Part shown: positions 1-41,494 of the stretch, piece after piece
Numbering within the stretch: position 1 is the stretch's first letter
Layout of the letters: each line of letters begins with the position of its first letter
Assembly (NCBI GenBank): GCA_023250715.1
Contig: JAHFAF010000010.1
Span: 1 to 41,494, forward strand
DNA from: Pseudobdellovibrionaceae bacterium
GTDB lineage: Bacteria > Bdellovibrionota > FAC87 > UBA2466
DNA length: 41,494 nt
Direction: 5' to 3'
The notes under the pieces: model-generated
What the model was told of the DNA's origin: nothing
Seen by the model: the letters and a program-made list of their open reading frames with translations, nothing else
Databases searched by the model: none
Program-made: the position numbers and the translations under genes

Positions 1-902
1 AATGCGGCCTCTTCCTCGTAGGTCCCTGTATTTCTCGGGTGGGGGCGCAGAATTACATTAGCGCTAGCAAGCGCCGGCGAGCTGTTATCTCGAAGGGCGC
101 CAAGCCACTTGGTCACGAAGCGCCCCTCTTTCGGCGCACATAAAGAGGAGGAGCCAAGATAGAGAATCGTCTTTCGGTTAGGCTCGAGCCCGAGGCTTCG
201 AAGGAATGACTCCCTTCCCAAGGAAGGCCGTAGCCGCTCGAACTCCTCAAAGCGGTACGCACCCACTGCTAGCACCTTTTCAGGTGGCATTCCATGGATC
301 CGAACTGCTTCGTCAACCTGGACATCATTCCAAACGATCATCTGGTCCGGATGGCGAAGCAACGCCCCTTTCGTCGTCAAGTTGTCCCAGCTGAAAACTG
401 GGTAGCAGATCGGAATGCCCAAAGCGTGTGCGCAGCGGAGATAGTCGTACTGATGGACGTGCGCCGAAAAGACGAGTGGAGTTACCAGTATCACGTCCGG
501 CTTGCAGCGTTTTATCTCCCGCAAAATATGGGAGGGAAGAGGGACCGAATTATCCAGCTCCTTTAGAAAAGCATCGAGCCGCTGAAGGGACTTTGGATTC
601 CTCTTCTTCAAGATGGGTGCCACAAGCGGATCCACCAAATGCTCCAAGCGCTCCTGCAAGAAAGTATGGTGATCGAAACGGGAATCCAGAAAGAAAATCT
701 GGTTCCGTGTCCAGCGAAGGGTATTCGCAATCTTGAGCCAATCTCCCCGCTCTTCAAAATCAAAATCCAAGGAATCTTTCTTCTTTTTCAAGCCCGAAGA
801 CTCGTTGGCCATTACAGTCTCGTGCCCTCGTGAGCGCAGCTCTGCTAACACATCGGTAAAATGACGAAGGTGACTGGGCTCAGCGAAAAAGAGAATTTTC
901 AA
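1..902 (-). CDS. Partial CDS (3' end runs off the left edge): GT-B-like glycosyltransferase-type protein, paralogue of the N-terminal half of the 7798..10086 product
   Basis: Absent from the supplied ORF track because it has no stop inside the window. My own minus-strand translation, with codon first bases at 902, 899 and so on, is open for 300 codons to the edge. TTG at 902..900 gives MKILFFAEPSHLRHFTDVLAELRSRGHETV..., colinear with MGVLFVIKSV...HLCERGHSVKV of the 762-aa protein. Shared motifs: PVFSWDNLTTKG vs ATLSWDNLTTKG, ILYLGSS vs LLYLGSA, LRPHPRN vs ARPHPSN. Confidence 0.8.
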   Translation of the reverse strand, partial: MKILFFAEPSHLRHFTDVLAELRSRGHETVMANESSGLKKKKDSLDFDFEERGDWLKIANTLRWTRNQIFFLDSRFDHHTFLQERLEHLVDPLVAPILKKRNPKSLQRLDAFLKELDNSVPLPSHILREIKRCKPDVILVTPLVFSAHVHQYDYLRCAHALGIPICYPVFSWDNLTTKGALLRHPDQMIVWNDVQVDEAVRIHGMPPEKVLAVGAYRFEEFERLRPSLGRESFLRSLGLEPNRKTILYLGSSSLCAPKEGRFVTKWLGALRDNSSPALASANVILRPHPRNTGTYEEEAA

Positions 903-1035
903 GCGGTATACCCCATCCTCGCAAGGAGGAAAATCCGGCGGCCATCCTGCTCCCCCAACTCCTGGAGAAACCGCTGGTTCCCATTTTTGGGCCGCCTGCG
1001 CCTTATCTCCCTTTCTCCGAAAAACATCCCTTCTC

Positions 1036-2079
1036 CTAACGGCTTTGCTCAAGAATAAACGCCCGCGCCGAGTGAATTCCTGAACGCGACACCGAGTTTC
1101 TTTCAATAAACTCGTTCAAAACGGACAGAGGATACTCCTGCTCTACCACCCTGCCCACTAGAGATTTCCATTCTCCAAGCAAAAGAGGCAAGGGCTCATA
1201 CCGGGAGAGAGGGAGACCTTCACCCGCAACCACCCCCACCGGTACGCCGCTCAAGGAAGCATCAACCGCGATCGTCGAAGGCGTTGTGATCACAAGAGAT
1301 GCACCATGGATCAGGTCCAGAGCCCGGGGACAGCCTGGATCACGGGGGTCCAGGATCTCCAACCGGGACTTCCTTACCCAATCTTCCTTTCGTAGGGCGC
1401 TCGACCAATTTCCGGCAGAATGGGGCTTCAAACTCACTTCATAATCCTGAAAGCCCTCCAAGATCTCTTTCAGGTGTTCTACAAATGCGGTCCGATATGC
1501 CGAGGAATACCTTCCCCAATGCAGATTCTCAAAGACACAGATCCTCCTCACCGGCGGAAGGATGGATCTCGGAATGTCTCGCAGGATACCCACAGGCTGA
1601 ATTTTCTTTCGGGTGCAATTGGGAAGTCTCGGATCAAACATTTCCGGAGTCCCCCAAGTTAGGACGAAGTCGGAAGCGAATCGAACCCGCTCTAAGGGAT
1701 ACTCCTCGTCGGAATAATTGAGGCCGATATTTTCTAATCCGTGCTGGAGAGTGAAGGTAGGAATCCGCAGCGCTCGCGCCACCCGAATAAATCTGTAGCC
1801 ATGCCGATGGGCTTTGACGTTGCAATCGCAGGCTGTGACAACCGCTCGAGATTTGAGAAGGATCCGGACCCAGCTCAAGGGATTACGCTGATTTACCCGC
1901 GACCTAACGAGTTTTTCCGAGTCAAGGCTACGACAGATCTGAGGATACGCACGCTCAAGAGATTGCGTAACAACCGCCTGTACCGGTACCCCCTCTTCCA
2001 CAAAAGATCGCATGAGAGGAATGAGAAGTTCCCCGTCCTGGATCAAATGAAAGTAAAAGAGAATAGGTTGGGAGGACAC
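1036..2079 (-). CDS. Hypothetical sugar/polyol-phosphate transferase, distantly TagF/capsule-synthesis-like (GT-B-type C-terminal half)
   Basis: 347-aa ORF, co-directional with its neighbours. TLQHGLENIG resembles the (W)HG catalytic-His motif of CDP-glycerol glycerophosphotransferases. LKPHSAG and ITTPSTIAVDASLSGVPVGVV resemble the C-terminal nucleotide-sugar-binding half of GT-B enzymes. The family assignment is weak. Confidence 0.55.
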   Translation of the reverse strand: MSSQPILFYFHLIQDGELLIPLMRSFVEEGVPVQAVVTQSLERAYPQICRSLDSEKLVRSRVNQRNPLSWVRILLKSRAVVTACDCNVKAHRHGYRFIRVARALRIPTFTLQHGLENIGLNYSDEEYPLERVRFASDFVLTWGTPEMFDPRLPNCTRKKIQPVGILRDIPRSILPPVRRICVFENLHWGRYSSAYRTAFVEHLKEILEGFQDYEVSLKPHSAGNWSSALRKEDWVRKSRLEILDPRDPGCPRALDLIHGASLVITTPSTIAVDASLSGVPVGVVAGEGLPLSRYEPLPLLLGEWKSLVGRVVEQEYPLSVLNEFIERNSVSRSGIHSARAFILEQSR

Positions 2080-2144
2080 TTCGAACCGAACCTAACTATC
2101 TCCCATTGTGAAATCAAGGGGCAAGACCGAACCAGGCTAACTGG

Positions 2145-4040
2145 CTAGAAGGCTTCTGTCTTTGCAATAGTTGAGGGTTCTGCGGGCCTCGTTAATGACA
2201 TTTTGAGAAGAGAGATTGCGTCTTTGTGCCGACCTATCCGTCGGTACCCCTCGGCGAAAATCTCCCAGTCCGGACTGGCAACTTTCATCAAGAATTTGTC
2301 CCGCACCTCGTCCGCTACCTTAGCTACTGTGGCCCAGTCTCCCTTTTGGCGGGCGAGGCTCGCCCGTTCAAAGTACCAACAGAAATTCTGAGAAGGGGGA
2401 GGCCCCCCGGGAATCAATTGCTCATAGGATAGGATCTGGGCGCCATTTAAGACGCTATTCTCATCAATTCGGTCTTGGATAAGAACAAAACCCTTCCCTC
2501 CCGGGAATTCTTCTGGACGACTTTTCTCAAGTAGCCTCAAACAACGTCCAGGCGCCGGCATGGTCACTACAACGACCGGCTTATTCAATTTCAGGAACGC
2601 TTGGAAATTTTCTGTCTCGTTGAAAGCGGTAATCGTAGAGTCCGGAAGGTTCGACAAAAGCATAAGGCCAAGACCCATCTGACCTCCGTCGTCAAACGCT
2701 GCTAAGTTTCGAAGGCGAAAAAGCTCATCAGTCAGAACCGCAACTTCCGTTCCGTTTTTCAAAACGGGCACGCGCCAGCTGAATTCCCTCCAAAGCTCCT
2801 TTTGGTTATCCCAGCTTTCCTTCCACACTTGATGATTGATCAGATGAAAGCAAGCGGCGAGCCCAGCCAAAAGGGCCACGGCAGGCGCTCGGATAGAACG
2901 CAGGATCGGCAGAGAAAAAAACCCGGCAAGGAAAAGACCAACACCGGGAAGGGCTCCTAAGACATATCGCTCACTCCCGCGGAGATAATGAATTTGAATC
3001 ATTCCGGGGGTCACCAAATGCGGGACATGACTGAGAACGACAATTCCCAATCCACTCACCATGGCAATGAGTGGCAGGGACGAGTCTTTCCGCTTTTCGG
3101 ATCGAGAATAGAGGCGCGTGACAAAATAGACTCCGGCGGAAAAGAGGAGGGAAAGAAAAGCCACGCGATCCAACAGGCCTCTTGGATTCCATAAGACGAG
3201 GACCTTATTGAGAGGCTTCGTCCAGGAGCTCACCAGTGTCTTCACCGTCTCGCTCCAAAGCGCGAGAAAAAATCGGAGAAGATAGCCTACAAAGTCCTCG
3301 CGAATCACCTCAAGAGTCTTGGAGAGTTGGTACGGCCCTCGAGACTGCTGCATTGTTGCCCGATAAACACCGGCGATTTGGAGGGCAAATAGGAAAGGGG
3401 CGCATCGAATGAGCGCGCCTCGAAGCGCCTCCTTCCAGTTACCTCTTTCTAAGCGCGCGCAGAGAATTAAAACTACGCGCACAAATTCAAATGAAAAGAA
3501 ATACTCACCATCGGCAAAAAGCACGAGAAGCCCTAGAAGCAAGCTCACCCCGTATTTCACATTTCGGAGTCGCCCCCCCCTTTCCGACCAAACCGTGAGA
3601 AAGATCGAAAGCAACCACATCGTTTGCTCGGTCATATGGGCCGAATAGGTGACCGTGTTGGGGCGCAAACAGTACGGGTAGAGAAGATAAAAGGCGGTTG
3701 CAATGAGAGATTCCGCGCGCCTTCCCCGCCACGACAGACTCAGCGCACCGTAAAAGAGCAACGCCCCTAAATAGACGCAGAGGAAGTTGTACAGATTCCA
3801 AGCCACAAAATTGAACTGAAAACATTGGAAGAGGCCGACCCATACCCATCTGAGCAGCGGGTAATTTGACGACAGACCATGAAAGAGCGGCCGATGACCG
3901 ATCAGGAACTCCCGACCAAACCCTCCGTCGTCCCCAAAGATGCCCATCGGCTGAAAGGGGTTACCCAAAACCACGACCACAACGACGAAGAGGGCGAAGG
4001 GATAGCTCAAGGTGATGTAGTCGCGGGGTGGCGAAAGCAC
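2145..4040 (-). CDS. Polytopic inner-membrane protein, GT-C-like (ArnT/PMT-type) glycosyltransferase candidate with a roughly 200-aa soluble C-terminal domain
   Basis: 631-aa ORF. The first ~430 aa contain many hydrophobic helices (FALFVVVVVVLG, LYNFLCVYLGALLFYGALSL, GVSLLLGLLVLF, LIAMVSGLGIVVLS, VGLFLAGFFSLPIL, AVALLAGLAACF). An acidic GDDGG loop follows the first helix, as in GT-C enzymes. The hydrophilic C-terminal region ends at ...TIAKTEAF. Confidence 0.55.
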   Translation of the reverse strand: MLSPPRDYITLSYPFALFVVVVVVLGNPFQPMGIFGDDGGFGREFLIGHRPLFHGLSSNYPLLRWVWVGLFQCFQFNFVAWNLYNFLCVYLGALLFYGALSLSWRGRRAESLIATAFYLLYPYCLRPNTVTYSAHMTEQTMWLLSIFLTVWSERGGRLRNVKYGVSLLLGLLVLFADGEYFFSFEFVRVVLILCARLERGNWKEALRGALIRCAPFLFALQIAGVYRATMQQSRGPYQLSKTLEVIREDFVGYLLRFFLALWSETVKTLVSSWTKPLNKVLVLWNPRGLLDRVAFLSLLFSAGVYFVTRLYSRSEKRKDSSLPLIAMVSGLGIVVLSHVPHLVTPGMIQIHYLRGSERYVLGALPGVGLFLAGFFSLPILRSIRAPAVALLAGLAACFHLINHQVWKESWDNQKELWREFSWRVPVLKNGTEVAVLTDELFRLRNLAAFDDGGQMGLGLMLLSNLPDSTITAFNETENFQAFLKLNKPVVVVTMPAPGRCLRLLEKSRPEEFPGGKGFVLIQDRIDENSVLNGAQILSYEQLIPGGPPPSQNFCWYFERASLARQKGDWATVAKVADEVRDKFLMKVASPDWEIFAEGYRRIGRHKDAISLLKMSLTRPAEPSTIAKTEAF

Positions 4041-4102
4041 TCGGGAAAGTTTGTCATGCTTTTTCCTTAACGCCGAGACTTTATTTGAATAGCATTGGCC
4101 AG

Positions 4103-4846
4103 ATGCGCGACGAGATGCACCAAAAGATAACCGAAGTGGAGCGCAATCACTGGTGGTACCGAGCCCGACGCAATATTCTCATCGATTTTCTCAAAGGGCA
4201 TCTTCCCTCAGGTCGAAAGATTCTAGATCTTGGCTGCGGCACGGGTTTTCTCCTTGAAGAGCTAAATCACTGGGGAGAGGGTTGGGGAATCGAAGCAAGC
4301 CCCATCGCACGGGCGGCCTGCAAGGAATCCTCTGTGCCACGTGTTTTCGCGCCCGATGAATTCCGTCGCGGAGAACGCCAGACCTTCGACATTGTCTGCC
4401 TGTTCGATGTACTGGAGCATGTGGAAAACGAAGAGGCCTTTTTCCAGGAGTGGTCAAATTGTTTCCATTCCGAGACAAAACTCGTCGTGAGCGTACCTGC
4501 CTTTCCTCTCCTTTGGGGCAATCACGATGAGGCCAGCGGCCATTACCGTCGCTATACAAGAAAGACACTTCACAAAACTCTCGGGAAGTGCGGGTATCAC
4601 GAAGTTAAAGGGACCTATTTTAATACTCTACTCTTCCCCCTCGTGCTCGGCTCTCGGACGAGTGAGCGATTCCGACGAAAAAAAATCCCGCACGGCGACT
4701 TGGATCTTCCAGGACGATGGGCCAACGAGACCTTGTATCGGATATTTTCCCTCGAATCGAAGTGGGCGGAGCGAAGCCGACTTCCTTTTGGCGTGAGCTA
4801 CTTGGGTATCTTCGAAAGGATGGGGAATGAAACCGGACGAGCTTGA
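4103..4846 (+). CDS. Class I SAM-dependent methyltransferase
   Basis: Motif I ILDLGCGTGFLLEEL, FDIVCLFDVLEHVENEE, and the N-terminal NHWWYRARR typical of polysaccharide-cluster methyltransferases. The track ORF starts at 4028, which would overlap the divergent 2145..4040 gene. ATG at 4103 (MRDEMHQK...) or 4115 is more plausible. Confidence 0.8.
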   Translation: MRDEMHQKITEVERNHWWYRARRNILIDFLKGHLPSGRKILDLGCGTGFLLEELNHWGEGWGIEASPIARAACKESSVPRVFAPDEFRRGERQTFDIVCLFDVLEHVENEEAFFQEWSNCFHSETKLVVSVPAFPLLWGNHDEASGHYRRYTRKTLHKTLGKCGYHEVKGTYFNTLLFPLVLGSRTSERFRRKKIPHGDLDLPGRWANETLYRIFSLESKWAERSRLPFGVSYLGIFERMGNETGRA

Positions 4847-6017
4847 AAAAATTCCGTTCAACCGCCCTCTCAGACTCTACGAAAGCGAAAGGCTATTGAG
4901 GGAAGTGGCCGTCTCTGGTTCCCAGGCAGGCGGCGGCCCTTTTGGAAAACTCTGCGAAGAATTCTTGTCACGGTACTATGGCTCCCCCACACTTTTGACA
5001 AGCTCGGCAACCGCAGCGTTGGAGATGTGCGCCCTCCTTCTGAACGTTCAACCTGGGGATGAAGTCATTCTCCCTAGCTTCACATTTGTCTCCACAGCCA
5101 CTTCTTTTCGGCTTCGTGGGGCAACACTCCGCTTCGCAGACGTCGACGCCTCGGGAAATATTTTGCCCTCGGAGATCTCGCGACTCCTCTCGGAGAAGAC
5201 GAAGGCAGTCGTTGTCGTCCACTACGGAGGAACTTCGGCTGACATGAAAGCGATCGAGAAGACACTCTCGGGGCACACTTGTTCTCTCGTCGAGGATGCA
5301 GCCCAGGCGATCGGTGCTCGTTTCCAAGGAAGACTCCTAGGAACCTTTGGGCATCTGAGCTGTTTAAGCTTTCACGAAACCAAGAATATTGGTTGCGGCG
5401 AAGGCGGTGCCCTTTTACTCAATGATCGTTCCTTACTGGCCCGCGCGAAAATTCTCCGTGACAAGGGCACAAATCGTGAACAGCTATTAGAAGGACTCGT
5501 GGACAAATACAGCTGGGTGGACCTCGGATCGAGCTGGACCCTTTCTGAATTTAACGCCGCCTACCTTTTGCCCCAGCTCCACGCGATAAATCAGATTCAA
5601 GCCAGGCGAGAACAAATCTGGCGACTATATTGGGCAGGGCTTAACGACGAGCTGGAGCGTCTAGGCGCACGTATTCTTCGGCCGACCCCATCCCAGCAAT
5701 CCAACTTTCACCTCTTCGGGATCGTCTTTGCACGGGAGGAACAGCAAAAGTCGCTCCTTCGGTTCTTGCGGGAAGTGGGGATCTCAGCGACTTTCCATTA
5801 CCAGCCTTTGCATTCAAGCCCGTTCGCACAAGTCGAGCACATCCCCCCTATGGAGACGCTCCCAGGGGTCGATTGCCTGGCTACCCGTCTCGTCCGTCTG
5901 CCTCTCTTTTACGACATGACCGACGCAGAATGCGCGCGAACGACTGACGCCGTGAAAACTTGGATTTGCTCGTTAGAAAACGCTAATCACACGAGCTCAC
6001 TCAATGACACACCCTGA
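4827..6017 (+). CDS. wecE: DegT/DnrJ/EryC1 PLP aminotransferase, WecE-like (dTDP-4-keto-6-deoxyhexose 4-aminotransferase type)
   Basis: Colinear with E. coli WecE as I remember it: IPFNRP..., SATAALEMCALLLNVQPGDEVILPSFTFVSTA, VEDAAQAIG, PLP-lysine motif SFHETKNIGCGEGGALLLND, RDKGTNREQ, VDKYSWVDLGSS, LVRLPLFYDM. Overlaps the upstream gene by 20 nt. Confidence 0.8.
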   Translation: MKPDELEKIPFNRPLRLYESERLLREVAVSGSQAGGGPFGKLCEEFLSRYYGSPTLLTSSATAALEMCALLLNVQPGDEVILPSFTFVSTATSFRLRGATLRFADVDASGNILPSEISRLLSEKTKAVVVVHYGGTSADMKAIEKTLSGHTCSLVEDAAQAIGARFQGRLLGTFGHLSCLSFHETKNIGCGEGGALLLNDRSLLARAKILRDKGTNREQLLEGLVDKYSWVDLGSSWTLSEFNAAYLLPQLHAINQIQARREQIWRLYWAGLNDELERLGARILRPTPSQQSNFHLFGIVFAREEQQKSLLRFLREVGISATFHYQPLHSSPFAQVEHIPPMETLPGVDCLATRLVRLPLFYDMTDAECARTTDAVKTWICSLENANHTSSLNDTP

Positions 6018-6765
6018 CCTCTCTCTTATTTTTCCCTGTTATAAAGAAGAGGGACACCTCATTCCCAATCTCGAGCGGGTCATTCGCCAGCTGGAGCTCT
6101 TCCGTTTCTCGGCAGAAATCATCCTTGTCGACGACAAAAGCCCGGACAATACGGCTCTTGAGATTCGGGAGTTTTTGAAACGAAGCCCACCCGTTCCGGT
6201 AACCGCACTTTTCCATGTAGAAAATCAGGGAAGGGGTGCCGCTTTTCTTACTGGGGCAAGAAACGCTCGCGGCAGAGTGGTCGGATTTTTAGATATCGAT
6301 CTTGAGGTATCGCCCACCTATCTTTCGGAGTGCCTCCCACCCCTTTTCGAAAACAAAGCGGACATGGCGCTACCAAGACGCACCTTCAAAGTGACTCCCT
6401 CTAATCTCTACCGACATCTGCTATCACGCGGGTACGCCTGGCTCGCGCAGCACGCCTTGGGGATTCCCAAGGAACTGGATACCGAGGCTGGCTTCAAATT
6501 TTTCCGACGTCAGGCACTTGAGCCTTATCTCGATCGTTTCGAAAACTTCGGGTGGTTTTGGGACACGGAGGTGGTGTGCCGCTTTCTCGAGGATCATTTA
6601 AGGATCCATTCGTTCCCATGCCTATTTGTTCGTGATCCAAGAAAGAAATCTACCGTCAGACCCCTGAGAGACTCATTAGAATATGCGCAGCGGCTCTGGA
6701 GCTATCGCCGCCAGCGGATCTTGTTCTCGAGAGCTCTCTTAGCCACCATTATTCCAGCGACTTAA
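6004..6765 (+). CDS. GT2 glycosyltransferase, polyprenyl-phosphate sugar synthase type (Dpm1/ArnC/GtrB-like)
   Basis: LSLIFPCYKEEGHL, ILVDDKSPDNT, GRGAAFLTG, and the FLDIDLE acidic motif. Short at 253 aa. Overlaps the aminotransferase gene by 14 nt. Confidence 0.75.
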   Translation: MTHPDLSLIFPCYKEEGHLIPNLERVIRQLELFRFSAEIILVDDKSPDNTALEIREFLKRSPPVPVTALFHVENQGRGAAFLTGARNARGRVVGFLDIDLEVSPTYLSECLPPLFENKADMALPRRTFKVTPSNLYRHLLSRGYAWLAQHALGIPKELDTEAGFKFFRRQALEPYLDRFENFGWFWDTEVVCRFLEDHLRIHSFPCLFVRDPRKKSTVRPLRDSLEYAQRLWSYRRQRILFSRALLATIIPAT

Positions 6766-6829
6766 CGTATAGGACCGAGTCACTTGACCCCCGCCCGGAG
6801 GCCTATCTATAAACATCTCAGGAGATATC

Positions 6830-7714
6830 TTGAATACATCCCCCAGCAAAATGCTACTTATTGCGGGCCCCTGTGTGATCGAGGACGAAGGGCTCACCCT
6901 AGAAATAGCTGCGGAATTGAAGCGCCAATTGCAGGATCTTCCGGTCGACTTTTACTTTAAAGCGTCCTTCGACAAAGCAAACCGATCCTCTATCGAAGGT
7001 TTTCGCGGGCCCGGACTGACTGGGGGGCTAAGGACGCTGACTAAAGTCAGGTCCACCCTCGATCTGAAGGTCCTCACCGATGTGCACGAAACCCATCAAG
7101 TCGTTCCCGTTGCTGAGGTGGTCGACTTTCTTCAGATTCCCGCGTTCCTCTGTCGGCAAACCGACTTGATTTTGGAAACGGCACGGGCTGCTTTGCGAAT
7201 GAAACGCCGCTTGAATATCAAGAAAGGACAGTTTCTCGCGCCATGGGATACTAAAAACATCATTCAGAAGGTGGGCGATGTAGTGGTGAAGGAGAAGGCC
7301 CTCCCACCAAAGGATTGGTTTTGTCTCACTGAGCGCGGAGTCTCTTTTGGTTACAACACGTTGGTAGTAGATATGACGACCTTTCAAACCATTCACGGAT
7401 TTGGCGTGCCTGTTGTTTTCGACGCCACCCATTCCGTTCAGGCGCCGGGGGCCGGCCCCGGCGGAATGAGCACGGGAGGAAAACGGGAGAACATTGAAGT
7501 CCTTGCCCGCGCCGCAATTGCCTCCGGCGCGGATGGTATTTTCATGGAGTGCCACCCGAACCCCGCGATCGCAAAAAGCGATGGCCCCAATGCCTTCTAT
7601 CTCGACAAGATCAAGCCGTTCATCGAGCAATTGCTACAGATCCGCGCCACTGTTTCGTCCCTTCCCAAGCTACTGCCCGAAGCGCTATTAACGGAGAAGC
7701 GCCAAGGGAACTAG
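6830..7714 (+). CDS. kdsA: 3-deoxy-8-phosphooctulonate (Kdo-8-P) synthase, metal-dependent class
   Basis: FKASFDKANRSS, LTDVHE, LQIPAFLCRQTDL, IKKGQFLAPWD, LTERGVSFGYNTLVVDM, FDATHSVQ, FMECHPNP. IAGPCVIEDE has Cys where non-metallo enzymes such as E. coli have Asn, as in the Aquifex-type metalloenzyme. TTG start at 6830 preceded by GGAGA. Confidence 0.95.
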   Translation: MNTSPSKMLLIAGPCVIEDEGLTLEIAAELKRQLQDLPVDFYFKASFDKANRSSIEGFRGPGLTGGLRTLTKVRSTLDLKVLTDVHETHQVVPVAEVVDFLQIPAFLCRQTDLILETARAALRMKRRLNIKKGQFLAPWDTKNIIQKVGDVVVKEKALPPKDWFCLTERGVSFGYNTLVVDMTTFQTIHGFGVPVVFDATHSVQAPGAGPGGMSTGGKRENIEVLARAAIASGADGIFMECHPNPAIAKSDGPNAFYLDKIKPFIEQLLQIRATVSSLPKLLPEALLTEKRQGN

Positions 7715-7797
7715 AGACGCAAAGGCCTCCGCAACCAAGACTTTCACATCGCACAAAAATAGAATTGAGAGGCATTTCCAAGCCCAAAGAGTGCAGC

Positions 7798-10086
7798 TCA
7801 GTTTAAGCTCAAGGCGCCCCGGGACATGCGAATAACGGCGTTCAAGGAAGCCCCTGCCTCAGCCTGATTGGATTTATTCGCAACCCGTCGCAGGTGAACT
7901 CCAAAGATCTCTCCCTTCCATTGAAACTCGTCCCAGCTCCGATTTTCACTAATCCAAACCATGTTTTGAGCGGGTATTCCCAAAACAGAAGGGACGAAGG
8001 ATCGAAGAAAACGGGGAAACTGCGCTAGTGTTTCATCATAGGACGCCTTCTTACTTCCGCCCTGAACGAACTGAAGTATTTCGCATTTGGATTCTTTCGA
8101 AAATCGCCGATAAATTCGATATCCTGTATCCCTCGCTTTAATTCTAAGCAGCGAAGCAAGAACATTCACCCATACATAAAGAGCTCGACGAGCCACGAGT
8201 TTTCGATGAAGCCAACGGATGAGCTCTCTCCCCCTGAAAGAGCGGTCGAGCTCCGGCGTAAAATCCAGATCCGCCTTCACGACTTTTGCCAAGTCAACGA
8301 GCATACAATGCACGGAAGGAAATCTCTGGTACTTTGACACATTCAGAGGATCCCAACCCGATCCAAAAAAAGCCAAGCCCTTCTCACGCACATGAGCGAG
8401 GAGCTCGGATGCCCATTGAGGACGAAGAATGAAAAAATCCGGATCCAGAACTAGTAGAAACCGGCTTTGGATCTCCTTCATCCCTCTCATGAGACCCGCC
8501 CCATGATGATAACTTCCTGCATCGTATGGGTTAGGCGTCGCAGCCACACCTGAAATCACTTTAATTTCCCCGTTCGATTCCTCGGCCAAGCTTTCCAATT
8601 TTTCTAGTGGGACCCCGTCATTGTTCACGATCACCCACCGCGGACGGCAGGTATTCAATTCCCCAGTGAGGGAGATATTCTTAAGTAACAGGTCTTCCGA
8701 CTTGTATGCGACGGTCAAGATCGTAAGCCTCGTCAGACTCTCTATCGCATCGGCCGCATGACGGCCCGCCGGCATTTCCTTTCCAAGAGGTCGGGTAAAA
8801 GCCAGGGAGAAAGAATTGCGATACGCCTCCAGCGGGTCCTCTCCTTGAATGCAAATCTCCTCGAGTTGAGTGACCGCTTCTGCAATGCCCTTGGAAAGGT
8901 AAAGCGTTCTTGCGGTTACTAGCTCCTGGAAATGTTGGGCCTGCGTCTGGGTTATTCCAAATTCCGGGAGAACCAAGGAGAGACAAGGTTTTCCTATGAC
9001 GATGGCGTCTATCATCCCGGTTGTATTAAGCCCAACGGTGGCTTCGCTATGGCTAACACTTTGATAAAAATCGAGCAGAGACTCATCGGTATCGGGCAAT
9101 GCTCCCGCCGGTGGCCAGATTCGAAACTCAGAGCTCGCCTCCCGCTCGTATGCCGCGAAATTAGAGGGATGAGGGCGAGCCAATATTTGAGTTTCCTGTA
9201 TTTTACGGTGGGAACTCTCCTTGAGCGCCTTGGCCAGTGCTCGAACTACCCACACCTCGTTTTCGGAAATACTCGGCGCCGAGCCGAGATAAAGTAGAAA
9301 GGGTTTTTCCGGATCTAGCCCCACTTTCTTGCAGAACTCGACGCGGTCGGTGCGCGAATCGTCCACCGTCCACCATTTGTCGAAGAAAGGAGAACCTGTG
9401 ATCCGAATACGATTCGGATTAATCTTATGAATGGAAACCGCTTGCTCGAAATGAATTTTATTCCAAACCAATAAGAGATCGGGCTCGACGTGAAAAAGCC
9501 CTTTCGTCGTTAGATTATCCCAGGAAAGGGTGGCCACCACCGTGGGAATCCTCAACCGCTTCGCCGCCTTTATGTATTCCGTCTCCAGCGAATAGACCAT
9601 GTTCACCGGAGAGCCCACAACGAGATCGGGCCGCTCCTCACAAAGATACCTCAGAACGTTCGGATTACAGGGGCCAACGCGCTCGATCAAGCGGAAAATT
9701 TCGTCCATCCATTCCAGAGCCAAAACATTCTTCACGAACGGGAACTTAACGAAGCGCTTTAGAATGTTTGAAAGATACCCTTCCCAACGATCTCGGTAAT
9801 AGCTCGACTGATCCTTTCTCCTCAGATAGCTGGCGAATGTACGCAGCTCCCGTATTTTGGCAAGCCAGTGAATCGAAGATTCCTCTGGCCGCACTACCTG
9901 CCTCTCTACGGAAAGTTTCCCCGGAAATCGATCCAATAGAGGATTTAATCCAGGGTAGCCGACAATTTTTTCAGTGGAAGAGCAAACGATCACTTTGACG
10001 GAGTGCCCCCTCTCGCAAAGGTGCTCGATGGTGGAGCTATGGTAGGAGAAATTCCTTACCGACTTTATGACAAAAAGCACGCCCAT
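7798..10086 (-). CDS. Two-domain glycosyltransferase: N-terminal GT-B-like module (SWDNLTTKG / RPHP motifs) fused to a C-terminal GT2-like module
   Basis: 762-aa ORF. The N-terminal ~330 aa are colinear with the partial gene at 1..902. The C-terminal part has a GT-A/GT2 signature: LTILTVAYKSEDLL, WVIVNNDG, LVLDPDFFILRP (DxD). Last gene of the 20166..7798 operon, 4 nt after the cytidylyltransferase gene. Confidence 0.7.
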   Translation of the reverse strand: MGVLFVIKSVRNFSYHSSTIEHLCERGHSVKVIVCSSTEKIVGYPGLNPLLDRFPGKLSVERQVVRPEESSIHWLAKIRELRTFASYLRRKDQSSYYRDRWEGYLSNILKRFVKFPFVKNVLALEWMDEIFRLIERVGPCNPNVLRYLCEERPDLVVGSPVNMVYSLETEYIKAAKRLRIPTVVATLSWDNLTTKGLFHVEPDLLLVWNKIHFEQAVSIHKINPNRIRITGSPFFDKWWTVDDSRTDRVEFCKKVGLDPEKPFLLYLGSAPSISENEVWVVRALAKALKESSHRKIQETQILARPHPSNFAAYEREASSEFRIWPPAGALPDTDESLLDFYQSVSHSEATVGLNTTGMIDAIVIGKPCLSLVLPEFGITQTQAQHFQELVTARTLYLSKGIAEAVTQLEEICIQGEDPLEAYRNSFSLAFTRPLGKEMPAGRHAADAIESLTRLTILTVAYKSEDLLLKNISLTGELNTCRPRWVIVNNDGVPLEKLESLAEESNGEIKVISGVAATPNPYDAGSYHHGAGLMRGMKEIQSRFLLVLDPDFFILRPQWASELLAHVREKGLAFFGSGWDPLNVSKYQRFPSVHCMLVDLAKVVKADLDFTPELDRSFRGRELIRWLHRKLVARRALYVWVNVLASLLRIKARDTGYRIYRRFSKESKCEILQFVQGGSKKASYDETLAQFPRFLRSFVPSVLGIPAQNMVWISENRSWDEFQWKGEIFGVHLRRVANKSNQAEAGASLNAVIRMSRGALSLN

Positions 10087-10090
10087 TGCG

Positions 10091-10810
10091 CTAAGCTCTC
10101 GCCATTAGCGTTTCCGCTAGGAAAAAATCTAATGGAGTATTGATGTCGACTGATTCTTCATCTGACATCTCAAAGGCGAAAACCGTTTTCCCGATCGTCG
10201 ACCGGTACCTGCTCAAAACCCTGGGCCTGGTAATGTAGATGGAAGCGTTTTGAATAAAAACGGGCTCGAGCTGATGATAGGCCAAGGTGTGAGATTGAGA
10301 GTCCCGCTTCTGCACATAAGGCTCGGCAAACTCTCCCTTCACCTTCCACATCTTGTAAGGGTGCTCGGAACACTTTCGAATCGATCGTAAGGAATCCACC
10401 CTGGGCGCAGCCAGCATCTTCTTTACCGCCCTATCGATGGTAGAAGCTTTTCTGAAAGGGGTCGTGGGATAAAGATTCACGACGAGATCCGGAACATACC
10501 CCTCGTTTTCACTCAACCAGCCCAATGCGTGTTGGTGAAATTCTAGCTCCGTCGATCCCGAGCCCGCAAGACCCCTCGGACGAAGAAAAGGGACTTCTGC
10601 CCCATACTTTCGCGCAATCGCGGCAATTTTTTCCGAATCAGTCGAGACAATAACGCGATCTACTAGCTTTGCCTTCAAGGCAGCTTCTATGGTGTAGACG
10701 ATAAGGGGCTTCCCGCCGAGAGAGCGGATATTCTTATTCTTCACCCGTTTTGATCCCGAGCGGGCGGGAATGAGGGCCAGAACTTTCGGCTTATCAGCCT
10801 TCCTTCCCAT
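10091..10810 (-). CDS. Acylneuraminate cytidylyltransferase family (NeuA/PseF/LegF-type CMP-nonulosonate synthetase)
   Basis: VLALIPARSGSKRVKNKNIRSLGGKPLIVYTIEAA, VIVSTDSEKIAAIARKYGAEVPFLRP. Length 239 aa. Overlaps the transketolase gene by 17 nt. Confidence 0.85.
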   Translation of the reverse strand: MGRKADKPKVLALIPARSGSKRVKNKNIRSLGGKPLIVYTIEAALKAKLVDRVIVSTDSEKIAAIARKYGAEVPFLRPRGLAGSGSTELEFHQHALGWLSENEGYVPDLVVNLYPTTPFRKASTIDRAVKKMLAAPRVDSLRSIRKCSEHPYKMWKVKGEFAEPYVQKRDSQSHTLAYHQLEPVFIQNASIYITRPRVLSRYRSTIGKTVFAFEMSDEESVDINTPLDFFLAETLMARA

Positions 10811-12749
10811 TTACCTTTTCCAACACTCGTATGCTAAGTGTCTCTCCATCCAATCGATGTGCTCTCAATGCCTCCCAAGGAGTTCCGCATACGGGGAACC
10901 CCTCCACGCCAAATTTCGTAAAGGTGAGCTTTCCGATAAGTCCCTCACGGTTCATAAAGCTAAAGAGATGATCTCCCAAGCCCCCGAACGGCGAATGATC
11001 CTCGAGCACGAAGAAATTCTCGCAATGGGCCAGCGTTTCCCTGAGCCATTCTTTATCGAAACGATTGAGCCAAGGCAGATTGACCACCTTCAGTGTTACA
11101 CCCTTCGCCTTCAGCAACTCAGCGGCTGTAAGCGCCTCATTCAGCATCACCGGGCCATAGGCAAAGAGAACATTTTCTCTTCCTTCGCTCAACGCGAACC
11201 CACGCCCCACTTCGAGCCGGTAGTTCTTGGGCAAATCGATAATACGCGGAGAGGGACCGATATTCAGCCGAACCATGCAGGACTCTTTCGCGTCGAGCAC
11301 CATGTAACGGGTGATGAGTCTCGCTTCCGCCCCAGAGGAAGGTTGCAGAATCGTCACATTCGGAAACGCCCCAAAGAGAGAAATATCCCGAGCTGATTGA
11401 TGGGATTTTCCAGGCCCCGCCGGAATCACGCCTGCAAAATGGCAGGCAAAGATGATTTTTCTATTTTCGGAAAGGGCGTTGTAAATCTGTTCGTTCCCCC
11501 TAGCCGCCAAGAAGTTCGCGAAGGAATTGCAAATCGGCAAAAGTCCCTGAAGAGCAAGACCGCTCGCCATTGAGACCATATCCTGCTCGGCAATTCCCAT
11601 CTCGATAAAGCGCTTCGGGTAGGTATCTTCGAATTCACGAATGCGACAGTCCAAAGAGAGGTCCGCATCCAAAAGGACGAAGTCTTCCTTTTCTTTCGCA
11701 AGCTCTACCAGTGCCTTGCCATAAGAGTCCGCGACAAACTCGCTCGTGTTCTTACTCACCGCGAGCGCACTCGACGGTTTTTTCTCCGGGAGCGCCTCGA
11801 CCCTTTGAGGCTCCGCGATCTTTAATCGCGTAAAATCCGAACAAATCCCATTCCAAAGCTCGTCATAAGCACGCACGTAGGAGGCATCGTCCGGCGCCCC
11901 CGCATGCCACCGGTAGTAGCCATTATTCTCCTCGAGTGCTACCGGGTGCTCCATGAAGGAGACGCCACGACCTTTGATCGTATCGCAAATCAAAAACTTT
12001 GGTTTATCCTGAACAGCGTTCAGTTTTGCGAAACACTCCTCAAGTCTTAGGTAATCATGTCCGTCACAACGTTCCACATGCCAGCCGAAGGAGGAGAGTT
12101 TTTTCGGCAAATCACCTAAAGAAACAATGCGATCGATGTAACGATCGGACTGCAGTTTATTGTGGTCCATGACGACGATAAAATCGTGCCGCTTTTGTTG
12201 CACCGTCGACTGCAAGGCCTCAAAGTTTTCACCTTCTTGCCACTCGCCGTCGCCGGTCATGACGACAACCTTTCCTTGCCAGCCCTGATAGCGCTTTGCG
12301 AACGCCATCCCGCGCGCCTTCGAGATTCCCATCCCCAATGAACCCGTATTTGCCTCTATTCCCGGAATTTTAACGTCCGGGTGCCCATCTAATCCGCCGA
12401 GCCGACGCAGGGCCAGAAACTTTTCCTCAGGCACAATTCCCATCGAGTAAAGAGCGGCATACTGCCCAGGTACATCATGACCCTTCGACGAAAAATAGAT
12501 ATCGCGATCCGGGTTCTCGATGCCCGCATGCCTCAAGTTCAAATGGCGGTAATAGAGGAAAATTACGATGTCCATCGCACTGAAACTCGAACCCAAATGC
12601 CCAGAACCCGCCCGCTTCACCTCGAAAAGGGTGTTCATGCGACACATCTTCGCGATTAAAGGCAATGTCTCTTTCCAATCGAGTCCCGCTTTTGAAACGC
12701 GATCAAATTCCGACTTCGGGATGAATTTCATTTCCATGCTCTTCCTCAA
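10794..12749 (-). CDS. Transketolase-family ThDP enzyme with fused N- and C-terminal 'split transketolase' halves
   Basis: GSGHLGSSFSAMDIVIFLYY, SSKGHDVPGQYA, ThDP/Mg motif VVVMTGDGEWQEGENFEAL. Pyrimidine-binding half: FIEMGIAEQDMVSMASGLALQG. C-terminal domain: VRLNIGPSP...LKVVNLPWL. Confidence 0.85.
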   Translation of the reverse strand: MRKSMEMKFIPKSEFDRVSKAGLDWKETLPLIAKMCRMNTLFEVKRAGSGHLGSSFSAMDIVIFLYYRHLNLRHAGIENPDRDIYFSSKGHDVPGQYAALYSMGIVPEEKFLALRRLGGLDGHPDVKIPGIEANTGSLGMGISKARGMAFAKRYQGWQGKVVVMTGDGEWQEGENFEALQSTVQQKRHDFIVVMDHNKLQSDRYIDRIVSLGDLPKKLSSFGWHVERCDGHDYLRLEECFAKLNAVQDKPKFLICDTIKGRGVSFMEHPVALEENNGYYRWHAGAPDDASYVRAYDELWNGICSDFTRLKIAEPQRVEALPEKKPSSALAVSKNTSEFVADSYGKALVELAKEKEDFVLLDADLSLDCRIREFEDTYPKRFIEMGIAEQDMVSMASGLALQGLLPICNSFANFLAARGNEQIYNALSENRKIIFACHFAGVIPAGPGKSHQSARDISLFGAFPNVTILQPSSGAEARLITRYMVLDAKESCMVRLNIGPSPRIIDLPKNYRLEVGRGFALSEGRENVLFAYGPVMLNEALTAAELLKAKGVTLKVVNLPWLNRFDKEWLRETLAHCENFFVLEDHSPFGGLGDHLFSFMNREGLIGKLTFTKFGVEGFPVCGTPWEALRAHRLDGETLSIRVLEKVNGKEG

Positions 12750-14212
12750 ACTCCTTTGGGGTCCACGTTGTGATAAACGACCTTCAAATTGGAATAGACA
12801 TCCAGCGCCTCCGGCCCGGGCTCACGCCCGCCATTTCCGGAATTCTTTACGCCACCGAAGGGCATGTGTGGCTCGCTCCCATGAGTACCGGCGTTGATAC
12901 TAACAACTCCCGACTGAACTCGACGGGCAAATTCATAAGCACGGTGGTAATTTTTCGTGTGAATTGCGGCCGTCAGCCCATACTCGCTTTCATTCGCCAG
13001 CTTCACCGCGTGATCAAAATCACGAACCCGGTAGAGACAAGTAATGGGCCCGAAAAGCTCATTTCTGGAAATCTCATCGCCAGGCTGCGCCTCTTCGATC
13101 AAAGTGGGGCTTATGTAATAACCATTTCGGTGCTTCTCATCCGTTAGACGAGTGCCTCCGACGAGAACCTTGGCCCCTGCTGCTTTCGCCTGTTCTATCG
13201 AAGCAAGCATATTCGCGAGCTGCTTTTGGTTAATCACCGGCCCATAATCGTCTTCATCGGCCGGTCCTACCTTTAAAGAAGCAATCTTTTCCAATAGCTG
13301 TGTTTTGAACTTTTCGTAAACGGAATCGAAAACCAGCAACCGACTCGAAGCGGCGCACCGTTGACCGGCATTGCTGAATGAAGAGAGTAGCGCCCACTTT
13401 ACGGCGTTATCCAAATCGGCATCCTCACAAACCACGAGCGCATTCTTCCCACCGAGCTCCAAGCAGACTTTTGCGAGCCTCTCCCCGGCAGCTTTTGCTA
13501 TTTGCCTGCCGACGTTGGTCGAACCCGTGAAGCTAATGAGCTGCACTCTAGGATGCGCGACGAGCGGCGCCCCCACTTCATTCCCAAATCCATGGAGAAT
13601 CGTAAGTACTCCAGGCGGGAGCGCCGACTCGGAAATGACTTTTCCCATGATCCATGCAGTGAGTGGAGTATCCTCGGACGCCTTCAAAATGGCGGCATTC
13701 CCGCAGATGATTGCAGGGAAAACCTTCCAAGCTACATTTGCGACCGGAGTATTAGCCGCAATGATGAGACCGCAAACCCCAACAGGCTCTCGCACCACCA
13801 CTGGATATCGATTCGCTACTCCGCTCACCGTGGTACGCCCGAAAAACCTTTGCCCTTCACCCGCCATAAAGAAGGCTTGAGAAATCGCGGCCCCTGTTTC
13901 TCCGAGAGCATCTTTCAGGGACTTCCCCGTCTCTAATGCCACAATCTGTGCAATTTCTTTTTGGCGAACCTGCATCCTTTGCGCGATATCGAATAAAACC
14001 TCTCCTCGCTTTACTCCCGGAGTAGCGGCCCACAAGGACTGAGCCCGCTCCGCAACCTCTACCGCGCGATCCACATCCTCTTTTCCAGAACGAGCCAATT
14101 CGCAAATCTGCTCGCCATTATGGGGATTCAACTTGGGTATGTACGCTCTCGAATGGGGCGCCACATCCTCATTCCCGATAAAATTCAAAACTCTCGTTAC
14201 CACGCGGTCCAC
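12746..14212 (-). CDS. NAD(P)+-dependent aldehyde dehydrogenase
   Basis: FTGSTNVGRQI, catalytic-Glu motif CLELGGKNALVV, catalytic-Cys motif SNAGQRCAASSRLLV, ELFGPI, PFGGVKNSGNGRE-like tail. GTG start at 14212, with alternative in-frame starts slightly downstream. 4-nt overlap with the transketolase gene. Confidence 0.9.
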   Translation of the reverse strand: MDRVVTRVLNFIGNEDVAPHSRAYIPKLNPHNGEQICELARSGKEDVDRAVEVAERAQSLWAATPGVKRGEVLFDIAQRMQVRQKEIAQIVALETGKSLKDALGETGAAISQAFFMAGEGQRFFGRTTVSGVANRYPVVVREPVGVCGLIIAANTPVANVAWKVFPAIICGNAAILKASEDTPLTAWIMGKVISESALPPGVLTILHGFGNEVGAPLVAHPRVQLISFTGSTNVGRQIAKAAGERLAKVCLELGGKNALVVCEDADLDNAVKWALLSSFSNAGQRCAASSRLLVFDSVYEKFKTQLLEKIASLKVGPADEDDYGPVINQKQLANMLASIEQAKAAGAKVLVGGTRLTDEKHRNGYYISPTLIEEAQPGDEISRNELFGPITCLYRVRDFDHAVKLANESEYGLTAAIHTKNYHRAYEFARRVQSGVVSINAGTHGSEPHMPFGGVKNSGNGGREPGPEALDVYSNLKVVYHNVDPKGV

Positions 14213-15024
14213 CCTCCATCGACTACTAGGTTAGATCCGGTCATATACGACGAGGCATTCGATGCGAGAAATACAACAGCACCATTCATCTCGTGAGATT
14301 CCGCCATCCGCCCGACGGGAATGCGCTTCGTATACTCCTCCAAAAATTCTTTATCCTGACTAACGTAGATTCCGGCCGGCGTAAGCGTATTCACCCGAAC
14401 CCCCTTTTTCGCCCAATAGGTAGAAAGGTAACGCGTGAGATTCAAGACGGCCGACTTCGTCGTCGCATAAGCGGCGGGTTTGTACCACTCCTGCCCCGCA
14501 CGGCGCTTGTATTCGTAAATATCTTGATTCGGAGAAACTAGCCCGTACGTAGAAGCGATATTGATGATACTTCCCCGACCCGCCACTGCCATCGCTCCAC
14601 CAAAAACCTGGCAGGCAATCCAAGTTCCCTTCACGTTGACCGCAAGCACGCGATCCAAGGATTTTTCTGGGTACGTCTCAAACGGCCCATTTTCTTCCGC
14701 CGGGGCATCAGGCGGCGAATCGATAGCGGCATTGTTGATGAGAATCTCAGGAACCCCCCACATCTGCTGAATCTCCGCTAAGCAGCGCTCTAAGTCTTCG
14801 CGTTGGGTAATATCCGTACGAAATAAACGAATTTGGCCGGATGCCGTCAAGGTTTCCCACCGTTCAGGAAAAGGGCCTTTCTGCACTGAAAGGAGATCAA
14901 TCGCGGCAACTCGGGCGCCATACGAGGCGAGTGCGGCACAAAACTGTTTACCCAATAATCCAGCACCGCCTGTGACTACCGCTACTTTGTCCCGCAATGA
15001 AAAGAGATCGTCCATTGGCCTCAA
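14197..15024 (-). CDS. Short-chain dehydrogenase/reductase, PtmA (flagellin-modification protein A)-like
   Basis: VAVVTGGAGLLGKQF (TGxxxGxG), NNAA, an insertion before the catalytic YATTKSAV (YxxxK), and GSNLVVDGGWTAW at the C-terminus. Confidence 0.85.
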   Translation of the reverse strand: MRPMDDLFSLRDKVAVVTGGAGLLGKQFCAALASYGARVAAIDLLSVQKGPFPERWETLTASGQIRLFRTDITQREDLERCLAEIQQMWGVPEILINNAAIDSPPDAPAEENGPFETYPEKSLDRVLAVNVKGTWIACQVFGGAMAVAGRGSIINIASTYGLVSPNQDIYEYKRRAGQEWYKPAAYATTKSAVLNLTRYLSTYWAKKGVRVNTLTPAGIYVSQDKEFLEEYTKRIPVGRMAESHEMNGAVVFLASNASSYMTGSNLVVDGGWTAW

Positions 15025-16145
15025 GCATTGGGCTGAGGCGCCCGTCCCGCGGACGGTTTCGGCGACAGACCCGCTAATACCCCTTCTTGGACCTGACTTA
15101 ATGCTTCCAGGCTGATGGGCTCGTCCTCGAGGATAGTTTTCTGAACCGTGGTTCCCAAAAGGCTATCTAATGTGTAAGGCGGCAACCCATCGCCAGGCGA
15201 CTTCAGGCAAAGATCCTCGCGCTGTAATGTTTGGCCCGCGAAAAGATCCCTTGCCGCCACGACCTTCTTTCCCATCTTAATGAGCGGCTCGCGCTCACTG
15301 GGATGTTGCTTCTTCCCCGGGTTACCGAGTGCTTCACGCGTGCGCTGTAAATCACGCACCATTTTTCGCAGACCCGTTGGCTCTAAGGAAAACGCGTGGT
15401 CGGTGCCTTTCCAGGCCCGGTTCAAAGTAAAATGTTTTTCGACGACTCGAGCCCCCAACACGAAGGCCGCCACCGCCATGGCAATTCCATTGTCATGCGA
15501 GGAAAGGCCAATGACGATATCGGGGAACGCCGCTCGGAAAGTAGTAACCACGTTCAAGTCCAATTCGTCGAACTTGGCCGGATAGCCAGCCGTACATTGC
15601 AAAATCGTAAGCTGTGTATTGATCGGCATGATGGCGTCATAGGCACGCTGAACATCTTCCATATCTCCGCCGCCAGTGCTAACCACCATGGGCTTTCCAA
15701 GCCGCGCCACGTGCTTCAAGAGGGGAACATTCTTTAGATCTCCGGACGCAATCTTATAGGCCGGAATATCTAGCTTCGCCAAGAAGTCAGCACTCTTGAA
15801 ATCAAACGCGGTCGAAAAAAAAGTGATGCCCAATTGCTTCGCGTACTCTTTCAGCTCCACATGTTGTTCCCAACCGAATTCCAATGCTTCTCGATGAGCC
15901 CCATAAGTTGCGCCGTACGCGTTCTCGCTATTGTAGGGTTTGTTGTACATCGCCCTCGTGAAGAGGGTGACGTTATCGCGCTTTTGTAATTTCACCGCGT
16001 TCGCGCCACATTCCTTGGCCGCTTGAAATAATTTTTTGCAGGTCTCCACGTTACCTTGGTGATTGTGTCCGATTTCGGCAATCACATAGCAATCGGTGGA
16101 ATCGCTGATAAGCCGGCCATCGATGGTCAATTGTCGAATTGTCAT
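15021..16145 (-). CDS. NeuB-family PEP-condensing ulosonic-acid synthase (NeuB/PseI/LegI type) with C-terminal SAF domain
   Basis: CYVIAEIGHNHQGNVETCKKLFQAAKECGANAVKLQKR, KIASGDL, GLSSHD, EKHFTL, and a SAF-like VVAARDLFAGQTLQREDLCLKSPGDG. The track ORF begins at GTG 16160. ATG at 16145 preceded by GAGGAG seems the better start. Confidence 0.85.
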   Translation of the reverse strand: MTIRQLTIDGRLISDSTDCYVIAEIGHNHQGNVETCKKLFQAAKECGANAVKLQKRDNVTLFTRAMYNKPYNSENAYGATYGAHREALEFGWEQHVELKEYAKQLGITFFSTAFDFKSADFLAKLDIPAYKIASGDLKNVPLLKHVARLGKPMVVSTGGGDMEDVQRAYDAIMPINTQLTILQCTAGYPAKFDELDLNVVTTFRAAFPDIVIGLSSHDNGIAMAVAAFVLGARVVEKHFTLNRAWKGTDHAFSLEPTGLRKMVRDLQRTREALGNPGKKQHPSEREPLIKMGKKVVAARDLFAGQTLQREDLCLKSPGDGLPPYTLDSLLGTTVQKTILEDEPISLEALSQVQEGVLAGLSPKPSAGRAPQPNA

Positions 16146-16232
16146 AATCTCCTCACCCACAAAAGCTCTAACCCCTGGTTAAGGTTGGCAGGCTAGTCTA
16201 AGGAGGTTTTGAAGACAAGCGGGGAATTCCCA

Positions 16233-16979
16233 CTATAATGCATTGCGCATTCTCTCTCGGACCACCTCGAGATCCTCCGGCGTATCCACCCCAACGGACA
16301 CGGAATCGACTTTGGCCAGTCCGATAGAAATCCCATTTTCCAGAGCCCTTAGCTGCTCCAGACACTCCCCCACCTCCAAGGGTGAAAGGGGGAGGGATCG
16401 GATTTTGAAAAGGGTGGACCTTCTGTAGACATAGAGGCCCAGGTGCCGGTAGCAAGAGAAGGGACCAGATGCAGGTTGCCGGCTGTAGGGAATGGGGAAA
16501 CGGGAAAAATAAAGAGCTCTTCCCTCTTTATCCGCCAGGGCCTTCACCACCGAACGGTTCTCAAGCTCGGAGTTAGAAAGGAGGGGGGTCATGGCCGAGG
16601 CCATTTCAAAGTGGCCCTGAGTGACTAACGACAAAGCGGCCTCGATCGTGTGCGACTCCATTAAGGGCTCATCCCCTTGAACGTTGACATAGACATCAGC
16701 GTCCGTTTGATCCGCGACGGCCGCCACTCTATCCGTGCCACTAAGCAAAGATTCCGGGGTCATCATCGCTTCGCCACCGAAGCTTTTCACCGATTCGAAA
16801 ATTTGAGTGTTATCGGTCGCAACGATTACCCGATCAACGCCTTTAGCGCCGCAGACGCTTTGATAAACCCACTGAATCATCGGCTTTCCACAAATATCGG
16901 CCAGGGGTTTTCCCGGTAGACGCGTAGACCGGAATCGAGCGGGAATGACCGCGATGATTCGAGACTTATCAGTCTTCAT
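16233..16979 (-). CDS. kdsB: 3-deoxy-manno-octulosonate cytidylyltransferase (CMP-Kdo synthetase family)
   Basis: MKTDKSRIIAVIPARFRSTRLPGKPLADICGKPMIQWVY, VIVATDN, YVNVQGDEPL. The track ORF (to 17159) has a 60-aa low-quality N-terminal extension that overlaps the upstream gene. ATG at 16979 gives the canonical ~249 aa. Confidence 0.85.
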   Translation of the reverse strand: MKTDKSRIIAVIPARFRSTRLPGKPLADICGKPMIQWVYQSVCGAKGVDRVIVATDNTQIFESVKSFGGEAMMTPESLLSGTDRVAAVADQTDADVYVNVQGDEPLMESHTIEAALSLVTQGHFEMASAMTPLLSNSELENRSVVKALADKEGRALYFSRFPIPYSRQPASGPFSCYRHLGLYVYRRSTLFKIRSLPLSPLEVGECLEQLRALENGISIGLAKVDSVSVGVDTPEDLEVVRERMRNAL

Positions 16980-18063
16980 TCCGATGACCCTTGAGGGGAG
17001 ATCCAATGAGATGGCGGTACTCGCTAGGCATAAGCTGGTTCTGATTTCGAAGCGAAAGCAATGCCCGCTTGATAAGACGGCCAGCGAGGCGAAGTGAGGA
17101 CGCCGGAGACTTCTCTTTCTTATCCACGAACCGGGAATTGAGATCCGTGTAGGGGCCATTTAGGACAACAATTCTTTGAAGCTCGAAATAATGAGAGAGG
17201 ATTTCGCTCACCAAAGAGAGTTGCGCGTTATGGCCCGAGCGATCGCGGTTATGACTATAAAGTTTCGTGACCCCTCCCTCCCAAAGTTTTCTTGCGTATC
17301 CCTCTACCTGGCCCGTCGTCATCTCCTGGAAGGAGACCATATTTATCGCAAGATCCAGGGGCACATCCCAGATCTCCTGAAAACTTTCCTGAGGGACAAA
17401 GACGAAGTCATAAGCGCTGGTAGTTTCGCGGAACTCCTTCACCGCATCCTTACCATCCACGAAAAGGACTCTACTGTCAGGGAACGCAGTCATGAGATAC
17501 ACGGCGGAAAAAAGAAAGACTTCGGGAAAGTCCACGATCACGTAGGTCATGTTCGGTACATGCTGCTTCAACTGGTAGGGGAATCCACCCCAGCCCGCTC
17601 CGATTTCACACACGACCGGCTTTTTCTTCTGCCCGCGCAGAGCACTCAACACCTGGCCCTTATCCAAAGCGATTAAGGACTCGTAAAATTTCAAAGTATC
17701 TAAATTCACCAGCTGGCCGTCGAGATTGTGGCCAAATCCCCCTAGAATAGGTGACTCGGGAACGAAGAGATTGTTCGAATCAGCTTTCCGCAGCTCCTTC
17801 AACTTTTGCTTGAACTCCTCTTTTCGCTTTACCTGTGAACTTCGATAATCATAGGTTTTTAGACCGGTAAGATGAAACGTGTGCTGGCGAAGCTTCTGAA
17901 TGAGAAGAGGGGATGCCTCAAGCAGGTAATCGAATCCCGCCAGCTCCTCTCGCCAGTAATCACTGGGCAATGTACAAGAGGGCATATTGTTATGTTTACT
18001 TATTATTTCAAGTACATGATTGCGAACTCGTTGATAGTTCTCCGCTCCGTTTGTCATTGTCAT
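16969..18063 (-). CDS. Putative SAM-dependent (sugar O-) methyltransferase
   Basis: VCEIGAGWGGFPYQLKQHVPNMTYVIVDFPEVF is a glycine-rich motif I followed by an acidic residue at the end of beta-2. 364 aa with a helical N-terminal extension. The family call is tentative. Confidence 0.55.
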   Translation of the reverse strand: MTMTNGAENYQRVRNHVLEIISKHNNMPSCTLPSDYWREELAGFDYLLEASPLLIQKLRQHTFHLTGLKTYDYRSSQVKRKEEFKQKLKELRKADSNNLFVPESPILGGFGHNLDGQLVNLDTLKFYESLIALDKGQVLSALRGQKKKPVVCEIGAGWGGFPYQLKQHVPNMTYVIVDFPEVFLFSAVYLMTAFPDSRVLFVDGKDAVKEFRETTSAYDFVFVPQESFQEIWDVPLDLAINMVSFQEMTTGQVEGYARKLWEGGVTKLYSHNRDRSGHNAQLSLVSEILSHYFELQRIVVLNGPYTDLNSRFVDKKEKSPASSLRLAGRLIKRALLSLRNQNQLMPSEYRHLIGSPLKGHRNED

Positions 18064-18070
18064 TAAGCCC

Positions 18071-19045
18071 CTAAATATCCCAGGATTTCAAATCGGCAGC
18101 TCTAGTAAGATTTAAGGGACTTCTCTTTTCCTCAAGCAAATTCACAAGGCCCGCCCAGCTCCCAAATTTTGCCACTGCTTCAGCGCCCCGCTCACCCAAG
18201 GTTTGAAGGGGGAGAACGGAAAGATCCAAGCTCTGCAATTTTCCGATATCGAGAATGTTTTCCGCGTGGCGAAGCCATTTCGGGGAATAGGCATCTAAAT
18301 TCGTAATTATCGGACATCCCCTCTCCATCGCGGCAAGAACGCTTGTATTATTCGAGCGAACGCCCTTTTCGAAGAACGCGATCATTGCATCTGCTTTTCC
18401 GAGAAAATAATTTACAGATTCATCGGAGAGAAAACCAAGAAAGCGCACACGCCTACCATAAATCCCGACTAACGCCTTACTGACCGCATTGAAGTCCCCG
18501 AAGTTCGCTTTTTCATGAAAAGCGGTGGAAATCCAAAGTGTATAATCGGCGCCCACTCTCTCCAAAGCCGTTTTCAATGTCTCGTGCATCCATGGCTGAA
18601 TCTTATGGGCCATGCCGAAAGAGAATAGGTTGAGAGGGCTCTCGAACTTCGCCGTTTCTTGATCCAGGAGCCCGGGGCACCAGCCCAAGAGAAGAGGCTT
18701 ACCCGTAATCAAGAGTTTTTCCCTCACCTCTTCGTTGCCGCAAACGATTCGCCGGGCGCGGGAAATGAAATCAGCTTCCAAGGGTAATTCATCATAGGTG
18801 TGAAAAAAGAGATCGTAGACTGCCTTGCTCGAATGCAATCGAAGAAGTAACTGATTCGCCGCTACCATATCCTCAGGCAAGAGGTCCTTCAATTTCACCG
18901 AAACAAGGATTGGCTTTGCCATCAAAAGAGCGGGAGCATGGAAGCCAGTACAAGGCACTCCCATTCGCCGCGCTAAAATGTGATTGAACTTGGCGACCCC
19001 TGAAAGCACAGGGTTGGTATGCGATGAAATTATCTGCTCGTACAC
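18071..19045 (-). CDS. GT-B (GT4-like) glycosyltransferase candidate
   Basis: C-terminal half LGFLSDESVNYFLGKADAMIAFFEKGVRSNNTSVLAAMERGCPIITN resembles the GT4 donor-binding motif. The track start is TTG 19087. GTG at 19045 overlaps the upstream TAG by one base (TAGTG) and gives MYEQIISSH... Confidence 0.5.
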   Translation of the reverse strand: MYEQIISSHTNPVLSGVAKFNHILARRMGVPCTGFHAPALLMAKPILVSVKLKDLLPEDMVAANQLLLRLHSSKAVYDLFFHTYDELPLEADFISRARRIVCGNEEVREKLLITGKPLLLGWCPGLLDQETAKFESPLNLFSFGMAHKIQPWMHETLKTALERVGADYTLWISTAFHEKANFGDFNAVSKALVGIYGRRVRFLGFLSDESVNYFLGKADAMIAFFEKGVRSNNTSVLAAMERGCPIITNLDAYSPKWLRHAENILDIGKLQSLDLSVLPLQTLGERGAEAVAKFGSWAGLVNLLEEKRSPLNLTRAADLKSWDI

Positions 19046-20166
19046 TAGACCTTCTCGTAAACAAGGACTCGGCCGTACCGCTTCCAATCCAACCGCTCTT
19101 CGAGGTCAGGCCGACGTTTCATCCCCTCTAGTACAAAGAGCGTGCGCAAGAAATCCTTGTTGAGCACCGTAATATGCGATGGATCTGTTTTCTTGTCGTC
19201 CGTTACGTCGAGAAGCGATTGAGGGCTCGGGTGAAAGCGCGTGGTAATGTATGCGAAACGGGATGTAAGCTTTGCAATATTGGCGACAGTCTGGCGAATC
19301 TGCACCACAGTCAAATGCTCCAGAAGCTCTCGGCAAACTACAAGATCGAAATTGATTCCGAAATCATGGTAATCCGTCACAGACCCAACATGTATCCGGT
19401 CACGAATTTCCGGCGGGGAAACTTTTTTTGCCCCTTCAGAGAAGTCGATTCCATGCACTTCGACTCCAAGTTCGTGCAGGAGGTACATGAGAGCACCCGG
19501 ACCGCAACCCAGATCCAGGACATGTTTAGGCTCGAAAACCGCCTTAATATTCTCTGGATTTTTCCCCTCGATCTTTCGGCGGGTTTCCACCGAATAATCA
19601 TTTCCGCCCTCTCGCCAGCCGTCGTGGAAATAGCCTACGTCGTAGTGCTTATCCTCCACGGCCTTTTGAGCCAACACTAGGTTTTCAAACTGTTCTAAAT
19701 TCATGCGATCCCCTTCTTGAGCGATCCCTTGAAAGTATTTTTGGCTCAATCGCGTCGAGCTATCAAAAATGGTTTCGAGAAAAACTACTTCAATCCCCCG
19801 CGTGGCACATACCGCCTTTTCCCGCTCCGGCAATCCGCGATCCCGCCAATCCGCCCCCTTCACATAATATTTAGGGGAAAGCCTCTCGAGAACGTCCGCT
19901 GTGGTGGTTTTGCAGACGTGAACGTAGTCCACGGTACGAAGTGAGTCAATGAGATAAGCCCTTTGGTTTTCAGGCAAAACTGGCGGTCTGAGCTTGGCTT
20001 GTTCGAGATAATGGTCCCCCTGGACATTACAAAACACGGAAACCCCGAGCTTTTTTGCCTCCTCAAAATACTTCAAATGTCCAATATGCAGAGGATCAAA
20101 CCCTCCATCAACCATGGCGATATTTTGGCCCCGGTACCTTTCCAAGTTTTCCGTGGATACCATCAT
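19045..20166 (-). CDS. Fusion protein: TagD/RfaE-II-type (HxGH) cytidylyl/nucleotidyltransferase domain + class I SAM methyltransferase domain
   Basis: N-terminal IAMVDGGFDPLHIGHLKYFEEAKKLG (HxGH nucleotidyltransferase motif). C-terminal VLDLGCGPGALMYLLHELGVEVHGIDFS and FDLVVCRELLEHL (methyltransferase motifs I and II). First gene of the operon. Confidence 0.75.
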   Translation of the reverse strand: MMVSTENLERYRGQNIAMVDGGFDPLHIGHLKYFEEAKKLGVSVFCNVQGDHYLEQAKLRPPVLPENQRAYLIDSLRTVDYVHVCKTTTADVLERLSPKYYVKGADWRDRGLPEREKAVCATRGIEVVFLETIFDSSTRLSQKYFQGIAQEGDRMNLEQFENLVLAQKAVEDKHYDVGYFHDGWREGGNDYSVETRRKIEGKNPENIKAVFEPKHVLDLGCGPGALMYLLHELGVEVHGIDFSEGAKKVSPPEIRDRIHVGSVTDYHDFGINFDLVVCRELLEHLTVVQIRQTVANIAKLTSRFAYITTRFHPSPQSLLDVTDDKKTDPSHITVLNKDFLRTLFVLEGMKRRPDLEERLDWKRYGRVLVYEKV

Positions 20167-20298
20167 GACTTCGCACCCTATCGGAAACGTTTCAAAAAGG
20201 TAAGAGTCTTGAGTTCCAGCATAAGGCTGGTCTAATCTCTGATTCTGCTAATCTAAAGGAATAGCTAATCATGAACCAAAAAGAAGTAACGCCGACTG

Positions 20299-21366
20299 AT
20301 GGCTGGCGAAATTGGTTGCCGGAAAGGCAAAACAACTCGAGGAAATGAAGTGGACTTAGAGACCCCTCATCCGGAAACCCATCGAAAGAAAGCCACGGCA
20401 AAAGAGACGCTTTTGAACACGGTCCGGGAGGTCCTACGCCTCGAAGGAGAAGCGCTTCTTACTCTGCAAAAGAATATCAACGCGAACTATTATGAAGCCC
20501 TAGAGCTGATGGCGAAGTGCTCTGGAAAAATTGTCGTCACCGGAGTAGGGAAGTCAGGGATCATCGCTCGAAAAATCGCAGCAACACTTACCAGTACCGG
20601 AACCGTCGCCATGTTTCTTCATCCTGCCGACGGCATGCATGGCGATCTCGGTGTAGTGAATGAGCTCGATATTGTTATCGCCATTGGCAAGAGCGGGGAG
20701 AGCGACGAGATGGTCGCGTTAATCCCCGCACTGAAGCGAATCGGTACGAAGATCATCGCTATTACCGCGCAAGCCGAATCCAGCCTCGCCGTCTCAGCCG
20801 ATATCGCTCTGATTACCCCCGTGGAACGGGAAGCATGCCCTTTAAATTTGGCCCCTACCGTCTCTACCACTCTCGCGCTCGCCGTAGGCGACGCGCTTGC
20901 CGTAGCCCTGATGGAGATGAAGAATTTTCGTTCGGAAGACTTTGCCAAGTATCACCCCGGCGGAAAACTCGGAAAAAGGCTTCTTCTACGAGTCGTAGAC
21001 CTCATGATCCCCGTGGAAAAGTGCGCCGTTTTGAGTTCCGATCGGGCAAACATGGAAGACGTGATATTAGCCCTCTCCGAATTCGGCCAAGGGATCGTTC
21101 TCTTTTCTAAGAATGGTGACCTTCAAGGAATTCTTACCGACGGAGACATCCGCCGCCTCCTGCAGAAGCATCGAAACAAATTGTTTGATACTCCCCTCTC
21201 GAGCGCGATTAACCGTACCCCTCTTTCCATCCCCTCCGACTTCATGGCGGTGGAGGCGCTAAGATTTATGGAAGAAAGAAAGCGCCCTCTCAATGTGGTC
21301 CCTGTCGTACAAGGGAAGCAAGCCATCGGAGTCGTTCGACTCCACGATCTTCTGGCGGTGTTTTAG
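20299..21366 (+). CDS. kpsF: Arabinose-5-phosphate isomerase (SIS + tandem CBS domains)
   Basis: GKIVVTGVGKSGIIARKIAATLTSTGT, FLHPADGMHGDLG, AIGKSGES, and a C-terminal CBS pair (GIVLFSKNGDLQGILTDGDIRR, IGVVRLHDLL). The start is uncertain: ATG 20299 gives 355 aa, and GTG 20350 preceded by AGGAAA gives 338 aa. Confidence 0.9.
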   Translation: MAGEIGCRKGKTTRGNEVDLETPHPETHRKKATAKETLLNTVREVLRLEGEALLTLQKNINANYYEALELMAKCSGKIVVTGVGKSGIIARKIAATLTSTGTVAMFLHPADGMHGDLGVVNELDIVIAIGKSGESDEMVALIPALKRIGTKIIAITAQAESSLAVSADIALITPVEREACPLNLAPTVSTTLALAVGDALAVALMEMKNFRSEDFAKYHPGGKLGKRLLLRVVDLMIPVEKCAVLSSDRANMEDVILALSEFGQGIVLFSKNGDLQGILTDGDIRRLLQKHRNKLFDTPLSSAINRTPLSIPSDFMAVEALRFMEERKRPLNVVPVVQGKQAIGVVRLHDLLAVF

Positions 21367-22244
21367 TGGACCCAATACGTGTCTTTGTCGGAGCGGATCG
21401 ATCTCAGGCCTTGGCAGTTCGGGTTTTGGAGCATTCTATTCGTCGGTATACGAAACATTCTGTGGAAGTAACTCCGATGGTGGATATCCCCGTCCCTCTT
21501 CCTAGAGATCCCAAACAACGGCCGCGAACCGGGTTCTCCTTTGCCCGGTTTTGTATTCCTAAGCTGGTTAACTACAGCGGCCGAGCCATCTATATGGACG
21601 CCGATATGCTCGTCCTGCGCGATATTAGCGACCTTTGGAATATTTCGATGGAAGGCCACAAAGTCCTTATCCAAAGAGAGCTCAAGAATGACGAAGCACG
21701 AGCGCCGAAAAAACGGATTAAACAATGCGCGGTCATGCTGCTCGACTGTGGCAGACTCGATTGGAAAATTGAGGAAGTGGTGGCGGGCCTAGATGCGGGT
21801 AAATACACTTACGAAGATTTGGTGTATCAACTCTGCCTGATGGCTCCCGATGAGATTGGGTATGACATTCCCTTCGAGTGGAATAGCCTGGAACGGTTGG
21901 AAGGCAATACTTGCAACATTCATTATACTGACATGCCCACGCAACCCTGGGTCTCCTCCCTAAACGTGAACGATGATATCTGGCTGGAAGAAATTCGCCT
22001 GATGTTAGCAGACCGCACCCTGTCGGAGGCTGAGCTCCAAGAGGAAATCCAACTTGGGTACTTTCGCCCTTCACTTCTCGTCGATTTGAAATTAAGGAGC
22101 TTCATTCCAAAAATGATCCTGCCCACTTGGAGAAAATTGCTTAAGTGGACTGATCGCGCGATGGGCTACGTGGCTCACAGAGTGCTGGGAGAGACAATGC
22201 GGGCTCGGTCCAGGCCTTTTTCAGCAATGATTGCCGATTCCTGA
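21366..22244 (+). CDS. GT8-like (LPS/glycogenin-type, retaining) glycosyltransferase
   Basis: IRVFVGADRSQ, FARFCIPKL, DxD motif AIYMDADMLVLRD, and IHYTDMPTQPW resembling the GT8 H..G..KPW motif. The GTG start overlaps the kpsF TAG by one base (TAGTG). Confidence 0.6.
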   Translation: MDPIRVFVGADRSQALAVRVLEHSIRRYTKHSVEVTPMVDIPVPLPRDPKQRPRTGFSFARFCIPKLVNYSGRAIYMDADMLVLRDISDLWNISMEGHKVLIQRELKNDEARAPKKRIKQCAVMLLDCGRLDWKIEEVVAGLDAGKYTYEDLVYQLCLMAPDEIGYDIPFEWNSLERLEGNTCNIHYTDMPTQPWVSSLNVNDDIWLEEIRLMLADRTLSEAELQEEIQLGYFRPSLLVDLKLRSFIPKMILPTWRKLLKWTDRAMGYVAHRVLGETMRARSRPFSAMIADS

Positions 22245-22317
22245 TACTCACGGGAAACGAACGAGACCCTTTGGAAAAGGGCAATCTACAAAGCCTTCTG
22301 GCTGAGTCGAAATCGGA

Positions 22318-23100
22318 TCAGACTTCCGCGGGAGGTAGAATAGTCTTGGAAGCCCGAGTACCTAAAGGGTGCGAGTGGTAGTCTCCGCGAGAGAGCCATT
22401 TTTCGATCAAACAATAGAGAACAATGAACAGATAGCGAGATCCCATCTCCTTTATTTTGAGCTTAGATTGGCCTGCCTTTCGGTTGATCCAATCGTTGGG
22501 AAGGACCGTGTAAGAATACCCTCGAACGATCGCTTTTAGGGGCAACTCGACGGTTAAATTGAAATGATGACTGAGGAAAGGCTTGAGTCCATCGATCGCT
22601 CGGCGATGGTAGAGCTTGAAAGCGTTCGTCGTGTCATTGTAGCCCAGCCCGAAAAGAATCTGAATGAAGAGATTAGCGAGGCGATTCAAAAAGAGCTTGG
22701 GCCAGGGATAATCCACCACCTTAGCTCCGGCTATGAAACGAGATCCGAAAACGCAATCAACGTTTTCTCGTTCCATCGCCCGGAAAAAACGAATCAGATC
22801 CTCTGGGCGATCGGACGCATCGGCCATGTAAACGGCCACGGCGTCTCCGCCATAGCTTTCCAAACCCTGTCGAACAGCGAAACCAAAACCGTGAGGAGGA
22901 GAATTATTCACGAGTCGGACCGACGGGAAACGGCGGCCGAGATCTTCAAGAATCCTTTCAGTGGCATCGATCGAGTTATCATTCACAACGAGAATCTCAT
23001 AATGGATCTGGTTCGCGCTCAGATGCTCGGCGAGAGCAGTTACCGTGCTCGCAATAGCACCCTCTTCATTGTGGGCGGGAATGACGACGGAAAGAATCAT
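22318..23100 (-). CDS. GT2 glycosyltransferase, polyprenyl-phosphate sugar synthase type (Dpm1-like)
   Basis: [44 protein letters not shown], and a hydrophobic C-terminal segment [18 protein letters not shown] overlap with the upstream epimerase gene. Confidence 0.8.
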
Positions 23101-24164
23101 GGGAGTAACCGCTCCTTCGCGCTATCCACTATCTCCGTGAGAGTTGTCTCTAAATTGAAACGATATTTCCACTCCGGATAATCCGATTGAAAACGACGGA
23201 CATCGCTGATCCACCAAATATGATCCCCACTTCTATTCTGATCCACGAGATTAAATTGGAAGGGCAAACCGGTTAGTTTTTCGATCCATTGAATTGCCTC
23301 GAGAACAGAGCAATTGCTGTGGCGCGACCCCCCCATGTTGTAGACAGCGGCCACTTTGGGCTCCTTAAAAAAATGCCAAAAAGCATTTACCAAGTCATAC
23401 GAGTGGATGTTGTCCCGAACCTGTTTTCCCTTATATCCGTAGATCGTGTACGGCTTGCCCGATACCCCGCATCTTACAAGATAAGCGAGAAATCCGTGGA
23501 GCTCGGCACCCGAGTGGGCAGGACCCGTCAAACAGCCCCCGCGAAATACCGCGGTTGGTATCCCGAAGTAGCGTCCATATTCCTGAGTCATGAGATCCGC
23601 GGCCACCTTCGAAGTGCCGAAAAGGCTGTGCTTCGATTGATCGATACTCATCTTCTCATCGATACCATGCTCCGCCCAAGGATGGCTCGGGTCCACTTCC
23701 CAGCGAAGAGGAGTTTCGATCAGAGGAAGCTCGTTCGGCAAATCTCCATAGACCTTGTTCGTGGACGTAAAGATGAATGGAGTCTCGGGGCAAAATTTTC
23801 GCGTCGCCTCGAGCATTACCAGGGTGCCCGTGGCATTGACGCTGAAATCGGTGAAGGGCTCACGCACGGCCCAGTCATGAGAGGGTTGGGCGGCAGCGTG
23901 AATCACCAGCTTGATGTTGTTTCCAAGGTTGAAAAAAATTTTGAAAATTTCATCCTGATCCCGGATATCTATACTGGCTTGTTTGAACCGCCTGAGCGAT
24001 TTGCGCAAAAACTCACTATTCCACTCAGTGGATCCGTCCTCACCGAAAAAATACTTTCGCAAGTTGTTATCGATACCCAAGACATCAAAGCCTTTATCAT
24101 GGAAGAATCTCGCCGCTTCACTGCCGACAAGCCCCGAGGAGCCGGTGATCAGGACAACCGACAT
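23097..24164 (-). CDS. Extended-SDR NAD-dependent epimerase/dehydratase, CDP-paratose 2-epimerase-like, with Phe in place of the catalytic Tyr
   Basis: [18 protein letters not shown] (GxxGxxG), [25 protein letters not shown]. The expected YxxxK reads FGTSK (codon 23619..23621). Confidence 0.8.
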
Positions 24165-24177
24165 GGATTCTCCTCAC

Positions 24178-25260
24178 TCACTTCGACTCCGCCGATGGGG
24201 GGAACTGAAATAATGGACGTAATGAGGCCTCGTTCTCTTTCAGCCACCGGAAAATAGCCTCGACAATTCCCGGAACAGAGATTTGCGGCTCCCACCCAAA
24301 AAACTCGCGAACTTTGGAGTTATCTGAAACATAATAGGGAATATCCATGGCGTGGGTATCGGCAGACGAAGACAGCTCGGTAGATCTTCCGATGGCTTTC
24401 TCGCACAAAGCCGTGAGCTCTGCTAAGGAGATTGAATTCTCAGGGCCACCACCGACGTTGAAGACTTCAGCGGTCACTTTTTTGGAAGCGATCTGCAAGC
24501 GAAGCAATTTGTAGAGATCTTCCGGATGCAGGAGATCGCGGACCTGTTTTCCCTCGCCCTTAAACCCCGTATACTTCAGCGGAAGGCCAAAATAGTGGTG
24601 GGCCACCCAAAGGGTATAGACTCCCTGATCTACCTTCCCAAACTGTCCCGGCCCCGCGATTACTCCGCAGCGATTTAAAATCACATTGAGCCCGAATGTA
24701 TTCGCGTACTCCTGAACGATGATTTCAGACGCCAGCTTGCTGCCACCATAGAGGGACCGAGGAGAATCGGTCGGAAACCCTTCCGAGATTCCCCCAGCAG
24801 TCACCCCCTTAAATCGCTGTACGGAAGAAAGCTCGAATCGGCTCACGCGCTCTTCCAATGAGAGGGCGCGAAGCGGGGACAACGAATAAACGCGTGAAGT
24901 GGAAAGAAACGCGAAAAGCCCGCATCTTTTTCTTGCGAACTCGAGGCAATTTAAGGTGCCCACGAGATTAGTCTGCAAAACATAACCCGGGCCTGCTGCT
25001 CCCGCTAAAACACTCGGTTCCGCGGATGCCTCGATGAACAGATCAAAGTTACCATCCACCGCTTGAAGATCTTCGGGACAGCGGATGTCTCCGTGATAAA
25101 ACTCGACCCCCGCTTTTTTGAGCAAGGAGAGGTTCAGCTCGGACCCACGCCTTTTCAAATTGTCCAAGCCGTGGATTTGGGCTTGGGGAAAATCGCGGCG
25201 GAAAGCACGGGCGAGAGTGGTGCCGACGAAACCCGCTATTCCCGTAATAAAAACCCTCAT
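24178..25260 (-). CDS. Extended-SDR NAD-dependent epimerase/dehydratase (CDP-paratose 2-epimerase-like)
   Basis: MRVFITGIAGFVGTTLARAF, LSTSRVYS, canonical YGGSKLASE (YxxxK), GEGKQVRDLLHPEDL. Confidence 0.8.
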   Translation of the reverse strand: MRVFITGIAGFVGTTLARAFRRDFPQAQIHGLDNLKRRGSELNLSLLKKAGVEFYHGDIRCPEDLQAVDGNFDLFIEASAEPSVLAGAAGPGYVLQTNLVGTLNCLEFARKRCGLFAFLSTSRVYSLSPLRALSLEERVSRFELSSVQRFKGVTAGGISEGFPTDSPRSLYGGSKLASEIIVQEYANTFGLNVILNRCGVIAGPGQFGKVDQGVYTLWVAHHYFGLPLKYTGFKGEGKQVRDLLHPEDLYKLLRLQIASKKVTAEVFNVGGGPENSISLAELTALCEKAIGRSTELSSSADTHAMDIPYYVSDNSKVREFFGWEPQISVPGIVEAIFRWLKENEASLRPLFQFPPSAESK

Positions 25261-25478
25261 TAACTCACCGTTTTTAAAGGGCTAACTCTTACCGTTTAGC
25301 TCTCCCAAATGCAACCGTGTTCTAAATCGTGAAGCTCTATTTCTATCTCATCTTAAAGCGAATCACTCCCACGGGCTTTGCATTTCTTACGGCTTTCGTG
25401 GGAGGCAGCAACTTTTTTTCTGTATCGGCCGCGGGAACCTCTCGGCCGGAATACTTGCAAGAGAATCACTATTGGGGG

Positions 25479-26930
25479 TCAAGTAAAGGAGGCCGAGGGG
25501 TGGGAAAGCACCCTTTCCAGACCATTTTCAGTAATAATTGCCGACTCCTGATACTCGTTGTCGCTGTTGATGGACCAAAGATCATGTCGCCGATCTTCCA
25601 GGATATTTTCCGCGGCAAGCATGCCCATCAAAATGCTGTGGTCTTGGTTATTGTATTTGAAAGACCCATAGCGCCCTATCGGCAGAAGCCCTGAGAAACG
25701 ACGCAAATGCTCCGTGACGGGTTTCAGGTTTTCCTTATAACCCTTTTCGTACACCGGGTAACAGCGGGGGACTTTTACTACGTGGCCTTTCAAAATAGCT
25801 GCACTCCCGATGAGTTTTGTCTTGGAGAGTTCGTGTTTGCCCCTTGTGATTAGAGTCTCGTCCGGCTCCCGCCAGAGTGGATCGTTGTCGTTGGACCAGT
25901 ACTCGAGGCAAAGAATGGAATTTTTTGAGGTGCCGTAGAGGTTCGGCACCCAATTTCGAAAGTTAGTGATTCTTCCGGTGACATATTCCGGAGAGTGGAC
26001 GTAAAGCCAGTTGTCTTTGAATAGGTCCGTCCCCTCTACGAGCAAGTACACTAACGTGAGGTGCCGGAATTTTAGCTTTCGGGCCGCTTCCAGAATGGCC
26101 GCTGGAGTATCGGCCAGTTTAGCCACAAGGTGGGTAAGAGGCATCGTGGAAACGACGAAATCGAAATCCCGACGCGAGCCCTCCTTTAGCTCAACGCCAA
26201 TGACCTTCGATCCTTCCGTAAGTACGCGTTCGACCGGAGTCTCCAAATGAACCTTTCCTCCGCGGGCAATCACCTCTTCGGCCATCTTCTCGTAAACCGA
26301 TCCGGTCCCCCCGTGAGGATAAGCAAAGAGATCCACCAAGCTCTTGTGCTTTCCTCTGTCTTTGACGAAAGCATCTTTCACCGCCTCAAAGAGGGAAAGT
26401 TTTTTGATTCTTTGAGCGGCGAAATCGGAATCGAGTTCACTGCAGGGAATTCCCCAGAGTTTCTCACTGTACGATTTAAAGAAGACTTCGAAGAGCCGCC
26501 TTCCGAATCGTTGCGTGACCCAACTTTCAAAATCGTCTCTTTTATCTGAGGATCGAAATCTCTGAGCGACATAACTCCCCAAGCAATGGAGCGCCTCCCG
26601 CGGACCGAGATTGAGAAGGGCGTTTACGGGGCTCAAGGGGTAGAGAAAGAAACGGTCCTGATAAAAGATCCGAGTCAGGCGAGAGACCATGGAATAGTTT
26701 TTTCCGACCACCTCCAACCACAAGCCATTCACTCTGGGGTCGTTACTAAAAAAACGGTGAGGCCCCAAATCTACTTTTTGATCCCAAAGGCTCAGCGATC
26801 GGGACATCCCTCCCAAGTGAGGACTAGCCTCGAAGACATCCACGTGGGCGCCGGCTTTGGAAAGTTGATAGGCCGCAGTGAGGCCCGCCGGCCCCGCTCC
26901 AATAACCGCAATATGACTCGATTGGCTCAC
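25479..26930 (-). CDS. FAD-dependent oxidoreductase (amine-oxidase / phytoene-desaturase / UDP-galactopyranose-mutase-like fold)
   Basis: N-terminal dinucleotide-binding motif IAVIGAGPAGLTAAYQLSKAGAHVDVFEAS..GG. 483 aa. GTG start at 26930. Separated by 218 nt from the downstream epimerase gene. Confidence 0.7.
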   Translation of the reverse strand: MSQSSHIAVIGAGPAGLTAAYQLSKAGAHVDVFEASPHLGGMSRSLSLWDQKVDLGPHRFFSNDPRVNGLWLEVVGKNYSMVSRLTRIFYQDRFFLYPLSPVNALLNLGPREALHCLGSYVAQRFRSSDKRDDFESWVTQRFGRRLFEVFFKSYSEKLWGIPCSELDSDFAAQRIKKLSLFEAVKDAFVKDRGKHKSLVDLFAYPHGGTGSVYEKMAEEVIARGGKVHLETPVERVLTEGSKVIGVELKEGSRRDFDFVVSTMPLTHLVAKLADTPAAILEAARKLKFRHLTLVYLLVEGTDLFKDNWLYVHSPEYVTGRITNFRNWVPNLYGTSKNSILCLEYWSNDNDPLWREPDETLITRGKHELSKTKLIGSAAILKGHVVKVPRCYPVYEKGYKENLKPVTEHLRRFSGLLPIGRYGSFKYNNQDHSILMGMLAAENILEDRRHDLWSINSDNEYQESAIITENGLERVLSHPSASFT

Positions 26931-27033
26931 GCGCGAATTAATTCTATCGCAGCTTTGAATGATGCTCTGCGTAGTTTTCTTTATGTTATTCTAGCCGAAG
27001 AAAGGCGTGCCCCCACCGGGCCTTAAATCCATT

Positions 27034-28917
27034 ATGTGCGGCATCATTGGTTACGTTGGTCATCACGATCCCAAAGGGATCTTGTTAGATGGGTTAAAAC
27101 GTCTCGAGTATCGCGGATACGATTCCGCTGGAATCGCGGTGCTTGAAGAAAATAAAGTCGAGGTTTTTCGAAGTGAAGGCCGGTTGCACCGTCTGGAAGA
27201 AAAATTGGGCAATCGCCGCTTTCAGGGGCACGTCGGCGTCGGGCACACTCGATGGGCCACCCACGGTGCGCCCACCGAAGTAAACGCTCACCCGCATCGG
27301 GTCGGCTCCATTACCCTCGTCCATAACGGAATCATTGAAAATTATCTCGAGCACAAAGAAACTCTTCTTAAGCTCGGAAGAAAAATAGCGAGCGATACGG
27401 ACACCGAGATCGTCGCCCACCTCTTCGATATCGAAGTGTCGAAGGGCCAGACCTTGCACCAGGCGGTGCTCAACGTACTGCCGAAACTCAAAGGTTCTTA
27501 TGCATTCGTAATCTTGAACGACAAAGAGCCGAATCTTCTCATTGGCGTGAGAAATGGCGCCCCCCTACTCGCTGGAATTGGGAAAGATGAGTCTTTCGTC
27601 GCTTCCGACGTGCAGGCTATTTTGAGCCGGACAAATCAGATCATTTACTTGAATGAAAATCAGTTCGCCGTCTGCCGACGTGAGGGCGTGGAAGTATTTG
27701 AAGCAAACGGAAAAAAACTCTCACCCGAAGTGAAAACAATCCATTGGACGCCGGAGCAGATGGAAAAGGCGGGATACCGCCATTACATGCTGAAAGAAAT
27801 CCACGAACAATCACGCGCCTTGACCAATACAATTGAGAGTCACATCGATCAGGCGCAGGGCAAAATATGTTTGGCCGGGATCGATTCGGCGAAGAGCAAG
27901 CTCAAAAATATCGGCCGGGTGTCCATCGTAGCCTGTGGGACCGCCCGCCATGCGGGACTCGTTGGTAAAGACTACATCGAGCGCTTCGCCCACATTCCGG
28001 TCGACGTAGATTACGGCTCGGAGTTTCGCTACCGAGATCCTATTTTAGCTCCCGGAACTTTGCTTCTCGTGATTTCCCAATCGGGTGAGACCGCGGATAC
28101 CTTGGCCGCCCTGAGAGAAGGAAAAAACCGCGGCGTGCTCACCCTCGCGATTTGTAATGTGCGCGATAGCACGATTGCCCGCGAAGCGGACCATGTACTT
28201 TACACGAACGCTGGACCTGAGATCGGAGTCGCCTCCACTAAGGCCTTCACGACGCAATTGGCGATGGTCTTCATGTTTGCCGTCGAGTTTGGTCTCATCA
28301 ATAAGACTCTTTCCGAGGACGCGGCAAAGAGCCTGACCTCGGACCTTCTCAAACTTCCCACACTGGTCGATAAAGCGCTTACCCTAGAAAGTGCGATTGA
28401 GACGATAGCGCAGGAACTTCAGCACCACACTTTCTTCTTCTACATGGGCCGCGGCATTCACTTTCCGATTTCACTCGAAGGGGCATTGAAATTGAAAGAG
28501 ATTAGCTATCTCCATGCAGAAGGGTATGCCGCAGGAGAGCTCAAGCACGGACCGATTGCCCTGATCGATCGCAACACCGTGATCATCGTGCTCGCGCCCA
28601 AAGACAGGGAAACCAAGTTCGATGCAGGAGGCCACCTTGCCTCCCTGTCGCAGACGCTTCATGAAAAAACGATGAGTAACCTCCAGGAAGTGAAAAGCCG
28701 CGGGGGTAAGATCTGGACCGTCGGCGGGGAGTCCGAAGCAGGCACCGCTTTTGATACGGAGTCGGACTATTTTACGGCGATTCCAAACTCTACCTGGAGC
28801 TTGAATCCAATTCTACTCAGCATTCCCATGCAGCTGTTCGCCTACCACGTGGCGCTCCAACGCGGCACAGATGTCGACAAACCAAGGAATTTGGCTAAAA
28901 GTGTAACCGTAGAATGA
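27034..28917 (+). CDS. glmS: Glutamine--fructose-6-phosphate aminotransferase (isomerising)
   Basis: MCGIIGYVG (N-terminal nucleophile Cys directly after Met, so ATG 27034 rather than the track's GTG 27007), GHTRWATHG, two SIS domains (ISQSGETADT), and the C-terminal DKPRNLAKSVTVE. Confidence 0.97.
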   Translation: MCGIIGYVGHHDPKGILLDGLKRLEYRGYDSAGIAVLEENKVEVFRSEGRLHRLEEKLGNRRFQGHVGVGHTRWATHGAPTEVNAHPHRVGSITLVHNGIIENYLEHKETLLKLGRKIASDTDTEIVAHLFDIEVSKGQTLHQAVLNVLPKLKGSYAFVILNDKEPNLLIGVRNGAPLLAGIGKDESFVASDVQAILSRTNQIIYLNENQFAVCRREGVEVFEANGKKLSPEVKTIHWTPEQMEKAGYRHYMLKEIHEQSRALTNTIESHIDQAQGKICLAGIDSAKSKLKNIGRVSIVACGTARHAGLVGKDYIERFAHIPVDVDYGSEFRYRDPILAPGTLLLVISQSGETADTLAALREGKNRGVLTLAICNVRDSTIAREADHVLYTNAGPEIGVASTKAFTTQLAMVFMFAVEFGLINKTLSEDAAKSLTSDLLKLPTLVDKALTLESAIETIAQELQHHTFFFYMGRGIHFPISLEGALKLKEISYLHAEGYAAGELKHGPIALIDRNTVIIVLAPKDRETKFDAGGHLASLSQTLHEKTMSNLQEVKSRGGKIWTVGGESEAGTAFDTESDYFTAIPNSTWSLNPILLSIPMQLFAYHVALQRGTDVDKPRNLAKSVTVE

Positions 28918-31900
28918 AGCTGAGTATTAAAGAAGTTCTTCATCAGCGCATCCTCGTTGTGGATGGGGCGATGGGTACCGCCATCCAGGCCAGAAACCTT
29001 ACCGACCAGGATTTTGGAGGCCCTCAATACGAGGGGTGTAACGAATACCTCGTTATCACCAAACCTGAGGTAATCGCGGCTATCCATGAAGATTACCTGA
29101 AAGCCGGCTGCGATATCATCGAGACAAATACCTTCGGCGGCACACCGTTGGTCTTGGATGAATATGCGCTGGGGAGTCGCACCCATGAGATCAATCTGAC
29201 GGCTGCGCAAATCGCCCGAAAAGCCGCCGATAAATATTCGACACCCGAACAGCCGCGCTTCGTTGCAGGCTCAATGGGCCCGACGACGAAGGCCATTTCA
29301 GTCACGGGTGGTGTCACTTTCGACGCCTTAATCGACAATTTTTACGCCCAAGCAAAGGCGCTTGTCGAAGGGGGGGTCGACTACCTTCTCTTAGAGACCT
29401 GCCAAGACACCCGAAACGTGAAAGCGGGATTACTGGGAATAGACCGGCTATTCGCCGAAACGAAAAAGCCTATCCCCATCGCGATTTCTGTCACGATCGA
29501 GGCCATGGGCACAATGCTCGCCGGGCAGAGTATCGAAGCACTTACAGTGGCGATGTCTCACCGTGATCTTCTTTACCTCGGACTGAACTGTGCGACGGGG
29601 CCGGAATTCATGACGGATCATATCCGCTCGCTCGCTGAGATTTCGCCCTTTCCTGTTTCTTGCGTTCCGAACGCGGGCCTTCCGGATGAAAACGGGTGCT
29701 ATCTCGAAACGCCCGAGATGGTTTCGAACATTCTCGAGCGCTTCGTCTCGAAGGGGTGGATCAATGTCTTGGGCGGCTGTTGTGGAACTCATGCTGGCCA
29801 TATTACCGCGCTGAAAAACTTAGCGGACAAGGCAAAGCCCCATGTTTGTAACCCCCGCAAAAAATCTTCCATTTCCGGGGTAGATTATTTGGAAATCACC
29901 GATGAAATGCGCCCGGTAATCGTAGGGGAGCGCACCAATGTGATCGGAAGCAAGAAGTTCAAGACGCTCATTTGCGAAGAAAAATTTGATGAAGCCTCCG
30001 ACGTCGCGCGCTCTCAGATGAAAGGCGGTGCGCACATTTTGGATATCTGTCTTGCGAACCCCGATCGAAACGAAATGGACGACATGCGCCGCTTTCTCGA
30101 GATCGCGGTCAAGAAGGTCCGCGCCCCATTGATGATCGACTCGACCGATGAGAAGGTAATTGCGATGGCCCTCACCTACTCTCAGGGCAAGGCAATCATT
30201 AACTCGGTAAACTTAGAAGACGGCGAAGAACGTTTCGAAAAAGTATTGCCGCTCGTAAAGCAATTTGGTGCCGCACTCGTCGTCGGAACGATTGACGATG
30301 ACCCCCAACAGGGCATGGGCGTCACTCGCCTGAGAAAGCTCGCAATTGCCGAGCGTGAGTATCATTTGCTTACACAAAAGTACGGCATACCTCCGGAAGA
30401 TATTTACTGGGATCCGTTGGTGTTCCCTTGCGCCACCGGAGATGCTCAATATGTCGGGTCCGCTGTGGAGACCATTGAAGGCATTCGACTGATTAAGGAA
30501 AAGTTTCCTGCCACACGCACTATCTTAGGTATTTCAAACGTGAGCTTCGGTTTGCCGAATGCGGGGCGCGAAGTCCTGAATTCCGTTTTTCTCTATCATT
30601 GCGTACAGGCAGGGCTCGATCTTGCAATCGTGAATGCCGAAAAGCTCGAGCGTTACGCCAGCATACCCGAGGCCGAGAGAAAGCTTTCGGAAGATCTCCT
30701 TTATAATCGGGGAGCGGACCCTATTGCTGCCTTTGCGGCTCATTTTCGAAAAAAGAAACCCACAGTAAAAAATACCGGGGAAAAACTCCCTCTCTTGCAG
30801 CGACTGGCTCAATACATCATCGAAGGATCAAAGGACGGGCTTGTTGAGGACTTAAATGAAACATTGAAGGCCATGAAGCCGCTCGAGATTATTAATGGCC
30901 CCCTTATGAAGGGCATGGATGAGGTCGGCCGGCTCTTCAATTCGAATCAATTGATTGTCGCGGAAGTCCTTCAATCAGCTGAGGCAATGAAGGCAGCGGT
31001 GAGCCACCTTGAGTCCTTCATGGAAAAGAACGACACTTCTAGTCGCGGAAAAGTTCTTTTAGCGACGGTAAAAGGAGACGTTCACGACATCGGAAAAAAT
31101 CTTGTCGAAATTATTTTGGCGAATAATGGGTTTAAAGTCGTAAATCTCGGGATCAAAATTCCACCCGAGCAACTGATCAAAGCAGTGAGAGAGCACAAAC
31201 CCGACATGATTGGGTTGAGCGGCCTTCTCGTAAAATCGGCACAGCAGATGGTGTTGACTGCCGATGATCTCACCAAAGCGGGAGTTACCTTGCCGATGAT
31301 GGTGGGAGGTGCTGCCCTTTCCCAAAATTTCGTTGATAAACAGATCGCCGTCGCCTATGGCGGCACGGTCATGTATGCCAATGACGCCATGAAGGGGCTC
31401 GATCTCGCAAAACAGATCGTGGACCCCAATGCTTTCGATAAACTAAAGGAACAGCTGGCTACGCGAAGAGCCCAGCTTAAGCTAGAGGCAAAGCCCGCCG
31501 GGCCAGTGGAAGTCGAATCGAGCACGCGCTCGAGCTTAATCCAAATTCTCCCCCAAGTTCCCGCGGCTCCCGATCTCCATCGGCACGTCATACGAAACAC
31601 GCCGATTGACCAGATCTGGAAATTTGTAAACCCACTCATGCTCTACGGCCGGCACCTCGGCATCCGAGGTGAGACAGTTAGAAGCCTCGACAAATGGGGA
31701 GCTCAAATTAGGGATAAAGACCCGAAGGCCGCAGATATTCTGACCGCGGTTCAAGAGGTGAAAGAGAAATTCCGAAATACGGAAGTTCTTGGGCCTGTCT
31801 CAGTCTATCGATTTTTCAAAGCGGGGAGCCAAGGAAATAAACTCTTGCTTGAAGACGGTGGCAAACTCGTTTCCTTCGATTTGCCGCGCCAACTTAAGAA

Positions 31901-32393
31901 AGACGGCCTTTGCCTCTCCGACTATGTCCGACCCGTGAATGCCCAGGGGCTTAACGACACACTGGCGCTCTTCGTCGTTAGCGTTGGAAAGGGAGTCAGG
32001 GAAGTCGCTGATGAAATGAAAAATAGGGGCGATTATCTAAAGTCCCACATACTTCAGGTATTGGCACTTGAGTCCGCCGAAGCTTACGCCGAGTGGCTCC
32101 ATTCCCAGATTCGAAAGATGTGGGGTTTTGCAGATCCTACCGAGATAACCATGGTCGAGCGCTTTCAGGCGAAATACCACGGCAAGCGCTACTCCTTTGG
32201 GTACCCCGCGTGCCCAAGACTCGACGATCAAACGCTTCTATTTCAGCTGCTCCAACCGGAAGAGATAGGAGTGCAGCTCACCGAGGGCTTCATGATGGAC
32301 CCGGACGCGAGTGTGTCGGCATTGGTTTTCCATCACCCGCAAGCGAGTTACTTCAGTGTTGGGCAACGGAATGAAGGAGAGGCCATTGGCTAA
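28914..32393 (+). CDS. metH: Cobalamin-dependent methionine synthase (all four modules)
   Basis: Hcy-binding Zn cysteines (GLNCATGP, GGCCGT), pterin-binding domain (GERTNVIGS, INSVNLE), B12 motif DVHDIGKN...GLSGL, and the reactivation domain (RYSFGYPACP). ATGA overlap with the glmS stop. Confidence 0.97.
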   Translation: MKLSIKEVLHQRILVVDGAMGTAIQARNLTDQDFGGPQYEGCNEYLVITKPEVIAAIHEDYLKAGCDIIETNTFGGTPLVLDEYALGSRTHEINLTAAQIARKAADKYSTPEQPRFVAGSMGPTTKAISVTGGVTFDALIDNFYAQAKALVEGGVDYLLLETCQDTRNVKAGLLGIDRLFAETKKPIPIAISVTIEAMGTMLAGQSIEALTVAMSHRDLLYLGLNCATGPEFMTDHIRSLAEISPFPVSCVPNAGLPDENGCYLETPEMVSNILERFVSKGWINVLGGCCGTHAGHITALKNLADKAKPHVCNPRKKSSISGVDYLEITDEMRPVIVGERTNVIGSKKFKTLICEEKFDEASDVARSQMKGGAHILDICLANPDRNEMDDMRRFLEIAVKKVRAPLMIDSTDEKVIAMALTYSQGKAIINSVNLEDGEERFEKVLPLVKQFGAALVVGTIDDDPQQGMGVTRLRKLAIAEREYHLLTQKYGIPPEDIYWDPLVFPCATGDAQYVGSAVETIEGIRLIKEKFPATRTILGISNVSFGLPNAGREVLNSVFLYHCVQAGLDLAIVNAEKLERYASIPEAERKLSEDLLYNRGADPIAAFAAHFRKKKPTVKNTGEKLPLLQRLAQYIIEGSKDGLVEDLNETLKAMKPLEIINGPLMKGMDEVGRLFNSNQLIVAEVLQSAEAMKAAVSHLESFMEKNDTSSRGKVLLATVKGDVHDIGKNLVEIILANNGFKVVNLGIKIPPEQLIKAVREHKPDMIGLSGLLVKSAQQMVLTADDLTKAGVTLPMMVGGAALSQNFVDKQIAVAYGGTVMYANDAMKGLDLAKQIVDPNAFDKLKEQLATRRAQLKLEAKPAGPVEVESSTRSSLIQILPQVPAAPDLHRHVIRNTPIDQIWKFVNPLMLYGRHLGIRGETVRSLDKWGAQIRDKDPKAADILTAVQEVKEKFRNTEVLGPVSVYRFFKAGSQGNKLLLEDGGKLVSFDLPRQLKKDGLCLSDYVRPVNAQGLNDTLALFVVSVGKGVREVADEMKNRGDYLKSHILQVLALESAEAYAEWLHSQIRKMWGFADPTEITMVERFQAKYHGKRYSFGYPACPRLDDQTLLFQLLQPEEIGVQLTEGFMMDPDASVSALVFHHPQASYFSVGQRNEGEAIG

Positions 32394-33411
32394 GCAACAT
32401 CAAAGCCTCCCCCTCACTTCATCCACTACGATGATAGGAAGTCTTCCACACCATAATATTGATACTGCTCTTGAGTTTTCCTTTCGCGTGAGCATTCCCT
32501 TTTTGCCTCAGATTCCGATACGAAATCCGTGGGAGTTCATGATTGCGCAGGCCCTGGAAGGAATGCCCGGACTCGAGATTTCTCGAGATGGTTCGACGGC
32601 GTTGAATCAAGAAGTGTGGCTTGGCCGATCCAGGGCCTTCAATCAAAGACTTTTACACGCCTTTGATACGGCCAACGACCCGGAGGCCTTTTCCTCTTTC
32701 GAGCCCTCAAATGCCGCTTCTAGCTGTTGGCATCCCTTTCTTTGGGAATTGGCCGAGAGAAAAATTAAATTAGCGAAAATTCAGATCGCTGGCCCCATTA
32801 CCTCCCAGTGGGTATTGCGAACCAAGGATGGGTCCCACACGGAAAAGATCCCGGAAATCTCGGCACAGATTTATCGTCTTGTGCTCGCTCGAGCCCTTGC
32901 GATGTCCAGGCGCCTTTTTTCCGATGGAATACAGCCCATTCTCTTTCTCGATGAACCAGGGCTCTTTGCGCTCACCCCGGGCAACCCTAAGCACCTTGTC
33001 TCCCTTCAGGAGCTGAAGCTGATGATTCAAGCTCTTAAGAAGGAAGGGGTGATTATGGGCATCCATTGCTGCAGCCACACACACTGGGCGTCTATCTTTA
33101 GCCTCGGGCTCGATATTCTTTCCATCGACACCGCACAATCTCTAAAGGCCATTACTCAGGAACCTGCTCTTCTAGATTCTTTTCTCCTCTCGGGCGGTAG
33201 GCTTTCCTTGGGAGTCGTCCCCACGACGAGAGAAGGGATGTCGGAATGGAACGCGAAAAATCTCTATCATTCCGTTCGATCTTTAATAGAGCCTCGACGT
33301 CTACAGGAATCCATTCTTACTCCGGCTTGCGGGCTAGCACTACATGATGCCAAAGATGCGGAGACCATTCTCGAGACACTTCTCGAATTTCAAAGGCTCG
33401 TCGTGAGTTAG
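32371..33411 (+). CDS. MetE-like / UROD-fold Zn-dependent (thiol) methyltransferase-family protein, function unknown
   Basis: TTMIGSLPH resembles the MetE C-domain TTTIGSFP. GIHCCSH and LTPACGLA resemble the MetE His/Cys...Cys Zn ligand motifs. The start is uncertain: ATG 32371, or TTG 32386 preceded by GGAGAGG. Either overlaps the end of metH. Confidence 0.5.
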   Translation: MKERPLAKQHQSLPLTSSTTMIGSLPHHNIDTALEFSFRVSIPFLPQIPIRNPWEFMIAQALEGMPGLEISRDGSTALNQEVWLGRSRAFNQRLLHAFDTANDPEAFSSFEPSNAASSCWHPFLWELAERKIKLAKIQIAGPITSQWVLRTKDGSHTEKIPEISAQIYRLVLARALAMSRRLFSDGIQPILFLDEPGLFALTPGNPKHLVSLQELKLMIQALKKEGVIMGIHCCSHTHWASIFSLGLDILSIDTAQSLKAITQEPALLDSFLLSGGRLSLGVVPTTREGMSEWNAKNLYHSVRSLIEPRRLQESILTPACGLALHDAKDAETILETLLEFQRLVVS

Positions 33412-33414
33412 CGG

Positions 33415-34626
33415 TTAGTCTTTTTTCCCAACGACCGCCTTCAAGGTAGCTCGCTCGAACAAGGCGGGAGAGACAAGACCCAGTATCGCCACACCCACCT
33501 CGACCCGATCCGTCGTCGAGACATTGACGATTCCCACCTGACTCACATCGATGTCGAGAGTATCAGGGACGACGATCATTTCTTCATAGACGGGGATGTC
33601 TCCCTGGGTGAGCTGCACGTCTATTTTATGAAAGTTTTCCACATTTACGAGACCGATTTGGCGGCGCTTCACTGTCGAGGATTTGTTTCTTTCCGCGGCC
33701 TTCTTCACGTTAGCAGCCAGGGCCGCAAGTGCCATCTCTTCAGAAGCGGCAGGACTAGCCATTTTTTCTTGCCAGCTCTTCGCCCATTCCTCTACTTTCT
33801 TGTCGTCCGCCTTGAGAATGATCTCTTTATTATCGGAAAGAGACGCGAGCTTTTCCCGAATTCCCGCTAGCCCATCACGACGGCGAAGTTCATCTAACAA
33901 CCCAGCGCTCTTTAACGCCGCCACTCGAATGGCATCCCGTAAAAGTGTACGAATTTCCCCCGTGGGATTCAGAAAATTCCAGTAGGCACGCATGGGATTC
34001 TTATTCCGATCGACTAGCTCTTCGAAGGAAAGCTGCTTTCCGAAATGTTCTCCTTCGTTCCACTTCGATCGAATATCTTCCAGAGAAAGCCCATTAAGAT
34101 TATCTCGTCTAATCGACGGGACCGGAAGACTTCCCACCTGGTGGGGACCTATCCAGAGTGTCAGCTCTGATCTTGCTCTATCGTAAGATACTTTCGGCTC
34201 GGTAATGCCACGCCCACCAGTACAAATGAGAATTCTTCGAATCCGGAAAAGGGAGTGGCTTTGCCCCAACATTCTAAAGTGAAAATCACTCAAGAAAGCG
34301 GCAGCCGATTGGATCTGACTCTCCAAAACATCCCGATAACCTTTATCTTTTCCCGCAAGATCATTTGCCCAAGGATTACATCCAGCTTCCGCGGGGATTT
34401 CGATCGAGTACTTTCCCCCTTCCAGGGAAACAATCGACTGCCGGACCGTCGGGAGAGAAATCCCAAGGTCCGTATTGAGCTTCGTTTCTAGATCGTCGGT
34501 GAGCTTCTTCTGAATTTCCCCTTTTTCTGAAAGGGTGTCTTTCGCAAGCTGGTTGAGCTCCTGCAGGGGGCTCGGCGCGCCGAACGAAAGGGTTGAAAAG
34601 ATTAGATAAAAAAGAAAATGCTTCAT
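33415..34626 (-). CDS. Secreted hypothetical protein
   Basis: ATG 34626 gives MKHFLFYLIFSTLSFGAPSP, a signal-peptide-like N-terminus. The rest is hydrophilic and charged. No family recognised. Confidence 0.6.
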   Translation of the reverse strand: MKHFLFYLIFSTLSFGAPSPLQELNQLAKDTLSEKGEIQKKLTDDLETKLNTDLGISLPTVRQSIVSLEGGKYSIEIPAEAGCNPWANDLAGKDKGYRDVLESQIQSAAAFLSDFHFRMLGQSHSLFRIRRILICTGGRGITEPKVSYDRARSELTLWIGPHQVGSLPVPSIRRDNLNGLSLEDIRSKWNEGEHFGKQLSFEELVDRNKNPMRAYWNFLNPTGEIRTLLRDAIRVAALKSAGLLDELRRRDGLAGIREKLASLSDNKEIILKADDKKVEEWAKSWQEKMASPAASEEMALAALAANVKKAAERNKSSTVKRRQIGLVNVENFHKIDVQLTQGDIPVYEEMIVVPDTLDIDVSQVGIVNVSTTDRVEVGVAILGLVSPALFERATLKAVVGKKD

Positions 34627-34686
34627 AAAGATCCACTCCAATTATGATGCGATATACCATAAAGATACTTAAAAGGCTGGCACCCT

Positions 34687-36324
34687 TTAAGGGTTTCCTC
34701 TTAAGCCCAATGAACGCAGGCTTTGCTTGGTGAGTTCTTTCCAAGGCTTGAGCCACGGAAGGTTTTTTCGGACTTGGACAAGGAACCAATCCTTCGCAAA
34801 ATCTCGAATGGAAAGATCCGCCGCTGGAACCCGCCCGAAACCTAAATCTTCCCGCAGAAGGGCATGCAGCATCTCGGGGTATTCTTTTTCGATAAAACAT
34901 TCTTCCCAGTATTCGAACACGGCCCCCCGGGAAGCACTCTCCAAGTGAATGCCCTCGAGATGCCCGAGAAAGAGATTGTGCCACCCGCGGCGCTTACACT
35001 CGAAGTTGAAGGCCACATCGCCAAATCCATTGGGAAGATCCCGGGGCCTGAGCCCGCTCAGAGCGGCGAAGCGATCTTTTCTCACGAGACAAGCGGCAAA
35101 GGTATTTCCGAAGACTTCACGGTTTTGATGGGTGAGCTCGTCTTCATTTTGGTCGTGCCCAAGCCGCGCAATTCGGGCAGATCCCCCGAAAAAAGCTCTC
35201 AAGCCACCGTGCTGAATATCGCCATGCTTAAAGCGAAGACACATCCCGATGGTCCCCACCCAATCAAACTGGGCCCAAGCCACCATTTCGGAAAGATTGC
35301 CCTTCATCCAAAAGACATCGTTATTGAGAAGAAGGAGGTATTTCCCCTTCGCCTCCTTAACCGCCTCGTTGTGCATGGCCGCAAAGTTGAAGGGATGAGG
35401 ATACTCAATGAAGTGCGCAGCGAGCGACAACTTCTTCAGTGCCTCTTCTACCTTCGCCCGCTCCGCTGGCTGAGACTGATTATCGACGAGAATTACTTCC
35501 AGATCGATCCCTTCAGCCCTTTGGGAAAGATGGGATAGACATTCGGACGTCCAATCCCCCTTATCACGGAAACAAATGATCGCTGAAACTTTTTCCCGGT
35601 CGAAGGCCGGGTGAACCTTGATTCTTCCATCGGTAATTTCCACACGTGCTTTTATTTTTCTTTCGGAAAGAGCCCCTTCGACGAGTGCTTTTGTTCCTTC
35701 ACCAACTTGGGCAAGGGCAGGACCGGAACCTCGATAGAGAAGAAAGAAGGGAATAAGCGATGTATTATTCGAATCCAACTTCAAGAATAGGGCCTGCTCG
35801 GCTAATGGTTTCCATGCATCACGCTTCATCCACCAAGCTGCACCTACACAATTGAAGTGAAATAGATTGAATTCACTCCAAGCGGCCTTTGAAAAAAATC
35901 TCCCATCGTGGGTTTTTTCATGGGAGTAAACGAGCTTCAAGTCAGGGCGGCGGGCGATTTCATTCGCCGCGAGGAACAAAGCCACTGGGCTAAGAACATC
36001 GCCCGCGTTTAAGAAATAAATCCAGTCTCCGGCGGCGAGCTTCATCGCCTCTTCTCTTCCCTGGGGCACCCAACGTGTCGCAAACTCCGGCTCTTCTTCT
36101 GAAATCCAAATCACTTCCCATGCAGGATGGGACTGAGCTTGAAGCGACGCCCAGGTTTTCACATCTGGTTTCCCTGTTACGAGAATCGAAAAGCGGGTTT
36201 GCGTTTCAAAAGTGTTAAGCGCGGATCGCTGTTGGCGCCACTTGAATAGAAGCTCACTTTCCGTTTCCGGGCGGCCGGCAGTGGCCCAAGGAAAACTGGA
36301 GAGAGGTACCGGGAGTCGATCCAT
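34687..36324 (-). CDS. Two-domain GT2-family glycosyltransferase
   Basis: First, degenerate GT-A module: FSILVTGKPD...WIYFLNAGDVL. Second module: VSAIICFRDKGDW...LEVILVDNQSQ...YLLLLNNDVFW (DxD-type). Confidence 0.7.
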   Translation of the reverse strand: MDRLPVPLSSFPWATAGRPETESELLFKWRQQRSALNTFETQTRFSILVTGKPDVKTWASLQAQSHPAWEVIWISEEEPEFATRWVPQGREEAMKLAAGDWIYFLNAGDVLSPVALFLAANEIARRPDLKLVYSHEKTHDGRFFSKAAWSEFNLFHFNCVGAAWWMKRDAWKPLAEQALFLKLDSNNTSLIPFFLLYRGSGPALAQVGEGTKALVEGALSERKIKARVEITDGRIKVHPAFDREKVSAIICFRDKGDWTSECLSHLSQRAEGIDLEVILVDNQSQPAERAKVEEALKKLSLAAHFIEYPHPFNFAAMHNEAVKEAKGKYLLLLNNDVFWMKGNLSEMVAWAQFDWVGTIGMCLRFKHGDIQHGGLRAFFGGSARIARLGHDQNEDELTHQNREVFGNTFAACLVRKDRFAALSGLRPRDLPNGFGDVAFNFECKRRGWHNLFLGHLEGIHLESASRGAVFEYWEECFIEKEYPEMLHALLREDLGFGRVPAADLSIRDFAKDWFLVQVRKNLPWLKPWKELTKQSLRSLGLRGNP

Positions 36325-36428
36325 GCGGGGAACTTAGCGTAACTACATACCTTTTGATACACTGGACGTGAGAGGGTTGCCGCGTCGCCTTCGGCTCCTC
36401 GCAATGACAAATCGAGACGATTGAAATT

Positions 36429-37097
36429 ATGAGACTTTTTATCGATTCCGCCAACGTGCGGGAGATAGAAGATGCCCTCTCCCGGGGGGTCGTGTGCGGC
36501 GTAACAACGAACCCCTCGATTTTGGCGAAAGAGCCTAAGAGTGATTTCAAGACTCTGGTAAAGAGCATCGTGAGTGTCTTGCGTAGTGCACCGCGACCCA
36601 TTCCCTTGAGCGTGGAAGTTTTTTCCACTCGGCCCGAACAAATGATCGCTCAAGCTTGCGACTTTGTAGAGGCCTTCGATTACGAGGAACTCTATGTAAA
36701 AATTCCCATAGGGTGGAATGAGTTCAAGGTCATCCATGAGCTCAAAAAACGGGAAGTCAAAGTGAACTGCACCGGCTGCATGTCATTTAATCAAGCCCTT
36801 CTTGCCGCTAACGCTGGCGCGGATTTTATCAGCCTCTTTTATGGACGCATTCGCGATGCCGGAGATGACGCTTTCACAGTGGTCGAGCAAACTTGTTCGA
36901 CTTTGAAAAAGGCGGGATCGAAGAGCCAGGTAATTATAGGAAGCATCCGCCACATCTACGACATCAACGACGCCATTCGCGCCGGAGCGGATTTCGTTAC
37001 CGTCCCTCCGCAATTTTTACCTCAGATGGCAGCGCATCCCAAGACGGACGAAGTGGTCCGACAATTTGTAAAAGATTTCGAAAAATGGTTGGAATGA
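36429..37097 (+). CDS. tal: Transaldolase family, short type (fructose-6-phosphate aldolase / TalC-like)
   Basis: MRLFIDSANVREIE, GVTTNPSI, Schiff-base lysine context YVKIPIGW, NCTGCMSFNQALLAANAGADFISLFYGR. 222 aa. Confidence 0.9.
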   Translation: MRLFIDSANVREIEDALSRGVVCGVTTNPSILAKEPKSDFKTLVKSIVSVLRSAPRPIPLSVEVFSTRPEQMIAQACDFVEAFDYEELYVKIPIGWNEFKVIHELKKREVKVNCTGCMSFNQALLAANAGADFISLFYGRIRDAGDDAFTVVEQTCSTLKKAGSKSQVIIGSIRHIYDINDAIRAGADFVTVPPQFLPQMAAHPKTDEVVRQFVKDFEKWLE

Positions 37098-37101
37098 GAA
37101 T

Positions 37102-40100
37102 TTAGCGAAGAAGTGTAGCTGCTGCCACGCCGCTCGCGAAACTTCCCCCGACAAAAATTCTGTCGTCACTCATCAGGTAAAGGAATGCAGCTACCGGACT
37201 AGTTAACGTGTTCGGCACTCTCGTGTATTTTGCCGAGTCCGCTACACCACTCGCTGAATACCTCGCGACTCTGAAACCCACACTCGGCGAGGAAACTGAT
37301 GCCGCGACTAAGATCTTTCCGCTGTCCGGCTCGGTCCCGGAAGCATAAAACGCAATACCGCCTGAAGCCGAGGTAAGGACAATCGAGGTGTCGTTAACTA
37401 GTTGCGTGGGCACCGCGCCCCCGCCTGTGCCCCTGAGTAGCACAAGCGAATTACCTGAAACCTTTTTACCTTCCAGCAGAGCTTCCCCCGCGGTAGGCGC
37501 CGAAATGGCGGCCGCGAACTCAACCCCCATTGTAGTTTTTGATTGCGAAACCAGGTTTCCATTGGACGACTGGACTTCAATTGCTCCTATGTCGGATCCG
37601 GCCGAGCCGTAGAAAACATAGTTACTGCCGTTTTTCATTCCAAATCGCGCGGAGCTAGCGAATCCCGAGAATCCGATGATGTTCGCCGAGTTCTGATTCA
37701 GATTGGAAGTGTTGTGATAAGCAAACGCCATCGAGGTATCAGCATCATTATTTTGACTGGAGTCGCCCGCCACGATGAGTTTACTTCCATCGACGAAGAG
37801 CCCATGCGCTCCGTTGCCCGCATTACTTCCCGAAAATTTTCCGAGGAATTGAACGGGATCACTGTCGGTGGCGTCAGAGTTGAATTGCAGAACGAAATAC
37901 TGCCGAGTTCGGACTCTGCTAGTTTCATCGCAATGGGCTGGAATAATGTTACCCTCTCCATCTGTGGTCTCCGGGAAAAATTGTTTGGTCACATCCTCTA
38001 CCGTCGCGGTGCCGGCAACAAATATATTAGTACTTGTTATTGCCACCGCCTCGGCACCGCTAGAAATAAATTCGACATAAGAATTAGGACATCCGCTGGG
38101 TATTGGAGGACCCGGATTAAACCTAACTCCAGTGGGACTGCCAAAGCCCGTATCAAGAGCCACTGTTTGACCTGCTACGAGTGGCTTGTACCGCGCGATA
38201 AATACCTGTTCTTTGCTGCTCACCGTGGTTTTCCCCACTACGACTAGCTTTCCTGAACTCTGAAATGCGGTCGCTTTAACGGATGGCGAGGTACCGAAAG
38301 TACTTGCACTGGTCCAGGACGATCCCGACGTATCCGGCTCGAGCGGATTGCGAATCGAGATGGGTAACGAAGCTGCGGGCGGAGCTGTTCCCGTAAAGGT
38401 CATGCTCGAGGCGCCTAAGTTGGTGGTTGTCGCGCCATCCGAGGTCGTAAACGTGTCCTTGAAATAAAAGTTAGGCCCTGTATTCGAACCCGAGGAAATA
38501 GTGATCTGGTCGGAACCAAGCTGACTCGTACATTGGGCATCCGCATAAAAATGGCGGGTTCCCGAATTCGCAAACTGGACCGTTCCGCCTTTGGTAAACG
38601 CTTTTCCTACTCGCCCGTCGAAGACCTGAATTCCAAAGGGACCGTTGCAAAGGTGCCAGCGAGAATTCGACCCAAATCCATTGGAGAGCTGAATTTCGCG
38701 AAGCTCCGCTTTGAACAATATCGCAGATGTCTCTATGTTGTTGAATAGAGCAAGGGGCGCCGAGATTGGTGTGGATTTGGTCACATAGACTGTGAAATGA
38801 TTCCCATCCACGGGAACGCTGTTCGCCTTGTAGAATAGACTCTGGCTCGCACCGCTCGAGGTAAAAGAAATGGAGGCCGTTGAAGAAGGGGACGTCCCGG
38901 CTTGGCAGTTGGAACTAGAGGCATAGAATTCGCCGGGCTTGGAACCACTAAGATCCTCGGTTCTCGCCGAGGTAACGGAGTAAGTGTCCGTCTCTCCCGC
39001 GGCAGGTGCCGCACTATCGCCACAGGCATCTCTCAATTGAAATTGAAAGGTACTGCAGGTGCTAAAAGCATTGTCCGACGGAACGGAGGAGAATGCGATC
39101 TGAACGGGCTTGGGAATGATACTTAAAGAGACATCCGTATTCGTCGTTATAGTAGACGAGGGCCGTAGGGTGACAGTGCCTCCGACATTGCAGCCGCTTG
39201 CGACAATGCCGGCGTTCTTGAAATAAAATATTCTGGTATTGGGATCCGTTGTAAGACTCTTTGAAAGTGAGGAAGCGCCGGCCGAGCTACATTGGGAATC
39301 GGTAAAAAGTTGGCCAGTGCCAGAAAACACGCTCAGAGTGGCGGAAACCGCTGTTGAAGAGATAAAGGTAAGCCCGAGTCCATCTACCCCATTCAAATAG
39401 AATTTCTCGCAAACTGCGCCACCCGCATTCGAAGAAGTCGGAAAAACTGAAGTGTCATTACTTCCGATTTGAAGTTTTTGCACCGTTCTATCCACCTGCA
39501 ATCCTCGAGGAGGCGACGCAAGGATAGTTCCACTGGCGGCAGCCACCAGATTATAGGAAGTGGCGTCTGCTACGATCTGGGTATTCATGTGGAAGCTGAT
39601 CGACCCCATTCCATTTAACAAAGTAATTTGCGCGACCCCCCCATTGCTCGCCAACTGCGAGCCACAATTCCCCGAGGCGTCCGCAAAAAGTTTCGTCGGT
39701 CCCACACCGTTCAAGGGGACTACCGTATTGCCTATCACCGGAGTCACGACTCCGTCTGCGGCCTGGGCTTCGAGGGTTATCAGGGGACTGCACAAACCTA
39801 GATCAAAGGGAGTGCCGGCTCCAGCGACTTTGATTTGAAACTGCACCGCTTTTCTAACGATGCTCAGCGCGAGGTCCGTCACCGGATACTGCCCCGTCGC
39901 GCTTAGCTTGGGAGCTTGGCCGATGGTATTCGATGCGCCGATTCCCCCGCTCAAGAAGAAAAACTTTCGGTCATTCGCTGTCACAGTGAGAGAAAGATTC
40001 AAAACAGTACTTCCGCCCGAGGCGCAACCTCCCGCGGAGCCAGGAAAGAGAAGTCCCGTCCCGTTCTTCACCTCAATGCGCGCTGGAATACTCGCCGATC

Positions 40101-40746
40101 CCATGAAAGCATTTCCAATCCCATCAACGCCGTTTAAATAATAGGTCTCGCAAACAGCGCCGCCCGCCATGGAGGTGTTGGAGGTGAGATAGGAGGAAGA
40201 GTCCAGAGCAAAGTTTAGTCGTTGTACAGTTCGATCGACGCGAATACCTCGGTTAGCGCTTTGATAGCCTGAAGAAGCAACGACCAAACTGTAAGATTTA
40301 TCCTCGCCCAGGGTATTTGCTTTCATGTAGAGCTGGGTCGAGCCCGTTCCCTTTGCAATTTCAACGATGGCGTTCGCTCCATCCGTGGGAAGTTGCGTTT
40401 GGCAATTCACATCCGAAAAAAGTTTCGAAGCACTGAATCCCGTCATCGTGAGCGTCACTGTTGTTCGCACACGGACTGCGGCACGTTCCCCGCTTGTGGT
40501 AACCGCCTCGACCGTCATCGCCGGGCTACACACGCCCAAATCGAAAGGAACTACGCTCGCCGTTTCATTATTAATCTTCACCTGGAATTTTACCGGAACC
40601 GGAAAAATCCCACTCTGCTGCGTGGGCGATCCCTTGTACGACGCTGGTTTCGAGCCGTAGGAAAAAGATCCGAAATTACAGGCAGGCAAAAAGGAGAGAA
40701 GAGAAAGAATCAGGAAGGGGAGAAGTTTATTGGGGAGTGATTTCAT
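37102..40746 (-). CDS. Large repeat-rich surface lipoprotein: tandem Ig-like Cys-containing modules plus a C-terminal beta-propeller-like region
   Basis: Signal peptide with a lipobox-like LSFLPAC. Internally repeated ~250-aa modules. The C-terminal third contains LDTGFGSPTGV, IFVAGTA and LIVAGDS strands reminiscent of delta-60/beta-propeller repeats. Rich in Ser/Thr/Gly/Ala. Confidence 0.8.
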   Translation of the reverse strand: MKSLPNKLLPFLILSLLSFLPACNFGSFSYGSKPASYKGSPTQQSGIFPVPVKFQVKINNETASVVPFDLGVCSPAMTVEAVTTSGERAAVRVRTTVTLTMTGFSASKLFSDVNCQTQLPTDGANAIVEIAKGTGSTQLYMKANTLGEDKSYSLVVASSGYQSANRGIRVDRTVQRLNFALDSSSYLTSNTSMAGGAVCETYYLNGVDGIGNAFMGSASIPARIEVKNGTGLLFPGSAGGCASGGSTVLNLSLTVTANDRKFFFLSGGIGASNTIGQAPKLSATGQYPVTDLALSIVRKAVQFQIKVAGAGTPFDLGLCSPLITLEAQAADGVVTPVIGNTVVPLNGVGPTKLFADASGNCGSQLASNGGVAQITLLNGMGSISFHMNTQIVADATSYNLVAAASGTILASPPRGLQVDRTVQKLQIGSNDTSVFPTSSNAGGAVCEKFYLNGVDGLGLTFISSTAVSATLSVFSGTGQLFTDSQCSSAGASSLSKSLTTDPNTRIFYFKNAGIVASGCNVGGTVTLRPSSTITTNTDVSLSIIPKPVQIAFSSVPSDNAFSTCSTFQFQLRDACGDSAAPAAGETDTYSVTSARTEDLSGSKPGEFYASSSNCQAGTSPSSTASISFTSSGASQSLFYKANSVPVDGNHFTVYVTKSTPISAPLALFNNIETSAILFKAELREIQLSNGFGSNSRWHLCNGPFGIQVFDGRVGKAFTKGGTVQFANSGTRHFYADAQCTSQLGSDQITISSGSNTGPNFYFKDTFTTSDGATTTNLGASSMTFTGTAPPAASLPISIRNPLEPDTSGSSWTSASTFGTSPSVKATAFQSSGKLVVVGKTTVSSKEQVFIARYKPLVAGQTVALDTGFGSPTGVRFNPGPPIPSGCPNSYVEFISSGAEAVAITSTNIFVAGTATVEDVTKQFFPETTDGEGNIIPAHCDETSRVRTRQYFVLQFNSDATDSDPVQFLGKFSGSNAGNGAHGLFVDGSKLIVAGDSSQNNDADTSMAFAYHNTSNLNQNSANIIGFSGFASSARFGMKNGSNYVFYGSAGSDIGAIEVQSSNGNLVSQSKTTMGVEFAAAISAPTAGEALLEGKKVSGNSLVLLRGTGGGAVPTQLVNDTSIVLTSASGGIAFYASGTEPDSGKILVAASVSSPSVGFRVARYSASGVADSAKYTRVPNTLTSPVAAFLYLMSDDRIFVGGSFASGVAAATLLR
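39109..40602 (-). repeat. Tandem intragenic duplication (two ~250-aa / ~750-nt modules) inside the lipoprotein gene
   Basis: Residues 49-298 and 299-546 align colinearly. Matching pairs: VKFQVKI...PFDLGVCSP vs VQFQIKV...PFDLGLCSP, LVVASSG...RVDRTVQRL vs LVAAASG...QVDRTVQKL, and AGGAVCETYYLNGVDGIG vs AGGAVCEKFYLNGVDGLG. DNA identity in the segments compared by eye is only partial, so the duplication is old. Weaker further copies follow downstream. Confidence 0.6.
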
Positions 40747-40887
40747 TACGATTGTGTGGAAAGTTATCTATAAGATCATTCCAAGAATTGTGCCATGGCG
40801 CTACAGGCGAGAAATTGGTGAACAAGTGTAGAACTTTTAATCAAAGGGCCGAGAATTAGAGTTAACTGCCGGTGAGGATTGGAAGAA

Positions 40888-40910
40888 GGGTGTCTCGAAG
40901 GTAGACACCC
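40888..40910 (-). terminator. Candidate intrinsic terminator downstream of the beta-barrel gene
   Basis: 8-bp GC-rich stem GGGTGTCT / AGACACCC with a 7-nt loop. It lies 45 nt after the stop at 40955 and is followed on the minus strand by the pyrimidine-rich TTCTTCC, a weak U-tract. Confidence 0.35.
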
Positions 40911-40954
40911 TGTTTAGCCTTTAGACAAAGAAGACTTAAGGTTCTGAATTTTAT

Positions 40955-41494
40955 TTAGAAATTAAGCCCAATATCGAGCACGACAATAGGTTGGAAATTC
41001 GCGGAACGTACTTCAACTGTTGCGATATTCGGGGATTGGATAAACTGCACGCCGGCCCCAACCCCAATATTCAATCCGAGATCCCAATAACCTCTCCACC
41101 CAAACGTCGTCAGAAGCCCTATTGATCCGGCATTCTCTTCGATTTCTATCGACCTGGTGAGAAACTGCACGTACCCGACTCCACCCTGAATCCACATACC
41201 GCGATAAAGATCCGTGCCGTAATAATTTCCCGTCACGAATCCGCCTAACGCCGTAACACTGGAAGTCTCACCCGAGGAAGAAAGAAAGAATGGTTTCAAT
41301 CCCATCGCAAATTGAGGCGTCAGAGAAAATTGGAAATCGATAATTGGATAAAAAAAGCTTGTGCCAGCACTTAGCCCGGCAGCAAAATTACAAGTGTAAT
41401 CGACCATACTGGAATCCGCTCCGACGGAATCAAGAAGAGTCATCGCGGGCTGTCGACCAGTGGACGAGACTTTCACGATATCCCCGCGAGCAAC
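40955..41494 (-). CDS. Partial CDS (5' end probably beyond the right edge): outer-membrane beta-barrel protein
   Basis: The frame stays open from 41476 to the window edge (VARGDI precedes the track's GTG). It shows alternating hydrophobic beta-strand patterns, Gly/aromatic richness and a C-terminal ...VVLDIGLNF ending in Phe, the classic OMP signature. No signal peptide is visible, consistent with a truncated N-terminus. Confidence 0.6.
   Translation of the reverse strand, partial: VARGDIVKVSSTGRQPAMTLLDSVGADSSMVDYTCNFAAGLSAGTSFFYPIIDFQFSLTPQFAMGLKPFFLSSSGETSSVTALGGFVTGNYYGTDLYRGMWIQGGVGYVQFLTRSIEIEENAGSIGLLTTFGWRGYWDLGLNIGVGAGVQFIQSPNIATVEVRSANFQPIVVLDIGLNF

Follow-up and report, generated by a model that had tools for sequence, protein, structure and literature searches.

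What does a ten-gene operon make that combines sugar-condensing and CMP-activating enzymes with a short-chain oxidoreductase (SDR), an aldehyde dehydrogenase (ALDH), and a transketolase? We analyzed this operon within a stretch of 41,494 nucleotides from a Pseudobdellovibrionaceae bacterium, referred to below as the window. Positions 7798 to 20166 contain exactly ten minus-strand open reading frames (ORFs), each of at least 230 aa; the ORF listing and a re-check of the junctions reproduced the originally predicted run from 20166 to 7798 with its overlaps, and Pfam and NCBIfam profile searches reproduced nearly all of the predicted domains. These genes and their relevant neighbors are as follows.

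20299..21366, plus strand: KdsD/KpsF arabinose-5-phosphate isomerase (TIGR00393 kpsF), divergent from the operon start
19045..20166, minus strand: g1, fusion of an HxGH (HIGH) nucleotidyltransferase and a class I SAM methyltransferase (Pfam); first gene of the operon
18071..19045, minus strand: g2, GT4-like transferase (GT-B C-terminal type; Glyco_trans_1_4, homologues), functional partner of g1
16969..18063, minus strand: g3, NanM-type putative sugar O-methyltransferase (TIGR04371)
16233..16979, minus strand: KdsB, CMP-Kdo synthetase (NF003952, TIGR00466)
15021..16145, minus strand: NeuB-family synthase, NANS (phospho-sugar) type (Pfam NeuB and SAF); start of the cassette
14197..15024, minus strand: classical SDR of the cassette (adh_short/adh_short_C2)
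12746..14212, minus strand: ALDH of the cassette (Aldedh, 510 bits)
10794..12749, minus strand: single-chain transketolase-family enzyme (TK) with a remodeled substrate site (Transketolase_N, Pyr, and C domains)
10091..10810, minus strand: NeuA/PseF-like CMP-ulosonate synthetase of the cassette (CTP_transf_3)
7798..10086, minus strand: 762-aa two-domain protein (residues 1-460, GT-B fold; C-terminal part possibly GT2-like)
6830..7714, plus strand: KdsA, Kdo-8-phosphate synthase (NF003543, TIGR01362), convergent with the operon end
1..1106, minus strand: partial second copy of the GT-B domain family of the 762-aa protein, exiting the window edge (family HMM)

One transcription unit, three modules

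The ten genes form a single tightly packed transcription unit for surface glycan building. The GTG start of g2 at 19045 overlaps the TAG stop of g1 (TAGTG), g2 and g3 are separated by 7 nt, and g3 overlaps KdsB (248 aa from the ATG at 16979) by 11 nt. The spacing between KdsB and NeuB is 72 nt if the latter starts at GTG 16160 and 87 nt if it starts at ATG 16145; of the two starts, the ATG is preceded by the better Shine-Dalgarno sequence, and the public gene call P0001 also begins there. The following junctions overlap by 4 nt (NeuB/SDR, 15021-15024), 16 nt (SDR/ALDH, 14197-14212), 4 nt (ALDH/TK, 12746-12749), and 17 nt (TK/NeuA, 10794-10810), and a gap of 4 nt (10087-10090) precedes the gene for the 762-aa protein. 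The operon is nevertheless not one ten-step pathway to one sugar, as the original prediction had it, but three modules: KdsB, which belongs to a Kdo route; the independent g1/g2 pair; and a five-gene cassette, NeuB-SDR-ALDH-TK-NeuA (10091-16145), which is the novelty of this locus. Nor do the two CMP-activating enzymes lie side by side, as four genes separate KdsB from NeuA.

KdsB scores 284.6 bits against NF003952 (cutoff, 193) and 191.7 bits against TIGR00466 (cutoff, 155.2). Two genes that the original prediction overlooked adjoin the operon on the opposite strand: KdsA (NF003543, 359.1 bits with a cutoff of 242; TIGR01362, 331 bits with a cutoff of 314) and, across an intergenic region of 132 nt, KdsD/KpsF (TIGR00393, 289.3 bits with a cutoff of 203.7; SIS and CBS domains). 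These flanking genes, both above their curated NCBIfam cutoffs, explain the presence of KdsB in the operon, and the three enzymes are predicted to supply CMP-Kdo via the standard route. Compared to the canonical pathway (KdsD, KdsA, KdsC, KdsB), the window lacks KdsC, and this pathway accounts for only 1 of the 10 operon genes. Homologues of KdsA, KdsB, and KdsD were not detectable in 80 NeuB-anchored genome loci.

The g1 protein matches CTP_transf_like (HIGH motif) and Methyltransf_25/23/11 in Pfam; its top NCBIfam match is RfaE domain II (79 bits, below the cutoff), and its nearest PDB relatives are generic cytidylyl/adenylyltransferases. The only match for g2 is a sub-threshold one to Glyco_trans_1_4 (E 0.0016), and a homologue with 47% identity carries the NCBI name GT4. 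Many g2 homologues are about 500 aa long and also have PF01467, the same domain type as the g1 N terminus; g1-type and g2-type proteins are frequently fused together in other genomes, and in Thermosulfuriphilus the two genes are adjacent, with no NeuB in the displayed flanks of roughly 10 kb each. This pair is separate from the NeuB cassette and would be a self-contained “activate and transfer” unit for some other phosphorylated building block, adjoined by g3. The latter (TIGR04371, 93.1 bits with a cutoff of 44) accompanies the NeuB clade only in loci L069 and L070. Since g1 and g2 form a separate pair that is also found without NeuB, the methyltransferases offer no specific evidence for methylation of the ulosonic acid itself, which was originally predicted.

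The five-gene cassette and its enzymes

A scan of 185,579 species genomes yielded 559 confirmed stretches encoding a relative of the operon's NeuB. Among the 45 kept loci that have 8 kb or more on each side, 24 contain all five cassette genes and 33 contain NeuB, ALDH, TK, and NeuA; the gene order NeuB-SDR-ALDH-NeuA-TK is kept in 31 of 35 loci. The cassette recurs in metagenome-assembled genomes and isolates labeled with more than 10 phyla, including Pseudomonadota, Desulfobacterota, Chloroflexota, Acidobacteriota, Gemmatimonadota, Actinomycetota, Myxococcota, and Cyanobacteria/Vampirovibrionia, and isolates with related loci include Magnetospirillum fulvum DSM 13234, Tistlia consotensis, and Rhodocista pekingensis. 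In nine Chloroflexi-type cassettes (NeuB-ALDH-NeuA-TK), the SDR was not found within 10 kb, TK is missing from four loci, and a few loci, e.g., L035, L057, and L070, have NeuB without TK or ALDH. No paper was found in the literature that describes this cassette or links a transketolase to such a pathway, and it is apparently unstudied.

In the NeuB-family synthase, the His residues that bind metal and the Lys that binds PEP are retained, and its scores lie below the NCBIfam equivalog cutoffs of the NeuB, PseI, and LegI types. It is 40% identical to human NANS, with one single-residue gap, and differs from Neisseria meningitidis NeuB by E134D, N184A, and R314S; E134D and the missing R314 are reported signatures of eukaryotic NanS (PMC8208679). 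Of 83 related loci, 34 encode a HAD phosphatase of the KdsC/KDN9P-phosphatase family close to NeuB, mostly at 250 bp or less, and no KdsC-type phosphatase is found in this window. The NANS-type signatures and the phosphatase neighbor point to a phosphorylated aldose as the putative substrate.

The TK (top NCBIfam score, 368.6 bits; cutoff, 488) has invariant ThDP/cofactor and catalytic residues. In all 37 relatives, however, R318 is absent, S345 is replaced by D, D424 by P, and R474 by I, S, or T; these residues are intact in a canonical split transketolase, the nearest relative with a solved structure. We take the replaced residues to bind the phosphate and the C4-OH, partly on the basis of structural literature on the yeast and human enzymes; these contacts are lost in all 37 family members, so that an ordinary pentose-phosphate role is unlikely. 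In human transketolase, all four form part of the lining of the X5P-ThDP site (PMC8016368).

The SDR keeps its Ser-Tyr-Lys triad in 51 of 52 relatives, and the ALDH keeps its catalytic Cys, Glu, and Asn in every complete ORF among relatives. The best NCBIfam neighbors are gluconate 5-dehydrogenase, D-mannonate oxidoreductase, and KduD for the SDR and alpha-ketoglutaric semialdehyde and 2,5-dioxovalerate dehydrogenases for the ALDH, all of them below-cutoff matches typical of broad superfamilies, which counts against the model given below. Gluconate 5-dehydrogenase and KduD oxidize the penultimate carbon of sugar acids, and the neighbors of the ALDH oxidize a 2-keto-3-deoxy aldehyde acid; we regard both as weaker pointers. 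The NeuA-like enzyme (PseF, 150.8 bits with a cutoff of 205.7) has a conserved P-loop, PAR-GSK...KN. Where CMP-sialate synthetases have the motif D-I-D, this enzyme and 38 of 44 relatives have D-I-N; this Asn replaces a metal-binding Asp of CMP-sialate synthetases and KdsB, which also counts against the model.

The 762-aa protein has no Pfam match. Its residues 1-460 are modeled by AlphaFold2 as a GT-B fold (pLDDT 93.4, pTM 0.92), for which the Foldseek matches are all generic GT-B proteins (MshA and UDP-GlcNAc 2-epimerases, for example; TM ~0.5), and its C-terminal part shows a weak GT2 match (E 0.019). Members of this family, often two or three per locus, occur in 12 loci of the NeuB clade, and an HMM built from the family detects the partial copy at the window edge (342.7 bits, E 5e-105). 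This protein is a candidate for the enzyme that transfers the cassette sugar.

Proposed pathway and its alternatives

The cassette bears out the view that a NulO/Kdn-type route is represented in the operon by its condensation and activation end, accompanied by an unusual set of SDR, ALDH, and transketolase. The Neu5Ac, pseudaminic acid, and legionaminic acid pathways share NeuB-family condensation with PEP and CMP activation, but their precursor enzymes (NeuC, PseB/C/H/G, and LegB/C/H/G) are, as predicted, absent from the operon, whose synthase and CMP-transferase fall below the NeuB, PseI, and PseF equivalog cutoffs. The sole nearby aminotransferase (4827-6017) is a WecE-type dTDP-4-amino-4,6-dideoxygalactose transaminase, not PseC/LegC. 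The Kdn/animal-type sialic acid route consists of a Kdn-9-P or Neu5Ac-9-P synthase (NANS), a HAD phosphatase, and a CMP-synthetase (e.g., Bacteroides thetaiotaomicron BT1714/BT1713). The cassette resembles it in the eukaryote-type synthase (E134D, R314 lost), the KdsC/KDN9P-type phosphatase near the synthase in many relatives, the CTP_transf_3 activating enzyme, and the lack of UDP-HexNAc dehydratase, aminotransferase, and acetyltransferase steps; it differs in the embedded SDR, ALDH, and TK, in the absence of the phosphatase from the window, and in having D-I-N instead of D-I-D.

In the model that we favor, the synthase would join PEP and a common hexose 6-phosphate into a Kdn-type nonulosonate 9-phosphate, with mannose 6-phosphate as the most economical candidate, given that the cassette is not accompanied by precursor enzymes. 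A KdsC-type phosphatase would take off the phosphate, the SDR would oxidize the penultimate hydroxyl (C8) to leave a HOCH2-CO- ketol tail, the remodeled TK would cut off the two-carbon ketol unit, and the ALDH would irreversibly oxidize the resulting C7 aldehyde to a carboxylate. The pathway would end in a 3-deoxy-2-heptulosaric, Dha-like dicarboxylic sugar (C7H10O8), CMP-activated by the NeuA-like enzyme before or after tailoring. There are two further weaker pointers. By our own stereochemical derivation, 8-keto-Kdn would have the 3S,4R configuration needed by transketolase donors. The same logic of dehydrogenase, transketolase, and semialdehyde dehydrogenase has been proposed for the route from 5-keto-D-gluconate via tartaric semialdehyde to tartrate (PMC7970118; PMC12016104), with a penultimate-carbon dehydrogenase, C2-ketol removal, and an ALDH; that route, however, is free-acid metabolism with a housekeeping or engineered transketolase, whereas here a dedicated remodeled paralogue is embedded in a CMP-sugar cassette. 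The four TK-less loci and the missing phosphatase gene count against the model, and the nine cassettes without a nearby SDR imply that the oxidation enzyme is encoded elsewhere or that the SDR has another role. No cultured-strain glycan structure or experiment was found that fixes the substrate, step order, or product.

Synthase, phosphatase, and CMP-transferase alone make up a complete known Kdn/NANS-type route, and a few loci do without TK or ALDH, so the cassette might make CMP-Kdn or another ordinary nonulosonate, with TK, ALDH, and SDR as helpers in precursor supply or pentose-phosphate balancing. We consider this unlikely: the canonical sugar-phosphate contacts are lost in every TK relative, mannose 6-phosphate requires no dedicated supply, and in 31 of 35 loci NeuA is flanked by ALDH and TK, which favors a single pathway. 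Glycolyl and glyceroyl substituents of NulOs are known, transketolase chemistry gives C2 glycolaldehyde units, and ALDHs turn such aldehydes into acids; it is nonetheless improbable that the three enzymes build a small hydroxy-acid substituent (glycolyl, glyceroyl, or tartronyl) on the ulosonic acid or glycan, as the conserved core has no acyl-activating enzyme, carrier protein, or acyltransferase, and the cassette has no amino-sugar steps to give an N-acylation site. The tartrate-like enzyme logic and the gluconate 5-dehydrogenase similarity of the SDR would also fit a scheme in which a hexose or sugar acid is shortened to an aldehyde-acid of four carbons (e.g., tartaric semialdehyde, or threuronate) before NeuB adds PEP, likewise giving a heptulosaric acid; this order is very improbable, as the ALDH would consume the aldehyde required by NeuB and the NANS-type signatures and adjacent phosphatase point to a phosphorylated aldose. 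Least probable is a linear pathway in which all ten genes serve one methylated and doubly CMP-handled ulosonic acid, a reading that translational coupling in one operon would suit, because KdsB with the flanking KdsA and KdsD completes a standard Kdo branch, g1/g2 and g3 are also found apart from the cassette, and the Kdo genes are not found with it in any other NeuB-clade loci compared.

The product of the favored model would be isomeric with Dha, a C7 2-keto-3-deoxy dicarboxylic sugar whose biosynthesis and activated form are still listed as unknown (PMC12168206). It is probably not Dha itself, because NeuB-type condensation sets C4 opposite to that of Kdo and Dha; by our derivation, the configuration of a product made from Kdn would be L-arabino rather than D-lyxo. 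Three modules with this cassette mechanism, the mechanism being inferred, are the best explanation as a whole, and we hold it with moderate confidence. The cassette is quite likely to make some non-canonical CMP-activated ulosonic acid, which we tentatively suggest may be a transketolase-shortened ulosaric acid.

Operon layout and the Kdo genes

Ten ORFs of 230 aa or more, and no others of that size, are listed on the minus strand between 7798 and 20166, as the original prediction had it, and all of its junctions were reproduced when the start codons were re-read. In order of transcription, the genes are g1 (a nucleotidyltransferase-methyltransferase fusion), g2 (GT4-like), g3 (an O-methyltransferase), KdsB, NeuB, SDR, an aldehyde dehydrogenase (ALDH), a transketolase-family enzyme (TK), NeuA, and a 762-aa protein. 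They are joined as follows:

19045, minus strand: g1/g2 junction, TAGTG
16969-16979, minus strand: g3/KdsB junction, 11-nt overlap
15021-15024, minus strand: NeuB/SDR junction, 4-nt overlap
14197-14212, minus strand: SDR/ALDH junction, 16-nt overlap
12746-12749, minus strand: ALDH/TK junction, 4-nt overlap
10794-10810, minus strand: TK/NeuA junction, 17-nt overlap
10087-10090, minus strand: junction of NeuA with the gene for the 762-aa protein, 4-nt gap

The widest gap, between KdsB and NeuB, measures 72 nt if NeuB starts at GTG 16160 and 87 nt if it starts at ATG 16145; the latter start is better supported and agrees with the public gene call P0001. In simple scans for promoters and terminators, such sites were rarer than in shuffled sequence, a result that says nothing either way. 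Most of the gene labels proposed earlier were confirmed by Pfam and NCBIfam, while those of g2 and the 762-aa protein stand on weaker evidence.

KdsB scores above the curated cutoffs of both NF003952 (284.6 bits; cutoff, 193) and TIGR00466 (191.7 bits; cutoff, 155.2). Two further genes of the same pathway, overlooked in the original prediction, flank the operon:

6830-7714, plus strand: KdsA (Kdo8P synthase), 359.1 bits, cutoff 242
20299-21366, plus strand: KpsF/KdsD (A5P isomerase), 289.3 bits, cutoff 203.7

KdsA, KdsD, and KdsB together account for the standard CMP-Kdo route except for KdsC. A tblastn search of the window with 21 KdsC-type HADs returned nothing below E = 0.19, and the KdsC gene may be located elsewhere in the genome. 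The operon thus encodes two CMP-transferases because they serve two different sugars, and the idea of two CMP-activating enzymes in a single pathway is not supported. With the window proteins as tblastn queries, no homologues of KdsB, KdsA, or KdsD were found in any of the NeuB-anchored loci. The operon architecture and the Kdo branch are ordinary; the interesting part is the widespread cassette NeuB-SDR-ALDH-TK-NeuA (positions 10091 to 16145).

An FAD amine-oxidase-family protein located beside sugar genes (25479-26930, minus strand) matches the NCBIfam PRK07208 “hypothetical protein” equivalog with 547 bits and shows a weak UDP-galactopyranose-mutase-like signal. In a 1,214-aa protein (37102-40746, minus strand), the sole Pfam signal is the DUF5122 beta-propeller repeat; this protein, which adjoins a GT2 gene (34687-36324), may be a large surface protein.

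Genes g1 to g3 and the 762-aa protein

Pfam and NCBIfam searches identify g1 as a fusion of an HxGH (HIGH) nucleotidyltransferase with a methyltransferase and g3 as a NanM-type sugar O-methyltransferase; g2 shows only a subthreshold match to the GT1 family. In many homologues of g2, a single polypeptide of about 500 aa also includes an HxGH nucleotidyltransferase (PF01467) domain, a Rosetta-stone fusion with the N-terminal domain type of g1. The entries behind this pair are as follows:

18071-20166, minus strand: g1/g2 pair; public protein calls P0249, P0253, P0256, and P0262 and compared genome loci L087 and L088 for the pair or its fusion

An unfused g1-g2 pair is found in a Thermosulfuriphilus polysaccharide locus that lacks any NeuB, and the fused version in a heptose-type locus. 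The occurrence of the pair or fusion in loci without NeuB rules out g1/g2 as a part of the cassette and thus makes it an independent “activate and transfer” module. The methyltransferase of this module provides no specific evidence for the methylated ulosonic acid envisaged in the original prediction. In tblastn searches, g1, g2, g3, and the family of the 762-aa protein were seen in only a minority of the NeuB-anchored loci.

The 762-aa protein has no Pfam match, and no match to Epimerase_2 was found anywhere in the operon. Its residues 1 to 460 yield a confident AlphaFold2 model (pLDDT, 93.4) with a generic GT-B fold, and its C-terminal part shows a weak GT2 match (E = 0.019). In Foldseek searches, the GT-B domain has no close solved relative, with a TM score of ~0.5 to MshA and UDP-GlcNAc 2-epimerases; at the fold level, it matches 2-epimerases and glycosyltransferases about equally, with 10 to 16% identity. 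Close kinship with a known sialyl- or Kdo-transferase was rejected, as the Foldseek matches were of the generic GT-B kind only. The presence of several family copies per locus favors a transferase over a NeuC-type 2-epimerase. This GT-B family, for which there is no Pfam model, is represented by two or three copies in related loci (L006 and L070), and some of its members show faint TagF-like (PF04464) or Epimerase_2 (PF02350) matches. A partial second copy is encoded at positions 1-1106 of the window (minus strand) and crosses its left edge.

Distribution and enzymes of the cassette

The NeuB encoded in the window has thousands of relatives at ~65 to 75% identity. In three public contigs, NeuB is found beside SDR, ALDH, transketolase, and CTP_transf_3 genes, accompanied in two of the three by a Hydrolase_3 phosphatase. 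A scan of genomes from 185,579 species, one genome per species, found NeuB relatives encoded in 559 confirmed stretches, and 80 loci were fetched for comparison. When these were searched with the window proteins by tblastn, SDR, ALDH, TK, and NeuA were seen to travel with NeuB. Completeness was counted in the 45 loci that extend 8 kb or more to each side: all five genes are present in 24 of them; another nine, Chloroflexi-type loci, lack just the SDR; and the transketolase is missing from four. The gene order NeuB-SDR-ALDH-NeuA-TK is seen in 31 of the 35 complete cases. The host genomes are labelled with more than 10 phyla and include such isolates as Magnetospirillum fulvum DSM 13234, Tistlia consotensis USBA 355, and Rhodocista pekingensis; the closest relatives of the window's cassette come from MAGs labelled Pseudomonadota.

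Some of these loci have unusual surroundings. In those of the Desulfobacterota type (L005, L017, L020, and L047), a fatty-acyl-AMP ligase, an NAD-dependent reductase/epimerase, and an 8-amino-7-oxononanoate-synthase-like enzyme are encoded ~1 to 6 kb upstream of NeuB, along with an MsbA-like ABC transporter in L005, L017, and L020 but not in L047 and an acyl carrier protein in L005, which suggests attachment of the sugar to an unusual amino-lipid anchor. An Anaerolineales MAG (L013) carries two NeuB-NeuA systems ~7 kb apart (2629-6545 and 10001-15378), one of them the ALDH/TK cassette and the other a different NulO-type set. A full cassette was also found on a contig labelled as a Bifidobacterium breve MAG (L040, CALQBJ020000024.1); it may reflect a binning error, because the relatives of the cassette otherwise come from environmental bacteria of other phyla.

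The synthase contains the NeuB and SAF domains of Pfam and scores below the cutoffs of TIGR03569 (NeuB; 301.9 versus 399.65 bits) and PseI (257.1 versus 340.25 bits). It shares 40% identity with human NANS across 339 residues, with one single-residue gap, which serves as a lead, not proof. Aligned with Neisseria meningitidis NeuB, it keeps the histidines that bind the metal and the lysines that bind PEP; E134 is replaced by Asp, N184 by Ala, and R314 by Ser. The Asp (D136) is invariant throughout the clade, and of the 32 clade sequences aligned, 90% or more have the Ser (S316). R314 of NeuB contacts the N-acetyl group, and a large phylogeny lists E134D and the loss of R314, both seen here, as two signatures of the eukaryotic 9-phosphate synthase NanS (PMC8208679). 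A small type-C0 HAD, matched best among solved structures by KdsC and KDN-9-P phosphatases, is encoded near NeuB in 34 of the 83 related loci, usually within 250 bp. Taken together, E134D, the loss of R314, the likeness to NANS, and the neighboring HAD point to a phosphorylated aldose as the probable substrate and a 9-phosphate as the probable product. The single pointer to activity on Man-6-P or ManNAc-6-P is this identity to human NANS.

The transketolase combines the N, Pyr, and C domains in one chain and scores 368.6 bits against NF004559 (cutoff, 488). In an alignment of human transketolase, whose numbering is used here, with 37 members of the family, none of the 37 deviates at the ThDP-binding, Mg2+-binding, and catalytic residues (H37, H77, R100/101, H110, D155, N185, H258, E366, and His at 428). 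By contrast, the residues R318, S345, D424, and R474, which in human transketolase surround the site of xylulose-5-phosphate-ThDP (PMC8016368), are lost in every one of them: R318 falls into a gap, S345 is replaced by Asp, D424 by Pro, and R474 by Ile, Ser, or Thr. H416 is replaced by Tyr, Leu, or Phe in the MAFFT alignment, where its placement is ambiguous. The four positions still read R, S, D, and R in the canonical split transketolase of Carboxydothermus (6yaj), the nearest relative with a solved structure. The family thus has the cofactor and catalytic residues of a canonical transketolase (EC 2.2.1.1) without its sugar-phosphate and C4-OH contacts, which argues for a dedicated paralogue with a putatively rebuilt pocket and against a housekeeping enzyme.

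The ALDH keeps its catalytic Cys, Glu, and Asn, and the SDR, of the classical type, its Ser-Tyr-Lys. The nearest curated families are gluconate 5-dehydrogenase and KduD for the SDR and the alpha-ketoglutaric semialdehyde and 2,5-dioxovalerate dehydrogenases for the ALDH; all of these are weak evidence, as every score is below the cutoff. The CTP_transf_3 enzyme is nearest to PseF (150.8 bits; cutoff, 205.7). This NeuA-like enzyme conserves the N-terminal PAR-GSK...KN nucleotide loop. At the metal motif, it has D-I-N, as do 38 of the 44 relatives, as opposed to the D-I-D of the three CMP-Neu5Ac synthetases that could be aligned as far as this motif (1eyr, 6ifd, and 1qwj). The position of Q104 in the N. 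meningitidis CMP-Neu5Ac synthetase is occupied by Arg in 37 of the 44 cassette relatives and by Tyr in the window; speculatively, a basic residue at this position might pair with a second carboxylate of the sugar.

Predicted product and its relation to known pathways

The cassette probably makes a non-canonical CMP-activated ulosonic acid. It falls outside the Neu5Ac, Pse, and Leg pathways, as it lacks their defining enzymes and does not reach their HMM cutoffs. The following neighboring genes were considered for a Pse or Leg route:

4827-6017: DegT, WecE-type dTDP-4-amino-4,6-dideoxygalactose transaminase (412.9 bits, cutoff 375), not PseC/LegC
23097-25260: two epimerase/dehydratases, far below the LegB and RmlB models

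Such a route was rejected, the DegT being of the WecE type and both dehydratases falling far short of the LegB and PseB models, and the absence of Neu, Pse, and Leg precursor enzymes noted in the original prediction therefore appears to be real. Action of the transketolase as a 2-keto-acid decarboxylase on the ulosonate was dismissed as well, because CMP activation requires an intact 2-keto acid.

An ALDH in a CMP-ulosonate cassette would have to make a carboxylate that persists in the product. To unmask an aldehyde on the sugar chain, the natural choice would be a transketolase, which requires an HOCH2-CO- ketol, and an SDR oxidizing the penultimate carbon would make that ketol. By our own derivation, oxidation of a Kdn-type C9 sugar at C8 would give a ketol with 3S,4R neighboring centers, as transketolase donors require; transketolase cleavage would then leave a C7 aldehyde on the pyranose, to be converted to a carboxylate by the ALDH. 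The far end of such a substrate would be a carboxylated or CMP-linked ring in place of a phosphate, and the position read by D424 would be the ring oxygen, both of which would fit the residues lost from the transketolase. A sequence of dehydrogenase, transketolase, and semialdehyde dehydrogenase has been proposed for the conversion of 5-keto-D-gluconate to tartrate (PMC7970118, PMC12016104), and the proposed tailoring would work alike, behind a front end like that of the Kdn/NANS route. On these grounds, we tentatively suggest a specific tail-shortened ulosaric acid as the product. Against this model are the absence of SDR from the Chloroflexi-type cassettes, of TK from a few loci, and of the phosphatase from the window, as well as the unusual D-I-N metal motif of the CMP-transferase.

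The predicted product is isomeric with Dha, a C7 2-keto-3-deoxy dicarboxylic sugar, and is probably a different sugar, with C4 set opposite. Dha itself was rejected because, by our derivation, its stereochemistry does not fit: NeuB-type condensation gives C4 the configuration opposite to that found in Kdo and Dha, and at C6, too, the opposite configuration is required of a transketolase donor. The biosynthesis of Dha and its activated form are still listed as unknown in reviews (PMC12168206). No paper linking a transketolase to a ulosonic-acid, NeuB, or sialic-synthase pathway was found in the open-access literature, a scope that leaves such absence unproven, and no structure was found for a glycan of an isolate with the cassette. 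It is possible, if doubtful, that this is the first route to a nucleotide-activated ulosaric sugar, in which a TK paralogue devoid of the sugar-phosphate site cuts two carbons off a Kdn-type tail and the ALDH caps it, and that its product is a widespread, overlooked surface component of environmental bacteria labelled with more than 10 phyla and the route a template for finding the Dha pathway.

Among the key determinants of the bacterial surface are ulosonic acids (such as Kdo and the sialic, pseudaminic, and legionaminic acids), whose pathways are used for genome-based prediction of glycan structures. The cassette, conserved in hundreds of species-level genomes, is a branch that current annotation does not resolve, and its presence in M. 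fulvum, T. consotensis, and R. pekingensis places it in cultured, testable organisms. If the tail-shortening model is true, the bacterial repertoire would gain a new class of sugars, transketolase-family enzymes would gain a role in glycan tailoring, and there would be an enzymatic precedent for dicarboxylic keto-deoxy sugars such as Dha.

Follow-up and report, generated by a model that had tools for sequence, protein, structure and literature searches.

What does a transketolase (TK) do between the genes for a sialic-acid-type synthase and its CMP-activating enzyme? In this study we focus on a 41,494-nucleotide stretch of DNA from a Pseudobdellovibrionaceae bacterium (GCA_023250715.1, JAHFAF010000010.1:1-41494; hereafter the window), where a classical SDR, an aldehyde dehydrogenase (ALDH) and a TK are encoded between a NeuB-family synthase and a CTP_transf_3 CMP-synthetase. 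Profile searches of the translated ORFs confirm the original observation of this trio. The plus-strand ORFs inside the region are shadows of these genes (Table 1).

Table 1. Genes of the region, their predicted products and the sequence evidence for them. Positions are counted from the first letter of the window.
Coordinates	Strand	Predicted product	Sequence evidence
7798-10086	-	762-aa putative CMP-ulosonate transferase: N-terminal module with SWDN..KG and RPHP motifs, plus a second module	No Pfam hit; weak BFO_1060-family hit
10091-10810	-	CMP-ulosonate synthetase (NeuA/PseF-like, CTP_transf_3)	PF02348, 104.5 bits; PseF 150.8, below cut-off of 205.7
10794-12749	-	TK-like ThDP enzyme, short/fused type, 647-651 aa; proposed C2-clipping enzyme	Transketolase_N (PF00456), Transket_pyr (PF02779) and Transketolase_C (PF02780), in order; NF004559 368.6, below 488; TIGR00232 152.9, below 682; DXS (TIGR00204) 165.5, below 465.95
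12746-14212	-	NAD(P)+ ALDH; proposed to oxidise the aldehyde left by the TK to a carboxylate	PF00171, 509.9 bits; best NCBIfam hits alpha-ketoglutaric semialdehyde DH (NF042993, 425.5, far below 770) and 2,5-dioxovalerate DH; catalytic Glu (ELGGK, residue 252) and Cys (FSNAGQRC, residue 279)
14197-15024	-	Classical SDR; proposed to oxidise the penultimate hydroxyl of the ulosonic acid tail to a terminal ketol	PF00106/PF13561; best NCBIfam hit gluconate 5-dehydrogenase (161, below 279), also KduD and mannonate oxidoreductase; TGGAGLLG, NNAA and YATTK motifs, with an insertion of about 14 residues between the catalytic Ser and Tyr
15021-16160	-	NeuB-family ulosonate synthase with C-terminal SAF domain; 379 aa as maximal ORF, likely ATG start at codon 6	PF03102, 267.7 bits; PF08666; NeuB_NnaB 301.9, below 399.65; PseI 257.1, below 340.25
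16233-17159	-	KdsB-type CMP-Kdo synthetase, operon context specific to this window; real start probably near codon 67	NF003952 284.6, above 193; Pfam match starts at residue 69
16969-18063	-	NanM-type putative sugar O-methyltransferase, operon context	TIGR04371 93.1, above 44
10770-11396	+	Shadow ORF	
13371-13880	+	Shadow ORF	

Taken as maximal ORFs, the five genes from the synthase to the CMP-synthetase are spaced by -4, -16, -4 and -17 nt. These values depend on the start codon chosen: with the likely ATG or RBS-spaced starts (codon 4 for the SDR, codon 5 for the TK, giving the 647-aa protein), the junctions become small gaps or overlaps of less than 10 nt, and the genes remain tightly coupled.

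The original prediction described the TK as a fused split-type form rather than a housekeeping TktA, and this is correct. Among solved structures, the best relatives are human TK, which aligns over the full length (212 bits), and the two chains of the Carboxydothermus split TK, which align to residues 28-298 and 340-634, while E. coli TktA aligns only over the N-terminal part. Phylogenetic placement, which had been named beforehand as a test, shows that the family forms a clade separate from TktA, DXS and split TKs (99 SH-aLRT), the DXS sequences forming their own clade with a support of 100. Moreover, every genome tested has a separate housekeeping TK: five of five carrier genomes encode a canonical TktA (460-490 bits against 115-132 bits), and the genome of the window has split TKs.

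The ThDP-binding motif (GDGEW...DHN, residues 166-197) is present, and the residues aligned with the five catalytic histidines (human H37, H77, H110, H258 and H416) and the cofactor-activating glutamate (E366) are identical to them, and invariant or nearly so in 18 family members. In contrast, the phosphate-binding R318, S345 and R474 and the hydroxyl-reading D424 (human numbering) are replaced by VAD, DC, RLNIG and PAGPG, and this signature (RLxIG for the third motif) holds in all 82 family members examined. These replacements were read from a sequence alignment and not from a structure, and an Arg a few positions later (GPSPR) could still bind an anion.

The association of these genes is not due to chance. 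The same cassette, NeuB-(KdsC-type HAD phosphatase)-SDR-ALDH-CMP-synthetase-TK, recurs in more than ten phyla, including Bdellovibrionota, Fibrobacterota, Acidobacteriota, Chloroflexota, Myxococcota, Planctomycetota, Gemmatimonadota, Actinomycetota and Pseudomonadota. Among 43 loci with at least 6 kb of upstream sequence, NeuB was found in 39, ALDH in 40, the CMP-synthetase in 40, SDR in 31 and the phosphatase in 25. The NeuB of the window is 60-75% identical to the cassette NeuB in other phyla, and ALDH orthologues in cassettes elsewhere are 57-67% identical. Of 40 relatives examined, only one carries the cassette, as expected for an accessory glycan island; this nearest carrier (G009, same family) has NeuB-HAD-SDR-ALDH-TK-NeuA at 64-75% identity. 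The SDR is absent from the Chloroflexota cassettes, which would need an unlinked SDR, and one actinobacterial locus (L067) shows no ALDH nearby. No paper describing the cassette was found in the literature library searched.

The phosphatase is of KdsC/Kdn-9-P-phosphatase type. It is missing from the operon of the window, where the NeuB and SDR ORFs overlap, as from 18 of the 43 loci, although the genome has one KdsC-like gene elsewhere, on contig C36. The N-terminal module of the 762-aa putative transferase is homologous (E 2e-21) to the commonest unknown neighbour of the cassette, a protein of about 470 aa seen in 18 loci, and two copies follow the cassette in G009. Homologues of the NanM-type methyltransferase lie near the cassette in two other loci (L049 and L084) and in G009.

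In five Bacteroidota loci the ALDH position is taken by a class-III aminotransferase next to the TK, and Ignavibacteriota carry an aminotransferase-SDR-HAD-NeuB operon plus an unlinked TK. The nearest families of this aminotransferase (GSA aminomutase, GntE, acetylornithine aminotransferase and GABA aminotransferase) all interconvert a terminal aldehyde and a primary amine, and the TK sequences of the two types show no active-site difference. Some cassettes add a galactonate/gluconate-dehydratase-like enolase and a 2-dehydropantoate-reductase-family enzyme, which need a sugar-acid terminus such as the ALDH would make. Furthermore, one Bacteroidales genome (locus L090) encodes a single 931-aa CTP_transf_3-TK protein, a fusion known from this one MAG only.

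Our preferred, though still tentative, explanation is that the trio tailors a finished ulosonic acid. In this view, the NeuB-like synthase would condense PEP with an ordinary aldose phosphate, most simply mannose-6-P giving Kdn-9-P, and a KdsC-type phosphatase would free the terminal CH2OH. The SDR would then oxidise the penultimate hydroxyl, creating a CH2OH-C(=O)- ketol, the motif that a transketolase accepts as donor; the TK-like enzyme would cleave next to the ketone, carry off the C2 unit as dihydroxyethyl-ThDP and leave a terminal aldehyde, which the ALDH would oxidise to a second carboxylate. The resulting 3-deoxy-heptulosaric-type diacid (C7H10O8 if the start is Kdn) would be CMP-activated by the NeuA-like enzyme and installed in a surface glycan by the 762-aa transferase. 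Our analysis establishes the identity of the genes, their intact catalytic motifs, the conservation of the cassette and the remodelled substrate pocket of the TK, whereas the catalytic activities, the order of the steps, every substrate and the product are inferred; the chain length (C9 to C7, versus C8 to C6) and the stereochemistry are guesses. The absence of the phosphatase from this operon and from 18 of the 43 loci, of the SDR from the Chloroflexota cassettes and of an ALDH near the L067 TK counts against this scheme. The relatives of the enzymes are in line with this scheme, although the SDR, ALDH, TK and NeuB matches to named families are all below the curated cut-offs. The nearest characterised relatives of the SDR (gluconate 5-DH, KduD, galactitol DH and sorbitol DH) oxidise the carbon next to a terminal CH2OH, and those of the ALDH are 2-keto-acid semialdehyde dehydrogenases. 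The nearest solved structures of the SDR are 6uh2, gluconate 5-DH (1vl8), galactitol DH and sorbitol DH; the protein is an SDR but not a demonstrated gluconate 5-DH. It is possible, but not more than that, that the cassette is the first biosynthetic route to a CMP-activated 3-deoxy-heptulosaric acid, a Dha-like diacid, with a transketolase serving as a glycan-tailoring side-chain clipper on a finished nonulosonic acid and a sister version in Bacteroidota and Ignavibacteriota turning the same aldehyde into a 7-amino-heptulosonic acid.

The interpretation given in the original prediction is thus partly supported: the trio are dedicated pathway members and not central metabolism, but of the two roles proposed for them one is not supported and the other remains a less likely rival. 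This rival, which we consider unlikely but not excluded, is that the trio builds an unusual oxidised or chain-altered aldose before the condensation with PEP; for example, a 5-keto-aldonate could be cleaved to a tetruronic acid, which plus PEP would give a C7 heptulosaric acid directly. The position of the trio between the synthase and the CMP-synthetase, the gluconate-5-DH-like SDR, the absence of the phosphatase here and in other loci, and the lack of any other conserved precursor enzyme (2-epimerase, kinase, isomerase) in the cassette fit this view. However, an ALDH would destroy the aldehyde that the synthase needs, so it has no clear place in this order, and the alternative aminotransferase would do the same. 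Moreover, the phosphatase of most cassettes implies a terminally phosphorylated synthase product, the TK has lost its sugar-phosphate contacts, the dehydratase add-on of some loci points to tailoring after the condensation, and the fusion links the TK to the late steps.

Less likely still is the addition of a C2 unit by the TK onto a ketone or aldehyde made by the SDR, giving a branched or chain-extended sugar. This would resemble the ThDP-dependent two-carbon branching in deoxysugar pathways. The logic of an SDR followed by a ThDP enzyme is established for two-carbon branched sugars such as yersiniose and paulomycose, and the conserved histidines that hold the donor C1-OH fit a dihydroxyethyl-ThDP intermediate in either direction. 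Nevertheless, the product would be a ketol with no aldehyde, leaving a nearly universal ALDH without substrate and its replacement by an aldehyde-type aminotransferase unexplained, a donor such as Xu5P or F6P needs the phosphate contacts that this family lacks, and the branching enzymes described so far belong to the PDH-E1 or acetolactate-synthase types, not the TK type. The second role originally proposed, a glycolyl- or glyceroyl-type C2/C3 hydroxyacyl group for O-methylation by the two methyltransferases upstream in this operon, is very unlikely. TK-type enzymes can supply glycolyl units in some natural-product pathways, but no acyltransferase, ligase or carrier protein is conserved with the trio, no amino-sugar genes are in the cassette to receive an N-acyl group, and the methyltransferases are absent from most cassettes (NanM-like in 2-3 of 80 loci). 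Finally, ordinary metabolism placed here by chance is hardly credible: all three proteins belong to very large housekeeping superfamilies, but this reading is contradicted by the synteny, the separate housekeeping TKs, the distinct clade with its altered pocket, and the occurrence in only one of 40 relatives.

Among known systems, the Kdn pathway of Bacteroides thetaiotaomicron and Prymnesium parvum (Kdn-9-P synthase BT1714, Kdn-9-P phosphatase BT1713 and CMP-Kdn synthetase; PMC6200933) likewise has a NeuB-family synthase, a KdsC-type C0 HAD phosphatase, present in most cassettes although not in this operon, and a CTP_transf_3 CMP-synthetase, with no amino-sugar genes. It has, however, no SDR, ALDH or transketolase, which are conserved core members here. 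Compared with the transketolases (EC 2.2.1.1) of short mammalian/split type (human TKT, 4kxu; Carboxydothermus, 6yak/6yaj), the TK keeps the order of the three domains and the catalytic residues but not the phosphate clamp. Dha is the only familiar natural 3-deoxy-heptulosaric acid, with the same formula as the predicted product, and its biosynthetic enzymes and activated form are still listed as unknown (PMC3355719, PMC12168206); truncating Kdn would give the L-arabino isomer and not D-lyxo, and no bacterial glycan with such a sugar was linked to this cassette. A chemical precedent is found in the proposed tartrate route from 5-keto-D-gluconate, in which a dehydrogenase (idonate/gluconate 5-dehydrogenase) makes a terminal ketol on a sugar acid, a TK removes C2, and a semialdehyde dehydrogenase turns the aldehyde into a second carboxylate (for related papers, see PMC7970118 and PMC13527115). 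That route is catabolic or specialised metabolism of a C6 aldonate, not linked to a PEP-condensing synthase, CMP activation or glycan assembly. In Kdo8N formation in Shewanella, KdnB oxidises the terminal carbon of Kdo and KdnA transaminates the aldehyde, so that the tail of a finished ulosonic acid is tailored through an aldehyde, a logic that the aminotransferase variant of the cassette would follow; Kdo8N formation involves no carbon-carbon cleavage and no TK, its oxidase is a metal-dependent alcohol dehydrogenase, and its aminotransferase is of another class.

The window's minus strand carries a ten-gene operon running from 20166 to 7798, whose members are listed below in order of transcription. 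Taking maximal ORFs, the junctions of the trio (SDR, ALDH and transketolase, TK) are of -4, -16, -4 and -17 nt, and with the likelier ATG or RBS-spaced starts they are within 10 nt. The ALDH has its catalytic Glu and Cys, and the TK has the ThDP GDG...N motif. The SDR has its cofactor and YxxxK motifs, with an insertion before the Tyr: about 27 residues separate its catalytic Ser region (IAST) from the YATTK motif, instead of the usual ~13, and Pfam splits the match in two at this place, which may be a substrate-binding insertion. The observation made in the original prediction, that three such genes are tightly packed between a NeuB-like and a NeuA-like gene, is therefore confirmed. This includes the fused split-type architecture of the TK, since the best solved matches are human TK over the full length and the two chains of a split TK, which align to residues 28-298 and 340-634, while E. 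coli TktA aligns only over its N-terminal part.

Coordinates of the window's features and of the compared cassette loci; the first ten rows follow the order of transcription of the operon
Sequence	Coordinates	Strand	Feature
window		-	cytidylyltransferase-like/methyltransferase fusion
window		-	338-aa protein with only a faint GT-B hit
window	16969-18063	-	NanM-type sugar O-methyltransferase
window	16233-17159	-	KdsB-type CMP-Kdo synthetase
window	15021-16160	-	NeuB-family synthase with a SAF domain
window	14197-15024	-	classical SDR
window	12746-14212	-	aldehyde dehydrogenase (ALDH)
window	10794-12749	-	three-domain transketolase-like protein (TK)
window	10091-10810	-	PseF/NeuA-like CMP-synthetase
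window		-	762-aa putative transferase
window	6830-7714	+	kdsA-like gene
window	20299-21366	+	kpsF-like gene
window	3-1106	-	edge-truncated ORF, paralogue of the N-terminal module of the 762-aa putative transferase
window	15021-15024		NeuB/SDR junction, ORFs overlapping by 4 nt
L119 (closest relative, G009)	13657-14205		KdsC-type phosphatase gene between NeuB and the SDR
L028; also L060, L062, L074, L090; L102-L104	8159-16930 (L028)		sister cassette with a class-III aminotransferase, Bacteroidota and Ignavibacteriota
L090	9191-11986		single ORF fusing a CTP_transf_3 CMP-synthetase to the TK-like enzyme, Bacteroidales MAG
L004; L041, L044, L056, L067, L091	7089-9171 (L004)		sub-variant with dehydratase-like and reductase-family genes
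L038, L058 (G005) and L101	7440-10424 (L101)		Anaerolineales cassettes without adjacent SDR or phosphatase

The 191-nt overlap between the NanM-like and KdsB ORFs comes from the maximal ORF: the KdsB family match begins at residue 67-69, and the true start is probably about 200 nt downstream. As kdsA-like, kdsB-like and kpsF-like genes surround the cassette, the island seems to supply CMP-Kdo as well as the modified sugar. The edge-truncated ORF shares 29% identity over 230 aa (E 5e-32) with the N-terminal module of the 762-aa putative transferase, together with the SWDNLTTKG and RPHP motifs.

Homologues of the TK at 54-70% identity are abundant, and a scan of one genome per species found at least 594 carriers, almost all of them uncultured. 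In the first contexts read, from unrelated MAGs, the neighbours were NeuB, a KdsC-type HAD phosphatase, SDR, ALDH and CTP_transf_3. We then called ORFs in 80 loci and matched them to the window's proteins; among 43 ALDH-type loci with at least 6 kb upstream of the TK, NeuB was found in 39, ALDH in 40, the CMP-synthetase in 40, the SDR in 31 and the phosphatase in 25. The more than ten phyla concerned include Bdellovibrionota, Fibrobacterota, Acidobacteriota, Chloroflexota, Myxococcota, Thermodesulfobacteriota, Planctomycetota, Gemmatimonadota, Actinomycetota and Pseudomonadota. Among 40 relatives of the window's genome, only one (G009) carries the TK, so this is an accessory island, and its distribution, together with the grouping of the window's TK with Fibrobacterota and Muiribacteriota sequences, suggests horizontal spread. 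That relative, from the same family but another genus, has NeuB-HAD-SDR-ALDH-TK-NeuA at 64-75% identity, followed by two homologues of the 762-aa protein, and its phosphatase is 45% identical to that of locus L001. In the window the phosphatase gene is simply missing between NeuB and the SDR, and the genome's only KdsC-like gene lies on another contig (C36).

The TK is a dedicated paralogue. The window's genome has split TKs in addition, and all five other carrier genomes tested have a canonical TktA scoring 460-490 bits on PF00456, against 115-132 bits for this family. In a maximum-likelihood tree, the phylogenetic placement that the original prediction had called for, the family is one clade (SH-aLRT 99, stem length 3.4) apart from TktA, DXS and split TKs, and the window's sequence groups with a Pseudobdellovibrionaceae MAG and another assembly (98). 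When aligned to human TK, the five active-site histidines and the cofactor glutamate are conserved, whereas the residues that clamp the substrate phosphate (R318, S345, R474) and the Asp that reads the substrate hydroxyl (D424) are replaced by VAD, DC, RLNIG and PAGPG. All 82 family members examined share this signature, although it is read from sequence alignment only and a nearby conserved Arg (GPSPR) could still bind an anion. A search for longer fused forms of the TK (1141-3255 aa), which cannot see fusions of about 900 aa, gave only three unrelated fusions and no cassette fusion. One of these, a 1168-aa Micromonospora protein (P0121) 41% identical to this TK family, is fused to an NRPS condensation domain and hints at another, natural-product use of this TK lineage.

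Variants of the cassette constrain the chemistry. In five Bacteroidota loci the order is putative transferase, CMP-synthetase, TK, class-III aminotransferase, SDR, HAD and short NeuB (297 aa, no SAF domain), the ALDH being replaced by the aminotransferase. Ignavibacteriota have the TK standing alone, but carry an aminotransferase-SDR-HAD-NeuB operon elsewhere and lack orthologues of the ALDH. We considered that this standalone TK could be their housekeeping TK, and rejected the idea because each genome also has a canonical TktA and carries the aminotransferase operon elsewhere. The aminotransferase's nearest families all interconvert a terminal aldehyde and a primary amine: glutamate-1-semialdehyde aminomutase, GntE, acetylornithine transaminase and GABA transaminase. 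The TKs of this type are nested within the ALDH-type diversity, and a search for residues separating the two types found no clean active-site difference, the GPSPR/GPSPE difference marking only Ignavibacteriota. The simplest reading is that the TK product is an aldehyde, which one lineage oxidises and the other aminates.

Several cassettes add a galactonate/gluconate-dehydratase-like enolase-superfamily enzyme and a 2-dehydropantoate-reductase-family enzyme, which need a sugar-acid terminus of the kind the ALDH would create; actinobacterial versions also add a methyltransferase, a Stf0-like sulfotransferase and a TagF-like transferase. Moreover, one Bacteroidales genome, a single MAG, encodes a 931-aa protein in which CTP_transf_3 (residues 6-210) is fused to the TK (residues 284-918), and this ties the TK to the late, activation end of the pathway. 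The phosphatase is of KdsC/Kdn-9-P-phosphatase type, as in the characterised Kdn route, where a NeuB homologue condenses PEP with Man-6-P and a phosphatase then frees Kdn (PMC6200933). The other recurrent neighbours are glycan-assembly genes, namely unknown ~470-aa proteins homologous to the N-module of the window's 762-aa protein, FkbM methyltransferases, GT2/GT4, Wzt and Wzx, and a search among them for precursor enzymes (PMI, kinase, 2-epimerase) found none. Not every locus is complete: the Chloroflexota cassettes lack an adjacent SDR and HAD, those of Anaerolineales being NeuB-ALDH-CMP-synthetase-TK, with an SDR, a CTP_transf_3-HAD fusion (410 aa) and a short NeuB clustered about 65 kb away on the same chromosome in one such genome, and one actinobacterial locus (L067) shows no nearby ALDH.

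The SDR's nearest characterised relatives (gluconate 5-dehydrogenase, KduD, galactitol dehydrogenase and sorbitol dehydrogenase) oxidise the carbon next to a terminal CH2OH, a reaction that produces exactly the ketol a transketolase accepts as donor, and the ALDH's best family matches are 2-keto-acid semialdehyde dehydrogenases. All these matches are below the curated cut-offs, so they are leads, not assignments. Taken together, we propose the sequence synthase, phosphatase, SDR (ketol), TK (removing C2 and leaving an aldehyde), ALDH (second carboxylate) or aminotransferase (amine), then CMP activation and transfer. Starting from Kdn, the masses would run 268, 266, 206 and 222 Da, ending in a 3-deoxy-heptulosaric acid. 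By our derivation, 8-keto-Kdn viewed from its tail has the D-threo configuration that TK donors have, the truncated product would be the L-arabino isomer, and loss of the Asp that reads the donor C4 hydroxyl would fit a ring oxygen at that position; these stereochemical points are inference. While gene identities, catalytic motifs, cassette conservation and the remodelled TK substrate pocket come from the sequence comparisons, the enzyme activities, the substrates, the order of steps and the product are inferred, and the mechanism, though plausible, remains a hypothesis.

The interpretation given in the original prediction is partly supported: its view that the trio are pathway members rather than central-metabolism genes holds. 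Its suggestion that an unusual aldose is built before condensation remains possible but unlikely, as it is hard to reconcile with an ALDH or aminotransferase consuming the aldehyde, and with the phosphatase. Less likely still is the addition of C2 to a keto-sugar, which leaves the ALDH without a substrate and needs a phosphorylated donor; the aminotransferase swap, the dehydratase add-on and the CMP-synthetase-TK fusion bear on the choice between shortening and branching and favour an aldehyde made late in the pathway. Its other suggestion, a hydroxyacyl group that the methyltransferases would modify, is very improbable, since no acyl-transfer enzyme is conserved and the methyltransferases are not conserved with the trio. 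Decarboxylation of the 2-keto acid end by the TK, in the manner of DXS, was rejected on reasoning alone, because it would destroy the anomeric centre that the conserved CMP-synthetase needs.

Ulosonic acids (Kdo, sialic, pseudaminic and legionaminic acids) are key surface sugars, and all known routes to them lack a carbon-carbon cleaving step. A transketolase dedicated to reshaping such a sugar would be a new use of a textbook enzyme, and the ALDH/aminotransferase alternation gives two predicted products that can be told by mass. If the product is a heptulosaric acid, it would give the first enzymology for that sugar class and add an unrecognised acidic sugar to environmental cell-surface chemistry. 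The only well-known natural member, Dha of plant RG-II, still has no assigned biosynthetic enzymes or nucleotide form, which gives the prediction some wider interest, although the predicted isomer differs. Full-text searches found no paper describing a NeuB-TK-ALDH cassette in the literature that could be searched, and turned up only the tartrate and rifamycin TK precedents and reviews on Dha. The frame of the cassette is the phosphorylated Kdn-type pathway, with a conserved SDR-TK-ALDH insert that has no counterpart in any described ulosonic-acid route. The same three-enzyme logic is that of the proposed route from 5-keto-gluconate to tartrate.
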